A DNA stretch of 64,000 bases. Origin: a virus (taxonomy: Duplodnaviria > Caudoviricetes). The position numbers and the translations under genes were made by a program. Under the pieces are notes generated by a model. That model ran no database searches, was not told the DNA's origin, and saw only the letters and a program-made list of their open reading frames with translations. Below, piece by piece: positions 1 to 64,000 of the stretch (positions are counted from its first letter, which is position 1; each line of letters opens with the position of its first letter). Where the stretch lies: IMG/VR virus record IMGVR_UViG_3300031993_000017; one strand, given 5' to 3'.

Positions 1-220
1 TTAAATAAACGACTCTGTTATCCATGTCAGCTTCTACTTTTATCCGCGGAGCAAATTTTCGATAAGTATCTCCATAATACTTTACAGAAAATTCAGCTCT
101 GTCACCGTCTTCTTCGATAGAAAATTCAGAATCAATATAGAAGTACCTACCGGGGATGTTTTCGAAGTATGGGTGATCTTGGTTCACTATACATGTACCA
201 TCATCGTAATATTGTCTCAT
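1..220 (-). CDS. hypothetical protein, runs off the window start (MRQYYDDG...)
   Basis: ATG at 220 with GAGG RBS; open frame to position 1; not in the supplied ORF track. Confidence 0.7.
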   Translation of the reverse strand, partial: MRQYYDDGTCIVNQDHPYFENIPGRYFYIDSEFSIEEDGDRAEFSVKYYGDTYRKFAPRIKVEADMDNRVVYL

Positions 221-281
221 GTAAATTCCTCGCTTCTGTCTAACAAATTACAAAGGTTTTATTCTGGAATTCATAACGCCT

Positions 282-956
282 TTAACGAATGAACTTTGAA
301 AGATCCTCTTTTAAATACCCACCACTAAGTATGTCGTAAAGATAATCTATGCAATCCTGGTCAAGTTTGAATCTTCCACGACCGGATTCATCACAAATGA
401 AAACTTCGGTGACGCCATCATCAAATAAATTATCTGATTTGTAATTCATTCGAGTTTTAATGAAGAATCCCCTGCCATTAGACTTTCCTATCTTATCCAG
501 AAGCTCTTTCACAGTCATTGGATTCTTTTGCGCACCCCACCAGATGCCTCTATATTTCTTATCCAAGCTAGTACTTGCGTTTATAGACCTTCTTCTATTT
601 AAATTTCTGCAAGCCTTAATCCTATCGGGACAATACTTATCATTAAGAACATGTTCTGCTATGTAAGTTATGTCTTCGCCGTTCATAAGTGCAAGCCACT
701 CAGCGGGAGATATTGCCTGATAGGTGCTTTGGAAGTAAGGAGATACAGTATCCTCTGACAGAACAGTTGTCCACTTCCACCCAGATCCATAATCAAGATA
801 TGTGTCACCTACCCAATATTTGAATCCATTAGGGCTAAGTTTTGTCAATTTATCTGCAAGTTCTTCAAGTAGTCTGTATTCCTCTTGATCTGGTGTGAAT
901 GTACACATATCACCTTGGCGGTAATAACCAATTTCTTTCATATTTGTACCTCTCAA
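282..956 (-). CDS. hypothetical protein, two modules joined by RRSINAST linker
   Basis: ORF track; likely start MKEIGYY after GAGAGG RBS. Confidence 0.75.
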   Translation of the reverse strand: MRGTNMKEIGYYRQGDMCTFTPDQEEYRLLEELADKLTKLSPNGFKYWVGDTYLDYGSGWKWTTVLSEDTVSPYFQSTYQAISPAEWLALMNGEDITYIAEHVLNDKYCPDRIKACRNLNRRRSINASTSLDKKYRGIWWGAQKNPMTVKELLDKIGKSNGRGFFIKTRMNYKSDNLFDDGVTEVFICDESGRGRFKLDQDCIDYLYDILSGGYLKEDLSKFIR

Positions 957-1229
957 TTACTCTTCTTCATAGTCGTAAATGTAATCAGAAAGTGCAGATG
1001 CATAAGAACTAAGTGATTCTGCAATCTGATCATACTCTGGACCTGTTACAGATAACGGAAACTCGTTGTTTTCCTCAAAATCATCAAGGTAAATTTCATC
1101 TTCTTCACAAGCATCAAACAGTTTGCCATATATCTCCAAATGCTTTATATAGAGTTGACCCAACATCCACAAAGTATCTACATATAAATCCAAAAGTTTC
1201 GCTGTTTTACTGCTGATTTCCATAATCAT
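957..1229 (-). CDS. hypothetical acidic protein
   Basis: ORF abutting neighbours, AAGGAG RBS. Confidence 0.7.
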   Translation of the reverse strand: MIMEISSKTAKLLDLYVDTLWMLGQLYIKHLEIYGKLFDACEEDEIYLDDFEENNEFPLSVTGPEYDQIAESLSSYASALSDYIYDYEEE

Positions 1230-1235
1230 TACTCC

Positions 1236-1724
1236 TTAAAAAATAATATTATAGTTTTCTTCACTGTAATCCAATAACTTTTTCCTGTTATTCGGAACAG
1301 TGATAATTTCTGTGTAATCGAAATCCCACTTAGAAATCTTAGTAATGTTAATAGATTTCTTCCCACTATCAGATAAGGTTTTAATAGATTCAATTGGAAT
1401 CCAAAAGGCTCGTTTATAACTTGCAAATAGAACAATGACAATGCCATGAACATGATCAATCTGTGACTTTTCTACAAGTCCGTTGTATTGAGTTTCTGTA
1501 AGCATATTGAAATCAAATCTATCGTTCCACGTTGCTTTTGATTCTATATAATAGAACTCAGGTGACTTAAATAAAATAAAATCACAGATATTTTTACTGC
1601 CGTATTGACCAGACATTTGGTCTGGGATTCTATCAAAACAAAAACCTAGCTCTGGTTTATCTAACCATCCTTTAACTTTTTGTTCAGCTGCTTTTCCGAT
1701 TTCACTGTTCATAAGTCCATCCAA
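1236..1724 (-). CDS. RecU-like / PD-(D/E)XK Holliday junction resolvase
   Basis: GKAAE...CDFILF...IESKAT and Q...L...HGIVIV motifs typical of RecU-type nucleases. Confidence 0.7.
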   Translation of the reverse strand: MDGLMNSEIGKAAEQKVKGWLDKPELGFCFDRIPDQMSGQYGSKNICDFILFKSPEFYYIESKATWNDRFDFNMLTETQYNGLVEKSQIDHVHGIVIVLFASYKRAFWIPIESIKTLSDSGKKSINITKISKWDFDYTEIITVPNNRKKLLDYSEENYNIIF

Positions 1725-2734
1725 CTGTAAGCATCAAACACCTGAATGCAGATTTCTTTCAATTCATCTTCACGATATGGATCGCTTTCCATATACTCAT
1801 CAATGTCAGTCCAACATTCTACTAAATGTTTAGACCCATGATTATCGGTTATGTATGCGTAAGTAATCAAACTGCCTTCATGCTCAACATATTCACAAGT
1901 CCAGGTATAATCAACTAAAGTGTCATCTCCGACAGATTGTAAGTCAATGTTCCACTGTTCTAATGCGGATTCAACATCCTCCATGAATTCTTTGAAATCA
2001 TTGTCTGTGTAAATATCAGTAGATGTCTTTATGGTCTTATGATCCTCAATACACTGCAATCTTATTTCTTCAAGAGTTTCAGCTATCTTCGTTTTTACTT
2101 CTTCAATACTATGACAATGAAATGATTGACCGAGTACATTGCTGTCCTGAACAACTGTAAGTAAGTAATTTTTCTGATCTGATTGATAGGGCTGTTTCAC
2201 ATCGAAATTTACTATGAAATCTACCGGAACAATATCGAAAGATTCGTCCTTTCCATATTTTTTCTTAAGTGCTTTTACTATTTTCTGTCTAGTTTCAGGA
2301 TCTACGTACCTGTTCTGCTCAAGATGGTTTGATATCCTAGGATACATTGTTAATCTACATACAGAGCTGCCTGCCTCGCTGTTCTCTAACACATCAGCAG
2401 TGACATAGAAACTATTACTTTCTGGTTCGATCTTCAAATATTGATCTAACCTCGCACGATATGTTTGATCATATGGATCAGTTGAAGCATCCTTCGGAAG
2501 TATATTAAACCAACGCGCTCGATCACTTTTTGATTTAAAACTTGGATTTGCACCTAACATCTTGTATTTAGATCTATCATCTAAGATTGATCGAAAGTAT
2601 TCTCTTATTTCTGAAAATTCAGAATAGGGAATACGCAACTTACGCTTTGATGCAGTGATTGGAGTAGAATCTTTGAATACAATTGTGTAATATATGTCGA
2701 TGTTAATATATAAATTCAATTGTAATGGTTCCAT
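1709..2734 (-). CDS. hypothetical protein, paralog of 14819-15910 (SxSFYV...RIS[ND]H domain)
   Basis: Co-linear similarity to 14819-15910 over both domains. Confidence 0.75.
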   Translation of the reverse strand: MEPLQLNLYINIDIYYTIVFKDSTPITASKRKLRIPYSEFSEIREYFRSILDDRSKYKMLGANPSFKSKSDRARWFNILPKDASTDPYDQTYRARLDQYLKIEPESNSFYVTADVLENSEAGSSVCRLTMYPRISNHLEQNRYVDPETRQKIVKALKKKYGKDESFDIVPVDFIVNFDVKQPYQSDQKNYLLTVVQDSNVLGQSFHCHSIEEVKTKIAETLEEIRLQCIEDHKTIKTSTDIYTDNDFKEFMEDVESALEQWNIDLQSVGDDTLVDYTWTCEYVEHEGSLITYAYITDNHGSKHLVECWTDIDEYMESDPYREDELKEICIQVFDAYSWMDL

Positions 2735-2825
2735 AAAACCACCGTCTTCCTTAACAGTATAGCTTTAATCTTAGTTACTAGACCTGTTGTTTATCTCATT
2801 AACAATAACGATTCAAAGTTAAGTA

Positions 2826-3125
2826 TCACCAGTAAATATCATAAACATTTGTATGTATCTGTCCAAGTCTGTATATGCCACGTTCTACAATTCTGTATCC
2901 AGCTTCTTCCAATTCTTCTCTCAAGCCTTCCGGAAATTTAATTACTATGGTACAACATCTCTGACCACAGCCTGAATAATACTCAATCAATTCTGCAATA
3001 CCGCTTTTTGCTTTATCATAAATTGCAGTACTTGCAATGGTTTCCATATCGGAAGGGGTAGGGATCGGAGCTGGAGTATCACCACCACCTTGACTTGATT
3101 CCAAAACTCTTATATCAATAGCCAT
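2826..3125 (-). CDS. hypothetical protein
   Basis: ORF with RBS, contiguous with tail-fibre accessory genes. Confidence 0.65.
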   Translation of the reverse strand: MAIDIRVLESSQGGGDTPAPIPTPSDMETIASTAIYDKAKSGIAELIEYYSGCGQRCCTIVIKFPEGLREELEEAGYRIVERGIYRLGQIHTNVYDIYW

Positions 3126-3129
3126 TTAA

Positions 3130-3267
3130 TCATCCCTCGCTTTCATCAACAGGTACAACATACCCATTTTCTGCAAGAATCCTTAATACATCTTCTCTCA
3201 GTCTTGCGGGTACATCATCAATGGTTTTCAGACCCTTCATAATCAGTTCTGCATATATCTTAGCCAT
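3130..3267 (-). CDS. CD1375/XkdX-like small tail-fibre-associated protein (45 aa)
   Basis: Hand translation MAKIYAELIMKGLKTIDDVPARLREDVLRILAENG...; GAGG RBS; below ORF-track cut-off. Confidence 0.8.
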   Translation of the reverse strand: MAKIYAELIMKGLKTIDDVPARLREDVLRILAENGYVVPVDESEG

Positions 3268-3295
3268 CTTTATGACCTCACTTTCATACAAGGTT

Positions 3296-3568
3296 TTATT
3301 CTGTTCCTACTACGATCTCATACAGTTCTACTAATGCTTCTTGTAAATCTGTTATGTCGCTTTCGGATTTGATAAGTTCTCTGTATATTTCCCAATCTTC
3401 TTTTTTGATTTTCTGTTCCAGACCTTTCCAAAACTTAATTGTCTCTCCAGTCATTTCATCAATACGTTCTGTTTCTTCCAAATCTTTTCTTACATATACA
3501 TATACTTTGGAAGATGTATTGTCTATTTGATCTGGCTTTTCAGATCCAAATTCTACTTCATACCACAT
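3296..3568 (-). CDS. putative tail-fibre assembly chaperone (XkdW-like position)
   Basis: C-terminal ITDLQEALVELYE helix directly before a CD1375-like gene, downstream of fibre genes. Confidence 0.6.
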   Translation of the reverse strand: MWYEVEFGSEKPDQIDNTSSKVYVYVRKDLEETERIDEMTGETIKFWKGLEQKIKKEDWEIYRELIKSESDITDLQEALVELYEIVVGTE

Positions 3569-3590
3569 GATATTATTGATCCTCCTTATT

Positions 3591-3650
3591 TTTTAACTCA
3601 ATTCTAACTCAATTCTAACTCAATTTTAACTCAGTTTTAACTCAATTCTC
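3591..3650. repeat. five tandem 11-bp repeats TT(T/C)TAACTCA(A/G)
   Basis: ttttaactcaa ttctaactcaa ttctaactcaa ttttaactcag ttttaactcaa read directly. Confidence 0.9.
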
Positions 3651-3870
3651 AGTTAGAATTAATAATAGTCTCAGTCTGACCCTCTAAGAAACTATTTACC
3701 TTTTTCCCACAATTAGGACAATAGCACATTCCGATGGGTTCATTGTCTAACTGACGGTAAAATGATATAGACTTACAGTCTTCGCACATATAGCCGTAAA
3801 TCAATTGATTGTTGTATAATCTGCCGAACATATCAGAAACATAAATCATTCTTACAGAATCCGTATCCAT
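3649..3870 (-). CDS. small zinc-ribbon protein
   Basis: CEDC...CPNCG pairs. Confidence 0.65.
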   Translation of the reverse strand: MDTDSVRMIYVSDMFGRLYNNQLIYGYMCEDCKSISFYRQLDNEPIGMCYCPNCGKKVNSFLEGQTETIINSN

Positions 3871-3918
3871 TCTGCCACCCTTTCAATCTGTTCAAAGTAA
3901 ATCTACTATAATATACAT

Positions 3919-3984
3919 AAAATCCACTATAATCTACACAAAATCAACCATAACTGAAAAATTCTATAAATTATAGTGGATTTT
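3919..3984. repeat. 15-bp perfect inverted repeat AAAATCCACTATAAT / ATTATAGTGGATTTT
   Basis: Arms at 3919-3933 and 3970-3984. Confidence 0.85.
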
Positions 3985-4116
3985 CTTTAAAAAATACCCA
4001 CCCTGGTCCGCATAATCCTACCTTTCTCATACTTCTGCAAGGTTAGCCACTTCTTACAAAAGCGAACTTTCACAGTCTATCTGAGGGTACGAACATAGGC
4101 GTGGCGGGTTTGTTTT

Positions 4117-4242
4117 TTAGTCTTTCTTCGGCTCTATCACAAGCTCCCCTGTTTCGAGGTTCAGCGTTCCATAATAGATATTGCCTTCTTCCGTGTCGCT
4201 TGTAATCGGTCTAACATTAGTCGGTCTAGGTTCGTTTTCCAT
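4117..4242 (-). CDS. 41-aa mini-protein MENEPRPTNVRPITSDTEEGNIYYGTLNLETGELVIEPKKD
   Basis: Hand translation; AGAAAGGA RBS overlapping the upstream stop codon. Confidence 0.65.
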   Translation of the reverse strand: MENEPRPTNVRPITSDTEEGNIYYGTLNLETGELVIEPKKD

Positions 4243-4246
4243 GATA

Positions 4247-6886
4247 TTATCCTTTCTTCGCCATATAAGTCAAAGCCGTATCTCCCGTATTGCACCAAAG
4301 CGTGTTATTGCCGAGCAAAAGCGGAATATCTGTCTGGGTAATGTTGTATTCTATGGGAGTGGCAAGCGTAAACACTACCGAAACGGGCGTTCCGTTTGCA
4401 TACTGTTGCGCAAGATATGTTTTCATATCCGTTTCGTTCGCTATGCTATCATCACGCCAAAATACTAGATTTTCGTATGCACAAATATTATTGTTTGCGT
4501 TATTCGCATACACGGGAGCGGTTGACGGCTTGTAATGGGAGCAAGCAATAGGCACATTCGTTCCGCTCTTTGCGTCTGTAAGCACGATTGCGGAAAATCT
4601 GCCGTTGCCAAGATACTCTGAGTAATAAATCGTTTCTTCGCCCGTAAACTGATAAATCGGATTTACTACTTTCACCTTCCCCCTCACAAAATCCACCTCC
4701 CCGCCGAAGATCGTTCCCGCTTCGGTCTGCCATGTGACGGGATAGACGGACGGAGTGATATAGGGAGTGTAATCTGTGGCTGTTGAGCCGACTTCTATTT
4801 GTGTTTTAGATATTGTCTGCGGTCGCCCTGTGTTGTTAAAAAAGCGCAAGCCTAATTTTTTTCCTAGGATTGAATCGTTGATGTTGATTGTTGAACTTGT
4901 ATGATCTTCCAACGACCCAGACCAATCGTCACACCAAACAAACCGACAAAACGTGCCTGTAATAGCTTCGCTTATAGTCAATCGGGTATTTCTCCAACTT
5001 TCTGGCACACGATCCGTCAATTCCCAACAGACATAATACGAACCGACATTATTTACATCTATCGTACAAGAATTATTCTCACCATAGATCAAATGGGGAT
5101 TTCCGTTTTTTCGCGCTTCGTTATCAGCCGAAATTTTAATCAGATTCTTCCCACACCCGAACAAATTTGCCCCCGTCCAACCACTTATAGGACGGATATT
5201 CTGAGGTGATGGATCGCCAGAGCCTTCCTGAATAGCTGTGATTTTACACTGTAAGTCAATGGCGGGCTTTGCAAGGGCATCGGTAACTGAAATGATCGGG
5301 GTAAAATCGACATTGAAAACATTTCCATTTCCATTGATATTGAATAAACTACGTTGAAATACTCCGTCACCATAGCCATTTCTTGAATTCCCACCAACAG
5401 AAAGATTTTTTATGTCTCCATAGTCCTGTGTCATATTATCACAATAATAGGTAGAACTTGAACTACCACTGGAAGGAACATTGTATGGTAGCATTGTGCT
5501 GTTAGTAAGCAGAAAACTCTTTATATAGTTTCCGCTTGTTCCAGTAGGTGTAGATTGTACTTCTATATATCCTGTTCCGTCTGTATTGTAATAATCTGTG
5601 GTAGAACCATCTGTCTGACCGAGACACATCTTTATATAAGAATTATCATTTTTGAAAATGTATCCTAAGATTCTTCTTTCGGTGAACCCCCAGAAATTTT
5701 CAATCCCGAATACTTTTACAGCATTTGTATAAACACTAGCATCACCGCTATTTGTACCATAGAACAGGCCCTTATCATTTTGTACACCTGTTCTGAATCC
5801 ATCATTGATTGCGGAAGTACCACCAGTAGTTAAACCTATTCCGAATTTAGACTGAGAATTCAAACTCTTGGAAATCAGAACCAACAGAATATCAATGATT
5901 GTGATTTCTGATAATGTTGGCATATGATAAGTAGATCCATTTGCTTCATAAGCACTAATTTCATCACTGAATTCATCTATTTCACAATATTGAGCATTAC
6001 TTACAGAACGAACTAAAGTTGAATTTCCGCTAATGTTGTATGCTGGAAAATACATCTTATCATTCATACCACCAGATAATCTTATGTATGGATATGCTAC
6101 AAAACCACTGTCAGCTTGTGTTTCACATACATATATACTACCGCTTGTAGAATCACCCGGATCAGATACAATCTTATACCAAATCTTAGGAAACTCGATC
6201 ATTACATTACTCCCACTTGGGAGAGTTCCATCGATTGTCACTGTATTTCCGTCTAAGTCTTTGGTATAATCCATAGGATCAAGATAGGTTACTACTTGTC
6301 CATTTCCGTTAAGGATACATGGTTTACATTGTTTGATAAACCATACATCACCCCAGGAACCATAGTTGAATGTATCATTTGCAAAATCCATGTAAACTGG
6401 GGTCATACCGATAGAATCTAACAAGTATGTTACCGCTGAATCTGGGTCTGATTCTGTACTATCAATATGGAATCCGTGTATAATAGGTCTGTTTAAGGCA
6501 TATGTTACACCATCAACAGATATGGTATTCAAAGCAGGATAAGTAGTTTCCTGTGTCGGATTTGCTGTGATTTGTGGAGCATATAATTCTGTTGTAGTTC
6601 CATTTACTGTTACATCAGCAATATGATCACCTGTTGTTTGAATCGGTGTTACATCAATGGTAGTATGACCCTGTGCAACATCATTGATTGCACCTACCAA
6701 TGTTTTATCAGTAGTGACTAAGGAATCATATTCAAATGATGTTGCGGTTGCATCGGCAATCTGTCCGACTGAAACACTTTTAGATTCATAAGAAGTTCCA
6801 TTCTTTGTCGATACTTCTAATAAATCATCACGATCGGCAGAATCTTTTTTAGTTAATTGAGATATTTTGTGAAAGAAGAATGGCAT
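4247..6886 (-). CDS. tail fibre/receptor-binding protein, paralog of the DGR target with an added C-terminal module
   Basis: First ~510 aa align with 8419-10044 (EYDSLVTTDKTL, HIDS.ESDP, VM.EFPKI, KSLNSQ, VKVFG.EN.WGF). Confidence 0.75.
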   Translation of the reverse strand: MPFFFHKISQLTKKDSADRDDLLEVSTKNGTSYESKSVSVGQIADATATSFEYDSLVTTDKTLVGAINDVAQGHTTIDVTPIQTTGDHIADVTVNGTTTELYAPQITANPTQETTYPALNTISVDGVTYALNRPIIHGFHIDSTESDPDSAVTYLLDSIGMTPVYMDFANDTFNYGSWGDVWFIKQCKPCILNGNGQVVTYLDPMDYTKDLDGNTVTIDGTLPSGSNVMIEFPKIWYKIVSDPGDSTSGSIYVCETQADSGFVAYPYIRLSGGMNDKMYFPAYNISGNSTLVRSVSNAQYCEIDEFSDEISAYEANGSTYHMPTLSEITIIDILLVLISKSLNSQSKFGIGLTTGGTSAINDGFRTGVQNDKGLFYGTNSGDASVYTNAVKVFGIENFWGFTERRILGYIFKNDNSYIKMCLGQTDGSTTDYYNTDGTGYIEVQSTPTGTSGNYIKSFLLTNSTMLPYNVPSSGSSSSTYYCDNMTQDYGDIKNLSVGGNSRNGYGDGVFQRSLFNINGNGNVFNVDFTPIISVTDALAKPAIDLQCKITAIQEGSGDPSPQNIRPISGWTGANLFGCGKNLIKISADNEARKNGNPHLIYGENNSCTIDVNNVGSYYVCWELTDRVPESWRNTRLTISEAITGTFCRFVWCDDWSGSLEDHTSSTININDSILGKKLGLRFFNNTGRPQTISKTQIEVGSTATDYTPYITPSVYPVTWQTEAGTIFGGEVDFVRGKVKVVNPIYQFTGEETIYYSEYLGNGRFSAIVLTDAKSGTNVPIACSHYKPSTAPVYANNANNNICAYENLVFWRDDSIANETDMKTYLAQQYANGTPVSVVFTLATPIEYNITQTDIPLLLGNNTLWCNTGDTALTYMAKKG

Positions 6887-7950
6887 GATTTTAACCCCTT
6901 TCTTTTATCATATTCCGAAACAATCATTCTTAATTGCTTCATACTAATCCTGGAATAGATGTATTTTACACAGGAATTGTGAATATCTAACATCTTAATC
7001 CACCCGATATAAGTAAGCATTTGCCTACTTTCATAAAAGGTTGGTTCTTGCTTCTTTGACAGTCGTTTTGCCTTTGTAATCATCTTATGAAAAATGGATT
7101 TCCGCATGGTGATTCTATCTCTGTAAAATTTACAGCCTAAGAAATCTAAGAATCTACCTTTATGGGTTCCATGTGTGATATAATCAAATCGAAATAACTG
7201 ACATTTGTTATTTAATGAAAGTCCTATATGTTCTAAATAATTACTAATAGAAATCCATGTTTTATGCAATTTTCTTTTATTTGCACCGAATATTACAAGA
7301 TCATCAACATATCGAATGTAGTGAGGTGCGTACATTCCCTGTTTTATCTTATGATCCAATTCATTCAGATAGAAAATCGAAAACCATTGGGAAGTATAAA
7401 ATCCCAATGGAATACCAGTTTCGGAATTTATAATTTTATCACATAACCCCAAAAATTTATTATCACTTATTTTCTGTGATAATTTCTGTTTCAGAATCGT
7501 ATGGTCAACACTTTGAAAATAATGGTGAATATCTAATTTCAAACAATACTTTACATTCTTTTTATCGGTCTGAATCCATTTTTGAATGACTTCCTTTGCC
7601 GATTTTATTCCACGATTCGGTACAGAACCATAGGTATATTCATACAAACTTTTCATCACAATCGGTTTGAATACATTTACGATCATGTGATGAATAATCT
7701 GTTCATCCATTTTTGGTACGATTATTTCTCGTTCCTTTTGTCTGATCCCGTCTTTAATTTTAACAGGGGTATGTTTTGGTGGGATATAATTTTCAGCAAG
7801 TGTTCTGTAATACTCACAGAATTGTTCTGGATGTTCTGACATAAAAAGAACCTTTGGTCGATCCTTCCGACCTCTTGCATAGTCCTTAATGGCTATACAA
7901 ATATTTTGATCGGAAATAAGATTTTCCCAAAGATTCTTATATGTTTTCAT
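6853..7950 (-). CDS. DGR reverse transcriptase
   Basis: KLDIHHYFQS, GIPLGFYTSQW (DGR-type G...SQ), RYVDD; adjacent TR/VR pair; probable start ATG 7950 (MKTYKNL) after AAGAGG. Confidence 0.95.
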   Translation of the reverse strand: MKTYKNLWENLISDQNICIAIKDYARGRKDRPKVLFMSEHPEQFCEYYRTLAENYIPPKHTPVKIKDGIRQKEREIIVPKMDEQIIHHMIVNVFKPIVMKSLYEYTYGSVPNRGIKSAKEVIQKWIQTDKKNVKYCLKLDIHHYFQSVDHTILKQKLSQKISDNKFLGLCDKIINSETGIPLGFYTSQWFSIFYLNELDHKIKQGMYAPHYIRYVDDLVIFGANKRKLHKTWISISNYLEHIGLSLNNKCQLFRFDYITHGTHKGRFLDFLGCKFYRDRITMRKSIFHKMITKAKRLSKKQEPTFYESRQMLTYIGWIKMLDIHNSCVKYIYSRISMKQLRMIVSEYDKRKGLKSCHSSFTKYLN

Positions 7951-8074
7951 TTGTAACCTCTTATTCACACAAATCCTATGCGATTTTCAATTTCTCTACT
8001 AACCGCACCTTCTATCGGAAAATTTTTACACTGTGGTAAGGAAGATGACCTGCATTGAACTCTCTACAAACTTA

Positions 8075-8191
8075 ATAAGTGGGGGAGGAGCCGATATTCC
8101 AGTTCCGATTCGAAGCCGAATTGTTCAGATTGACATAGAACGAACCGCAATTCGTACCGTTGTTCGAATTACCGCCATGATAGGCGAAAGT
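8075..8191 (-). ncRNA. DGR template repeat (TR)
   Basis: Ungapped copy of 8425-8541 at offset 350; non-coding; rich in AAC/AAT triplets. Confidence 0.95.
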
Positions 8192-8366
8192 CCGTAAGGA
8201 AATCGGGCAACTACCGCAAGTCAACTCCCTGTTGGTACTACTTAACATTCATTTTTCATAATGCCATTTGGAACAGAAGTATTATTGTGTGTGTTTGTAG
8301 TAGTCTGTTTATGCAAACCGACTAGATTGATTGGTTACAGATATATTAAAGGTTTTTGTAAAAATG

Positions 8367-8391
8367 GGGGAGTACACCTAGGTTTCTCCCC
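8367..8391 (-). promoter_or_regulatory. GC-rich hairpin downstream of VR (candidate DGR target-recognition cruciform)
   Basis: GGGGAG-tacACCTAGGTtt-CTCCCC about 30 nt past the target stop codon. Confidence 0.6.
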
Positions 8392-8418
8392 TCAACCCCT
8401 CTTCCTAAAACAGAAGTA

Positions 8419-10044
8419 TTAGGTACAAGAGGGGGAGGAGCCGAACCCCCAGCCCCGACTCGAAGCCGAAACGTTCAGATGGACAAAGAACGAACCGCAA
8501 TCCGCACCGTAGTACGAAATACCGCCATGAAAGGCGAAAGTATTTATACCAGTGTAGCAATAATCACAATAACATTTTGTGCTACTTGCAGGACTTCCTG
8601 TTGCACTTGCAATCATTGTGTCGGAGATAAAAGTCTCTTTTGAGATATATTCACTTGCTGGAGAAGAAATACCTGTGTTGATATATCCAGTTCCATTGTC
8701 TGAGAATCCATCAGCGGTAGAGCCATCATCTTGTCCGAAACAATTTTTGATATAATGTGTTCCACTTTTCAGTATATGACCTTCGTATCTCCGAAATGCA
8801 AATCCCCACCAGTTCTCCATTCCGAAAACTTTCACGCAATTTGTAAAATTTGTACTTGTAACTGATCCGCTATTTGTACCATAAAACAGCCCTTTTTGAT
8901 TCTGTTCGCCTGTTCGGAAAGCATCATTGATCGCTTCTGAACCACCAGATGTTAATCCTTGTCCATAAACTGCCTGTGAATTTAAGGATTTCCCAAACAA
9001 TACCAAAAGTAAATTGATAAGTGTGACTTCCGAAAGAGTAGTCATGTGGTAATTTGATCCGTTGTTTACACACATTGTACGGGATTCACTTGCCGTAATC
9101 TTATTCATAGCTCTACTGCCACTAACAGATCGCATTACAGCACTTGCAGAATAAGTATCACCGACTACCGAGCCATTGTATGCCGCCATATAAAAATGTT
9201 CTTTATGTTCTTTTGATGGGCCTATATAAGCATAATCCTTATAAGAAGAATCAATCTTCTTATTAGAGAAATAAATGCTTGCGGAAGTCGGATCACCTTC
9301 ATCTGGAACCATTTTCATATAAATCTTAGGGAATTCTACCATTACATTTCCCATGTGATATGGAGAAGTAGCGTCAGCGTCCATTTCTGCCTGTGTGATC
9401 GGGACTGTGTTTCCGTCTATATCCTTTGTATAATCATTCGGATTCAGATAACATACAACCTCACCTTGCGGATTTAAGATACAAGGCTTAATTCCATTGA
9501 TAATAAAATTATCACCCCAGGAACCGTAAGAGAATTCTTTTGTCGTAAAATTCATCTTTGCTGGTGTCATTCCGACAGCATCTTCCAGATAAGCAACACA
9601 TGCCGAAGGATCGGATTCAGAAGAATCAATATGAATTCCGTATATCACAGGTTTCTCTTCATTCCGAACACTGTATATCTGACCGCCGATTTCAATGGTA
9701 GTAAGATTCGTCACAGGTGCGGTATCATCATTCGGAATTACATTCTGAGCATAAACAGATGTGGTAGTTGAATTATTCACCTTAATCTTAGCGATTTCTT
9801 TTCCGCTTGTACGAACCTGTGTAACAGTCACTTGTATATGTGATTGTGCAGATTCATTAACAGCACCGATTAAAGTCTTATCTGTTGTAACAAGTGAATC
9901 ATATTCTGAATTTACCGTCAGATCGGCAATATCATCAACAGGAACAGCCTTAGACTTATCACTTGAAGTAGTTTCAAGAATATCATCTTCTGTTACTTCA
10001 TCGGTATTATTTAACTCAGAAATTTTGTAAAACTTTTTTATCAT
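8419..10044 (-). CDS. DGR target protein, tail fibre/adhesin with C-terminal CLec-like variable domain
   Basis: Ends in VR (FHGGISYYGADCGSFFVHLNVSASSRGWGFGSSP); GMENWWG motif. Confidence 0.9.
   Translation of the reverse strand: MIKKFYKISELNNTDEVTEDDILETTSSDKSKAVPVDDIADLTVNSEYDSLVTTDKTLIGAVNESAQSHIQVTVTQVRTSGKEIAKIKVNNSTTTSVYAQNVIPNDDTAPVTNLTTIEIGGQIYSVRNEEKPVIYGIHIDSSESDPSACVAYLEDAVGMTPAKMNFTTKEFSYGSWGDNFIINGIKPCILNPQGEVVCYLNPNDYTKDIDGNTVPITQAEMDADATSPYHMGNVMVEFPKIYMKMVPDEGDPTSASIYFSNKKIDSSYKDYAYIGPSKEHKEHFYMAAYNGSVVGDTYSASAVMRSVSGSRAMNKITASESRTMCVNNGSNYHMTTLSEVTLINLLLVLFGKSLNSQAVYGQGLTSGGSEAINDAFRTGEQNQKGLFYGTNSGSVTSTNFTNCVKVFGMENWWGFAFRRYEGHILKSGTHYIKNCFGQDDGSTADGFSDNGTGYINTGISSPASEYISKETFISDTMIASATGSPASSTKCYCDYCYTGINTFAFHGGISYYGADCGSFFVHLNVSASSRGWGFGSSPSCT
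8425..8541 (-). repeat. DGR variable repeat (VR) at the 3' end of the target gene
   Basis: 19 mismatches to TR over 117 nt, 18 at TR adenines (minus strand). Confidence 0.95.
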
Positions 10045-10079
10045 GGCGGATCACCCATTATTCTTCAATAAAAATAAAA

Positions 10080-10110
10080 CACTGTAAGGATATGATACCC
10101 TTACAGTGTA
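10080..10110 (-). terminator. intrinsic terminator-like hairpin
   Basis: ACACTGTAAGG...CCTTACAGTGT followed by a T-rich tract on the minus strand. Confidence 0.7.
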
Positions 10111-10128
10111 ATAAAAGGTTCTTTGTGA

Positions 10129-11103
10129 TTAAATTTCTTCTGTGTTTATTTGGATGTATTCGCCAATAGCATCTAGCAGCTTCTTGGCAGATGTATATTC
10201 ATCTGTCTCGCCGCGACGACCGTCTTTAGGAAGACCTGTGTATCTGCTAGATCCACCTCCCTCGTCAGTTGTAACTACAACATCGTAATTCAAAGGATTA
10301 TCTGAATCCGGATAAATTGTAAGATGTTCTATCTCTGACCAATCACGGCCATTTCTGTCCCAACTAGCCGCCTCCCTGTCACGTGTTCTCTTACCGAAAT
10401 GTACAGGTATTTGATTTTCAATGAAGTACATCAAAAGGGGTCTTGGAAGCCAGCAATGTTTGTCCTCAAATGTTAATAATCCATTGGAAGACGGTATGTT
10501 GTTTTCAATTTCATGTGCAGTTCTTGTATCAACATACTTCTCATCATTTTTTACGCGTCTATCTATGGCAGAGAGTAGGTCATCGTAACCTTTGAACCGT
10601 AAGGTGTCAAATATTGCACCTTTAAGACCTCTCCAACCAATGATCGAAGCTGCGTAGTAGTATGTAAATAACTTATTCAAATCTTTGATTGCTTTTACAT
10701 TTACGTTACTACCTTTATCACGGTAGCCGATAAGTTTCTTGATGATAGCATCCGTAGGCTTGTATTGATCAATGTCCATAGCATTAAGTTCTGCGGAGTA
10801 GTCGTCTTCAGCCTGCTGCTTATCACGTTCATATTCAGATTTCAATTCTGACATATCATAGTAGAAATAGATGTCACCATATCGCTTTGTTATGTACTTT
10901 CCACCAATCTTTTTGATTGTAGATATCCATTCATCAACAGAAGTTGCATAACGAGAACTTTCTGGAGATAAAACAAAATTCCACTTGCCTTCTGAAATGG
11001 GTCTCAAGCTTGTACGACTGCCCCATGAAATTCCTAACTTGCTCTTAAGTCGTTCCATCGGATCACTCACGAATCTCTTTGAGCTTTTAATGTATCTCTT
11101 CAT
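10129..11103 (-). CDS. hypothetical protein with MKRYIKSS leader
   Basis: ORF; shared N-terminal motif; AACCTT box upstream. Confidence 0.8.
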   Translation of the reverse strand: MKRYIKSSKRFVSDPMERLKSKLGISWGSRTSLRPISEGKWNFVLSPESSRYATSVDEWISTIKKIGGKYITKRYGDIYFYYDMSELKSEYERDKQQAEDDYSAELNAMDIDQYKPTDAIIKKLIGYRDKGSNVNVKAIKDLNKLFTYYYAASIIGWRGLKGAIFDTLRFKGYDDLLSAIDRRVKNDEKYVDTRTAHEIENNIPSSNGLLTFEDKHCWLPRPLLMYFIENQIPVHFGKRTRDREAASWDRNGRDWSEIEHLTIYPDSDNPLNYDVVVTTDEGGGSSRYTGLPKDGRRGETDEYTSAKKLLDAIGEYIQINTEEI

Positions 11104-11160
11104 TGCCGTTCCATTATCCTTTCATTTTAATGTGTTACTACAATTCTATGTAAGGTTTTG

Positions 11161-11451
11161 TTACTGTAGGTCATTGACAATTTCTATACCATACCAAGAA
11201 GAAAGTTCTTTTGACAAATATGAAATAAATTTCTGTTCATCGAAAGGCGTTGTAATCATGCGGTCCCAACAATCTGCAAAATCAGGATCAGTAGCGCACA
11301 AGAAATCAATAACACTCCTTGCAGTTACAGCCCCATCTTTGAAAAATTCATTACCATCTTTTACAGCATAGCAGACACTTCTTGCAAGATCACGAGTTTC
11401 ATAGATTCTAGGTTCCGTATATTTCTTTGAGCTTTGTATGTATCTTTTCAT
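11161..11451 (-). CDS. hypothetical protein with MKRYIQSS leader
   Basis: ORF; shared N-terminal motif. Confidence 0.75.
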   Translation of the reverse strand: MKRYIQSSKKYTEPRIYETRDLARSVCYAVKDGNEFFKDGAVTARSVIDFLCATDPDFADCWDRMITTPFDEQKFISYLSKELSSWYGIEIVNDLQ

Positions 11452-11538
11452 GTTCTACTTCCTAATTATGAAACGTTATTATTCACATTCTAACTTATGC
11501 AATAAAATTAAAATTTTGAAGTATTTATTGTTCAACGC

Positions 11539-12782
11539 CTAAATATTACATGCGTTTACCACAATTGGATGTAACGCTACACCCTCTATCCCATTGCTGT
11601 AAGCGTTTGGGAATACTTTTTTAAGAATTTGCAAACTACCATTCACATCAGAATTGATTAACACACCGGAATCGCTTTTAAATAAACCACGATGAATCCT
11701 ACGAGATTTATTGTAATTCTCTTTAATTGGTAACTCATTATCTAAGAAACTTGTCCCACTTGTGTAACTTTCTTCTGTGAGCACTACAGATATACCATAT
11801 TCTTCAGCTTTGTATTTGATCATCTCCATCAATCTGTTATATGGTATCTGTATAAAAGATTGGTTAACTCTTTTGCTCATTTCTGATTTCTGTTTCCAAC
11901 ACTTATTGTTGCCTATAACTATTACAGAAACATCATCACTATGTGCCTTATCAACTATGTATCTACTTGCCTGATGTAAGTAGTTATCAATAATCTGATT
12001 TCTTTTCTCTGTTATACTTAGTATTCTTTTTGTTGAATACTGCTTATTCATCCTCATAGCAATTGACTTGTAGTGAGCTAATAATTTATTATAATATTTG
12101 TTCTCAGACTTCAGACCCTTACCGTTTATTATAAATGGTTGTTCACCAAAATTATTTGTTACGGTTGCTAAGTTATCTAAGCCTATGTCAATACTATAAT
12201 ATCTGTTATTATCGCATACTGTTTCTGGAATTTCTATATTATAAACCACCTCCAATTCAATATGATTTGCTTTAGGTATGAACCTTACTTGCTGAAATGA
12301 CACATAATTTTCATTGCTTATAAATAATGGTTTGATTGAAAAACCATTAAATACTTTGGGAAAATGTAAGATACCATTTTTCAAGTTTACTTCTTGGTTT
12401 GTAAGAGTTAAAACACATCTGTCGCTCTTATCTTTATACTTTGGCAATTTAGGTCTTCCTAAATACTTGTCTTTATTATTTTCCAATCCTTAATAGATTT
12501 GAAGAACGACTTCCAATTTTTATCGAGTAATCTTAATAACTGCTGTGCTGATTGTGCAGTTGGCATATTCTTATAGTCTGGATATTTCATATCAGCTTTT
12601 AATGTTTTGTCCAAGTCTTCATATCTTAACCAGTTGCCATTGCTTACAAACTCTTGTCTGATTAAATAGTTGGCATGGTTATACAAATTTTTTGCGTTAA
12701 AGCAAAAACTATCTATAAGAAGATAATAAGTATTCGATTGTTTAATTTTGTGTTTTTCTACTCTTTGAATTACCATATCCAT
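11539..12782 (-). pseudogene. tnpB: TnpB (IS200/IS605 family, tnpA-less IS1341-like), split by a -1 frameshift near 12480
   Basis: N-part AKNLYN...AQSAQQLL; C-part SIDIGLDNL (RuvC-I), EESYTS, INSDVNGSLQIL (RuvC-III); possible right end TCAA at 11516-11519. Confidence 0.85.
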
Positions 12783-12817
12783 TATTATCCTTTAATGATA
12801 GTAAATATTATTTAATG

Positions 12818-12937
12818 TTATTCGTTACCATAACTTGGATCACGTTCTAGCACAGATACTGTTTCATCAATTGTAAAATTAGGAAAAGTTGCTATCGTGT
12901 TCCAAGGATAATCTAAGTCTGTTATGTAGAAAGTCAT
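12818..12937 (-). CDS. 39-aa ORF (MTFYITDLDYPW...), possibly truncated by the TnpB element
   Basis: Hand translation, GAGAGG RBS. Confidence 0.4.
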   Translation of the reverse strand: MTFYITDLDYPWNTIATFPNFTIDETVSVLERDPSYGNE

Positions 12938-12971
12938 ATCTGTACCTCTCGTTCTTAAAGTTGAAAACCTA

Positions 12972-13334
12972 TCACTCTACAATATCATGCCATTTGCGAA
13001 TTGCATCTACATGACGAGAATCATCACGAGATGGTCTTACAATTTCACCGTTCTCATCATAAATCGTCCAGAAGTTAGAAGCGTCATATGTGTAACCAAT
13101 TCTATCAAGATATCGCTGAATATCAGATTCTTCTGGAATATCATAATAGGAAAGTTCATCAGATGTTAAAAATCTTGGAAGCACTACAGCAGTGTAGCTG
13201 TTAGGCAGATCCCATATCTTCACGATACTAACATCTCTAGGAACAGTACCAGGACCAAGTCCGTGTTTCAGGATATAAAAATATCCATTTCTTGAATATG
13301 TATCAGAAAAACTTGAACGAATGTATCTTTTCAT
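12972..13334 (-). CDS. MKRYIRSS-leader protein with HGxxPGxxP...LTxDEL..YDI domain
   Basis: Paralog of 13354-14028 and 62952-63251. Confidence 0.8.
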   Translation of the reverse strand: MKRYIRSSFSDTYSRNGYFYILKHGLGPGTVPRDVSIVKIWDLPNSYTAVVLPRFLTSDELSYYDIPEESDIQRYLDRIGYTYDASNFWTIYDENGEIVRPSRDDSRHVDAIRKWHDIVE

Positions 13335-13353
13335 AAATCCTCCATGTGATATC

Positions 13354-14028
13354 TCACTTCATCCTATTTTTGAGAGTTCTCATTATTGCAGCTACTGCTA
13401 CTCCTAAGGAAGAGTATGTATACTCTCTGTCAAAATATGGAGTATATCCAATAACTTCCCAATCATCGTCACCGAATTCATAAACAGGCTCAACAGATAC
13501 TATAGTTCTTCCGTGAAAAACAACTTTGGCAACATGCTTGTTATCTTCTCCCTTCCCCCACTCTAATGATATTCCTGGGAGAGCTTTAGGAAGTTTTTTC
13601 AACGTATCAATATCTTTTTGTTTCCAATCATGATCAATAGCATCTTGCGTCAATTCAAAAGACGGTTGTACTTTCGCACCGTTCTTAAGATCGTTTGCTA
13701 CTTTAGCGGAAGGAGCACGAAATGGTTTTACAACTTTACCATTTTCATCGTAGAATGTCCAAAAGTCATTTCTATCATACTTGTACCCAGTTTGTTCAAG
13801 ATATCGTTGAATATCCGATCCGGATAAAGGTAGATAATCTCCAAGTTCAAGATATCTTAGACGCCTAGTAAGAACTACAGCAGTACGATTTTCTGGTAGA
13901 TTCCAAGCCTTTATAACAGAACCATCATTAAAAAATGTAGGATCGGGTTTACGTTCAAGAATATAGAAATATAAATCTCTTGAATACTGATCAGAATAAT
14001 CATAACTTGATCGAATGTATCTTTTCAT
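13354..14028 (-). CDS. MKRYIRSS-leader protein, tandem paralog of 12972-13334 with an extra C-terminal domain
   Basis: Shared YSR..YFYIL, W.LP...TAVVL.R.L, SDIQRYL, FWT.YDENG. Confidence 0.8.
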   Translation of the reverse strand: MKRYIRSSYDYSDQYSRDLYFYILERKPDPTFFNDGSVIKAWNLPENRTAVVLTRRLRYLELGDYLPLSGSDIQRYLEQTGYKYDRNDFWTFYDENGKVVKPFRAPSAKVANDLKNGAKVQPSFELTQDAIDHDWKQKDIDTLKKLPKALPGISLEWGKGEDNKHVAKVVFHGRTIVSVEPVYEFGDDDWEVIGYTPYFDREYTYSSLGVAVAAIMRTLKNRMK

Positions 14029-14046
14029 GAATAATTACTCCTAGAT

Positions 14047-14832
14047 TCAAAATATGTCGTCTTCGTCTTCGAATCCTTTGTAAGAATCGAACCATTCACG
14101 AGCCTCATCTAATGTGTCACATTCGTAATCATAGTCACCATCTTCGGGACGATACAAATCGCTATCACCGAATACAAACACATACTGGTCATTTGCCTTA
14201 TCGTAGTACATTGTGTACTCAGTTAAGAATCCGTCACTGTCACGAACATACTTGCTGTCAATACATTCGAAGTCATCGCCGCTTGATTCTTCATCGTCCC
14301 AATCTGGGTCGTAAGAAGCGTTGACACGCTTATTACAAGATGCAATGGAACATGATTCAATGGGCTGTATTGTGTATTTTGCTCGGTAGTAATCGCTATC
14401 AGTAGTATAATCTGAATCAGACGTTGTAACTTTGAAGGTAGTTGACAGATCCATCTCATCTAACACTTCTTGAATAAGCTGTTTAGCATAAGAATGATCA
14501 TTCTTCCAATCACCTACTACAGTTAATGTAATCTTACCACCTTCCGAAGATACATTGTCTTCTAAACCGTTCTCAACGAATTTATCTTTTATCGCCTCGA
14601 TTAGACCATCTCGATCAAATGACTCGCTACTCTTTATGTAGTCATCGTCTTTATCTTCTAATGTTTTGATATACTCAATAGCTTCATTAGGACTAGAAAA
14701 TTCAGGCGACACTCTTTTGCCTCCGGTCATTACTACCCACCCTGAATGAGTGTCTACTACGCTGTATTTTCCATCTTTGAAACTGTCGCTTGCTAAAATC
14801 CTCTTTGTTATCTTCATTTCATCTACCTCCAA
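14047..14832 (-). CDS. three-module hypothetical protein (putative polyprotein)
   Basis: KRILAS / YIKSS / KRVNAS motifs precede three distinct segments. Confidence 0.75.
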   Translation of the reverse strand: MEVDEMKITKRILASDSFKDGKYSVVDTHSGWVVMTGGKRVSPEFSSPNEAIEYIKTLEDKDDDYIKSSESFDRDGLIEAIKDKFVENGLEDNVSSEGGKITLTVVGDWKNDHSYAKQLIQEVLDEMDLSTTFKVTTSDSDYTTDSDYYRAKYTIQPIESCSIASCNKRVNASYDPDWDDEESSGDDFECIDSKYVRDSDGFLTEYTMYYDKANDQYVFVFGDSDLYRPEDGDYDYECDTLDEAREWFDSYKGFEDEDDIF

Positions 14833-15910
14833 ACTTTTTCATTCTTCGTGCAAATGACTCATATTGCTCAAAAAGTGAAACACAAAAATCAGTAACAATT
14901 TCATTGTGATACAATTCATCATCGAAATAATCATCGATGTAAATATCGCAACTTACTATTGTCGTGTTACCACGGTTATCAGATACGCTTACTTCTACTA
15001 TATAATTTTCATCATCAACAGTTGCATAATCGCATACCCAATGATAATTCTGGAATATTGGAATAAAATCTTTCCTGAGTATGCCGCTGTCGAGGTCGTT
15101 TATGTTATTTTCTAAGTCTTTCAGTATGAGTCTACTGACGTGATCTATGTTACTGCAGGAGTAACTAGCATATACTGCAGATTTAATCGGTTGAGTTTTT
15201 GTGATTGTTTCCCATACTGCATCAAAATACTCCCGCAACCGATGCTTTATATCGTCAAAATCAGAACTACCAAAAGGTTTTGAATATTCTTTTAGATCTA
15301 ATAAATCTACACAATCCAGTTGATAATCTTCTGATGACAGTTCTTTGTTACTATGTTCACCAGTCTCTTTAACTTCTTGTAATGATACCTTTCGAAGAAG
15401 CGTCATTACCGGAACTAGCTCAACCTTAGAATACTTTTCACCAAATTCTGTTACAATACCTTCTTTAGTTAAGTCCCAATTTTTTAAGAAGGAACTATCA
15501 ATATGATCAGAAATTCTTACATAGACTGCAATTGGAATTGACCTTTGTTTACCATTGAGAACATCTACAATTACATAAAAACTCTTGCTTACTGGTGACG
15601 ATTTTAAATATTCTTGGAGTTTCTCCATATCATCGTCATTATCTGTATAAAATATATCTCTTCCTTCTAAAAGATCATATAGGAATTTACTGTCATCACC
15701 GCTTACATCGCTTGGATGCATTGCATATATGCGGTATTTTTTATTGTCATTCAGAATATCTAATACACACTTTCTGAATTCAGAAAATATATCCATAGGA
15801 AATTTTCTGCTTCTGCGTACACTTGCAGAAACTGGCTCTTCAGTCGATTTCACAGAATGTGTAATTTCAAATTCTATTTCAACTGTTAATAATTTACTCA
15901 TTAAAATCAC
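14819..15910 (-). CDS. hypothetical protein, paralog of 1709-2734
   Basis: SKSFYV..DVL...VRISDH; C-terminal W.C.Y...DN.G domain. Confidence 0.75.
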   Translation of the reverse strand: MILMSKLLTVEIEFEITHSVKSTEEPVSASVRRSRKFPMDIFSEFRKCVLDILNDNKKYRIYAMHPSDVSGDDSKFLYDLLEGRDIFYTDNDDDMEKLQEYLKSSPVSKSFYVIVDVLNGKQRSIPIAVYVRISDHIDSSFLKNWDLTKEGIVTEFGEKYSKVELVPVMTLLRKVSLQEVKETGEHSNKELSSEDYQLDCVDLLDLKEYSKPFGSSDFDDIKHRLREYFDAVWETITKTQPIKSAVYASYSCSNIDHVSRLILKDLENNINDLDSGILRKDFIPIFQNYHWVCDYATVDDENYIVEVSVSDNRGNTTIVSCDIYIDDYFDDELYHNEIVTDFCVSLFEQYESFARRMKKFGGR

Positions 15911-15970
15911 CTCATCCTGTTACGGTAGTTAAATTGACGCTCAACCAAGATCTAAACATTTCTAATACCA

Positions 15971-16465
15971 TTAAAGGTTCTTCAAAATAGATAGAATGTA
16001 GTTGTTAACAGATTCATCTTGATTTAGTCTTTTTGTAAATGATTTATAGTTTTCGGAATCACCTGCATAGTAAATTACATAAGCGCATTTCGGGTAAATG
16101 TTATCAAATTCTGTGAAACCATGACCATGCAGATCAGTTTCGATTTGCAGTTGAAACCACTTCACAATTCCAAAATCAATACCACGGAAAACATCATATT
16201 TTGCATAGGTATTCAGATTTTCAAGATCATCGGATGCTATCTTTGAGTAGATGACAGCGTAGTTATCCATGATTGCATTTACTATATCCCGGCAGAAACG
16301 ATCTAGTAGTTTTTCAGCGTCATAAGGTTCAATTCCGTAAACAGGTTTATTTTCAAAAGAATCAAACTCAACCATTACAGAAATTGTTGGAATGACACGA
16401 TCAGGATCTGTAAGATCCATTGGTGTTATGTATTTGCGAAGGTAATCATATTCCATAAAGATCAA
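15971..16465 (-). CDS. hypothetical protein
   Basis: ORF with GGAGG RBS. Confidence 0.7.
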   Translation of the reverse strand: MIFMEYDYLRKYITPMDLTDPDRVIPTISVMVEFDSFENKPVYGIEPYDAEKLLDRFCRDIVNAIMDNYAVIYSKIASDDLENLNTYAKYDVFRGIDFGIVKWFQLQIETDLHGHGFTEFDNIYPKCAYVIYYAGDSENYKSFTKRLNQDESVNNYILSILKNL

Positions 16466-16488
16466 TCCTCCATCTAGAACAGTTACAA

Positions 16489-17103
16489 TTATTCGAGATT
16501 CTCCAATGTATGTGCAAAATTATTTACAGTTGAAAGAATGTATTCACTCGCCGCTTCATATGAATCAAATTTATTTACGCTCGGTTCCGCACACGATTTA
16601 CCATCATGTGATTTAACATAAATACAATTCAATACCGCCATTCCTTCATAAGTTCCAAGATCATAAGCACCAGAATAGCCGGCAATCGGTGATTTAAATA
16701 TAATCAAAAATCGTGTACCATATGAATCATCGTAGTATTCACATGAATAATAATAAATTGGATACAGCTTATCTGTACAATCATCATCAGTAACGGTATC
16801 ATCTCCAAAAATAGAAGAAATTTTATTTGATAAACTAATGCAGAATCTACCAAAATCAATAGATTTCTCAGTATTCAAATCATTGTAACTAGATTCTACT
16901 GGACTAAATTCTGCTATAACTTCAATGTATGGAATATCATCATAATCATTTTTAAATGTAGGCATTTCGGATACAATATGCACAGCACCGATCAGACCAT
17001 TGATGGTATCACACTTCTGTTGTTCATTTGTGGAATGTTCTTCAATGGATTTTGCCTTTTCCTGTAATCTCTTTGTTAATTCATCAGCGTCAATAAGTCT
17101 CAT
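16489..17103 (-). CDS. hypothetical protein (MRLIDAD N-terminus common in Bacillota phages)
   Basis: ORF with AAGGAG RBS. Confidence 0.7.
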   Translation of the reverse strand: MRLIDADELTKRLQEKAKSIEEHSTNEQQKCDTINGLIGAVHIVSEMPTFKNDYDDIPYIEVIAEFSPVESSYNDLNTEKSIDFGRFCISLSNKISSIFGDDTVTDDDCTDKLYPIYYYSCEYYDDSYGTRFLIIFKSPIAGYSGAYDLGTYEGMAVLNCIYVKSHDGKSCAEPSVNKFDSYEAASEYILSTVNNFAHTLENLE

Positions 17104-17107
17104 AAAT

Positions 17108-17318
17108 TCACTCCTTGTCTAATAATTCAAATACGGCACTCTTATGGTCGTAATCATAATACATATTGCAAGTGATCTGCTTGCAATTGTTGATTGAATT
17201 TCTTAATTCCATCGCCTGTCCAAAACTACAGTGATCTATCTTATAGACAGTCGTTTGAAGTTTGTACAGGTCTGTGGTAATTTTTAGTCAAATATACAAT
17301 GGTTTCTAATCCTGTCAT
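17108..17318 (-). pseudogene. probable small gene broken by a frameshift in an A5 run at 17281-17285
   Basis: MTGLETIVYLTK continues as ITTDLYKLQ...ELLDKE* only after a frame change; fills the gap between flanking genes. Confidence 0.4.
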
Positions 17319-17327
17319 AAACAGACA

Positions 17328-17600
17328 TCACTTCTCGCTTATTAGAACTTTAATTGTACCACTATTGGTATATGGATCGAAACGTGGTGAACAACTAACA
17401 TCATATTTACGATATAAACATTCTGCGGCTACAAAAAATAAATCTCTAGAACATTTGCGAACATTGTAAACTACAATCTTACCATCAACCTCACCTCTCA
17501 TACAGCAGTCATTTTGAACACAGTCCGGAATAACCATCCGAACATTTTCCTCACCAAACATTCCGTTTATAAAATGAGTTGCTCTTTCCTGTTTATTCAT
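17328..17600 (-). CDS. hypothetical protein
   Basis: ORF overlapping upstream stop (ATGA). Confidence 0.65.
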   Translation of the reverse strand: MNKQERATHFINGMFGEENVRMVIPDCVQNDCCMRGEVDGKIVVYNVRKCSRDLFFVAAECLYRKYDVSCSPRFDPYTNSGTIKVLISEK

Positions 17601-17905
17601 ATTTCCTTGTACCTATCATCAGAATCTTCGTCATCAAACAGATGAAATACATCTTTGTCACATTTATCAGGTTCATCTGGAGATATAACCTCTTCATCTA
17701 TCATCTGTTTAGCAAGCTTTCCTACAACATCTATGAACCCGTATTTCTTCTGCTTGCTGTTGAAATATTTTGAAGGAAATGTAGAAACTGCTAATGCTAA
17801 AAATGTGGCAACACTTCCTACAAAATCAAGCTCATCTGAGTAATGATCTGACGCTTGAGAGTGCATTTCAACAATTTCTTTTTCAGTATCAATCTTAATG
17901 ATCAT
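17597..17905 (-). CDS. hypothetical protein
   Basis: ORF with AAAGGA RBS. Confidence 0.65.
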   Translation of the reverse strand: MIIKIDTEKEIVEMHSQASDHYSDELDFVGSVATFLALAVSTFPSKYFNSKQKKYGFIDVVGKLAKQMIDEEVISPDEPDKCDKDVFHLFDDEDSDDRYKEI

Positions 17906-17927
17906 TTTTGCAATCCTTTCTTTTGCT

Positions 17928-20192
17928 TCATATTAAAATATCATCTTTCGTCAGTCCTAAAATATCGTAAAACAGACCCGGATCTCTGTTGAAGTCCAAC
18001 TTATTATCTACAATGAAGTTTGAAATGCCTTCTTTCTTATACAGAATATCATGAACTCTTTCGTCTACTGTGTCTTTGGTCATTAAAGTGATGATGGTTG
18101 TAGATTGTTTGGTTCCGATTCTGTGGCATCTATCTTCGGCTTGAATCTTATCTGCAGGTGTCCAAGGCTCATCATAAAAGATTACAGTAGAGGCTGCTGT
18201 AAAAGTATTTGAAGTTCCTGCAGCTCCAACAGTTCCTAGAAGTACTTTGTATTCCGGATTGGTTTGAAATACCCGCTTATGCTTCTCTCGTAGCTCAGAA
18301 CTCATTGATCCTATAAAACAACAGGTTTTATATTTAGGCGATATGAAAGTATAGAGCATTCTAAGAGGCTCAATCCAGTTGGAGAATATAACCACCTTCT
18401 CGCCACGATCTACCGCCTCATCTAGTAGCTCTAGTAATCTATGTAACTTAGCATTCTTAGATAGGTAACTATCGTCAAATTTAAGTGTTGTATCAACTAT
18501 CTCAGGAGCACCATTTACTTGACGTAATCCGAGGAGTTTAGTCATAGGATTGTAGTTCTTTACATCGCCATCTTCATTTGTCAGAATTTCATTCACAATC
18601 TTTTCATATAACCTAGACTGATATTTTGTATTCTCTACATATTCAACATAACGAATCTTGGGCGGTAAATCTAGCACTTCCGATTTAAGTCGCCGTATCA
18701 TGTTTCCTTGTAACATTGATTTAAGAGATGGAATATTTTTGTAAGCGACGATCTCCTTGTCGCCATATCCTCCATACACGCAGAACTTTTGACACCAGAA
18801 ATAGTAGTTACTAAATGTGTGGCCTCCAACTAGTTTGAGCGGAAGGTACACGTCTGTTGGCTTGTTGACGATTGGAGTTCCTGTTATCGGAATCCACATA
18901 GCAGAATCAGCAGTACCTTCTTTCATATGAATGAGACATTTTCCTTGCTTAGATGAAGGCGATGTGTTTTTATGCACCTCATCAAGTGCAATCATTCCAA
19001 TATCTCCGCTCTTTATTCGCTTAATCAATTCACCTACCATGGGATAGTATTTTCCTTCTTGAAGACGAATTGATTCAATATTTGTGATTATGAAATAGGG
19101 GAGGTCATCACCGTCGCAGGTCTTGAATTTTTCTAAGTCCTCTAACTTCCCTCGACTAGTTCCGTCATACATCAACTTCTTATTTCTTTTTCTTCTAGTT
19201 CCTAGAATATAAGCAGTTTCTTGTCCACGAGTATGAACATGAATATCATTCAGCCAGTTGTATTTAGAGCTGTTTACACAACATATGATCAAACAATGCT
19301 TGAATCCATACTTAGCACGATTGTAAAGGGCAAGGTTGATCGTTTCAAGTGTTTTTCCACAATTGTGAACTACAATTCCGTTTGCAACAAAATTCCGATA
19401 AGGGTCAAACATTTTGATATCATATGTTTCTACTTCACCGAAGTAAGAGATATCTACAATCTTAACTCCAGTAGGTTTTGAGCCTGACACATTAGCAATA
19501 ACTGTATCACCTACCTGGAGATTCTGAAGTTCTACAAAACCTTTAAGCGTCAATATCTCATGATCCGCAGTTGCTTTCAGAGACTTACCAAAATTGAATT
19601 TGACAGTGTATACAGGTTTAACACCACTGTACAGAACATCTCTAATTTCGTGCATACCAAATTCACTACCTCTCAGGCAACGAATTGAATATCCACGGTG
19701 ATGAGATTTTTTGACCCAATCCCGATAAAGTTCTTTCAGCGTTATAGTTCGATACAGTTCACGATAACTCACATGAACTAATGCATCTCCTGAGATACAG
19801 CCCATTTCATCTGCTAAAATAAATCCGTTCATGTTACCTTTATTTTCACGATCAATCGCAAACTTCATAAAATCTAGCTGATGTGAATATGGTCGTCCAC
19901 CTTCTGCAACATAGAAGGGTACGTCTGAGATGTCAATGTCTGGGATAGCATCTACACCAGATACTGCTTGATTTACATTTATTTGTTCATTTGAGTAGAT
20001 GTCAATACTAGTTTCATAATCAGTTCCTTCAAAGGCTTTGATTAAGAAACCTAATTTATCGAGAGGAATTGTCCAGTATTTGAATTCTGGAACCCATCGT
20101 TTTCCGGGAACAGTTTTAACAATGTCGATCACTTTAGGATCATATCTGAATGTTATCTGATATACATCTCCAGCTTGTTTTATTGTTATCAT
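17928..20192 (-). CDS. SNF2/SWI2-family helicase (HARP-like N-terminus) containing an intein
   Basis: LADEMG..GKT, LDEVH, TGTP, KVVIFS, QAEDRCHRIG. Confidence 0.92.
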   Translation of the reverse strand: MITIKQAGDVYQITFRYDPKVIDIVKTVPGKRWVPEFKYWTIPLDKLGFLIKAFEGTDYETSIDIYSNEQINVNQAVSGVDAIPDIDISDVPFYVAEGGRPYSHQLDFMKFAIDRENKGNMNGFILADEMGCISGDALVHVSYRELYRTITLKELYRDWVKKSHHRGYSIRCLRGSEFGMHEIRDVLYSGVKPVYTVKFNFGKSLKATADHEILTLKGFVELQNLQVGDTVIANVSGSKPTGVKIVDISYFGEVETYDIKMFDPYRNFVANGIVVHNCGKTLETINLALYNRAKYGFKHCLIICCVNSSKYNWLNDIHVHTRGQETAYILGTRRKRNKKLMYDGTSRGKLEDLEKFKTCDGDDLPYFIITNIESIRLQEGKYYPMVGELIKRIKSGDIGMIALDEVHKNTSPSSKQGKCLIHMKEGTADSAMWIPITGTPIVNKPTDVYLPLKLVGGHTFSNYYFWCQKFCVYGGYGDKEIVAYKNIPSLKSMLQGNMIRRLKSEVLDLPPKIRYVEYVENTKYQSRLYEKIVNEILTNEDGDVKNYNPMTKLLGLRQVNGAPEIVDTTLKFDDSYLSKNAKLHRLLELLDEAVDRGEKVVIFSNWIEPLRMLYTFISPKYKTCCFIGSMSSELREKHKRVFQTNPEYKVLLGTVGAAGTSNTFTAASTVIFYDEPWTPADKIQAEDRCHRIGTKQSTTIITLMTKDTVDERVHDILYKKEGISNFIVDNKLDFNRDPGLFYDILGLTKDDILI
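19362..19799 (-). mobile_element. 146-aa mini-intein in helicase motif I
   Basis: Starts CISGDA, block B TADHEI, ends NFVANGIVVHN followed by Cys; too short for an endonuclease. Confidence 0.92.
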
Positions 20193-20256
20193 TGTTTACC
20201 ACCCATCTTACAGAATTTGTTGTACGTCTTTAATAACGATTCAGTTAACAAAAAAA

Positions 20257-20290
20257 CCGGTAACTGATATTTTAAACATCAGTTACCGGA
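20257..20290 (-). terminator. intrinsic terminator
   Basis: CCGGTAACTGAT...ATCAGTTACCGG with T7 tract on the minus strand. Confidence 0.8.
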
Positions 20291-20335
20291 AACCAAGGGG
20301 ACCGGAATGGAGAAAGCGTCAAATGATTAAATTCA

Positions 20336-20857
20336 TCAAATTTGAATGTATCCAACTACATAACTACTTGTAGATCTACTGTATGCAGCAACCTTAGTGT
20401 ATTTTTCACATTTTTCTAAGATTCTTACTACTCCGGAATATTTAGAAAACAAAACCTTACTTCCGGTAGGGGTGTAGTAAATTTTTACGCTGCTTACCAT
20501 TTCTGTTTCACTCGTGTTGTCTACAACCTTCTTTTCTTTATCAGTTTCGGATGCAGTTTTGGTCTTAGCCGTTGATGTTATCTTTACAACAGCTTCTTTC
20601 TTAGCTGGTTCTTTAGCTACATTTTCTTCTTTAGCAGGTTCTTCAACTACTGCTTCTTTAGCGGGTTCCTCAGCTGCTTCTTTAGCGGGTTCCTCAGCTG
20701 TTTCTTCTTTTACAGGTTCTTCGGCTACAGGTTCCTCCGCTTTCTCCACCTCAGCAGGAGCACTTTCAGCACCCGCTGTAACCTGATTAGTAGCCTCCTC
20801 TACAACTGCATCTGTTTTAGCTTCTTCTGCAACATCTACTGCTTTACGTCTTGCCAT
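20336..20857 (-). CDS. acidic low-complexity protein (EEPAKE repeats) with small C-terminal domain
   Basis: ORF, GGAGG RBS. Confidence 0.75.
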   Translation of the reverse strand: MARRKAVDVAEEAKTDAVVEEATNQVTAGAESAPAEVEKAEEPVAEEPVKEETAEEPAKEAAEEPAKEAVVEEPAKEENVAKEPAKKEAVVKITSTAKTKTASETDKEKKVVDNTSETEMVSSVKIYYTPTGSKVLFSKYSGVVRILEKCEKYTKVAAYSRSTSSYVVGYIQI

Positions 20858-20872
20858 GTTAAATCCTCCAAT

Positions 20873-21292
20873 TTAATCTTGATTGAGTAACGTCTCCCAC
20901 AAGATATTACACAGTATTCTGACACGACTTTGTCGTTCTAACTGTGTTATTTCTTTGTAGTCGTATATAAGGTAGTGATATTTGAATGATAATATAAGTG
21001 AGTCTCTTACAGCTTGTTTAACATCTTCATCAGAAACTTGTGTTAAGTAATCGTCTATTTCATATAAACATCTATCCAAATAAGAGGATGGATCTTTAGT
21101 GTTATTTTTCATCTTTTTTGGTAGATGACCTACGCATACTTTAGCAAGTGCCTGTGAACCGCTGAGAAATCCATAAGAATTATTGACTTCGTTTCGAGCA
21201 GAATCGGCTATGTTTATAACAGCCATGAATCTATTTCCAAATTTATCTTCTAGATTATCAATGACTTGGTTGTCTGTCCAATAACTGCCCAT
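20873..21292 (-). CDS. RNA polymerase omega-subunit-like protein (tentative)
   Basis: IDNLEDKFGNRFMAVINIADSAR...SQALAKVCVGHL resembles RpoZ helices. Confidence 0.5.
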   Translation of the reverse strand: MGSYWTDNQVIDNLEDKFGNRFMAVINIADSARNEVNNSYGFLSGSQALAKVCVGHLPKKMKNNTKDPSSYLDRCLYEIDDYLTQVSDEDVKQAVRDSLILSFKYHYLIYDYKEITQLERQSRVRILCNILWETLLNQD

Positions 21293-21304
21293 ATGTAAAA
21301 CTCC

Positions 21305-22657
21305 TTAACATGAACATGAAAAATTCTCTAAGTATCTACCAATATTATCTTGATAAGTAGTTAACTGGTCTTGGGTAGGTTTATCGAAATTGCACAGGAA
21401 CAAGTTCAAATCCTGTACAACTTTAGTCAAGTTAGGGATGTATAAGTTTTTAATCTGAAGCTCTGGAACGTCATCAATGTCCTGAGTAAATCTATCATCT
21501 TCAAACATCGGGTAAGGGAATGGAATTGATTGTGTATACTGAAGAATCCAAGATTCTAGTGTATCAATCATTTCAGAAACTGTTATGTCGATAGCGTAGA
21601 ATTTTTGATACTCAGGGTCACAATATTGCTTCTGATAGATCTTTCCGCCTACTTTTATCTCATATAAACTGCAAAGAGTATCGTTCACAACATCTATCAT
21701 CACGTTATACACGGAGAAATCGTCAGTATCGTGAATATCTAAACACTCATCTCTGTCGCATAAAGTCACCTCATAGAATTTTTCACATTCATCTTCTGTG
21801 TCTTCTGTAACGATATTCTCAATTGCAGTAGAAAGATCCGACAATGCGAACTGTGAGTCGTAGTTAGCAAATACTTTAGTTAATACAACATCCGAACTGC
21901 CTGTTATCTTTTTGATTCCGAATCTAAGCTTCAACGAACTAGTTATAGTAAACTGCATTTCATTATCAGTTACTACAATACTCTTTTTATACTTTTTCGT
22001 GGCCTTAGATGCAAGGTAGTCAGATATATTGGATCCAGTTTCAAGTGAGAAAACAAGTTTATCAGGCTCTACACTAAACCATGCATCCACGATATCAACT
22101 GCATTATCATTCAGGAATCTTAGTACATCTCGTAATTTAGATTTTTGTGTATCATCTATTTCATCAGATTCCAACAGCTCGTGTAAATCCTGTGCCTCGT
22201 CAACATCTTCAGCATCTTCAGGCTTTTCCTCAATTTCCTCAGGTTCAACTTCCTCTGTTTCAGAATCCTCTTTTGCGTCACCTTGTTTTTTAGCGTTGCT
22301 AAGATCTACATCAAACCAATCTTTAACAACTTTCTCTACAAATTCCGGAATGTCAGAAAACTGAACATTGGATGCTGTTATAGGATTATCACCCTTTAGT
22401 ATGCTCGCATCGGTTTTTATCTGTACATCATAATACGAAGAACCCTCTCTGACAGGTACACATACAACGTGTACTACAGTAGATTCGGAACCATCTTCAG
22501 CATTTGAATCTGTTGGAATTGGTACATCATATTTTATTGATCCGTCTTCAGCATATTGCTCATTCAATACAGAAAAAGCACGGTCAATGAAATTGAACAA
22601 TTTCTTTACAACACTAATAACGCTTTGACCATCGAAACCCGCTTTATTGTCTGCCAT
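21305..22657 (-). CDS. acidic hypothetical protein of the head module
   Basis: ORF; contains PITASN, TITSS, KVFAN motif copies. Confidence 0.7.
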   Translation of the reverse strand: MADNKAGFDGQSVISVVKKLFNFIDRAFSVLNEQYAEDGSIKYDVPIPTDSNAEDGSESTVVHVVCVPVREGSSYYDVQIKTDASILKGDNPITASNVQFSDIPEFVEKVVKDWFDVDLSNAKKQGDAKEDSETEEVEPEEIEEKPEDAEDVDEAQDLHELLESDEIDDTQKSKLRDVLRFLNDNAVDIVDAWFSVEPDKLVFSLETGSNISDYLASKATKKYKKSIVVTDNEMQFTITSSLKLRFGIKKITGSSDVVLTKVFANYDSQFALSDLSTAIENIVTEDTEDECEKFYEVTLCDRDECLDIHDTDDFSVYNVMIDVVNDTLCSLYEIKVGGKIYQKQYCDPEYQKFYAIDITVSEMIDTLESWILQYTQSIPFPYPMFEDDRFTQDIDDVPELQIKNLYIPNLTKVVQDLNLFLCNFDKPTQDQLTTYQDNIGRYLENFSCSC

Positions 22658-22692
22658 TTCTATTCACCACCATATTCTCACTAAATGACAAC

Positions 22693-22731
22693 AACCTAGT
22701 ACACTACAGGATATGCAGATGTACTAGGTTG
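22693..22731 (-). terminator. hairpin/terminator
   Basis: CAACCTAGTACA...TGTACTAGGTTG. Confidence 0.6.
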
Positions 22732-22764
22732 CTACCTTTACAGATTAGAGAAAGATTTATTGAA

Positions 22765-23244
22765 TTACTTGGAACGTCTTACTCTTCTTGCAGATGAAGA
22801 AGGACGCTTCTGAGTAGATGCAGAAATCCGAGAGGTTCTAGCTCTACGTACAGTAGAAGCAGAAACCGGCTTTCTTGCAGGGCGTCTTTCAGCTCTTCTA
22901 GCAACTCTAGAAGATGCACTAACAGGACGTCTACCACGAAGGCTTGTTGCAGATACAAGCTCCTCCTCGTCACCCTCAGCCTCAACGGTGTACTCTACAC
23001 CATCTACACTGAAAGTTACAGCATCATCCTCGGAATAAACTTCTACAGGCTTCTCGGAAATCTGATAAATCAGCTCTCCAACTTCCTGTGGACTAAACAG
23101 AAGCTCGGAAGCCTCTTCAGAAACCTGAACAGGATCCTCATCGACTTCATCAGTTACTTCCTCATCAACTTCAACTGCATCGTCAAAATCTCTGATGTCT
23201 TCATCAGCCATGATTCTACGAGATCTTCTACCTTTAACGATCAT
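22765..23244 (-). CDS. putative internal head/core protein: acidic core with Arg/Ser-rich tail
   Basis: Charge-segregated; five motif copies (IMAD, VSAT, VSAS x2, ISAS). Confidence 0.65.
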   Translation of the reverse strand: MIVKGRRSRRIMADEDIRDFDDAVEVDEEVTDEVDEDPVQVSEEASELLFSPQEVGELIYQISEKPVEVYSEDDAVTFSVDGVEYTVEAEGDEEELVSATSLRGRRPVSASSRVARRAERRPARKPVSASTVRRARTSRISASTQKRPSSSARRVRRSK

Positions 23245-23264
23245 GATTATATCTCTCCTTTTCT

Positions 23265-23975
23265 TTAATTTAGTACAACTAGTTTGTTGCGATGACCTTC
23301 TAGTTCTTGACGGATAGCCTCTAACTCCGCATTAGCTTCAGAAATAAGAATTTCACCGTCAAGAGAAACATTGGAAGATTCTACTTTATACTTTGAACGA
23401 ATTCGTCCTAGCGCCTTCTTACAATTCGCTTCACTCATTCGTATTAAGTAATTCAACCAAATATCGCTTTTTATCTCTGATACGTCTTTGTAATCTGGGA
23501 CATATCTAATAGTAACAGTTGAGGGTCTTGGGTCTCGATGTGTGCAGTAGACTACATTGTTGTTAGAATCATATTTCCATTGAAAATCGGTTCCTAACAC
23601 GTTTCGTACCTGCGATAACGCCATTTCGGTCATGATAGGATCTATGTTTACAGAAGTTGTATTTCCGATAGCACTATAAGTATTTACTGCTGCGGCTACC
23701 TGGAATACATTACCACTGTCGATAGAGCTCATTGTTAAACCAAGTCTTGGTTGCGACGCTTGCACATATAAAATTGTTTTGGTGTATATACCAACAGCTT
23801 CAAGATCTATTCTAGTAGAAAATGGAACTGTTTTGTCTACTGGGGTACGCATGTACCGCTTTAACTCTCGAAACGCAATGTTTACAGCTTTTTCAATCTG
23901 TATCCCCTCAATGTTTTCAGTAGCAGGAAGCCCGAGCATAAAACTGACTTCGTCTACGATTTCGGCCATGTCCAT
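23265..23975 (-). CDS. neck/head-tail adaptor protein (T4 gp13-like)
   Basis: KKALGRIRSKY...LDGEILISEANAELEAI C-terminal signature. Confidence 0.7.
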   Translation of the reverse strand: MDMAEIVDEVSFMLGLPATENIEGIQIEKAVNIAFRELKRYMRTPVDKTVPFSTRIDLEAVGIYTKTILYVQASQPRLGLTMSSIDSGNVFQVAAAVNTYSAIGNTTSVNIDPIMTEMALSQVRNVLGTDFQWKYDSNNNVVYCTHRDPRPSTVTIRYVPDYKDVSEIKSDIWLNYLIRMSEANCKKALGRIRSKYKVESSNVSLDGEILISEANAELEAIRQELEGHRNKLVVLN

Positions 23976-24016
23976 ATCTCAGACCTCCTTTCTACCGATA
24001 TTTGAGCAAGGACGAA

Positions 24017-24400
24017 TTACTCTTTTTCAGTGACGGTAACAACAAAGCCTTGAGAAGCCATTGCCTTGGTCATAACGTCCCAATACAGCTTTTCGTCAGC
24101 ACCAGCAACTTCGAAGGATACGCCTTCGTTAGTTTCGCCTGACTTTTCAGCAGCTGCTGCAGTGTCAATAGCCTGACCGAACCATGCGAACTTATAAGTT
24201 CCATCGCCGAACGGATCAAGTCCTTCAAGAGAACCCCAACCATCTACATTAGTATCGTAAATAGTTCCGTCAAGTGCTGCAGTATCTACATAAGACTGTG
24301 CCTGAATGAAGGTTCTCGCGATATTCATTCCAGGACGAACTACGTCTGCTACAACTGGGCCATTATATACAATCGTAACGGTATATGTTGCCATGTTCAA
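24017..24400 (-). CDS. probable virion structural protein
   Basis: GGAGG RBS, own AACCTT promoter box, head-module context. Confidence 0.55.
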   Translation of the reverse strand: MNMATYTVTIVYNGPVVADVVRPGMNIARTFIQAQSYVDTAALDGTIYDTNVDGWGSLEGLDPFGDGTYKFAWFGQAIDTAAAAEKSGETNEGVSFEVAGADEKLYWDVMTKAMASQGFVVTVTEKE

Positions 24401-24659
24401 CTTCCTCCTTGAAAAATTTTAGTAAACACTGATTTGATAGAAACTCTCACATCTCTACCAGAATCATATAAGGTTGATGAAATTATTTTATATTTCAGGA
24501 AAATTTCATGTTAACCTTATACATTCGTATAAAAGGTTGTTGATGTAGGCGGTTGATTTTCTTATGAAGCTCACCAATCACTAACATCATCAATTCCATT
24601 TCTACCATTAAGATAATCCTTTATTCGAATCTGAATAGATATAAGGTTCAATAGAAACG

Positions 24660-25064
24660 TCAACTCCACCGCATATTTTTCCGGTGCGAATAACAATCCA
24701 AAAGAAACTCTTTAAACTCCTCATAATCATTATGAGAATACGCACCATACCGAAAACACTTCTTACCAAAATCAACATCCTTAATCAGATCATAAATCTT
24801 CTTACAGGTTTTATAGTCAATCTTACCTTCACAGTCAGATGCAAATAAAAACTTCAAAACATTCTCATGTAGATCATGAACATTAAATTTAATAATATAA
24901 TCGTTAATCATATAAATATCAATATTGCCAAATACATAATCCTCATACAAACTACCAAACTCCTTAGAAATACAGTATGCAATATTCTTCCTAAGATTAA
25001 AAAATCCACCATATCCACAGTCAAAAGAATGTACTCCGTTTGTTGATCGAATCGAAACTCCCAT
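24660..25064 (-). CDS. hypothetical protein
   Basis: ORF track. Confidence 0.65.
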   Translation of the reverse strand: MGVSIRSTNGVHSFDCGYGGFFNLRKNIAYCISKEFGSLYEDYVFGNIDIYMINDYIIKFNVHDLHENVLKFLFASDCEGKIDYKTCKKIYDLIKDVDFGKKCFRYGAYSHNDYEEFKEFLLDCYSHRKNMRWS

Positions 25065-25070
25065 GTATTA

Positions 25071-25772
25071 TTACGCCTCGTACGTAGCAGACACTTTTTG
25101 CTTTATGACATCACTTTGCATTGGATGCTCAATACCATATCTCTCTAAACATGTTTGTTCAGCTTTCTTCCGGCATTCCTCACGTGAAAATGGATTTCCA
25201 TCTTTGAATCTCAACTTCTTTGCACATTCTTTAGAGCAGGTCTTTCTGTAGTCTTCAATAGTCAAATCAACTTCATATTCTTTTCCGCACCAATCGCATT
25301 TTCGGAAGTGAGGTCCGGAACAGAATTTACTTGTATTTGTTGTTGGATGAAATTCTTTTCCACACCATTCGCAAATCTTAGTAGATGCTTGGTAGCTTTC
25401 TACAAGCTTAGAATAGGCATACGCATCTATACAAGATTGCTTTCCACATGTTTTTGTTCGATTATCACCACAATGATATTCAAAAGTTTGCGCACAGATT
25501 ACACATGTCCCACGCTTAGTATGTTTACAATATTTCTGCCGAGAAGATCTAGGTGTGAATGTATCACCACAGATCGAACACACTTTCTGCTCAGTTAACG
25601 CAAGTTTACTAGCACATTTCCTACTGCAGACCCCAGGACTACTAGGATTGCACTTAGTTACAAATGTTTTACCACAAACTTTACATACTTGTTCAATGTT
25701 CCTGTTGCAGTAAACAGATCTTGATGATTTGGGTTGAAATTTGGTTTTGCAAATTGGACAGGTTTCTTCCAT
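25071..25772 (-). CDS. multi zinc-ribbon protein (six CxxC units) ending in a T.LERYG repeat; homing-endonuclease-like N-terminus without nuclease domain
   Basis: CxxCG..F......yCs..C repeats. Confidence 0.7.
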   Translation of the reverse strand: MEETCPICKTKFQPKSSRSVYCNRNIEQVCKVCGKTFVTKCNPSSPGVCSRKCASKLALTEQKVCSICGDTFTPRSSRQKYCKHTKRGTCVICAQTFEYHCGDNRTKTCGKQSCIDAYAYSKLVESYQASTKICEWCGKEFHPTTNTSKFCSGPHFRKCDWCGKEYEVDLTIEDYRKTCSKECAKKLRFKDGNPFSREECRKKAEQTCLERYGIEHPMQSDVIKQKVSATYEA

Positions 25773-25829
25773 AGCGGCGACCTCCTCAAAATCAATAACG
25801 ATTCAAATATCCAAAAAATCCAAAAAAAA

Positions 25830-25858
25830 TCCAGGCCGAGGAACTTCCCCGACCTGGA
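25830..25858 (-). terminator. intrinsic terminator after major capsid gene
   Basis: TCCAGG.CG.GGAA..TTCC.CG.CCTGGA plus T8 tract. Confidence 0.8.
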
Positions 25859-25927
25859 ATATATAAATGTGAGAGTTTTAAAAATCAGTGCATTTTGTTA
25901 TTTGTTTTTAATTGGTTAGGACACCTA

Positions 25928-27397
25928 TCACATGATTCCTACGATTCTACCAGATACAACGGTTGCAGGGTTAACTACCTTCGCAGCATACATCGTCGCA
26001 TAGCCTTGCTGCACGCTGGCATTGGCCAATCCTATTGCATCGGTGTTGGTAAGAGGCATATACTCACCAAACAGAGCAGAGTTTCTACGGATGTCGCTAG
26101 ACTTGCAAGACATAACCCAAATGTTAGGATCGAAGGAAGGATCGCAATATACTTCGAACTGATCGATAGTACCTGCCTTGTACGGACCAACAGTCTCGCC
26201 AGTAGGAGCAGCAACCCAACCCTGTACCATGGACAGGTAAGACTTAACATTGGTACCAACAATAAGTCTATTAGGCTGAGAAAGTCTGGTCTCCTGATAG
26301 ATGGAAGCAGCAGCCTGAGTCAGCTTCAGCTTGAACATGTTCAGGTAATCAGAAGGAACTACTGCACCAGAGAGTACAGGAGATGCATCCCAGTTAAACT
26401 GAGGTCTAACAGATGCAGCTGCAAGCAGCTTCTGGAAGCAAGAGGTGTTGATCTCAGCAGTGAGCTCGGAGAAAGCAGCAGACTTAGCAACATCTGCAAT
26501 GTTAGCGCCCCATTCCTGGTTAGCTGCGAATGCAGAATAGATGCTCCAGTAGCAAGCAAGCTGATGTGCTTCTGCTACAAGGTTGAACTCATCGAGCTGT
26601 AAGTAACCTTTGCCCATCTGAGCGCCGTAATCATAACCATAACCACCGTTGTCAGGTACACGAGGACCTACGTTCTCGTTGTCGTACTGATAAGTAGCTA
26701 CTACAGAATCACCAGCAGCACCAGAAATACCGGTAATGGTGAAAGTACCCATTGCATAATCAATAGTACCCTTCTGAGTAGTTGTACCAGACTGTACAAG
26801 TAAACCGTTACCGTCGTCTACAACAGTTGTAGTAGTTCCGGAAAGGGTGTAAGTGATAGTTACAGAACCCGGAATAACGGGAGTGTAAGCAAGAGCACCA
26901 TTAGCGGTGATTAAAGTACCTTCTGCAACGATTTCGTTCTTGATAACACGACCGGTGAAGTTAGGATCAATACCCTGGCGGTTTACAAAAGGACTAGAAA
27001 GGATGTCGCCGGCCTTGGTCTCACCCTTATTGTTTTCAGCAATGAACTTGAAGTAAGGAACCATCTGAGTTCTGGAATTCATCGCTACGGAACCATAAAC
27101 ATCGAGCACAAGCAGGTTCTGTACGAACAGAGGCAGAAGCTCTAAGAAATCAGGCTTTGCCATCACGTTTGTAGTATTGGTAGCAGCGGTAATGGTGCTC
27201 TGACCTCTCATGTTTCTCTGCAGCTGACGAACGAAAGACTGCTGTTCAGGATTAAGTTTAGACAGTCCGGCACTAAATCCGGAAGATGCTCCGCGTCTTG
27301 CAACGCTAGCAGTAATGTTGCTTCTTGCAGGTCTATTGATGCCAGCAGCGGCACTAATAGGACGAGCGGGACGAACAATTCGCTTATTGATATTCAT
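25928..27397 (-). CDS. major capsid protein (T4 gp23-like) with basic propeptide
   Basis: DVYGSVAM, ELTAEIN, VYCDP, EYMPL, GYATMYA patterns; follows prohead protease. Confidence 0.9.
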   Translation of the reverse strand: MNINKRIVRPARPISAAAGINRPARSNITASVARRGASSGFSAGLSKLNPEQQSFVRQLQRNMRGQSTITAATNTTNVMAKPDFLELLPLFVQNLLVLDVYGSVAMNSRTQMVPYFKFIAENNKGETKAGDILSSPFVNRQGIDPNFTGRVIKNEIVAEGTLITANGALAYTPVIPGSVTITYTLSGTTTTVVDDGNGLLVQSGTTTQKGTIDYAMGTFTITGISGAAGDSVVATYQYDNENVGPRVPDNGGYGYDYGAQMGKGYLQLDEFNLVAEAHQLACYWSIYSAFAANQEWGANIADVAKSAAFSELTAEINTSCFQKLLAAASVRPQFNWDASPVLSGAVVPSDYLNMFKLKLTQAAASIYQETRLSQPNRLIVGTNVKSYLSMVQGWVAAPTGETVGPYKAGTIDQFEVYCDPSFDPNIWVMSCKSSDIRRNSALFGEYMPLTNTDAIGLANASVQQGYATMYAAKVVNPATVVSGRIVGIM

Positions 27398-27418
27398 CTT
27401 TATTTCTCCTTTATAAGA

Positions 27419-28912
27419 TTATAGTGTAATTAAACTATTACCTCCATCAGGCGATACGCTCATAAGTTTTGAGTTAGGCTTGGAGGTTTCGTGAATACCT
27501 GACCCGCCAATTATCTTCTGAAGTTGGCGGACAGTAGTGGAAGCAGTAATAGAGCCAGGAACCTCGCTCAAATCTACTCCTACAGCGTTTGCATAAATTC
27601 TTGCATACGCGTTTTGGTATTCTTCTAGTAAAGTATAAGCAGCAGTGAGTTCTTCAGATAATTCGTTGACCTGTGCATCAAAGTTTGATGTGGATGCTTC
27701 AATTTCAGAATGCTTTCTGACGGTTTCATCAAGATCTGATTGAAGCTGAGACAACTCAGAATCACGCTTCTGTAATTCAGACTTAGTAGATGCTATTACA
27801 GCGTCCTTTGAAGATAATTCATCGGACTGTGAAGCAATTACATCATCTTTCTCTGCAAGTTCTGCAGAAAGATCTGAAAGATCCTTTTTCGTAGATGATA
27901 AAATGTCTGACAATTCATGAAGTTCTGATTCTCTATCTCGAAGAAGCTTTTTACTTGCTTCTACTTTTCTCTTATATTTAAGGTTTTGTAATTGAACGGA
28001 ACTTACCCGGTCTTCTAGCTCCTGAATTTCGCTACCAAGTACATCATTTTCTCTAGAAAGATTGTCTATTTGAGCTGCCATTATACGCTTGATAGCTTTG
28101 AGCTTTCTCGAATTCTTTAAACTTCTGTTAGCAAGTAATGTTCTAAGTTGTGCATTCTCTTCCTGATAATGCTTTATGTCTTCACAAGAAGCTAAATACA
28201 ATTCAGTCATTCCGTTCAGTCGATCTTTTACTATATCTGAAGAAGGTGCTTTTGCAGACAAGATGCTTTGCTTTTTCTGCTCAAGTGCTTTGTATTCATC
28301 GGACTGTTTTGCGAAACAAGACTGAACTATCTCTATGGACTGAGAAGTATTAAGTGCGTCAATGTTTTGGTTAACTGCTGCGCAAATCCGACTATATTTC
28401 TTTTGAGATTCTATATCAGAAGAAGCAGCAATTTCTGTAAATGTAGGAATAGACTCAGGGAATGCCGGGAACGACACTAAGTCAAATCCACGGAATACAA
28501 ATGTTTCAGGGTCAACAGAATTGTTAACAATGTCACCTGCACCTCTTACAGAAATTCCAAATGTTACACCTGCATCAATGAAAGCTTTAACAATTTTTCC
28601 TACAGGAGTATCAACAAGATTAAATTTTCCTTGAATCTTTCCGTTGGCGTCGATACTTCCTTCAGTCATCACGATACATGCATGTTCAAAATCCATACAA
28701 TTCGGATCGTCGGGATGCCCTAAGAAACCGATGTACCATCCAAGTTCAATAGCTTGACGATATTCGTCAGAATTAAATACATTCTCCCAAACTTCTGCAG
28801 TTATATCAAGACCGTTCTTGTTTGTGATGTTAGCATCTGCGCACTCACCCTCAAACACACCTAATACAGAAGTCTTTACTCCGGAATTACTTTTGATATC
28901 CTTGTCTCTCAT
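27419..28912 (-). CDS. prohead protease (T4 gp21/assemblin-like fold) fused to a coiled-coil scaffold
   Basis: NKNG, GFLGHP, TPVGKIVK, GISVRGAG, FDLVSFPAF; C-terminal ~330 aa coiled coil. Confidence 0.88.
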   Translation of the reverse strand: MRDKDIKSNSGVKTSVLGVFEGECADANITNKNGLDITAEVWENVFNSDEYRQAIELGWYIGFLGHPDDPNCMDFEHACIVMTEGSIDANGKIQGKFNLVDTPVGKIVKAFIDAGVTFGISVRGAGDIVNNSVDPETFVFRGFDLVSFPAFPESIPTFTEIAASSDIESQKKYSRICAAVNQNIDALNTSQSIEIVQSCFAKQSDEYKALEQKKQSILSAKAPSSDIVKDRLNGMTELYLASCEDIKHYQEENAQLRTLLANRSLKNSRKLKAIKRIMAAQIDNLSRENDVLGSEIQELEDRVSSVQLQNLKYKRKVEASKKLLRDRESELHELSDILSSTKKDLSDLSAELAEKDDVIASQSDELSSKDAVIASTKSELQKRDSELSQLQSDLDETVRKHSEIEASTSNFDAQVNELSEELTAAYTLLEEYQNAYARIYANAVGVDLSEVPGSITASTTVRQLQKIIGGSGIHETSKPNSKLMSVSPDGGNSLITL

Positions 28913-28928
28913 CTTATAACACCTCGTT

Positions 28929-29270
28929 TCAATTTTTTAAGTATCCTTTTACTAATCGAGCAACGCCACCTACTAAAAGTGTTTTTACAAGTTCTTTAAT
29001 AAGACCGGCTTCTACAGCTTCATCAGATGTTTCATTCGCGTATGCGATATCTTCATAAGCAGAATCGTTCAGTTCCGAAATCTCTTCGGCAACATCTTCA
29101 GAAACCTCAATTTCCTTTGCGTCATTAAATGGAATCATGTAAACTGATTCCCCTATCTGAACCTGCAGCCCTTCGGGTGTTTCGCTAACACCTACATCAT
29201 ATGATTGCAGTTCCTCGATTTGAGCGAGTAAATCAAGCAACGCCGCAGGTGTGAAAACTAATTCTTCCAT
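28929..29270 (-). CDS. acidic protein, possible prohead core component
   Basis: Position before protease; acidic body with C-terminal amphipathic helix. Confidence 0.55.
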   Translation of the reverse strand: MEELVFTPAALLDLLAQIEELQSYDVGVSETPEGLQVQIGESVYMIPFNDAKEIEVSEDVAEEISELNDSAYEDIAYANETSDEAVEAGLIKELVKTLLVGGVARLVKGYLKN

Positions 29271-29287
29271 TTATTTGCGTCCTTTCT

Positions 29288-30184
29288 TTATGTAACAGTC
29301 CAAAGAATCGGCATCCGACCAGTTAATCCACCGAAATCATTCAAACCACCTAACTGAATTTTCCAAATGATTTGGACAACTTGATTGATTCCAACACGGA
29401 TGATATTCTTTTTCAATATCTGTCTATTTTCATATGAAGTCATATCCCAATTATCTGAATTAGGTGGTATGATTCTATATCCAGCAAGCAATCCGTTATC
29501 GCCGTTTTCCTGTGTGCTACTCCATACAGAGCTAGACCAAAGCCCTGCTTCTGTAATGAATACATAATCTTTCCCCTCTTCACGGAATTGTCTTAAACCA
29601 CCTGTACTTATCATAGCACTGAATACTACATCAATAGTATGCGGTAATTCCGATTCATTTTCTGGAACAATATCACGATAGGATATTTTTGCACGCGGAA
29701 ATGATACTGAGATCAATTCACAATTTATAGTCTTTGATTGATCAGGTCTGTCTTGAAACATCGGACCGATTCCGGCATACACACGGCCATTGTTATCATC
29801 TAAATCATATCCATCAGCTCCATAACTAGGACAGTGATTCATATACGCTGTGAAATTTTCTTCTTCTGATAATGAACTATCTTCTCCGATTCCAGTAGGT
29901 AGCCCATTGTCATCACAATCCTGACTGTATAATCCCATTGTTCCAAGTGAAATATATTTAGGTACATATTCATTCAACATATGTATACCCTGATTCAGAA
30001 CACCATCACCTATCAGATAATGTGCAATTCCGGTTATCATAGAATTTGTTGCCGCATTGTGACCAACATGTTCTTGAACACATTCCCCGGTAGCACGATC
30101 TAATACTCTTATAGAAACATTATGCTCCATACTGAGTTGTCGTGCAATATTATTTATTTCAGGTCTATAAATCATTGTTGCCAC
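29288..30184 (-). CDS. virion structural protein (baseplate/tail-collar-like)
   Basis: HN..TN...YISLGT...ITEAGL...IIWKI pattern. Confidence 0.55.
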   Translation of the reverse strand: MATMIYRPEINNIARQLSMEHNVSIRVLDRATGECVQEHVGHNAATNSMITGIAHYLIGDGVLNQGIHMLNEYVPKYISLGTMGLYSQDCDDNGLPTGIGEDSSLSEEENFTAYMNHCPSYGADGYDLDDNNGRVYAGIGPMFQDRPDQSKTINCELISVSFPRAKISYRDIVPENESELPHTIDVVFSAMISTGGLRQFREEGKDYVFITEAGLWSSSVWSSTQENGDNGLLAGYRIIPPNSDNWDMTSYENRQILKKNIIRVGINQVVQIIWKIQLGGLNDFGGLTGRMPILWTVT

Positions 30185-30187
30185 TCC

Positions 30188-30481
30188 TTATGGAATTTCA
30201 CATGTTTCAGAATCTTCGTCATGTGTTGTATAAGTTCTTGTTCTATAAGAATGTAATTTTCTGATAACTAAGGAATAACTATCTTCGGATTCGGTGTCAA
30301 TTCGCCTATGCAAATTAGGATCGGTTACGCCGTCCATATCTTTCTGATATTCCTCGGGGTCTGATTCCTGTGTAACAAGCGTTGCTCCCATTTGTGACAC
30401 AGGAACAAGAAAATGATGCACACCGTCAGTAGTAACATATTCAATTGGATCTGCAAAATCATTTATGTTGTAAGCTGACAT
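30188..30481 (-). CDS. hypothetical protein
   Basis: GAGGTG RBS, AACCTT box upstream. Confidence 0.65.
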   Translation of the reverse strand: MSAYNINDFADPIEYVTTDGVHHFLVPVSQMGATLVTQESDPEEYQKDMDGVTDPNLHRRIDTESEDSYSLVIRKLHSYRTRTYTTHDEDSETCEIP

Positions 30482-30526
30482 TCTACCACCTCATTTATGA
30501 TAGTATACAAGGTTTTCCATACAACA

Positions 30527-30571
30527 GGAAAAATCCCCTACTGAGCAGATAACTCAATAGAGGACTTTCCT
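30527..30571 (-). terminator. hairpin/terminator
   Basis: GGAAA.TCC.CTA.TGAG...CTCA.TAG.GGA.TTTCC. Confidence 0.55.
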
Positions 30572-30621
30572 GCACAACAACATTTAGGAAGACCAATCAA
30601 TGCGGTATAAGCGATACTTAA

Positions 30622-31845
30622 TTAGATGAATGAAATCATTCCATTTCCATCAAATTTGATCTCATCAATTTCAGAACTTCCGATAAACAATGTTAATTCA
30701 TTTGCGGAAGATACTTCCTTGATACGACCGTCTTTATACTTGATTGTGATAGAATTATTTTTAGATTCAGTATATCCAACAGTCTGAATATTGTCAATAG
30801 CGGGTCCAACAATCTTTGTAGGTTCTGCAACAATCAGAGCATCTGATTTACTAGACACTCTGAATTTAGAACATACGCTCCGAAATGTAGAAATAGAAAT
30901 ATGATATTTCTTGCAAAATTCTTCGGTACCTCCAGGATATGATTTAGCTTCTTCAATTCGTTCCAATGTCCAAAACCCGTTTGGATTCCTTGTTCTAGTG
31001 TTACAATCTACGCCACGAACATAACAAGCCATCTGATAAGCTTTTTCAGTTGTTCGGTTGTCAGCGCAGAACTGTTTAATTCCGCCGGGGTATGACTTCG
31101 CCTCTTCGATCTTTTCAAGTGACCAGAATTTTGCCTTTCTACCGCGATTAGTGCGTGTACGTTCTCCTACTGGCATAGAAGCTAATCCAAATCTTTTACA
31201 AGCTGCTCTATATCCGCCAACAGCTACATCATTGTCCTTACAGAAATTTTCAGCACCGCCTGGATAATTCTTAGCTTCTTCGATTTTATCAAGTGTCCAA
31301 AATCCTTTTGGAGCTCTGTGTTTAGTTGCGGTGGAAACAGGTAAATCATGCTGTTTAGATTCACTTCGATCAACAGATTCAACGTCAATATCTGAAGCAA
31401 ACTCTGGTACCGCTTCAGTAGAATCAAAAATACCTGCTACATCTTCATCGGTGAGTTCGATAGTATCGTCTACTGTATTAGTAGCAAGTTCGTTCAGTTC
31501 ATTCAGCTCCCGCTTCTTTACTTTCTGACCAGGAAATCCAAATTTCTTGTAGTGGTAAAACATACTATATGATAAGTTATGTTCTTTGCAAAATGAACTT
31601 GCAGAGGGTGCTTTCAACGCCTGCTGAAATAATTCAAATGTCCACATGCTGTTTCCGCGTCCATCTGTTACCTTTGATGCAGAAGAAATATTATGACGGA
31701 AACAATAATTCTGATAAGATTCAAACGTAACTTCATGTTTATCACAATACCTACGAACACCTGTAGGATAATGTTTTGCTTCACTGACTCGTTTCTTGTT
31801 CCAAAATCCTGATCTTGCCATATCGTTTTCTCCGGAGATTATCAA
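30622..31845 (-). CDS. protein with five ~42-aa HTH-like repeats
   Basis: FWxxxxIEEAKxYPGGxxxFC repeats. Confidence 0.75.
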   Translation of the reverse strand: MIISGENDMARSGFWNKKRVSEAKHYPTGVRRYCDKHEVTFESYQNYCFRHNISSASKVTDGRGNSMWTFELFQQALKAPSASSFCKEHNLSYSMFYHYKKFGFPGQKVKKRELNELNELATNTVDDTIELTDEDVAGIFDSTEAVPEFASDIDVESVDRSESKQHDLPVSTATKHRAPKGFWTLDKIEEAKNYPGGAENFCKDNDVAVGGYRAACKRFGLASMPVGERTRTNRGRKAKFWSLEKIEEAKSYPGGIKQFCADNRTTEKAYQMACYVRGVDCNTRTRNPNGFWTLERIEEAKSYPGGTEEFCKKYHISISTFRSVCSKFRVSSKSDALIVAEPTKIVGPAIDNIQTVGYTESKNNSITIKYKDGRIKEVSSANELTLFIGSSEIDEIKFDGNGMISFI

Positions 31846-31853
31846 TTCTTAAA

Positions 31854-32261
31854 TCATGCTTCGCATTCCCATTCGTTCAGATTCAATTCAATTCTGTTAC
31901 TAAGGGCATCAATGCTACTTGTATTCTTTCCATCACTTTCACATTGGCGTTTGAACTGCTTCAATGCAACATCTAAGATCTTCAATTCATTTGTAGAAAC
32001 CCGCAAATCATGAACCTCATTACTGTTCTCCATTCGTTTCACCTTTCTAGACATCCACCAAGCTACATCATTTTGATATCTAAGCTCACTTGCAAGTGCG
32101 TCTAAGTTAACTTTCACATCAGCAATTCTTTCCGCCAGAGCTTCACAGGTACTAGGAGATGCTCCGCTTTTCTTAAGCTCGATGATTTTACTAGAACACT
32201 GACACATCGATTCAATGCTATCAATGATATCAAAATACAGTTTGTTTTCGTCCATTTGCAC
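31854..32261 (-). CDS. hypothetical protein
   Basis: ORF, GAGG RBS. Confidence 0.65.
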   Translation of the reverse strand: MQMDENKLYFDIIDSIESMCQCSSKIIELKKSGASPSTCEALAERIADVKVNLDALASELRYQNDVAWWMSRKVKRMENSNEVHDLRVSTNELKILDVALKQFKRQCESDGKNTSSIDALSNRIELNLNEWECEA

Positions 32262-32322
32262 TACCTCTTTACAAAATGTTTAAATTCCTACAATTTATCT
32301 TAACGATCCTATAAGATTAAAA

Positions 32323-32799
32323 TCATCCATTTTCTAAAAGTTCTTTGAATAATTCAATAGAGCAGATATAAACATTAGAATATGGATCAAATCCAGATAC
32401 TACATAAATAGTGGAAGTTGATATGGTTTTTGGATTAACATGTATGTTCACAGATGTTGGTTCAAATGTTACAAGTTCATGAGTACTCAAACTGTCAAAT
32501 TGATACTTGAAAACAACAAATGTATTTGAAATATCTTGAGTACCGTCATCTACGATCAAAACGGGGTTTCTGTGATGAAATACAGATTCATCTGAGATTT
32601 TTATCCAATGATTTTTATTGAATACAACAGAGGGCTGTTTCGACACATGTGTTTTACACTCGCCTAACCATGATGAGGATATAACATCTCCATAATGAAA
32701 ATCTCTAGCCCCGCTTCCAACTACAGTTTTCCATCCGAGGTACTTAGCTACCATTGACTCTTGTTTACTACTGTAATCTTTAGTTGCCATCGCCATCAT
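32323..32799 (-). CDS. PD-(D/E)XK nuclease, Holliday junction resolvase-like
   Basis: QE..VAK...GSGA...GDV...GECKT. Confidence 0.7.
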   Translation of the reverse strand: MMAMATKDYSSKQESMVAKYLGWKTVVGSGARDFHYGDVISSSWLGECKTHVSKQPSVVFNKNHWIKISDESVFHHRNPVLIVDDGTQDISNTFVVFKYQFDSLSTHELVTFEPTSVNIHVNPKTISTSTIYVVSGFDPYSNVYICSIELFKELLENG

Positions 32800-33043
32800 C
32801 CTCTAAAATAACAGTTTTGTTATCCTCAGACCATTGTGAATGCTCTAAGATATATTCATTATTCCCATTCTCATCTTTATCAGTAAGAATGAAGAATTGA
32901 ACATAATCATCTTTCGGTGAGATATTTAAACAAAGTCTGTCATCGACTCCGCAATCTTTCATCGCATCCAAAAGTTGCAGGGACAGATTAAGAACTTTTT
33001 CATGTAACTTCTTGTTGATATTTCTAGTAGTCATATTCATCAT
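32780..33043 (-). CDS. hypothetical protein
   Basis: ORF, GGGAG RBS. Confidence 0.65.
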   Translation of the reverse strand: MMNMTTRNINKKLHEKVLNLSLQLLDAMKDCGVDDRLCLNISPKDDYVQFFILTDKDENGNNEYILEHSQWSEDNKTVILEDDGDGN

Positions 33044-33058
33044 CTCCCATTAAACACA

Positions 33059-33301
33059 CTATTCTTCGTCAGATAGGTAAATAGGAACATTCCCTGCTTG
33101 AATCATATTAGCAAGCTTTGTAAGATATTCAATCGCGGCTTCACGATTCTTAAACTTCCCGATTCTGTAAGTAAACAAATGTGCTGAACCATTCATCTTT
33201 GCATCAATTGCGGTGTATGAGTAATCTGTATCATGAATATCAAAACTGACAATGTATTCGGACATGATGTATGTACCTTGATCCTGACATCCGATTATCA
33301 T
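33059..33301 (-). CDS. hypothetical protein
   Basis: ORF, GGAGGTG RBS. Confidence 0.65.
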   Translation of the reverse strand: MIIGCQDQGTYIMSEYIVSFDIHDTDYSYTAIDAKMNGSAHLFTYRIGKFKNREAAIEYLTKLANMIQAGNVPIYLSDEE

Positions 33302-33302
33302 A

Positions 33303-33497
33303 TCACCACCTCCATTCGTGTAATTTCTTTTCCTTTGATAACTTTTGATAATTCACACCCGTCTTGATCGTATTTGTTGAAAAGTCTAGGATTACACCAT
33401 TCATCAGATCAATCTTCAACCGATGTTTCTGTGCAAATTTAATATCGTACAGAAGTCTTTTGTGCTTCGGCATAAGCAAATATTGTAATCTAGTCAT
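33303..33497 (-). CDS. hypothetical protein (probable start MTRLQY)
   Basis: GGAGG RBS inside the end of the SSB gene. Confidence 0.55.
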   Translation of the reverse strand: MTRLQYLLMPKHKRLLYDIKFAQKHRLKIDLMNGVILDFSTNTIKTGVNYQKLSKEKKLHEWRW

Positions 33498-34026
33498 CTG
33501 AGAAATCCTCCCACGCAGAAGATTTAGTTCCGAGCGGGTCTCCATCTTTTATCTTCATTACATTGTCAAGACTACAAGCGATCCCACAGACACCGGTATC
33601 TTTATTTGCAAATACATAAAAATGAATTGAAACTCTGGCATACACTCCTGAATAAATCTCAGAAGTATCTTCAATAGGATTCTTGTAAATGTCAATCACT
33701 TGGGGCTTACTTCCAGAAGTAGCATTAAGGAAGTAATGACCTACATAAGCTTCGTCCCAATCTCTTTCCTTGTCTCCATCACGAAGTGGATTCTTGATCT
33801 GAGAGAACTCTGGTATGAATCCAAATGCCTTTTCAAGTTTTCCGCTTCCTTCTACATAGGCTTGCCAAATTGCGTCTTGAATCTTTTTGATATCCGGGCT
33901 ATCCTTCGGAATCAGAATCGTTGTAGAATACTTTTCCGGACCACCATTAACGGATTTAGGATACCAAATATTAGCATAACTAAGCCTAGACTGTTTAGAA
34001 GTAATTACTTTTGTCTGATAACTCAT
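33490..34026 (-). CDS. single-stranded DNA-binding protein (DUF2815 / T7 gp2.5-like)
   Basis: RLSYANIW.P, KYS, NPLRDGD, IYSGVYARVS, KIKDGDPLG, acidic tail. Confidence 0.88.
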   Translation of the reverse strand: MSYQTKVITSKQSRLSYANIWYPKSVNGGPEKYSTTILIPKDSPDIKKIQDAIWQAYVEGSGKLEKAFGFIPEFSQIKNPLRDGDKERDWDEAYVGHYFLNATSGSKPQVIDIYKNPIEDTSEIYSGVYARVSIHFYVFANKDTGVCGIACSLDNVMKIKDGDPLGTKSSAWEDFSDD

Positions 34027-34056
34027 AAAATCACCGCCTATATTTTTTTTATAATC

Positions 34057-34992
34057 TTACAAAGTAGTTTCTTCATATGTGTATAAGTACCTAAACCTGT
34101 CACTTCTCTCCGAATCAACAAGACAATCACTGTACCTACGTGCATCTCGCATATCAAGGAAGAAGTGAATTCCGTGTGAACATTCATTCCAACGCTCCTC
34201 GTCAAAGGAATCAGCGTATACCATTTCACCAACTTTATATGTGATTGGTGTGGTGACTTGCTTAAACGTAAAACCATCCATCAGACCTCTTGCACCAACA
34301 TTCAATTCATCTACAGTAGCTTCTGATAGGTCAAGTATGTTATAGATGCCTAAGACAAGTGCTTTATCGCATCTGCATTTCCTACTTGTTGCTGATGTTC
34401 TTTTTGCGTCTTCTGTGATTTTCAGTTTCACAAGATAGTTACCTACACGTTTCCAACCGATGAACTCACCTTCCGATGGGCAAGCCATAGGAACTGATGA
34501 AACATCAAATGCACCACTAAAATTCGCATAATCAAAAATAGTCCCATAATTTATACGACATCCTGTAAATTTAGCACCTCTGCAATCAGCACCGAACAAT
34601 ATCGTACCACATAAATTGGAGTACGACAAATCGATGTTACGTAAGTCACCTCGATACAAGTTACACGACATCAGATTCAGATACCGAAAGTCAATTTCCG
34701 GATGTTCTTCTGCTAACTCTCGGAATGACACACACTGAAATTTATGTTGATAGGAAAGACTGCTTTCAATCCGTCCATACTCACAACCTAACTGCTCACA
34801 TTTCATATCGTAGTAATGCTGAAATGATTCATCAGATATTCGATGACAACGCACATACACAGAAAATTCAGTGTAACTTTTCAATTTAGATAATTCTTCC
34901 TCACCGATCATTTTTAACAGTTCTGTGTGAGCAAGTAAAATTGATACCAAACTTGTCTCTTTGCCACATAATAAAATATTAACGTCATACAT
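34057..34992 (-). CDS. pentapeptide-repeat protein with C-terminal DUF5758-like domain
   Basis: NL..../DL.... pentapeptides; CP.EGEFIGWK...KCRCDKA...ECSHGIHFF. Confidence 0.8.
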   Translation of the reverse strand: MYDVNILLCGKETSLVSILLAHTELLKMIGEEELSKLKSYTEFSVYVRCHRISDESFQHYYDMKCEQLGCEYGRIESSLSYQHKFQCVSFRELAEEHPEIDFRYLNLMSCNLYRGDLRNIDLSYSNLCGTILFGADCRGAKFTGCRINYGTIFDYANFSGAFDVSSVPMACPSEGEFIGWKRVGNYLVKLKITEDAKRTSATSRKCRCDKALVLGIYNILDLSEATVDELNVGARGLMDGFTFKQVTTPITYKVGEMVYADSFDEERWNECSHGIHFFLDMRDARRYSDCLVDSERSDRFRYLYTYEETTL

Positions 34993-35047
34993 ATGATTAC
35001 CTCCTATATCATTCCCTTGAAATATTTACATCGTTCATGAGAAATTC

Positions 35048-36007
35048 TCAGACCGCTTCCTCAGCATAAACAAGTCGGTCTTTATATTGACGTGCCATAC
35101 TGTACTCTGTAAAGAAGTGTATTCCATGTGAACATTCATCCCAACGATCTTCGTCAAAGGAATCGGCATATGCTATTTCATCAACTTTATAAGTTATTGG
35201 TGCTGTGATCTGCTCGAATTTAACACCACCAACCATCAGACCTCTTGCAACAACATTCAATTCATCTAAATCTGCATCCGATCCGTCAAGATTATAAATT
35301 CCTAATACAAATGCTTTGTCACATCTACATTTATAACTTGTCGCAGATGATCTTTTAGCGTCTTCAGGAATTTTCAGTTTAACAAGATAATTTTTTACAC
35401 GCTTCCAACCTATAAACTCACCTGTTTCTGGACAAGCCATTGGTACGAAAGTAACATCAATTGAATGTATAAGATTTGCATATGTGAAATCAGTATAATA
35501 ATCCGTACTGCATCCAGTGAACTTAGCATCGCTGCAATCAGAAGCAAGGAACTTTGTACCACATAAGTTAGAGTATGATAAATCGATACCACGTAGAGCA
35601 CTCACGGATAGATCACTTTTTTCTAAATTCAGATACCGAAAGTCTGTTTCTGGATGATAGGATGCAAACATTGTGAAAGACACTCGCTGCATATTTATAT
35701 TACACAAGCTACGCTCAATCAATCCATATGGTTGACCTAACTGATCGCAAATTGTATCTGCATAGGGAAGAAACTTACCATCTTTCAATACATTAGTTTC
35801 TTGAATGTACTTCTCAAATTCAGCATAACTTGTTATATCATTCAGATCTACATTTTCACCAACCATCTTTAACAGGTCTGTGTGTGCAAGCAGAACATCA
35901 TCTAAATATACTTCTTTACCGCATAGGTAAATGGAGTCTTGTTTACCGCCGCCTAGGTAAATATGGTTATTGTTCATACTATCCACCCCCTCATGACTTG
36001 TTTGCAA
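35048..36007 (-). CDS. pentapeptide-repeat/DUF5758-like protein, tandem paralog
   Basis: Same architecture and high similarity to 34057-34992. Confidence 0.8.
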   Translation of the reverse strand: MQTSHEGVDSMNNNHIYLGGGKQDSIYLCGKEVYLDDVLLAHTDLLKMVGENVDLNDITSYAEFEKYIQETNVLKDGKFLPYADTICDQLGQPYGLIERSLCNINMQRVSFTMFASYHPETDFRYLNLEKSDLSVSALRGIDLSYSNLCGTKFLASDCSDAKFTGCSTDYYTDFTYANLIHSIDVTFVPMACPETGEFIGWKRVKNYLVKLKIPEDAKRSSATSYKCRCDKAFVLGIYNLDGSDADLDELNVVARGLMVGGVKFEQITAPITYKVDEIAYADSFDEDRWDECSHGIHFFTEYSMARQYKDRLVYAEEAV

Positions 36008-36254
36008 TGTACCATACTGCGTAACTCACCGTATCCATAGTATCATAGGTGTTTACAGTAGTAGCATCTTTTACATATCCACTTCTATTGAGTGTAAGTT
36101 CTGATAAGATATAGTCACCTTTTGATAATCTGATCACATTGTAGTAATCATCACCACACTTGAAACTTACACCGGATTTTGTTGCCAATTCATTCTCAAA
36201 GAACTTATTAACTTCATTCAGGCTCTTTCTTGTAAGATCGACATAATTTTTCAT
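35991..36254 (-). CDS. hypothetical protein
   Basis: ORF; both promoter boxes upstream. Confidence 0.65.
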   Translation of the reverse strand: MKNYVDLTRKSLNEVNKFFENELATKSGVSFKCGDDYYNVIRLSKGDYILSELTLNRSGYVKDATTVNTYDTMDTVSYAVWYIANKS

Positions 36255-36327
36255 AAACTTTGCTACTTTGAATTTTATTAGTTGTACTGTATATAACGAT
36301 TGAATTTTGAGAAATAATCAAGGTTAC

Positions 36328-36567
36328 TCAAAAATCTTCATCATATTCATCTTCTTCATCATATTCATCTAAACCAAGCCGTTCATTCACGGCATCAATG
36401 TATCTGTCACACACAGCGATCAAATTGTAGTAATCACCGCTAGTTGCCTCCTTATGCATCTGATCGATTTCTTCTCGGGTAAATTTAGCGTTCCTCATTG
36501 CCCTTGCAGTATACCCCATAATAGCAAATGCGTTTCCGTCAACGCCGATAAGTGTGTAAGCTTTCAT
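36328..36567 (-). CDS. conserved small phage protein (GVDGNAFAIMG motif)
   Basis: AAGGAGG RBS; L.G.DGNAF.I.G...A.SGDY..L motif. Confidence 0.75.
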   Translation of the reverse strand: MKAYTLIGVDGNAFAIMGYTARAMRNAKFTREEIDQMHKEATSGDYYNLIAVCDRYIDAVNERLGLDEYDEEDEYDEDF

Positions 36568-36595
36568 TTTTGTTTCCTCCTTAAATGTGTTTGGT

Positions 36596-36841
36596 TTAGT
36601 TTTCTGTGAACAGCTGATATTCTACAATATCTTCAGGAACATCGCAGTCAAAAAATCTGATATGCATTCCGTTAGAATTGGTGTATTCGACCAATGTTGC
36701 TTCAGCGAAGCTACCATCACGTAATTTAACTGCATAGTTGTTGTTTTCACTATTCCTGTAATCGTACTCTGGCAATCCATTTTCAATTGGAATCCAAGAC
36801 GCCGATGTACTGCTAGCTACTACAGACGTATTTAAGTTCAT
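36596..36841 (-). CDS. small protein with DUF551-like WIP....LP motif
   Basis: GAGGAGG RBS; VVASS leader motif. Confidence 0.6.
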   Translation of the reverse strand: MNLNTSVVASSTSASWIPIENGLPEYDYRNSENNNYAVKLRDGSFAEATLVEYTNSNGMHIRFFDCDVPEDIVEYQLFTEN

Positions 36842-36868
36842 TAGTGTTAGATCCTCCTCAGCATTTAT

Positions 36869-37549
36869 TCAAGAAACCTCTTCGAGTCGTCTGGATTCGA
36901 CAGCGGACTTTCCATCGTCTTTCCCTTTGTTGTACGCGTAAAGGTTGCTGTTAGTTGCTTTAACTACAGTGCTTATCTCACGCTTGCTACCCCCTCTAGT
37001 TATATCATCGAACTTATCATGTACTTCTTGAGAAGTTACAACGAGTAGTTCGTGAGCCTGTCGATCAAGAACATCATCTACTCCTCTTACGAAACCAATC
37101 TGATAAGCATAACACACACCCTTGGTTTCCTTACCCTCTTTGTAGAATTTATCATACAACTTGACAGAAAGCTTGTTTCCAGTAATGAAAAGATACTTGA
37201 ATGTTTCATTTGCGATATCTGCGTCAGTTTTGTACCCTACAAACACTACAGCCTTTCCAGAAAAGAAAACATCGCATCTGAAGTTCTTAGCTACGATCCT
37301 GGCTAGCTCGTATCTCCATTTGACATTTCCATACACATTGAGATCTGCTACATCTACATATCTCATGACGATTTCATGTTCAATAGATTCTACATCATCT
37401 AACTGACTCATGTGGATATCATATTTGGCCATAAGCTCCTGTGCTTTCATAGCAGCAGCTATGGCTTCGTTCTCGTTAGGATTGTTCTTGCTCAAATCGA
37501 ACAAGTTGTTGATTTTCTCAATGATCTTGTCTCTGTTGAAATTTTCCAT
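36869..37549 (-). CDS. DUF2786-domain protein
   Basis: IIEKINNLFDLS...NENEA.AA..KAQELMAKY; LA..VA.NF.C; G+..G+ C-terminus. Confidence 0.8.
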   Translation of the reverse strand: MENFNRDKIIEKINNLFDLSKNNPNENEAIAAAMKAQELMAKYDIHMSQLDDVESIEHEIVMRYVDVADLNVYGNVKWRYELARIVAKNFRCDVFFSGKAVVFVGYKTDADIANETFKYLFITGNKLSVKLYDKFYKEGKETKGVCYAYQIGFVRGVDDVLDRQAHELLVVTSQEVHDKFDDITRGGSKREISTVVKATNSNLYAYNKGKDDGKSAVESRRLEEVS

Positions 37550-37606
37550 GTTTTGTCCTTTCTGAGCTCTAACCGGAGCCCTCGGAATACTATTGACTAT
37601 GGTTAT

Positions 37607-37635
37607 ATTATAATATGGAAGTTAGAAAAAGTCAA
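37607..37635 (-). promoter_or_regulatory. host sigmaA-type (early) promoter TTGACT-N17-TATAAT
   Basis: -35 at 37630-37635, -10 at 37607-37612, upstream of the DUF2786 gene. Confidence 0.8.
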
Positions 37636-37653
37636 TAATGTAATTAAAAAAAA

Positions 37654-37833
37654 TTACTGATTTTCTTCTGGAACATCAAAATCTCTTGCTAAAATATATA
37701 AGATAGCTCGGAGACAATTCTTGATGTTGTGTAGAACGAACAACACCTCTAGCATGAAACTCATAACTACAATGATAGCTACATATGTCAATATAGGTAA
37801 GTCTCCTAATTCTTTAAAAAATTCAGCAATCAT
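37654..37833 (-). CDS. small single-pass membrane protein (probable start MIAEFF)
   Basis: AGGAGG RBS, hydrophobic segment. Confidence 0.6.
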   Translation of the reverse strand: MIAEFFKELGDLPILTYVAIIVVMSFMLEVLFVLHNIKNCLRAILYILARDFDVPEENQ

Positions 37834-37913
37834 GTTTTTATCCTCCTGTATCATTTTAAACGATTCAAATACATAGAAAATCGCCGACAAGTTTTTGCCG
37901 GCGAAATATAATT

Positions 37914-38588
37914 TCAATATGAAAAACTGAGTAACCATTTGACAGCTCTATCAATCTCTTTTGATATAAGGGATGGATTCTTGTAAAACTTAGCATCATT
38001 GAATGTAACTGCTTTCTCAAAATCTGACATAATATTCTCTTGACCTTGAGTCTTATCTGCTACATATATAACACCAGTAACTTCTCCAGAATGCACATTG
38101 TAATTTGTTTGATAACTAAAAGCAAGTTTCACCCTAGAATTTCTATATTTGATTACTAACCCTCTGCATAAGTTCCTAACATCTTCCTCGAATCTATCTA
38201 CCTTTGCAATAATCTTCTTCTCTTCTTCAAATTCCTTATAAGCTTGTCCTAGATTGAAGGTTATGACCATATCTAAATCTTCGGTGATATCTTCAATTGT
38301 GTTGAACCTTGTAGAAAATGTAGTGCTGTAAGTATTTGGAAGTGTCGTAGTATATGCTAGTTCATAACCTTTGTACTTTATAGTACCAAACTTAGATACA
38401 GGAAGTCCAAACAGCTTTGTGTAACGGAATGTATACTTAACTAAATTGTCAACTAATGATATTATCTCTACTTCACCAGAGCAGTTGTAACTACTTGCGG
38501 TGTGATCTAAAATCTTTTGCATTTCTTCTGTAATCTCAGAAACTGTTACAGACGTAGGATTGTGGCTAGCTAAAATGCGAATTCTCAT
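37914..38588 (-). CDS. hypothetical protein with MRIRILAS leader
   Basis: AAGGAGG RBS, promoter box upstream. Confidence 0.75.
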   Translation of the reverse strand: MRIRILASHNPTSVTVSEITEEMQKILDHTASSYNCSGEVEIISLVDNLVKYTFRYTKLFGLPVSKFGTIKYKGYELAYTTTLPNTYSTTFSTRFNTIEDITEDLDMVITFNLGQAYKEFEEEKKIIAKVDRFEEDVRNLCRGLVIKYRNSRVKLAFSYQTNYNVHSGEVTGVIYVADKTQGQENIMSDFEKAVTFNDAKFYKNPSLISKEIDRAVKWLLSFSY

Positions 38589-38627
38589 AGGAACCTTCCT
38601 CCTTTGATGCTATAAAAGGTAAAAAGA

Positions 38628-38665
38628 AACGCATGTAGATACCAAATGAGATACCTACATGCGTT
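38628..38665 (-). terminator. intrinsic terminator
   Basis: AACGCATGTAG...CTACATGCGTT plus T tract. Confidence 0.75.
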
Positions 38666-38686
38666 GTGTTAATTGAGAATTTAGTA

Positions 38687-39418
38687 TCAGATCTTGTCAG
38701 TCAGATGTGCGTTGATGTATTCTCTTCCTACATCTTCTTTATCCCATCTCTTGACAATATGTAATCCTAAAGGACTGAATACAACTTCTACGAGTAATTC
38801 AATGAATCCTCCGACTACTGCTGTGCCGAGTGCGGTCCAAACTGGATAACTGAATCCCCAGAAGATCGGAGCAAAGATGCAATACAATCCTCCAAAGAAA
38901 AGGAAGTTATCTACAAACTGACCTACAAAAGTGGACACATAACTTCTAATGAAGAAAGCAACACCGCTGTCAGGATTCTTGACGAATATCTTACCTACAA
39001 TTGAATTCAAGATACTATTAACTACACCTGACACTACAAATGCTACAGTACTACAAAGAACAATGAACCATACAGACGCGAATACGGAATTGAATGCGGA
39101 ATAGTCCTGGCTGTTGTTAGGAATGGCTGCAACAATCCACAAGAATATTACAGAAAATAGATTACCAAGTGCAGAAAGAACATTGAGCATGATTGATGCT
39201 CTAGCACCAAAACGCTTTGTTACGGTATCCATGCATAAGAATGGACACCAGCTTAAGATAAATCCTCCTGTGAATGCTACATTGCTTATCTGGAAAATAA
39301 TTTTTCCTGCGGCTAGATTCATGAGTACTGTACTAAGTACAAATGCTACAGTTACTAGTGCAGGAATGTTCTTCAATAGCAGTTTATAGTCCGCTATAAG
39401 ACTCTTGTTTGAATTCAT
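38687..39418 (-). CDS. queuosine precursor transporter (VUT/YhhQ family)
   Basis: MN..A.KI, F...D..T..FG, RSY.ST.VGQ.VD..F; about 6 TM helices. Confidence 0.8.
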   Translation of the reverse strand: MNSNKSLIADYKLLLKNIPALVTVAFVLSTVLMNLAAGKIIFQISNVAFTGGFILSWCPFLCMDTVTKRFGARASIMLNVLSALGNLFSVIFLWIVAAIPNNSQDYSAFNSVFASVWFIVLCSTVAFVVSGVVNSILNSIVGKIFVKNPDSGVAFFIRSYVSTFVGQFVDNFLFFGGLYCIFAPIFWGFSYPVWTALGTAVVGGFIELLVEVVFSPLGLHIVKRWDKEDVGREYINAHLTDKI

Positions 39419-39471
39419 GATGAATTCCTCCTTTTTATGGTTTTGATTTATATAGACCGCAGGAATTCAGT

Positions 39472-39735
39472 TTAGGTCTGAGAACTGCGGTTGATATCAG
39501 ATTCTTCATCCTCTTTAGGTTTCTTATCATCTTTTTTCAGAAGATAGTAACCATTGATGAAAATCATGATTGCATTTGCAACCCAGGTGTATGTAGCTCC
39601 TATGTACAGCCCATATATAACAAACAAAACACTACCTGTAAGATTTAAAATTCTTATCAGTTTGACTGATTTAAAGCAAAATCCTATCACTATACAGGTA
39701 GTAGCTAGAAATCCAATTATTTCAAAAATATTCAT
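39472..39735 (-). CDS. small membrane protein (YgjV-like)
   Basis: EIIGFLA...IRILNL.GS.LFVIYG...N....IN.YYL. Confidence 0.7.
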   Translation of the reverse strand: MNIFEIIGFLATTCIVIGFCFKSVKLIRILNLTGSVLFVIYGLYIGATYTWVANAIMIFINGYYLLKKDDKKPKEDEESDINRSSQT

Positions 39736-39895
39736 ATAATAATCCTCCGCAGATATCTCTAGTACAATAACGATTCGGTAACTGCAGATATCCGCGGAGT
39801 ATGAAAATTATTTTATGTTGTATTTCTTACACCAGGCTTTATACAATTTTTGACGTACCCATCGGCTAAAGCCAATAGGATTCGCAAGAAGTTTG

Positions 39896-41160
39896 CTACG
39901 AGAGCCTTATTCTTGCAGGACTCGCCAAAAGTCCCAGACACAGTTTGTCGAAATCGACATTCTGCTTACATTTTCTCATTATGTTTGCCGCACCATTTAC
40001 ATCTGCATTAACGATTGTACCATTCGCAGAACAATACAGACCTCGATGTAGTCTCTTACCACTAAACTTACCTGTATATGGTTGTTCAGGCTTGTATTCA
40101 GGCAATACATCTTTGTCAAGGAAACTGCTTTTAGATGTATATGCTTCTTCTTGTTCGATGTAGTCAATACCATACTTCCAACAAAGAAAACTCAACTGAT
40201 TTCTCAAATCTCCGAGAGGTATCTGAACAAAATTCTGATTGTTTACTTTGCCGATGTTAGAATTTCTTTTGAAGTCAGCATTATATCCAACGACAAGTGA
40301 ACCTATATCATTTTCTATACAATAGTCAATGATATATCGTGCAGTCTTTTTGATACAGTCATTTACCTGATTATTGCGTTTAGTAGTAATTCTCTGAATA
40401 CGATTAGTAGTTTTCAAATTCTGTTTCATAGCAATTGAGCGAAGCCTTGACATCTCTTTATTCCACTGGTGATTGATTGATTTAATTTTACGACCATCCA
40501 TTATGAATGATGTCCCAATTGTGGAAACGCAAGTTGCTAAATTATCTATTCCGAGGTCAATTGAAATTACATTGTCTTTATTCAGATTTATCGGTTCTTC
40601 GGTTACTTCATACACATACTGAATTTTGAATACTCTACCATTACCGCAAGGCAAGATACGAACTTCTTTAATAGTTTTATCTGAAAGCCTTTTAGGAAAT
40701 GGTATTGCAATCTCTTTAACTTCAGGATGTAATGCCCTAAACTCTCTACTCATAGGGAGCATCAGATAATCACCACGAATAATAATCGCATTAGTAGAAA
40801 GCACTAAATTGAATAATCCCCCGATTTTCTATAATGTGGTATCTTTACATCGTGGTAGCGGTAATCACCGACTTTACACTTTTTCAGCAAATTGAAGAAT
40901 GATTTGAAACTGCGGTCAACAACTTTCATAGTTTGTTGAGCCACACCTGCTTGCAGTAACTTGTAATTTTCATTAGTCTTACATTCGTGATAATTACTCT
41001 CGTAGGTCAAAAACATCTTGGTATCAAAATAATGTTGTCTTATATTGTAAAGAGCAACATTATACAGATTATTAGAATATCGACACATTTCTTTAAGTAG
41101 ATTATATTGCTTTTTGGATAATCCTCGAATGACATTACTTTGTACTGCGTAAGTTGACAT
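39896..41160 (-). pseudogene. tnpB: TnpB split by a -1 frameshift in a G5 run near 40820
   Basis: SNNLYNVALY N-part; SIDLGIDNL, EEAYTSK, VNADVNGAANI C-part. Confidence 0.88.
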
Positions 41161-41263
41161 CTTATTCTCCTTTCTATAGATTTAACATCACATACATATA
41201 AGGTTATTTAATATATTCTAATTATATATTAAATCTAAACTAATCACAACCTTATATGAAAAT

Positions 41264-41677
41264 ATGAGTAACGAATATATTTCTAAAAATAGATGCAAAT
41301 TCCTATTAAGATACCACTTAATCTTTGTATGTAAGTATAGAAGAAACCTACTTGCAAGTAACAACATATCATCAGATATTAAGAAGTTATCGGAAGAAAT
41401 TGCTAATAATCATAATGTTACCATTAAGTATATGAAAACTGACAAAGACCATATTCATTATATGATTGAAACAAATCCAAATATCAATTTATCAGATTTT
41501 GTCAGAGTATTGAAACAATATACTACATATCATATTTGGAAGAAGTATGAACCATATTTATCCAAATGTTTCTGGCACGAACGTACCGTTTGGTCAGATG
41601 GATACTTTATAGCATCTATAGGAGAAGTGAGTTCACAAACTCTACAATACTACATTGAAAATCAAGGTAAGAAATAA
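41264..41677 (+). CDS. tnpA: IS200/IS605 Y1 (HUH) transposase
   Basis: YHLIFVCKYRR, DKDHIH, WSDGYF..SIG, YIENQG. Confidence 0.95.
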   Translation: MSNEYISKNRCKFLLRYHLIFVCKYRRNLLASNNISSDIKKLSEEIANNHNVTIKYMKTDKDHIHYMIETNPNINLSDFVRVLKQYTTYHIWKKYEPYLSKCFWHERTVWSDGYFIASIGEVSSQTLQYYIENQGKK

Positions 41678-41771
41678 GCCACCGTTTAGACGGTGGCATT
41701 ATATCGACATTCATCCAATGAACTAAAGTTCATCCAATGAACTAAAGTTCATTGGTTTTCTGTCAAGATTG

Positions 41772-41924
41772 TTATAAAACATATATCTTGCTGATGAACT
41801 CTTGCTCGTTGCGATATTCTACAGCTTCCGGATATTCGTTTAGAATCTCTGCAATATCTTCAAGAAGCGACTGCGCTTCAGATATTTTTGATCTTAGCTC
41901 TTGTATACGATATCTATCACCCAT
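41772..41924 (-). pseudogene. small gene truncated by the IS605 insertion; 3' remnant at 39808-39849
   Basis: MGDRYRIQ...KIYVL then KLYKAWCKKYNIK* on the far side of the element. Confidence 0.55.
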
Positions 41925-41937
41925 ACTTAGACCTCCA

Positions 41938-42855
41938 TCATAAATGAGACATGTAATTTCTAGTGTCTTTCATGTAACTTTTTACTTTGTCAACATAATC
42001 TAAGAACACTGCTAATTGATAGTCATCATATTCGCCGTACTTCTCTGCGTCTTTGGCCGGCTTGAACTCATTATCATTGTTGAAACATTCTCTTAACATT
42101 GTTCTATAATTGCCGATAGCTCTAGAAAGTGAATCTATTGCCCTTTCATAGTTATCACTATAATTTTTTCTATCAACGCTCCGAATGTCAAACGATAAAA
42201 CCTCATCACGAAGATCTTGAAGTTCTGTATACAGCTTATCTACTTTAGCCATTGCAGCCTGTGGGAACTTCCTTACTGCACGGCCTAACATCTCAGAAGG
42301 ACTAGGAACGGAATATCCGGACTTGTCTCGATTCCTGTCGTTTCTCCAATATGCTCCCGATTCTGACCAGCGTCCTTCGCGGTCTTTGTGCTGACCTGCA
42401 TATTGTCCTTCATTAGACTGCCAATCATAATGATAACGAGGATCTCTGTATCGTTCTTCAGGAATATCAATCAAATTAGACGGATCATCTAAATCTACAT
42501 AAACTACGTCTTTCGTAACAGACCAAAGCGTGTCGTTTCCGAGCTTCTTTGGATCTCTCTCACGACCATTTATTCGTATTGTAAAGTTTTCCATCAGTCC
42601 TGGAGCGTAAACTTGATCGTACAAACCGTTTTTCAATAAGTAGAATGCTTGATAGTGCCCGGATTCCGGAGGTGTCTTCACGAATTTAGCACGATCCCAA
42701 GCGATAGAAGATTGTCGACCTAATTTAGCTATATTATATTTATCAAATTTAGGCGGATTCCAACCCCTTTTCGGCATACTTTTCTTCAGCCATTCTGGAA
42801 TAGACGGTGAAAATGAAGCCTTTACATAAGTAGCACTTTTAACGTATCTTTTCAT
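41938..42855 (-). CDS. hypothetical protein with double leader MKRYVKSATYVKASF
   Basis: AAGGAG RBS; shared motif. Confidence 0.8.
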   Translation of the reverse strand: MKRYVKSATYVKASFSPSIPEWLKKSMPKRGWNPPKFDKYNIAKLGRQSSIAWDRAKFVKTPPESGHYQAFYLLKNGLYDQVYAPGLMENFTIRINGRERDPKKLGNDTLWSVTKDVVYVDLDDPSNLIDIPEERYRDPRYHYDWQSNEGQYAGQHKDREGRWSESGAYWRNDRNRDKSGYSVPSPSEMLGRAVRKFPQAAMAKVDKLYTELQDLRDEVLSFDIRSVDRKNYSDNYERAIDSLSRAIGNYRTMLRECFNNDNEFKPAKDAEKYGEYDDYQLAVFLDYVDKVKSYMKDTRNYMSHL

Positions 42856-42887
42856 TTGATTCTTCTCCTTATAATGTATTTAATATG

Positions 42888-43283
42888 TCAATAACCATAT
42901 TCGTCTCTTGTATCATCGATGATAGGCTCTAATTCAAATTCATCATGATCTTCTAATGCAGATACAATATCGTCAATCCTATTATACAGAGCCTTCTCAT
43001 ATTCAGAATATTCATTGGACCAATCGACAATAATAAATTGCATCATATTAATTGTCTTTGCAATTTCTATTGCATGATTCAAGTCTTCTGCAAATTTATC
43101 TGCAACATCTGGTGAAACACTTCCAATAGATGCCCAGTTGATTGTTGCTTTAATCACCTTGCCGTTAGAAAAGGCCCCGCCTTGAATAGAAATATCAATC
43201 CCATAATCATCAAAATTCTTTCGGCATAATCTACTTAGTGCGTTAGATATGATCGAATACTCATTGTAAGAAATTTCAAACAT
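42888..43283 (-). CDS. hypothetical protein
   Basis: GGAGGTG RBS. Confidence 0.7.
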   Translation of the reverse strand: MFEISYNEYSIISNALSRLCRKNFDDYGIDISIQGGAFSNGKVIKATINWASIGSVSPDVADKFAEDLNHAIEIAKTINMMQFIIVDWSNEYSEYEKALYNRIDDIVSALEDHDEFELEPIIDDTRDEYGY

Positions 43284-43336
43284 AATTTTTCACCTCCGTT
43301 ATTTTGGAAAATAATTCCTACTATCATTTAAGGTTT

Positions 43337-43594
43337 TTAATCACGGACATAAATCTTATAAAGTTCTTCTCCTGATTCTTCTGTGATTTCACCGCTTTCA
43401 ATGGCATAAGAAATAGTACATGCTACTGCATCTTCGTAGAATGTCCGGTTGTAAGGATTCTCGTCACCGATTCTAGGGATCTCATTCTCCATCATGTTTG
43501 TTCTAAGAACTTCCAGTTCTTGCTGAACTCTAGGAAGGCTATAGAAACGATTCTCGGCATCAATTTCTGCAACAGTCAGCATAATTCCATCCAT
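43337..43594 (-). CDS. hypothetical protein
   Basis: AAGGAG RBS. Confidence 0.65.
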   Translation of the reverse strand: MDGIMLTVAEIDAENRFYSLPRVQQELEVLRTNMMENEIPRIGDENPYNRTFYEDAVACTISYAIESGEITEESGEELYKIYVRD

Positions 43595-43599
43595 GGCAT

Positions 43600-44049
43600 T
43601 TACTCCTTTACGATAAGATCATACAACTTCGCCTTCAGTTCAAGAATGGTCTGATTGAGTCTTTCGATCTCATGTTCTGCTTCAAATCTCATATTCATCT
43701 CTTTCTTCAGAACATCGCAAGCCTGATCTCTTTCAGCCTTTATCCGGTTGAAATCTACTTCAGCGTTTGCTTCGATAATTTCAGCATTCTTTGTAAGTCT
43801 CTCAACCGTATCTTTAAGAGTGCTATTCTTTTGGATAAGACTTGTATTCTTAACAATGAGTTCAGCATTTCTCTTTACTTCGGAATCATAACGATCCTTC
43901 ATGCTACAAGCGAAATCATTCTCGATATTTCGCTCTGCATCTTCGAAACAACCTTCAAATGCTGTCGCTACATAACTACCTCTACCAAGTTCTTCGATAA
44001 TTTTCTTGATCTGTTCTAGTGCTTCTCTTTCTTGTTCTTTTGTTGTCAT
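43600..44049 (-). CDS. coiled-coil hypothetical protein
   Basis: GGGAGG RBS; TKEQER.AL...LKAKLYD. Confidence 0.7.
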   Translation of the reverse strand: MTTKEQEREALEQIKKIIEELGRGSYVATAFEGCFEDAERNIENDFACSMKDRYDSEVKRNAELIVKNTSLIQKNSTLKDTVERLTKNAEIIEANAEVDFNRIKAERDQACDVLKKEMNMRFEAEHEIERLNQTILELKAKLYDLIVKE

Positions 44050-44266
44050 AAGATTACCTCCCTTGACTGACTTTCTGATATCTTTAACGATTCACAAGTT
44101 TCTATTTGTCAACACTTTACAGATTTGTTGAAATAAATTTCAAAAAGAATAGCCGCTACACCGAAAGCGTATCAGTGTAGCGACCATCATAAGTTTGGAA
44201 CTTATCATACTACTCAAAAAGGAGATTTGAGTCCAGTTCTTTATATAATCTTCATATAACTAGGAT

Positions 44267-44632
44267 TCAATACTGTTCAAAGCCAATTGCTTTAAGATGA
44301 CGTTTCAGATCGTAAAATGTGTCAAACTTATCTGAAATCAGCTTACAAACACGATGTAATTCAAGAAGTGCTTGAGCAGGAGTTCTATGACAGTCACCGC
44401 TAACACAGTCACCAAAAGAGTAATCCATATCATATTCATCAATTACATCTATTTCAATTCCGTTAACAGTTGACAAAATATCAAGAACTGTCCCGTCATC
44501 AAGAACAAGTTCTGCGATATACGGATCACTACCGTCATCAAATTCTTCGGCACCTCCCCATGCATACCAATCGTTCTTAGTGAATCTACGAGCGTTGTAA
44601 TTGTAACTACTAGCAAAAACACATTTTCTCAT
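44267..44632 (-). CDS. hypothetical protein with MRKCVFASS leader
   Basis: AGGAG RBS. Confidence 0.7.
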   Translation of the reverse strand: MRKCVFASSYNYNARRFTKNDWYAWGGAEEFDDGSDPYIAELVLDDGTVLDILSTVNGIEIDVIDEYDMDYSFGDCVSGDCHRTPAQALLELHRVCKLISDKFDTFYDLKRHLKAIGFEQY

Positions 44633-44652
44633 AATATTTCATATCTCCTATC

Positions 44653-45477
44653 TTATACAATCTTCACATAACTCCGATTTACCCAACCGAAGTATTTACC
44701 TTCAATTCGGATGTAGAACCATTTCTGTGTATCGTCACGACCAACTACATCAATCTGATTACCATTTCCAAGATGTGCGTACTCCTTCAGCAGATCATAA
44801 TTCGCACCGGGCCCGATTCTCACATTCAGTGTGTCATTCTTCGGAACATTTACTACTACTCCGTAAAGCATATTAGATGATGGGTTCACGACTGTTTGTC
44901 CTCCTAAATATTCATAAATTACTTTTGCGTCGGTCTGTGCTAACTTTCTAAGGAAAGAATCTTGTTTCAGAAGTGCAACATCTGCAGGACATGTATGAAA
45001 TCCATGCTCTACAACCAGTCCAGGTGTTCCTACACTAGCCGCACCTCTCAACACTCCAAGATAATCCTGGTGATTAGCGTTTTGTTGAGAGTAACACTCC
45101 CACTTATTTGCGTTAAACAATGGCATCAGAGCCTTACCAATCCGATTTCCAATTTCTGTGCTTGCACCAGAAACCTGAACATAGCATACAGGCCAATTAG
45201 CAACATCCGATCCCTGTGAGTTTCCAGTCGCATTTGTATGGATTGAGACAAACAGATCATATCCTTTTGAATCCGTACCACGAGTAATAAGTGATGGATT
45301 TTCATCAATACTGTTTCTAGATAAATCTGCTTGTACTCCAAGTTTCCGTAATTCCTCTGCAACATAGTTTCCTAAGACCCACACAGTTGCAGATTCATAA
45401 TAAGTATGGTCAACAGGACTTTGGTTTACATACTTTCCGTGATGACCGGGGTCTACTCTTACCTTCATGTTATTCAC
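44653..45477 (-). CDS. endolysin: Amidase_3 N-acetylmuramoyl-L-alanine amidase plus SH3b
   Basis: DPGH, E, SIHTNA, VEHGFH; LNVRIGPG...GWV. Confidence 0.9.
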   Translation of the reverse strand: MNNMKVRVDPGHHGKYVNQSPVDHTYYESATVWVLGNYVAEELRKLGVQADLSRNSIDENPSLITRGTDSKGYDLFVSIHTNATGNSQGSDVANWPVCYVQVSGASTEIGNRIGKALMPLFNANKWECYSQQNANHQDYLGVLRGAASVGTPGLVVEHGFHTCPADVALLKQDSFLRKLAQTDAKVIYEYLGGQTVVNPSSNMLYGVVVNVPKNDTLNVRIGPGANYDLLKEYAHLGNGNQIDVVGRDDTQKWFYIRIEGKYFGWVNRSYVKIV

Positions 45478-45529
45478 ATCCTTTCCAAATTGTAATTAAC
45501 AATTTTCAAAGATTTCGTTTCTTTAAGTT

Positions 45530-45817
45530 TCACTCTTCTTGACTCTGTTCTTCAACAGCATCAACTTTTTCATCTTTATCATTCAGAGCTTCGATACTAG
45601 AAGCAACATCTGTCACAACTGTTTTGTGTTTCTTACTGTACTGTACCTTTGCAATCGTAACAATCGCACCGATTAAAACATCAATAGCAGCTAATGTAGC
45701 TATGATCTGATCTCCATACGGAATGTTCCAAATATTCACGATTGCAGTCAGAAATGTGATTACCGGAACAGCGATAAGTCCGATCCATTTCAAAACATCA
45801 TATGTGGAGTTTGACAT
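45530..45817 (-). CDS. holin (Dp-1-like)
   Basis: MSN.TYDVLKWI, two TM helices, directly before endolysin. Confidence 0.85.
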   Translation of the reverse strand: MSNSTYDVLKWIGLIAVPVITFLTAIVNIWNIPYGDQIIATLAAIDVLIGAIVTIAKVQYSKKHKTVVTDVASSIEALNDKDEKVDAVEEQSQEE

Positions 45818-45851
45818 ACTAACACCTACCTTTCTTGGATTTGGTTCTATA

Positions 45852-46043
45852 TTAATAAAAGGTTAGATTTTCAATGTCCTGCTCCTCTCTTTGCTCCATG
45901 TTCTTTACAACAGCATAGCAAGAAGCAAATATGATCTGAGTACCTAACAATGTAAGTACAATGTTATTACACGGTATGAATATATTTGTAATTGCTATGA
46001 TCAAAATACATATCGGTAAAAACCAAGTTATGAGTTCTTCCAT
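45852..46043 (-). CDS. small two-TM membrane protein
   Basis: Hydrophobic segments, next to holin. Confidence 0.5.
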   Translation of the reverse strand: MEELITWFLPICILIIAITNIFIPCNNIVLTLLGTQIIFASCYAVVKNMEQREEQDIENLTFY

Positions 46044-46045
46044 GA

Positions 46046-47146
46046 TTATTCACCACTGTTTTCATCTTCAGGGTTCTTCATGATATCATTAACTTTAGGA
46101 ACTGGATTAGTATAAGTGATTTGCATCTGACGGCTTTCATCCAGTGTATCTACACCAGGCTTCATTACAGGTTCTACGATAGTCTTATCGGTAGTTTTAT
46201 CATACCGAAGGTTCCATGCATAAGGCCCATCCATTTCATCAATGATATCAATATCCATTTGTGTATTTGTAACAGGACCATAACCAAGTCCGAAAATCTG
46301 TGGTAACAATGCTTTCACTACATGTTCATTATTACATAATTGTAATGAGTACAATGCTCTATATCCAGCATTGATACTCGGTTCCTCTTCTTCAACAGAA
46401 TTTCGATACCAAGCCAGGCGACGCCTATCTGTTGTATTTATATCATGTACAACTTTTGGTCCACCTGTATATGGATTAGTTGTGATACCATCTTCAACAT
46501 ACATTGTCTGCATCTTAGCATAATCATTTCTGCTATAATGACCGACATGTGTTGATCCGATAGAAATACCTATATCTTCTGTATTTGTCAATCTTGCATC
46601 AATAGAAATCTTATTTCTTGCATCACACCGTACCCCTGCAAACTGGAATAAATACATTCCGAGAGGTCTTACATATTCAATACAAGAATCAATCGGGATC
46701 TCTGTAGAAAAATATACAACATCTATGTATCCTTCTTCTACATGTGGTGTTACATAAGCACTATTCACAGGAATAGAGGTATCTTCCAAGCGGTTATAAA
46801 GGATATCATTTTCTTTTCCATAATCCAAAATATTGAATTGTGCTAGATTTGTTTCCGCTGCCAATGTAACTCCGTCTTTACTACCACGGTTTCTTATCAT
46901 TGACATAAAATACAAAAGGATCAATCTGTTGTATGCGGTCGGTAACCTGTCATCATATTTGAATCCCATTGTATCGGCAAGCATCCATAGCAATTCTTCT
47001 GGGCACCTAAGAGGATCATAAATATCTGGAAGATTTTCAGTATCATACTGAATCTTTGATAGTGAGTTTTCGAACCATTTCAGAAAGAACCGAAAATCAT
47101 CACTACTTTTATATATTTCAGGTACAGAAACTTTTGAAATGTCCAC
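46046..47146 (-). CDS. baseplate/tail protein (P2 gpI-like)
   Basis: DPLRCP..LL..LA...G, RG+..G, YVRP.G; follows gpJ/gp6-like gene. Confidence 0.7.
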   Translation of the reverse strand: MDISKVSVPEIYKSSDDFRFFLKWFENSLSKIQYDTENLPDIYDPLRCPEELLWMLADTMGFKYDDRLPTAYNRLILLYFMSMIRNRGSKDGVTLAAETNLAQFNILDYGKENDILYNRLEDTSIPVNSAYVTPHVEEGYIDVVYFSTEIPIDSCIEYVRPLGMYLFQFAGVRCDARNKISIDARLTNTEDIGISIGSTHVGHYSRNDYAKMQTMYVEDGITTNPYTGGPKVVHDINTTDRRRLAWYRNSVEEEEPSINAGYRALYSLQLCNNEHVVKALLPQIFGLGYGPVTNTQMDIDIIDEMDGPYAWNLRYDKTTDKTIVEPVMKPGVDTLDESRQMQITYTNPVPKVNDIMKNPEDENSGE

Positions 47147-47158
47147 TAACTCACCACC

Positions 47159-49207
47159 TTACTTCACGATATAATCAGGGCTAACACGAATGTTCTGTGC
47201 CGTAGAACCAGGATCACTGAATCTTGCGAAACTGATGTAATTGAACCATTCCGGATCACAATCAAAATACTTTATTACATCTGTATTCAGGCTACCCGCA
47301 TCAAAGTAATCAATTCTGCTATCTGCTTTTCTAACTACATTTATGATTTCCATTACAGTAGGCTTTTGACCTATCTCACGATTTGCAGGTGAAAAGTATA
47401 ATGCAAGAGCTTCCTTTACAGTTGCTATAATGTTATTTGCAACATCCTGGCTTACAGGTTTCTTCGGATAAATCTGACCGACAACATAGAATGGGAATAC
47501 TCTGACATATCCGAATTGTAATTCAACCGACATGGCTTGTAATGGTCTGTAATCTCTTACAACATTATCAATGAACTGTGTCGGCGGTTTGTATCTTGTA
47601 AATACCTTATAATTACGAACAGTTGCATTAGATGTTTTACCTTGTCCCCAAGAACTATTCTTGAAATCATTATGAATCGCAAAGCACATCGCAGTATATG
47701 TTTTGAAATTGGAAACCATACTCTTTGCTTTATCTGCAGAAAATCCACCAGGAATTCTGATACGTTCACCAACTTTAATATCTGATTCAGAATCCATATC
47801 ATTATATTGAAGTAATGTATCTACGGAAATATCATATGCGGTTGCGATACTTTCAGCAGTTTCACCATAGGCAACTAAATGCAACAAGGCTTTACTACTA
47901 AGACTTGCATTGAGTAAACTTGTCCAATCCGGTGATGTATCACCTACAGGGAAATCACTATTGGTGATATACATCTTCGCCTTTTGAGAATCTGTAAGGT
48001 TTTCATCTTCATAAATCGACATATTGATTTCAAGTGCTTTTTGGCAATCTATGACAACACCGCAATCAACACCAGGTTCACGATTAAGAAACCGATTGAA
48101 GTCTGGAAGTGTGATAAGACTATCCCATGTGTTTATGTAATTTCTGCTATTGTAATATGCTTCCTTTGCAGTCTCAGGACTTCTACCTGTCACCGTGTAT
48201 GTATGAGGAAGTTCAACTGTATTTGAAAGATTTGAAATCATAAGATTTCCAGATTCTTCGTTTACAACATCTCCTGTTTGTTTTGCCTGAAGATAATTGC
48301 TAAGTACATTTTCACCGACACAACCGATAACACCTGAACAATCGATCCAATATACTGTAAGATAATTGTTGCTGTAATTTTCAAGCTGATCAAGATAGTT
48401 ACTTACTTGAATCTGTGCATTAGAATAGGAATCATAAGTAACAGCGAATCTCGGTTCCGGTACAACAAATTCCGCTGCGTTAGAACACTGTTTCCATTGA
48501 GTTGCCAAGAAATCACTTGCACTGGATGATGCTTTTGCTTTCATCCAAATAGCAGTGGTATCAATATGCTGTGAAGGAATGCTGATTATGTAGTTATTTT
48601 TCTTTACTTGTTCAACAGAAACACTGTAACTTCTAAGTTCACCTTCAATACCTACACGAGTTACACTTTCACCAGGTTTCAAAGTAATCGGATCAGAAGT
48701 ATCAAAGATATTTACATCCTCTGTAGTAGTAACTCTACGACTTCTTGAATCCTTACTACCATAACTATTTGTTCTAGGTAAAATATTATAGGTGATAACT
48801 CTAGAATGATTTGTAATATCCGTATAAGCATTCACAGTTGAAAAGTTTGATCCGCTAAAACCGAAATCCAAATTGATCGCAGTTTCTGCAACATTTGTAA
48901 AAGTGATTTCAGTTCTTGCTGCCTTAAACCATCCGAGTTCATAACCGATCAAACCAAATAATTTTTCAGCATTCTTTCTCTGAGATACTGAAGGTGCGAA
49001 TAATTCATTCGCAAGTAAATCTACATTTACACCGAGCATATCTGCAACGGATGCTAAAAACTTACCCATAACAACACCGGGATCTGAATCAGATTCAGGT
49101 TTCCACAAGTCTGTCATAGTCGGAACGACTGACCAGAAATCTGCAAGAATTGATTGATAATCTCGTGATGTATATTTAACTACGCCTCTGCTTACATCCT
49201 CATTCAT
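47159..49207 (-). CDS. baseplate wedge protein (T4 gp6/gpJ-like) with an inserted LysM domain
   Basis: YTSRDY, SDPG, IGY, G..PET, LITL.DF; LysM at about 47750-47885. Confidence 0.8.
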   Translation of the reverse strand: MNEDVSRGVVKYTSRDYQSILADFWSVVPTMTDLWKPESDSDPGVVMGKFLASVADMLGVNVDLLANELFAPSVSQRKNAEKLFGLIGYELGWFKAARTEITFTNVAETAINLDFGFSGSNFSTVNAYTDITNHSRVITYNILPRTNSYGSKDSRSRRVTTTEDVNIFDTSDPITLKPGESVTRVGIEGELRSYSVSVEQVKKNNYIISIPSQHIDTTAIWMKAKASSSASDFLATQWKQCSNAAEFVVPEPRFAVTYDSYSNAQIQVSNYLDQLENYSNNYLTVYWIDCSGVIGCVGENVLSNYLQAKQTGDVVNEESGNLMISNLSNTVELPHTYTVTGRSPETAKEAYYNSRNYINTWDSLITLPDFNRFLNREPGVDCGVVIDCQKALEINMSIYEDENLTDSQKAKMYITNSDFPVGDTSPDWTSLLNASLSSKALLHLVAYGETAESIATAYDISVDTLLQYNDMDSESDIKVGERIRIPGGFSADKAKSMVSNFKTYTAMCFAIHNDFKNSSWGQGKTSNATVRNYKVFTRYKPPTQFIDNVVRDYRPLQAMSVELQFGYVRVFPFYVVGQIYPKKPVSQDVANNIIATVKEALALYFSPANREIGQKPTVMEIINVVRKADSRIDYFDAGSLNTDVIKYFDCDPEWFNYISFARFSDPGSTAQNIRVSPDYIVK

Positions 49208-49673
49208 ACGTCTTCACCCCATTTTCATCAAGTGTATATGTTCTGTCTGTTCTAGAAATCAATCCATACCATTCATCATTTAATTTTACAATCAAGTTAT
49301 CACCATAAATGGTATGTAAACCTACAGTCATTTTCAATTGGTTGTCGTTAAATTCTTGATCATTTTGAAGATTTCCGGTAAACATCAACCCATCTGTAAA
49401 TTGTGTTTGTTCTGCATATACGCTAGGTTCAAACATATCTAATTGATCAATGATACGACTTTTTACTTGTGCTTTTGTGTTTTCATTATTATATTGCCAT
49501 AAGTATCTTTTTAATCCTACACCAAATTTCGGCTCATTATACAGCTCTGTCGGATCTGTAAGCATCAGCAATCTAACACGATTTACTACAGAAGCATCAT
49601 CATCTAGAACAGCTACATTGTTTCTTACGGGGTCCAATATGTTAGGAAATGCCCATGAAGATGTATTGCTCAT
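49200..49673 (-). CDS. baseplate wedge subunit (gp25/GPW-like)
   Basis: LLMLTDPTEL..EPKFGVGL..YL...FEP. Confidence 0.8.
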   Translation of the reverse strand: MSNTSSWAFPNILDPVRNNVAVLDDDASVVNRVRLLMLTDPTELYNEPKFGVGLKRYLWQYNNENTKAQVKSRIIDQLDMFEPSVYAEQTQFTDGLMFTGNLQNDQEFNDNQLKMTVGLHTIYGDNLIVKLNDEWYGLISRTDRTYTLDENGVKTYE

Positions 49674-49699
49674 TTTTACTACCTACCTTTCTGAAAGTT

Positions 49700-49990
49700 T
49701 CAGATTTGAGTTCCATTTTTGTATGAACCACCTGTCATACCTATCACTATGAATTCATAACTGTGTTCATTTAAGGATTGTAATACAACGACTTCTCCAT
49801 CTGTCGGAGTATGTGGTAAAAGTATGGAATTATAAAATGGTAAGTCACCATCTTGTGTATAGTTCCTTACTTTTTGTCCTCTGTATTCAGATTGTTTGTA
49901 TGGACCATGTATTGACGGAATCCTAACTTGAATCATCAATGCACCATCTTTATTATACTTATAACTTTTTGCATATCCATATACAATCAT
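49700..49990 (-). CDS. baseplate spike N-terminal OB-fold-like protein
   Basis: IQVRIPSIHG...LP...P..GEVV.L...I.IG. Confidence 0.6.
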   Translation of the reverse strand: MIVYGYAKSYKYNKDGALMIQVRIPSIHGPYKQSEYRGQKVRNYTQDGDLPFYNSILLPHTPTDGEVVVLQSLNEHSYEFIVIGMTGGSYKNGTQI

Positions 49991-51351
49991 TTTTTGTCCT
50001 CAACTAACATCTTTTCATATTCATTGTAGCCCTTTAATGAACATGATTCCAAGATTGCTTTCGTGTAACCGGGATAGAATTCATCAAGCATTATCTCAAC
50101 ACTTTTCTTGATATACTTCTTCTCATTTTTAACGACTTCATTTTCCATTTTTGAAATGAAATCTTTATGATTCAAAGTAACATCAATCCACCAATAATCC
50201 ATTTGACCTGTGATATTATCTTGCCAAGTTTTACCACATGAACGGATTACTTTTTCAATATCTCCTTTGTCCCATCCCATTATACCATATCTTTGTTTTT
50301 CTTTATCAACAAAATCAGAATGAAATTCAGAAATTTTCCAAATTACTGCAAGAATCCCTATCATCTGAGATGCATTGAACCCTTTATCAAGAAGATATCT
50401 ACAAACTACTTTCTCTCTAGAATCTGTGAGTAGATCTGTATCAAGTCTACTTCCGTCAAAATAGTATTGAGCACTGCTATCATTTCTTACCAATTCTGAT
50501 AATGTATTTGTATAATTTATAACGGAAAGTTTGATGCCTGTATTGGAAGTTGTTTTATTTCCATTCCTATCAATATAACAAACTTCCCTTATGATTGCAT
50601 CTTCCTGTGTGTTTGTAGTAGTATATAAACTCTTTGAGATTAAAGTTGCAGGTTCAATAGGTTCAATATCTTGAACAGTATCTTTCACAACTGATTTTTG
50701 TGTATTGACTGCAGGTGTGATAACTGTAGGTGTTTGTGTTGTATCTGTTGGTTGTGTTGATGGTTGAACCTGTGAAGAATATATTATATTGCTTGCATTT
50801 TGGCTATTCATCAACACAGAATTTATTCCGCTATAACTACCGCCGATTACAGACCAATTAGGTCTACAATAAGCATAAATGGTAGGATCTCCTAAATCTC
50901 GTTCACGAGTATCACACATATTTGGCTGCATGGTGTTTATGTAAGTAACATTACCTTCTATGGTGTACACTTTTCCGTTTGCTACACCTCTTACAATACC
51001 TACATGGTAATTAGAAGGATACTTATATAAGATTATATCACCTGGGCTTGGAACTGCCACATTTCCAAGAATTGTTCCATTTATCCAAGTACCAGGATTT
51101 GCAATAAATGCACCATTGGCACTACTGCTGTACATTGTAATATCAAATGCAGCCCAGGAAAAGAAAATGACATTACCTATAACTGGCAACCCAATTTGTT
51201 GTTCTAGTTTTCTTCCACACGCTACAATGAATGCTGCACAGAATGCATAAGTCGGTGATAATCCTGAAAGTGAATATGCAAATGTTCCATCTTCCCCTCT
51301 GTGGCTCATAGCAATATCTATAAACATTTGAATAGGATTTGCCATAGTCAC
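49987..51351 (-). CDS. virion-associated peptidoglycan hydrolase: CHAP plus tail-lysozyme-like domain
   Basis: FCAAF, PGDII, HVGIV, TIEGN; C-terminal KGF..Q..GIL....S.F...YGI..W. Confidence 0.75.
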   Translation of the reverse strand: MTMANPIQMFIDIAMSHRGEDGTFAYSLSGLSPTYAFCAAFIVACGRKLEQQIGLPVIGNVIFFSWAAFDITMYSSSANGAFIANPGTWINGTILGNVAVPSPGDIILYKYPSNYHVGIVRGVANGKVYTIEGNVTYINTMQPNMCDTRERDLGDPTIYAYCRPNWSVIGGSYSGINSVLMNSQNASNIIYSSQVQPSTQPTDTTQTPTVITPAVNTQKSVVKDTVQDIEPIEPATLISKSLYTTTNTQEDAIIREVCYIDRNGNKTTSNTGIKLSVINYTNTLSELVRNDSSAQYYFDGSRLDTDLLTDSREKVVCRYLLDKGFNASQMIGILAVIWKISEFHSDFVDKEKQRYGIMGWDKGDIEKVIRSCGKTWQDNITGQMDYWWIDVTLNHKDFISKMENEVVKNEKKYIKKSVEIMLDEFYPGYTKAILESCSLKGYNEYEKMLVEDKK

Positions 51352-51923
51352 ACCTCAACATTAAAGAACTCCGGGTCAAGTAATCCAGCTAAAACAGATG
51401 TATCATTCACATGATCTATTAACCATAAATACCAATTTAAGCATTGATCTTTCCATGTAATCTGTTTCAGAAAATATTTGTTGCAATATAATCCGATCCT
51501 ATCAGTTATTCCTAGTTTTGATAATTCTGAATAATAGGCATTCAGTAATCTGTCATTTGTAGCAATATCACTTGTCAAACTCGGAACCAACCAAACACCT
51601 AAATCAACATAATTATTCCGAATGATATTATCAACTCCGTCTATTTCTTCTTTCACCTGTGCAGTCGTTGAAGCTCTTGCATAGAAGAAAAGTCCGAGTT
51701 TCAGATCCGCCGCCTTTACCGCCTTTATTTGATCAGTCATTGATTTGTTTCTGATCCAATCAGAATTCAAAGCCAATCTTGTATGTGTCTGAGTATATAG
51801 ATATCCTGCATCGACAAACGCACCTACTACACCTATTTTCTTCAACTCTGATAAATCTACTGCAGGGGAAGAATTATCAAGTGTGATTATATATGGTGTT
51901 AATTTTGATGCATCTATATTCAT
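51348..51923 (-). CDS. GH25 muramidase-like TIM-barrel protein, possibly degenerate
   Basis: VDL..LK..GV, GL+FYARA.T...E, GLYCN, LWL. Confidence 0.55.
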   Translation of the reverse strand: MNIDASKLTPYIITLDNSSPAVDLSELKKIGVVGAFVDAGYLYTQTHTRLALNSDWIRNKSMTDQIKAVKAADLKLGLFFYARASTTAQVKEEIDGVDNIIRNNYVDLGVWLVPSLTSDIATNDRLLNAYYSELSKLGITDRIGLYCNKYFLKQITWKDQCLNWYLWLIDHVNDTSVLAGLLDPEFFNVEV

Positions 51924-51941
51924 TTTCCACCCATTTCAAAA

Positions 51942-51974
51942 TAGGGAAGTTCTCAGTCGTGAGAAACTTCCCTA
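51942..51974 (-). terminator. intrinsic terminator
   Basis: TAGGGAAGTTCTCA...TGAGAAACTTCCCTA. Confidence 0.75.
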
Positions 51975-52013
51975 CCGGTTCGCTTGCCACCTGAACCATT
52001 TAATAATTTCAAA

Positions 52014-52373
52014 TTAAGTTAACTCTTGTGTATAACTCATGAACTCATCGTAGTTTACTTGCTTCATTGGCAGGGCTAAGAAATCCTCATGAGTTTGTTT
52101 CATCACACCATTTTTCCCGAGGGCTTCATACTGTGTCCACAGATTTTCAAAATTGTCACTTTCCTCCTTCGTTCTACATTTCCGTTTTTCTGCTCGGAAA
52201 TATATCTCATAAAGTCTATCACGGAGAAGTGCCTGAGTGCCGAGTTCGTTCGCTTTAATACGACCCCAAATTTTGAATAAAAATCCATAGATGGAAACAA
52301 GTATCCCGCCACCAAATAAAATAGATAACACTTGTAGAATTTTCAAGAAATCCATCATAATACCTCTCAACAT
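52014..52373 (-). CDS. membrane protein commonly linked to phage lysis genes
   Basis: N-terminal TM; G.QALLRDRL...Y..LG.NG. Confidence 0.7.
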   Translation of the reverse strand: MLRGIMMDFLKILQVLSILFGGGILVSIYGFLFKIWGRIKANELGTQALLRDRLYEIYFRAEKRKCRTKEESDNFENLWTQYEALGKNGVMKQTHEDFLALPMKQVNYDEFMSYTQELT

Positions 52374-52422
52374 CTAAAAATATGAATATACATAACCTAA
52401 TTTCCTATATTTATACAAGGTT

Positions 52423-53880
52423 TTACTTGATGTCTGTCATGTTAGGGTACAATTCACCAAAATCCGCATTATAAGGTCCAAGTATGTTACTTGTTGTTCT
52501 GAAAGAATTAGAATCATATCCAGAGCTGCCATTTACATAAATGCTACTAGTAGATGCCACCTGATTTGCGGTACCAAGTGTAAGTCTCTGCAATTGTAAA
52601 CCGGTTATGAAATTCTCACCTATCGTATGAGATACTGACATAATGCTATATACACCGGTGATAGGTGATAATGTGTTTCCGCTCATAACCAATAATGATA
52701 TAGGTTGTGCGATTTCATACTTTGTTAGGTTACCGGGAATCGTTACATTGAATGATCCTGAAAATTGGCTTGCGATTGCATTTACATCGTTTATGATATT
52801 AGCTGTTTGAAATACATCAGGTAAACTTGCACTCCAGCTATTCACAACACTTTCATCATTGATAATGGAATTACCACTTGCATCAAGAGTGAATCCTACG
52901 GATTTGAAATCCATATCTGTCATATTGTATGCAACACCATTGTAGGAACCGCTCAGACTAAGGACATTTGTATTTGATGTTCCATACTGTAATGTTTCTT
53001 CGGAATGTGATGTTAATAATCCCGCATCACTTTTGAAATGAATTATACCTCTTGATGTTGCTGTGGGTTCATCTATCCATGCAGAAAATGATGCACACTG
53101 AGGTGCAGTATCTGTTGTATATTCCTTCAAGAAATACTCAATTGGTGTGATTGATGCATTGTTTTGTATCTGACTTAAAGATCTTGCACGGTAGAAATTC
53201 AGACCTGTTGCGGTTCTCGCTCCGTTGTATGTTTTTGCATATCGTTCAAATCCAGCCCATTTGTCATATGATTCTGTACCGTCATAATTGCCTTTTATCA
53301 ACTGCCGTAAGCTCATATCCTGAGCACAACACTGAATCAATGTAGGCGAATCACAATGGTCAATATCATAATCGTAGTATTCATTTGCTTTAAGTGCGTT
53401 CAATATAGCTTCAAGAACAGATGAAGGTTGTGCATATCCGCAGAAGTCTGGAATATGTAGTACCGGCATATTTGATTGAACTGCCAGTTGAGCATATCCC
53501 TGAATTTCGTACCTCATAAACATACCAGATGTACTTACATTAAATTTCAATGTAAATCCCTGATAACTGATGTATGAGTCTACTCTACCATTTGCATCAA
53601 GCCAACCAAATGCAAATGACACTGGAATACCACTTGCGTTCGGGTAAGAACTTGTAGCCTGTGCTGCACTGTACAATAACGCTTCAAAAGCAGATACATT
53701 TACACTTCTGCTTGCATCACTCCCTATTGTAACTGACAAGGTGAAACTTGTCATCGAAGCGATTTCTGAATTGCTCAGAGAAAGTGATGTAAATGGTGAC
53801 GGTATTGTTAAACCATAATCTGTTAAAGATACGCCTGCCAATGTGACAGAACACCAATGTTGTAGTTTCACTGAAATCAC
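52423..53880 (-). CDS. baseplate hub protein (gp27/gpD-like)
   Basis: FGW, VTIPGN, TGVY.I.SVSHTI...T.L.L.R. Confidence 0.65.
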   Translation of the reverse strand: MISVKLQHWCSVTLAGVSLTDYGLTIPSPFTSLSLSNSEIASMTSFTLSVTIGSDASRSVNVSAFEALLYSAAQATSSYPNASGIPVSFAFGWLDANGRVDSYISYQGFTLKFNVSTSGMFMRYEIQGYAQLAVQSNMPVLHIPDFCGYAQPSSVLEAILNALKANEYYDYDIDHCDSPTLIQCCAQDMSLRQLIKGNYDGTESYDKWAGFERYAKTYNGARTATGLNFYRARSLSQIQNNASITPIEYFLKEYTTDTAPQCASFSAWIDEPTATSRGIIHFKSDAGLLTSHSEETLQYGTSNTNVLSLSGSYNGVAYNMTDMDFKSVGFTLDASGNSIINDESVVNSWSASLPDVFQTANIINDVNAIASQFSGSFNVTIPGNLTKYEIAQPISLLVMSGNTLSPITGVYSIMSVSHTIGENFITGLQLQRLTLGTANQVASTSSIYVNGSSGYDSNSFRTTSNILGPYNADFGELYPNMTDIK

Positions 53881-54305
53881 TCCGATCCAAGGTTCAATTT
53901 GTTCGGTGGAATAGGTTCAAGAATTTCACCGCGATTAAACAAGTCTGTAATCGAATTAGGAATCATCAACCTATCGCCCTCACGGATTGTAAATCCATCT
54001 TCAATCCCATTGAAATATGCGATTATCCAACTGTATGTAGAATCTCCTAAAAACATATTGGCTATAATGTCAAGTCTGTTTTCATAGATTGCAGGAACAT
54101 CATAATATCTTATCTTCAGATTTGTTGTAAATGGATTAACTGTTTCAAGAGCAACAAATCTTTCAGATTCCAAATCGGGATTATGAACTAACTGACGTAA
54201 TCCACGGTATCTGGATATGTGATTAAATTCTCGGCATACACCATATTGAATTCCACCATTACTATTCACTGTCCTATATGGTGTAAGTGTATTCAAAATC
54301 TTCAT
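53877..54305 (-). CDS. LysM-like baseplate wedge protein (gp53/gpX-like)
   Basis: RLDIIA..F.GD....WIIA.FN.I.D.F....G..L.IP. Confidence 0.75.
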   Translation of the reverse strand: MKILNTLTPYRTVNSNGGIQYGVCREFNHISRYRGLRQLVHNPDLESERFVALETVNPFTTNLKIRYYDVPAIYENRLDIIANMFLGDSTYSWIIAYFNGIEDGFTIREGDRLMIPNSITDLFNRGEILEPIPPNKLNLGSE

Positions 54306-54327
54306 TATATGCTCCGATCTTATGCGA

Positions 54328-55335
54328 TTATCCGATAATCGGCATATTCATGATAGTATCATAACTAAGAGGTTTCTTAGAAATTTCAGTTATTGTTAAA
54401 CTCATATTACAGTTCAGATACCAACCGTCTAATCCAATTGGTCCGTCCCAATCGGTAGAAACATCTGTTAAAATTCCATGTATTGAAACTCTGCCATCAA
54501 TATATAAAGTGACAGTTGATGTGATTACACTGGAACCATTGTATCTAGGATAACAGTTCGCTTCGCAGAATCTTATAAGTTTATTTGCACCACCAAGCCT
54601 ATGATCTCCATTCCACATATCACGATGAAAATGGAATTTATATGTTACCTGTCTCGGACCGGAATTCTGATATAACATCCATGGTTCATATTGGTACAAT
54701 AAATCTCCAAGTTCTGTGTAACTTGCTTTTCTTGAATCACTGAAGTCTTCTGGGTAACAAGGTATATCCATACTTGAATCTGATAATGATGAATACAATG
54801 TTATCTTTCCCCATGGAAATTTGAAATCACCGAATATACCATTAGATTGCAAACTATTTGCCGGATTCAGCAATGTAGGTGCATTTGTATTACTCAAATC
54901 ACTGAAAATAGTAGGATTCACTTCACCAGTTGTTTGCATCTGAAGCATTGCAATTCTAAATGTAAGCTCAGATATATTTCCTGTACCACCTAAAACTTTA
55001 TCACTCGGAGGTAATTGACAATCATCAGGTAATTTCAAATATCCTGGAATGGTACCGAGTACATCCATTACTTTCCAGCTAGAATCACCCATAAGACAGC
55101 AATGTTCGAATACATCTGCATCAGATGAAAGTTTTCCTAGCATATTTATCTTTCTTTCTACGGAAACATCATCACCGGAGTACATTATTTCATTACACTT
55201 TGAAAGAAATTGACGTCCTACATTAGGTCCCCATTCCAACTCATTCAAGTGCAAAACATCATTGATATGTGCAGCACCTACAATTTCTGTCAATTCTTTT
55301 AATGTTGTCGTAGAATCTATCTTGAGAAATTGCAT
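54328..55335 (-). CDS. tail tube initiator-like baseplate protein
   Basis: P..FSDSRKA.Y......YEP...Y.NSGPR...YP.Y...GILT.VS..W. Confidence 0.65.
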   Translation of the reverse strand: MQFLKIDSTTTLKELTEIVGAAHINDVLHLNELEWGPNVGRQFLSKCNEIMYSGDDVSVERKINMLGKLSSDADVFEHCCLMGDSSWKVMDVLGTIPGYLKLPDDCQLPPSDKVLGGTGNISELTFRIAMLQMQTTGEVNPTIFSDLSNTNAPTLLNPANSLQSNGIFGDFKFPWGKITLYSSLSDSSMDIPCYPEDFSDSRKASYTELGDLLYQYEPWMLYQNSGPRQVTYKFHFHRDMWNGDHRLGGANKLIRFCEANCYPRYNGSSVITSTVTLYIDGRVSIHGILTDVSTDWDGPIGLDGWYLNCNMSLTITEISKKPLSYDTIMNMPIIG

Positions 55336-55339
55336 ACAA

Positions 55340-55894
55340 TCACCTCGTTGGAGTATTTGCTTTCAGTAATCTCAGATATTTTATTACATGTGGTTCACCA
55401 AATATTGTAGCTGGTCTATCTGTTTGATTTGTTCTCTTCAACCAAGCAGAACTTATCTGATAACAATATGTGCTAACCTGTGGAGTAAACTCTGGTTCCA
55501 TTGAATTGATTCCGAACAGCATCAACAATCCGTCAAGATCAAGATAGTCACTATGTCCAGATATTGTGGATTGATTCATATAAGATAATATCCAATCTGG
55601 TATTTTCTTATCATCTTCTATGGAATCACAGAATTCTTTTAATTCCTTTGCCATACCGGAAACTAATTCACGATATTGCGGTTCCAAGGATTTATCAGGT
55701 AGGCTGTAGTAATCCTTAAACATTGACAGATTTTCATCACCCATGAATCTATCCCATTCTGAATCAGTAATGGGATAGTCCATAGGGAGAAATGCTTCAC
55801 ACATCTCATTATCTGAAATCATATGCGGCGGATAATCCGGTAGATAACCTTCTTTCACCATTTTGATTTTTACTATGTCTGTATTCAAACTCAT
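55340..55894 (-). CDS. hypothetical protein of the tail module
   Basis: GAGGTG RBS, context. Confidence 0.65.
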   Translation of the reverse strand: MSLNTDIVKIKMVKEGYLPDYPPHMISDNEMCEAFLPMDYPITDSEWDRFMGDENLSMFKDYYSLPDKSLEPQYRELVSGMAKELKEFCDSIEDDKKIPDWILSYMNQSTISGHSDYLDLDGLLMLFGINSMEPEFTPQVSTYCYQISSAWLKRTNQTDRPATIFGEPHVIKYLRLLKANTPTR

Positions 55895-55905
55895 TGTTGA
55901 TCACC

Positions 55906-64000: not shown

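Follow-up and report, generated by a model that had tools for sequence, protein, structure and literature searches.

Introduction

The closest described systems are the internal head proteins of phage T4 and the proteases that process proteins of this kind. In T4 the prohead protease gp21 cuts after L/I-x-E, and a site of this kind closes the 10-residue capsid targeting sequence (CTS) of the internal proteins (PMC9026906, PMC3012670). The internal proteins IPI, IPII, IPIII and Alt share a conserved N-terminal peptide of ~10 aa that sits on unrelated, fast-evolving small proteins (PMC9026906, PMC3012670). The protease itself has a motif-conforming LIE-9 near its N-terminus, and the small IPI* leaves through the tail with the DNA (PMC9026906). 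The gp21-family proteases characterised so far all cut after Glu (PMC9026906, PMC10052503). Those of the giant phages phiKZ, 201phi2-1 and SPN3US cut head-internal and ejection proteins at several very short motif copies (S/A-x-E, A-x-E), which are redundant within each chain (PMC10052503, PMC9026906). These cuts mostly destroy long N-terminal propeptides and leave a single mature C-terminal product.

In herpesviruses the protease assemblin is fused to the scaffold and cuts itself free. The consensus of its maturation and release sites is (V/L/I)-x-A|S. Assemblin and gp21 are related in fold (PMC9026906).

Here we describe P0001, a three-module protein encoded by a tailed phage (Duplodnaviria; Caudoviricetes) in a 64,000-nucleotide stretch of DNA, IMG/VR record IMGVR_UViG_3300031993_000017, which we refer to as the window. 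A preliminary description had read P0001 as an apparent polyprotein, made of small cargo genes that were fused with their tags retained and released as separate proteins in the head. The locus resembles that of T4 in several ways. Both phages have a Gp23-type capsid protein alongside a gp21-type protease and a scaffold; as in T4, small proteins of the window share an N-terminal peptide, here ending in a candidate site for the head protease; and the loci of these proteins are plastic in both. It also differs from T4. P0001 has no sequence homology to IPI, IPII, IPIII or Alt, the leader ends in [IV]-x-[SA]-[SA] rather than L/I-x-E, one ORF strings together several putative cargo domains with additional candidate sites between them, and the proteins are acidic. 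The phiKZ-like phages share with this locus the presence of several very short motif copies per chain, but their cuts follow Glu and fall largely within propeptides, whereas every inter-site segment of P0001 is a predicted folded domain. Assemblin resembles the present case in having a protease fused to a scaffold and, as far as the motifs can be compared, in placing an aliphatic residue, any residue and then small Ala/Ser around the scissile bond; the protease of the window, however, belongs by sequence to the phage gp21/S77 family.

There is thus precedent both for internal proteins with a CTS and for processing at several sites by gp21-family proteases. To our knowledge, neither chains of folded cargo domains with a site at every junction nor a Ser/Ala-type site has been published.

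The gene and its neighbourhood

P0001 is encoded by a single unbroken minus-strand ORF at 14047..14832, which has a TTG start and a length of 261 aa. The likely start is an ATG at 14817, five codons past the TTG at 14832, giving a protein of 256 aa. This ATG is preceded by GGAGG and lies 4 nt beyond the stop codon of the upstream gene. An orthologue from another sample, P0002 on contig L001, begins at the equivalent ATG. It is 91% identical to P0001, is also encoded by one ORF and retains all three motif cores. The continuous ORF and its reproduction in an independent sample rule out mis-joined separate genes or a frameshift artefact, and internal translation starts are ruled out by junctions that contain no Met. 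The features discussed below are collected in Table 1.

Table 1. Features of the P0001 locus and of the head genes in the window
Feature	Position	Strand	Details
Gene for the 256-aa three-module protein P0001	14047..14817	minus	ATG at 14817 behind GGAGG; stop codon 14047-14049
N-terminal leader, residues 1-10 (MKITKRILAS), candidate capsid-targeting tag and protease site	14788..14817	minus	12.6 bits; KRILAS at residues 5-10
Module 1, residues 11-58, small beta-beta-beta-alpha domain	14644..14787	minus	AF2 domain 13-58
Junction motif DYIKSS, residues 59-64	14626..14643	minus	9.6 bits; pLDDT<50 segment 59-65
Module 2, residues 65-155, alpha/beta domain	14353..14625	minus	AF2 domain 66-155
Linker, residues 156-178, with KRVNAS (residues 163-168, nt 14314-14331)	14284..14352	minus	7.7 bits; pLDDT<50
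Module 3, residues 179-256, widespread acidic mobile domain	14050..14283	minus	16 invariant residues; 41 relatives
Upstream neighbour, translationally coupled	14819..15901	minus	Motif near residue 27 and another at ~238
Downstream neighbours with MKRYI[KQR]SS leaders (13354-14028, 12972-13334, 11161-11451, 10129-11103)	10129..14028	minus	Split TnpB gene interrupts
Gp23-type major capsid protein	25928..27397	minus	PF07068 at 1.5e-17; three motif copies in basic 72-residue N-terminus
Prohead protease (gp21/S77-like) fused to coiled-coil scaffold, candidate processing enzyme	27419..28912	minus	PF03420 28.3 bits (cut-off 27); phrog_207 4e-22

The gene sits downstream of a helicase gene, among unannotated genes and outside the head module. 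This counts against a role as head cargo, as does the strongly acidic composition of P0001, which would be unusual for a DNA-associated internal protein. The neighbourhood differs between the window and contig L001, where the orthologue is followed directly by an MKRYIQSS gene. The TnpB gene and two MKRYIRSS genes that intervene in the window are thus insertions or losses, and the locus is plastic. The TnpB-like gene (11539-12782, minus) is itself present as two overlapping ORFs of 315 and 107 aa, lying between leader-bearing genes. The helicase gene (17928-20192, minus) is of SNF2 type and has an apparent intein-like insert, visible in the translation as a block that starts with Cys and ends with HN-Cys. 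The order of a helicase, a few small genes and then leader-tagged modular proteins is also kept in contigs L003 and L005.

A promoter and terminator scan returned nothing above shuffled sequence, apart from a terminator-like hairpin after gene 10129-11103. Among cultured phage genomes, neither blastn with 13000-16000 nor tblastn with P0001 gave a match, and a pattern scan of viral contigs for P0001 gave 26 pattern matches, none of which was confirmed.

Three motifs and three predicted domains

The three motifs of the preliminary description, and the sizes of the segments that they delimit, are borne out: the segments are 54, 104 and 88 aa long. The internal YIKSS is indeed identical (5/5) to the core of MKRYIKSS, with which gene 10129-11103 begins. 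We scored P0001 with a leader profile of 7 columns. It was derived from 24 N-terminal leaders taken from the window and from related contigs, excluding P0001 itself and P0002. The three top positions are exactly the three motifs (scores in Table 1). In 20,000 shuffles of residues 11-256, the probability that the best internal match reaches 9.57 bits is 0.0175 and that the second best reaches 7.69 bits is 0.00125. With four positions the motif is low in information, a point against the cargo interpretation.

Between P0001 and P0002 the leader is invariant despite three synonymous changes, and the next four residues are all replaced. P0002 keeps the VNAS core in the second linker, with R164 replaced by N. 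Leader codons vary synonymously among genes and among orthologues, so that selection acts on the peptide rather than on the mRNA. The codons of the internal YIKSS are unlike those of every leader copy; if a fusion took place here, it is therefore old.

An AlphaFold2 model of P0001 (29-row alignment, mean pLDDT 74) has three separate folded domains, at residues 13-58, 66-155 and 179-253. The only segments with pLDDT<50 are 1-6, 8-12, 59-65, 156-178 and the final three residues. The preliminary description had proposed that structure prediction should place the motifs in disordered linkers and not inside folded domains, and all three motifs do fall in these segments and hence in predicted flexible regions. 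Both internal motifs lie within the ~12% of internal residues that form the linkers. Low pLDDT at the linkers is suggestive of disorder, although it may partly reflect the alignment, which is shallow for modules 1 and 2. Module 3 is modelled with pLDDT 85-96. Thus one ORF is predicted to encode several independently folding units, that is, three domains with low-confidence linkers between them, of which modules are recombined elsewhere.

Fold searches were uninformative. A search of the PDB gave no match at E <= 0.001, BFVD returned two uncharacterised phage proteins and nothing else (partial, probably matching module 3), and the ESM Atlas only unnamed clusters. P0001 and its leader-bearing neighbours have no significant family in Pfam, PHROGs or NCBIfam. 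The sole row returned for P0001, Peptidase_M16_M, is sub-threshold (14.7 bits against a cut-off of 29.7) and is rejected. In these collections, no domain of P0001 has a known family or an informative fold match.

Modules and their relatives

The three modules have very different distributions. An exhaustive phmmer search with residues 1-168 against 1.84 billion representatives found the orthologue P0002 only, and in that search module 1 has no detectable relative besides P0002. Module 2 has a single relative, the first module of P0004, where it stands directly behind the N-terminal leader. The internal YIKSS of P0001 therefore stands where the terminal tag of this relative stands. Module 3 has 41 relatives (27 + 14) that match it alone, in many architectures; in the 27 it occupies the N-terminus, the middle or the C-terminus of very different chains. 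In P0006, P0021 and P0029 it is the leader-proximal module. Among short proteins, to which one search was limited, P0151 (89 aa) and P0153 (86 aa) consist of module 3 and a short N-terminal leader, and in P0150 and P0155 module 3 follows a ~35-aa segment ending in I-E-S-[SA].

A search for each segment as a stand-alone, leader-bearing gene thus succeeds for module 3, finds module 2 only in a leader-proximal position and finds no relative of module 1. The idea of small genes fused together with their tags has support for modules 2 and 3, and module 1 is an orphan, so that an origin from former genes is supported for at most two of the three modules. For those two, the positions of their relatives support a fusion history.

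The N-terminal leader of P0004 and the residues that follow it resemble residues 164-175 of P0001, around KRVNAS, and P-D-W is common to both a few residues past the site. This resemblance is weak (E = 0.14); leader-mediated shuffling may have left it.

The leader and the head proteins of the window

At least 10 genes of the window, together with genes on contigs L001 and L003-L005, start with M-[KR]-[KR]-Y-[IV]-x-[SA]-[SAN] or an MKITK variant, and their bodies are unrelated. These leaders end in [IV]-x-[SA]-[SAN] and not in the gp21-type L/I-x-E. The leader-bearing proteins of the window include none with a recognisable virion function. The basic-preceded form of the motif, [KR][KR].?[IV].[SA][SA], is present 15 times in the window proteome, where 1.08 copies would be expected. 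The internal ones are concentrated in the capsid propeptide, the protease-scaffold protein and a 159-aa head-module protein. Without the basic residues the signal is far weaker: the minimal [IV].[SA][SA] is expected ~50 times in the window proteome, and internal profile matches of at least 7 bits number 13 against 6.8 expected, about twofold.

The candidate processing enzyme begins with a leader-like peptide, as judged by the profile, and contains several motif copies, one immediately behind the protease domain and one close to the C-terminus. Its Pfam match to S77 is barely above the cut-off, which counts against the cargo interpretation. The 159-aa protein (22765-23244, minus) is basic and has two near-identical R-[RK]-P-V-S-A-S repeats that resemble the capsid propeptide; possibly it serves as a scaffold or core protein and is degraded when the head matures.

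Motifs matching those of the leader, the capsid propeptide and the scaffold are present in both linkers of P0001, where they are candidate sites. Similar internal motifs recur in other proteins. The translationally coupled upstream gene (14819-15901) and its paralogue at 1709-2734 (minus), at 26% identity, have two motifs at aligned positions, P-[VI]-[ST]-A-S near residue 25 and [PT]-I-K-[ST]-[AS] near residue 240. Both are without an N-terminal MKRY leader and are candidates for processed proteins with a longer propeptide. The motif is not universal at junctions: the two-domain leader protein encoded at 13354-14028 has no junction motif at 7 bits or above.

The comparison extends to the relatives of module 3, counted with one representative per protein family. 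Those with Ser/Ala leaders have 10 internal [IV].[SA][SA] motifs against 2.7 expected, while the other module-3 proteins have 3 against 3.8 (Fisher P = 0.0016). Families A and B, whose members have diverged, conserve the motif in indel-rich linkers as the flanks change, and in one of them 'SAT' is found in both leader and junction. In an AlphaFold2 model of P0027 the leader, an I-Y-E-S site and I-E-S-S at 282 all lie in pLDDT<50 segments, and a further site, for which the model is uninformative, lies in a long, poorly modelled region. Many of the internal copies correspond to the C-terminal half of the leader only, in an acidic context of the D-I-E-S-S type.

The motif across the clade and in a cultured relative

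The capsid protein of the window belongs to a large group of uncultivated phages, with more than 850 related clusters on contigs that reach 225 kb; most of the largest measure 120-225 kb. Among the best 120 homologues, all 60 that were listed have at least one [IV]-T-[AS]-x site in the capsid propeptide and an [IV]-x-A-A just before the conserved body. The propeptides of these 60 are otherwise hypervariable and basic.

The closest cultured relative is Streptococcus phage vB_SagM-GXN1 (PQ819873), with 28% capsid identity. Its small-gene leaders end in L-[TN]-E, and L-x-E sites abound in its capsid N-terminus and protease-scaffold. The record has only 40 features, and three unannotated small genes at 11906-14027 start with M-R-L-[VI]-[RK]-L-[TN]-E. 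Module-3 proteins on other contigs have M-x-K-x-[IL]-x-E leaders, and leaders of the Glu type were seen only in phage groups other than that of the window. As read from the sequences, then, phage groups that differ in the end of the leader differ correspondingly in the capsid and scaffold motif, a comparison drawn with one cultured outgroup and N-termini only. Such co-variation would follow if the leader closes with the cut site of the head protease and if, in this clade, that protease favours small residues in place of the Glu demanded by its known relatives.

The capsid evidence is less clear about the site itself. An ungapped count and the BLAST alignment of the capsid propeptide against that of vB_SagM-GXN1 give conflicting scissile registers. 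BLAST aligns the near-invariant capsid site with residues of vB_SagM-GXN1 that would be mature, so this site may be structural rather than a cut site.

A candidate cargo polyprotein

We propose that P0001 may be a polyprotein of cargo domains targeted to the capsid, where a gp21-family protease whose cuts do not follow Glu would separate them. We consider the chances of this reading to be evenly balanced; that all characterised proteases of the family require Glu counts against it. The observed basis is the three-domain architecture, the position of the motifs in predicted flexible linkers, the non-random occurrence of the motif, the mobility of the modules and the co-variation of leader, capsid and scaffold. 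Beyond this lies inference: that P0001 is packaged and cleaved, which bond is cut, what becomes of the pieces and what the domains may do. Gene fusion or module shuffling would have joined three small domains that fold independently, each having kept or acquired an [IV]-x-[SA]-[SA] peptide in front of it. As with the internal proteins of T4, the N-terminal leader would direct the entire chain into the prohead scaffolding core, and the gp21-family protease would then remove the leader and sever the two linkers. Three compact pieces of ~6, 11 and 10 kDa would be left for ejection through the tail with the DNA. Going by the register of T4 L/I-x-E|, the cut may fall between [IV]-x-[SA]|[SA], one residue earlier than the preliminary description had placed it.

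The main rival explanation is an uncut three-domain protein, in which the internal motifs are scars of gene fusion, or of recombination in the short leader-coding sequence, that are tolerated in linkers. Modules 2 and 3 both have relatives directly behind an N-terminal leader, which makes a fusion history likely on any account, and scars too would be limited to phages with the same leader type, in agreement with the enrichment among Ser/Ala-leader proteins. R164 has already drifted to N in P0002, and some multidomain leader proteins lack a junction motif. Against these points, the motif core is kept in the indel-rich linkers of diverged homologues and in the 26%-identical paralogues as the flanks change, and the residues of the internal YIKSS persist although its codons differ from those of all leader copies. 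Furthermore, many internal copies retain only the C-terminal half of the leader, the half which T4 genetics assigns to processing and not to targeting (PMC9026906). We regard such scars as an unlikely explanation, though one to be taken seriously.

It is also conceivable, although we think it quite improbable, that the peptide shared by these N-termini is unconnected with the head. It might instead act in translation initiation or in stability, or mark proteins for some other machine of the phage or host, and its internal copies would then have no proteolytic meaning. The leader-bearing genes are scattered outside the head module, and their products in the window have no recognisable virion function, as this explanation would have it. 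Yet the end-motif recurs in the capsid propeptide and the protease-scaffold and co-varies with both between phage groups, and the synonymous variation of leader codons speaks for selection on the peptide and not on the mRNA. The leader-like start of the protease also has a counterpart in LIE-9 of T4 gp21 (PMC9026906).

Chance matches of a short Ser/Ala-rich motif in linkers rich in small residues are very improbable, since, for all the ~50 minimal matches expected in the proteome and the roughly twofold excess of internal profile matches, two such matches in one protein have a shuffle P of 0.00125, both fall in the small fraction of residues that forms the linkers, one agrees with the leader core at 5/5 positions and the pattern recurs in unrelated families.

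The cargo-polyprotein reading can be taken further, and here we are tentative and would sooner doubt the whole than accept it. A clade of uncultivated phages of 150-225 kb would have switched its gp21-family protease from cutting after Glu to an assemblin-like cutting at Ser/Ala, with leaders and linkers co-evolving. P0001 would then be a true cargo polyprotein that delivers three mini-proteins into the host, and module 3 a widely traded injected effector domain.

If the proposal is true, the 'address label + protease site' logic of T4 is a general and evolvable grammar: a change of protease brings a change of label and cut site, and small cargo domains can be strung together and separated afterwards. 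It would become possible to read from sequence which proteins uncultivated phages inject, likely counter-defence or takeover factors, and module 3 would be a widespread candidate among the injected domains. The clade would also offer a naturally occurring form of the gp21/assemblin protease fold that cuts by another rule. With such tags and joints, a single gene could supply several proteins for loading into capsids.

Other features of the window

A second mobile module, with the core H-G-x-x-P-G, stands behind the leader in genes 12972-13334 and 13354-14028. It is found at either end of the modular proteins of related phages, often together with module 3, e.g. at the N-terminus of the P0008 family and at the C-terminus of P0023, P0026 and P0027.

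A reverse transcriptase gene (PF00078, phrog_1423; 6853-7968, minus) adjoins an 879-aa ORF (4247-6886, minus) and a tail protein gene (8419-10044), and this arrangement may be a diversity-generating retroelement. Two tandem paralogues at 34057-36007 (minus) combine pentapeptide repeats with DUF5758 (PF19062).

Follow-up and report, generated by a model that had tools for sequence, protein, structure and literature searches.

A T4 gp21-type protease-scaffold fusion with a predicted small-residue cleavage code in a clade of uncultured phages

Background

Cleavage after glutamate has been treated as a constant of the T4- and phiKZ-type prohead proteases, and a Glu at P1 is used to predict which head proteins are processed. 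To our knowledge, all studied members of the T4 family (S77) cut after Glu in (I/L)-x-E, which is a trait of these enzymes and not a criterion of the family, and our literature search found no published non-Glu S77 protease. The published catalytic residues of T4 gp21 are H85 and S140 (PMC12991175), and this enzyme sheds its own nine N-terminal residues at L-I-E↓T (an arrow marks the scissile bond throughout), a segment that blocks its active site (PMC9958956). In the phiKZ gp175 and SPN3US gp245 systems, cleavage has been measured after Glu within (S/A/G)-x-E (PMC5694885, PMC10052503). CBASS cyclases carry (I/L)-x-E decoy loops that serve as tripwires for T4-type prohead proteases (PMC12991175).

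The locus described here belongs to an uncultured phage of about 158 kb (a 157.6-kb contig), of which a 64-kb stretch, hereafter the window, was analysed. The original prediction, made from the sequence of the window alone, read two adjacent genes as a gp21-like prohead protease fused to a scaffold and its capsid protein, and proposed that the protease cuts after small residues at sites laid out like those of herpesvirus assemblin.

Results

The features of the locus, together with the sites at which cleavage is predicted, are as follows.

27419-28912 (-), protease-scaffold fusion gene, 497 aa; matches to Pfam Peptidase_S77 at aa 20-131 and phrog_207 at aa 20-415
28424-28912 (-), gp21-type protease domain, aa 1-163, from the fold model and the aligned triad
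28715-28717, 28550-28552, and 28481-28483 (-), catalytic H66, S121, and D144, respectively
28889-28912 (-), possible N-terminal pro-peptide, aa 1-8, ending I-K-S↓N
28421-28432 (-), predicted release-type site I161-A162-A163↓S164, in the linker from strand 157-160 to the first tail helix, 167-182
27542-28423 (-), coiled-coil scaffold, aa 164-457, from coiled-coil Pfam and PDB matches
28376-28387 (-), predicted internal scaffold site I-C-A↓A, aa 176-179, kept in 120 homologs
28073-28084 (-), predicted internal scaffold site I-M-A↓A, aa 277-280, kept in 120 homologs
Other predicted internal scaffold sites at aa 317, 358, 372, and 404
27539-27550 (-), predicted maturation-type site I455-T456-A457↓S458
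27422-27541 (-), C-terminal 40-aa tail past the last site, with a conserved hydrophobic end L-[IV]-T-[LIM]
25928-27397 (-), gp23-family capsid protein gene, 489 aa
27185-27397 (-), predicted capsid propeptide, aa 1-71, strongly basic (+12/-1)
Predicted capsid propeptide sites I-S-A↓A (aa 14-17), I-T-A↓S (aa 28-31), and I-T-A↓A (aa 69-72; 27182-27193)
25931-27184 (-), predicted mature major capsid protein, aa 72-489; Pfam Gp23 match at aa 93-479 (1.5e-17)
22765-23244 (-), 159-aa head-core-like protein, a probable further substrate
41938-42855 (-), ORF with a duplicated M-K-R-Y-[IV]-x-S-[SAN] leader

The capsid gene starts 22 nt downstream of the protease-scaffold gene, an order also found in 19 related loci, and the fusion has 120 full-length homologs at 45-63% identity. 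Every string on which the original prediction was built lies where it had been placed: E-I-A-A-S-S occupies aa 160-165 of the fusion, where it follows at once on the final strand of the protease domain, the tail carries R-I-M-A-A (276-280), K-V-E-A-S (316-320), D-I-L-S-S (336-340), D-V-I-A-S (357-361), A-V-I-A-S (371-375), E-I-E-A-S (403-407), and S-I-T-A-S (454-458), and the capsid protein carries P-I-S-A-A (13-17), N-I-T-A-S (27-31), and T-I-T-A-A (68-72). Two strings that had been likened to sites of human cytomegalovirus (HCMV), T-Y-V-K-A-S-F and K-R-V-N-A-S-Y, are found at aa 9-15 of 41938-42855 (-) and aa 168-174 of 14047-14832 (-), respectively; they belong to the motif whose enrichment is given below, but they are not evidence of homology.

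The protease domain is of the T4 gp21 type (MEROPS S77) and has the triad H66-S121-D144, which bears out the gp21-like domain of about 160 aa recognized at the outset. Pfam PF03420 (S77) matched aa 20-131 with 28.3 bits against a cut-off of 27 (E = 1.5e-6), a narrow margin that marks the protease as a divergent S77 member, and the phrog_207 head maturation protease family matched at 4e-22. An AlphaFold2 model of aa 1-200 had a pLDDT of 91.4 that dropped to 70 at the release-site block. This fold lay closest to T4 gp21, the best PDB match in Foldseek (5JBL; E = 1.3e-6, TM 0.69 by target, rmsd 1.7 Å over 137 columns), with the herpesvirus proteases second (E about 2e-3, TM about 0.4). Searches of PDB sequences, run with the isolated domain or with a profile of the full-length protein, missed 5JBL and returned only chance and coiled-coil matches; the link to gp21 thus comes from Pfam and the fold search and not from sequence searches of the PDB. 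H66, S121, and D144 align with T4 H85, S140, and D168; among 138 aligned sequences, the His is found in 137 and the Ser and the Asp in all 138. The Ser of G-I-S-V-R-G, previously proposed as catalytic, falls on T4 S140. As for the assemblin family (S21), Pfam gave no match at E ≤ 0.1, no herpesvirus protease appeared in the PDB sequence searches, and the third catalytic residue, D144, is without exception Asp, which T4 also has, in place of the second His of the assemblin Ser-His-His triad.

The motif [IV].A[SA] occurs eight times in the scaffold tail, where the other 82 ORFs of the window lead one to expect 0.51 (Poisson P = 7e-8), and three times within capsid aa 1-75, where the expectation is 0.11 (P = 2e-4), and its density in scaffold and propeptide, on which the original prediction had staked its case, is therefore far above background. 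None of 2000 composition-preserving shuffles of the tail reached eight motifs. A hypothesis-blind scan of all a.cd patterns (372 patterns) ranked I.AA first (P = 3.7e-7) and I.AS second, and the Glu-type motifs [ILV].E and [SAG].E were not enriched in this phage, the tail holding ten [ILV].E words. The motif is absent from the protease domain and the mature capsid protein of this phage; across homologs the protease domain is not depleted of it (0.29 against 0.14). In a complete relative, the protease-scaffold was the most motif-enriched of 222 ORFs.

Across 120 homologs of the fusion and 120 of the capsid protein, the sites stand out as conserved stretches in otherwise variable sequence, and insertions carry extra copies. 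At the release-type site, [IV] and both Ala residues are found in all 120 homologs and Ser in 116; E160 beside it is kept in only 56. The maturation-type site has [VI] in 120, Thr in 107, [AS] in 115, and [STNA] in 118, followed by the invariant T459. The internal scaffold sites are less uniform: site 277 has Asp at P1' in 54 of the 120 homologs, site 317 is loose (P1 is E or I in 53/120), site 404 is not conserved, and sites 337, 358, and 372 sit in an insertion common to only five to seven close relatives, in which it also bears motifs.

We compared the clade to which this phage belongs with its sister proteases, namely metagenomic P0332-P0390 and those of Streptococcus phage vB_SagM-GXN1, Bacillus phage vB_BceM-HSE3, and Listeria phage LIS04. 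The I-A-A↓S of the clade shares an alignment column with [VIL]-T-E↓S of the sisters and with I185-T186-E187↓S188 of T4 gp21, which we take to be cut between E187 and S188; column 163 is Ala in 81/81 clade representatives and Glu in 53/53 sister proteases. In paired loci, all five from the clade combine x-A-A↓S in the protease with [IV]-M-[AG]↓A-T-N-T in the capsid protein, whereas all 14 from the sisters combine V-T-E↓S with L-N-E↓A-F, and the cultured relatives GXN1, HSE3, and LIS04 are of the Glu type. The tails differ reciprocally, with [IV].A[SA] at 6.5-fold (77/77 sequences) and [ILV].E[SAGT] at 0.93-fold in the clade, against 0.93-fold and 3.4-fold (52/52), respectively, in the sisters. 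By this sequence proxy, the Glu cleavage of studied S77 members is not seen here, since homologous sites have Ala or Ser and Glu words are not enriched. Shared columns, paired capsid junctions, and reciprocal tail enrichment together lend strong comparative support to the small P1 residue that had been predicted. Conserved motifs also stand at the release and maturation positions described as herpes-like; this layout is not special to the phage, however, as Glu-cutting relatives have the same two sites, and only P1 would thus have changed.

A basic leader with [ILVM]-x-[AS]-small precedes the first strand in 38 of 81 clade representatives, and a Glu-type site is found there in none; [ILVM]-x-E is present in the N-terminal leader of 31 of 53 sister proteases. 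In this phage, aa 1-8 are a possible self-removed pro-peptide. At the other end of the polypeptide, the median distance from the last site to the C-terminus is 44 aa in the clade; in the sisters, the last Glu-type site stands 32 aa from the end. By analogy with the C-terminus of the herpesvirus scaffold (PMC4498786), the 40-aa tail may be a docking peptide for the capsid protein. A search for a nested gene of the UL26.5 type found no in-frame internal start in aa 100-330 with the strong AGGAG-type site of other genes.

In the capsid protein, the propeptide site at aa 28-31 has [IV] in 120, Thr in 120, and [AS] in 117 of 120 homologs, within variable surroundings, and the junction has [IV] in 120, A71 in 117 (Gly in three), and A72 in 120. 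Longer propeptide homologs have insertions that bring additional motif copies, and relative to shuffles the motif stands at 7.4-fold in the propeptides and 0.59-fold in the mature part of the 120 homologs. A mature N-terminus at A72, as first proposed, would fit both the register of the motif and the distance to the conserved core. A cut after E51 (L-x-P-E) was considered and dropped because this Glu is not invariant and the P3 residue is unsuitable; some homologs have A, D, Q, or T where the propeptide has its single Glu. The AlphaFold2 model of the capsid protein was poor (pLDDT 53.8, with aa 1-40 at low confidence) and was set aside.

The 159-aa core-like protein, in which an acidic middle lies between basic arms, is probably a further substrate, judging from its I-M-A↓D, L-V-S↓A, and three P-V-S-A↓S or I-S-A↓S copies and from homologs in four clade genomes, which have L-E-A↓S right after the acidic core and V-x-A↓S in the basic tail. 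Six ORFs begin with the leader M-K-R-Y-[IV]-x-S-[SAN], the end of which is the same motif: 41938-42855, where duplication of the leader yields the Y-V-K-A-S string, and 10129-11103, 11161-11451, 12972-13334, 13354-14028, and 62952-63251. Comparable M-K-R-Y-type leaders are present in the complete relative. A site is likewise present at aa 26-29 of a 363-aa protein encoded by 14819-15910 and of its paralog at 1709-2734; a search of five clade records gave no homolog, and it is a guess that these two proteins are processed.

Alignment positions 32, 35, 70, and 155 are Arg or Lys in 49-53 of the 53 sisters and never in the clade, and T4 R52, R55, and R88 correspond to K, L, and P in this protease. 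Among 80 IMG/VR loci, all alignable Glu-/Asp-type S77 proteases have Arg at position 35 (T4 R55, here L35), whereas the clade has Leu or Met, and this position is our leading candidate for an S1 determinant; position 70 (T4 R88) is a weaker candidate because it varies among short T4-like proteases. V122 was disfavoured, phiKZ gp175 also having S-V-R after its catalytic Ser, and gp175 was otherwise excluded from the S1 argument as it could not be aligned reliably to the domain profile. A tree rooted on T4 recovers the clade as a monophyletic group (81 tips, support 0.80, stem of 1.05 substitutions per site) that arises from within the Glu-cutters, which implies that the Ala code was derived within S77 and, in turn, that the likeness to assemblin is convergent. 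Since the switch is a single evolutionary event, co-occurring substitutions alone cannot identify the causal residues. A search of four clade genomes (three estimated complete, one 84% complete) found no S78 or ClpP-type head protease, the Pfam S77 model giving a weak match at a single place in two of these genomes and missing the divergent protease in the other two.

Discussion

We consider it probable, on comparative sequence evidence, that this gene encodes a gp21-family protease fused to its scaffold that cuts at [I/V]-x-[A>S>G]↓[S/A/G/N] in place of the (I/L)-x-E code of its relatives. The code we propose has a beta-branched P3, often Thr at P2, and small residues at P1 and P1'. What the sequences show is the family, the fold, the catalytic residues, the enrichment and conservation of the motifs, and their concerted switch at homologous positions; that the motifs are cut, at which bond, which residues determine S1, and that the tail docks are inferred. 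The fusion would co-assemble with the capsid protein, its C-terminal 40 residues docked to the shell; after assembly, the protease would remove its own short N-terminal leader, release itself at I161-A-A↓S164, cut the coiled coil at about six to eight sites, and detach the docking tail by a cut at I455-T-A↓S458. The capsid propeptide, basic and 71 residues long, would be reduced to three pieces, with the mature protein beginning at A72, and trimming would extend to further head proteins, those with M-K-R-Y-I-x-S-S leaders and the acidic core protein of 159 aa. The change of P1 from Glu to Ala/Ser would have arisen once, on the stem of the clade, with loss of basic residues conserved in Glu-cutters, above all the equivalent of T4 R55 (L35).

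The [IV]-x-A-[SA] words could instead be structural or compositional, a product of Ala/Ser-rich heptads and low-complexity basic arms that is left uncut by an enzyme of unaltered Glu specificity. Several motifs do lie within the coiled coil, where small residues recur, and the tail does contain Glu tripeptides, but the motif is also found in the domain linker, the disordered basic propeptide, and the N-terminal leaders, Glu words are enriched in the tails of the sisters and not of the clade, the only Glu of the propeptide is not kept in every homolog, E160 is absent from more than half of the homologs, and the Glu of the sister site is an invariant Ala in the clade. We regard this explanation as very unlikely. 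Equally far from probable is that the sites are genuine but read by a host or second phage protease, with the S77 domain inactive or otherwise employed; the window covers 64 kb of the contig, which leaves the remainder to such an enzyme, yet the triad is nearly invariant, the four clade genomes gave no S78 or ClpP match, and the domain-end site of the protease itself changed together with substitutions in the protease core.

On a third reading, the motifs would serve in binding or targeting, for example to bring proteins into the head or to hold scaffold and shell together, with cleavage at one or two of them at most. The same word ends the leaders of unrelated proteins, much as a capsid-targeting tag would, and we count in favour of this reading that the targeting tag and cut site of T4 are adjacent and distinct in function (PMC9958956). 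However, the positions are homologous to the Glu sites of relatives (at the domain end, at the propeptide junction, and close to the C-terminus), the tail sites are as many and as spaced as suits scaffold shredding by T4-type proteases, and targeting and cleavage can coexist; we hold a signal without general cleavage to be quite unlikely, and favour proteolysis by the S77 domain at small-residue sites.

On the sequence evidence, the Glu rule appears not to hold in a large clade of uncultured phages (about 125-225 kb), and mature protein ends there would therefore need a different prediction code. One member of this clade was deposited as a human-metagenome "Siphoviridae sp." record. Cleavage after small residues would amount to enzyme-substrate co-evolution, in which one change on the stem was accompanied by recoding of homologous sites in the enzyme's own polypeptide, the capsid protein, and other head proteins. 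The comparison also yields specificity determinants that can be named for testing, T4 R55/L35 first, and a phage protease of herpesvirus-like fold that had reached the assemblin code would bear on the plasticity of the S1 pocket. If hosts sense phage proteases by Glu decoy loops, the switch could affect immunity. We think it improbable, although conceivable, that the whole code, from the pocket to dozens of sites spread over at least ten head proteins, was rewritten to escape (I/L)-x-E decoy sensors, the basic cleaved peptides newly serving as DNA counter-ions in the head.

Comparison with known systems

T4 gp21 (S77, 5JBL; substrates gp22, gp23, gp24, and internal proteins) shares with this protease its family, fold, and His-Ser-Asp triad, a gene placed just upstream of the scaffold and capsid genes, an aliphatic P3, many scaffold cuts, and removal of a capsid propeptide of about 65-71 aa, these last being predicted here; a site in the same column after the protease domain and a short self-removed N-terminal leader (PMC9958956) also have putative counterparts. 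The systems differ in P1, which is Glu in T4 and Ala/Ser by our reading here, in the protease, which is separate from gp22 in T4 and fused to the scaffold here, and in the strongly basic capsid propeptide of this phage. The more distant gp21 relatives phiKZ gp175 and SPN3US gp245 (S80) are likewise extended at the C-terminus, and many head proteins are processed in their phages (PMC5694885, PMC10052503).

The sisters likewise have a fused S77 protease-scaffold of about 450-600 aa, an adjacent gp23-type capsid gene with a cleavable propeptide, a site right behind the protease domain, and a last one with about 30-45 aa left to the C-terminus; unlike in the clade, every site has the form [VLI]-x-E↓[SAG] and the capsid propeptide is helical and close to neutral, and protease-domain identity is only about 30-44%. 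In herpesvirus assemblin (S21; HSV/PrV pUL26, HCMV pUL80a), the protease is N-terminal to the scaffold in one polypeptide, as here, with an R site where the domain ends and an M site close to the C-terminus, for which conserved motifs stand at matching places in our sequence. The capsid-binding tail that is freed is 37 aa in PrV (PMC4498786) and a predicted 40 aa here. Assemblin differs in its third catalytic residue, which is His (PMC4498786) where this protease has Asp, in the absence of sequence membership, and in a nested, separately expressed scaffold gene, of which our sequence gave no sign; the two have in common a related fold and, if our reading of the sites is right, the (V/L/I)-x-A↓S code.

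Head genes and their relatives

Every gene of the window is on the minus strand, and the capsid ORF begins 22 nt downstream of the ORF for a protease fused to its scaffold:

27419-28912, minus strand: protease-scaffold ORF, 497 aa; Pfam Peptidase_S77, 28.3 bits (cut-off 27), aa 20-131
25928-27397, minus strand: major capsid protein, gp23 family, 489 aa; Pfam 1.5e-17

The protease-scaffold also matches phrog_207, "head maturation protease" (4e-22, aa 20-415), and the rest of the protein matches coiled-coil families only. The source contig is 157.6 kb long; homologs of each protein number in the hundreds and are metagenomic, on contigs of ~120-225 kb, with one "Siphoviridae sp." MAG protein among those deposited. 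The nearest cultured phages are distant, with capsid identities of 24-28% to Streptococcus phage GXN1, Bacillus phage HSE3, and Listeria phage LIS04. The G+C content of ~36% and the strong AGGAG/GGAGG ribosome-binding sites upstream of most start codons in the window suggest a low-GC Gram-positive host.

Directly upstream of the head genes, 30622-31845(-) encodes 407 aa with at least four repeats of a ~45-aa module (F-W-x-x-x-K-I-E-E-A-K-x-Y-P-G-G ... C) and has only a weak match to a PHROG of unknown function, and 25071-25772(-), inserted between the capsid and neck genes, encodes 233 aa with many zinc-ribbon-like C-x-x-C / C-x-x-x-x-C repeats. The window also carries two IS-type transposase genes (11539-12486(-) and 39896-40804(-); phrog_506, 2e-35 and 1e-28) and a diversity-generating retroelement (6853-7968(-), 8077-8191, 8427-8541, 8419-10044(-), 4247-6886(-)) with a reverse transcriptase gene (phrog_1423, 1.9e-85). 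In this element, a template-like repeat of 115 nt matches the 3' end of a tail-protein gene (phrog_5302) at 84% identity; nearly all mismatches fall at adenines of the template copy, and a second phrog_5302 paralog lies adjacent.

Candidate small-residue sites in the scaffold and capsid propeptide

The original prediction was of a T4-like protease that cuts at herpesvirus-assemblin-like [VI]-x-A↓S words (the arrow marking the proposed cut), and every string listed in its support is present in the window. The gp21-like fold agrees with a confident AlphaFold2 model of aa 1-200 (pLDDT 91.4), whose best PDB match was T4 gp21 (5JBL), with many herpesvirus proteases ranked next. The model places the word I-A-A↓S after the last strand (157-160) and before the first tail helix (167-182), in a linker of lowered confidence, a position that would suit an exposed self-cleavage site.

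Motif density in the scaffold tail and capsid propeptide exceeds the background. The tail holds eight copies of [IV].A[SA] against 0.51 expected from the remaining ORFs of the window (P = 7e-8; 0/2000 shuffles), and capsid aa 1-75 hold three against 0.11 (P = 2e-4); the protease domain (0 vs 0.24) and the mature capsid protein (0 vs 0.62) hold none, neither being a significant departure. Because this motif was defined after the data had been seen, all a.cd patterns were enumerated, and I.AA ranked first (P = 3.7e-7, 372 patterns) and I.AS second. Glu-type words showed no enrichment in the motif counts of this phage.

Across 120 homologs, the N-terminal 70 residues of the capsid protein are variable, basic, and uneven in length except for two fixed words: [IV]-T-[AS]-[GSNA] at aa 28-31 ([IV] and T each 120/120) and [IV]-[TM]-A-A at aa 69-72 (A71 117/120, A72 120/120), after which the conserved core begins, invariant at its start. 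Insertions in longer homologs are additional copies of the [IV]-x-A-type word, and some homologs have A, D, Q, or T in place of E51, the sole Glu of the propeptide. In 120 protease-scaffold homologs, I161-A162-A163-S164 is nearly invariant (each Ala 120/120, Ser 116/120), and [IV]176-C-[AS]-[ATS], I277-[TM]-[AS]-[DSA], and, near the C-terminus, [VI]455-T-[AS]-[STNA]-T459 are conserved; sites 317 and 404 are loosely conserved, and three further sites lie within an insertion found in the closest relatives only.

Reciprocal site motifs in the clade and its Glu-type sisters

An exhaustive profile-free search with the 166-aa protease domain returned two groups: a tight clade including this phage (at least 48% identity; 81 representatives) and sisters (~34-44%; 53 proteases) of identical fused architecture. 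Aligned together, the two groups differ at the A163 column, with Ala in 81/81 clade representatives and Glu in 53/53 sisters, the release site reading [IV]-A-A↓S in the former and [VL]-[TVN]-E↓S in the latter. When T4 gp21 was added, I185-T186-E187↓S188 fell in the A163 column, and the catalytic H66, S121, and D144 aligned with T4 H85, S140, and D168.

Fused proteases were matched to the capsid genes beside them across 80 retrieved IMG/VR loci. Clade loci (5/5) combine protease x-A-A↓S with capsid [IV]-M-[AG]↓A-T-N-T, whereas sister loci (14/14) combine V-T-E↓S with [LIM]-N-E↓A-F. Cultured relatives are likewise Glu-type; the GXN1 capsid has L-L-E↓S 20 residues ahead of its conserved core, and the I-T-A↓A of this phage lies 18 residues ahead of its own. 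Relative to shuffles, [IV].A[SA] is at 6.5-fold in clade scaffold tails (77/77 sequences) and at 0.93-fold in those of sisters, while [ILV].E[SAGT] is at 0.93-fold and 3.4-fold (52/52 sequences), respectively. The last site lies a median of 44 aa from the C-terminus in the clade and 32 aa in sisters, and we hypothesize a docking role for the C-terminal tail. In T4 gp21 the active site is blocked by nine N-terminal residues, which are removed at L-I-E↓T (PMC9958956); N-terminal leaders carry a small-residue site in 38/81 clade members and a Glu site in none (0/81), compared with a Glu site in 31/53 sisters. With the scissile bonds placed by homology to T4-type sites, the parallel switch of site columns, capsid junctions, and tails from Glu to Ala or another small residue supports the predicted small-residue P1 (the residue before the cut) in a T4-like protease.

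In a protease-core tree built without the site columns and rooted on T4, the 81 clade tips form a single group (stem length 1.05, support 0.80) that falls among Glu-cutters; the clade is thus monophyletic, its Ala code derived, and the likeness of that code to assemblin convergent. Positions fixed in sisters and changed in the clade include four basic ones, and acidic positions 63 and 72 also differ:

Position 32: R in sisters; N, L, or K in the clade
Position 35 (T4 R55): R in sisters; L or M in the clade
Position 70: R in sisters; P in the clade
Position 155: R or K in sisters; I or V in the clade

Across the 80 loci, which include short T4-like proteases (I-M-E↓G), position 70 varies and only position 35 keeps Arg throughout the alignable Glu- and Asp-type sequences. 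R55/L35 is thus our leading candidate for the residue that recognizes the P1 carboxylate, a hypothesis drawn from a single evolutionary event.

Other candidate substrates

In a small head-core-like protein of 159 aa (22765-23244(-)), basic, Arg-rich arms flank an acidic center; the arms carry five motif copies, including repeated R-x-P-V-S-A↓S words, and in four clade genomes the homologs retain L-E-A↓S immediately behind the acidic core, as well as V-x-A↓S in the tail. The capsid propeptide is equally Arg-rich in style (+12/-1). Cleavage of these arms and of the propeptide would yield short, very basic peptides that might act as DNA counter-ions.

A recurrent leader and its variants all terminate in the proposed cleavage word:

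10129-11103, 11161-11451, 12972-13334, 13354-14028, 41938-42855, and 62952-63251, minus strand: six otherwise unrelated ORFs with leader M-K-R-Y-[IV]-x-S-[SAN]
14047-14832, 36596-36841, 37914-38588, and 44267-44632, minus strand: leader variants

The Y-V-K-A-S string, originally likened to the herpesvirus release site, is present but is a duplicated copy of this leader, which is probably a head-targeting tag that is clipped off. A complete relative has M-K-R-V-I-R-S-S leaders (L090-L098), and there the protease-scaffold ranks first of 222 ORFs in motif enrichment. The paralogs 1709-2734(-) and 14819-15910(-) (341 and 363 aa), for which no homolog was found among five clade records, bear [IV]-[TS]-A↓S at aa 26-29, just ahead of their common region, and may represent internal head proteins whose N-terminal peptides can be cleaved off.

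Alternative readings and comparison with herpesvirus proteases

Retention of Glu specificity is contradicted by the absence or variability of Glu at the sites and by the reciprocal Ala- and Glu-type enrichment of clade and sisters. That a second protease reads the sites is unlikely, since searches of four clade genomes (three estimated complete) turned up neither an S78 nor a ClpP match and changes at the sites track those in the S77 core. Were the motifs purely targeting signals, as leaders might be read, their positional homology with Glu sites would be left unexplained. Even jointly, we consider these three alternatives improbable beside an S77 protease with altered P1 preference.

The phage protein parallels the herpesvirus protease-scaffold precursor pUL26 in having the protease ahead of the scaffold, a putative release site where the protease domain ends, a putative site that would detach a ~40-aa C-terminal tail, and a (V/I)-x-A↓S word (PMC4498786, PMC8537868). 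The first three features, however, are common to Glu-cutting sisters too, the triad of the phage enzyme is His-Ser-Asp, and its sequence gave no assemblin match. No internal start with a ribosome-binding site for a free scaffold was found in the protease-scaffold gene, and the S77 and S80 proteases found in literature searches were Glu-specific only. The phage protease is not a member of the assemblin family S21; it belongs to S77 and, judged from sequence, appears to use an assemblin-like code.
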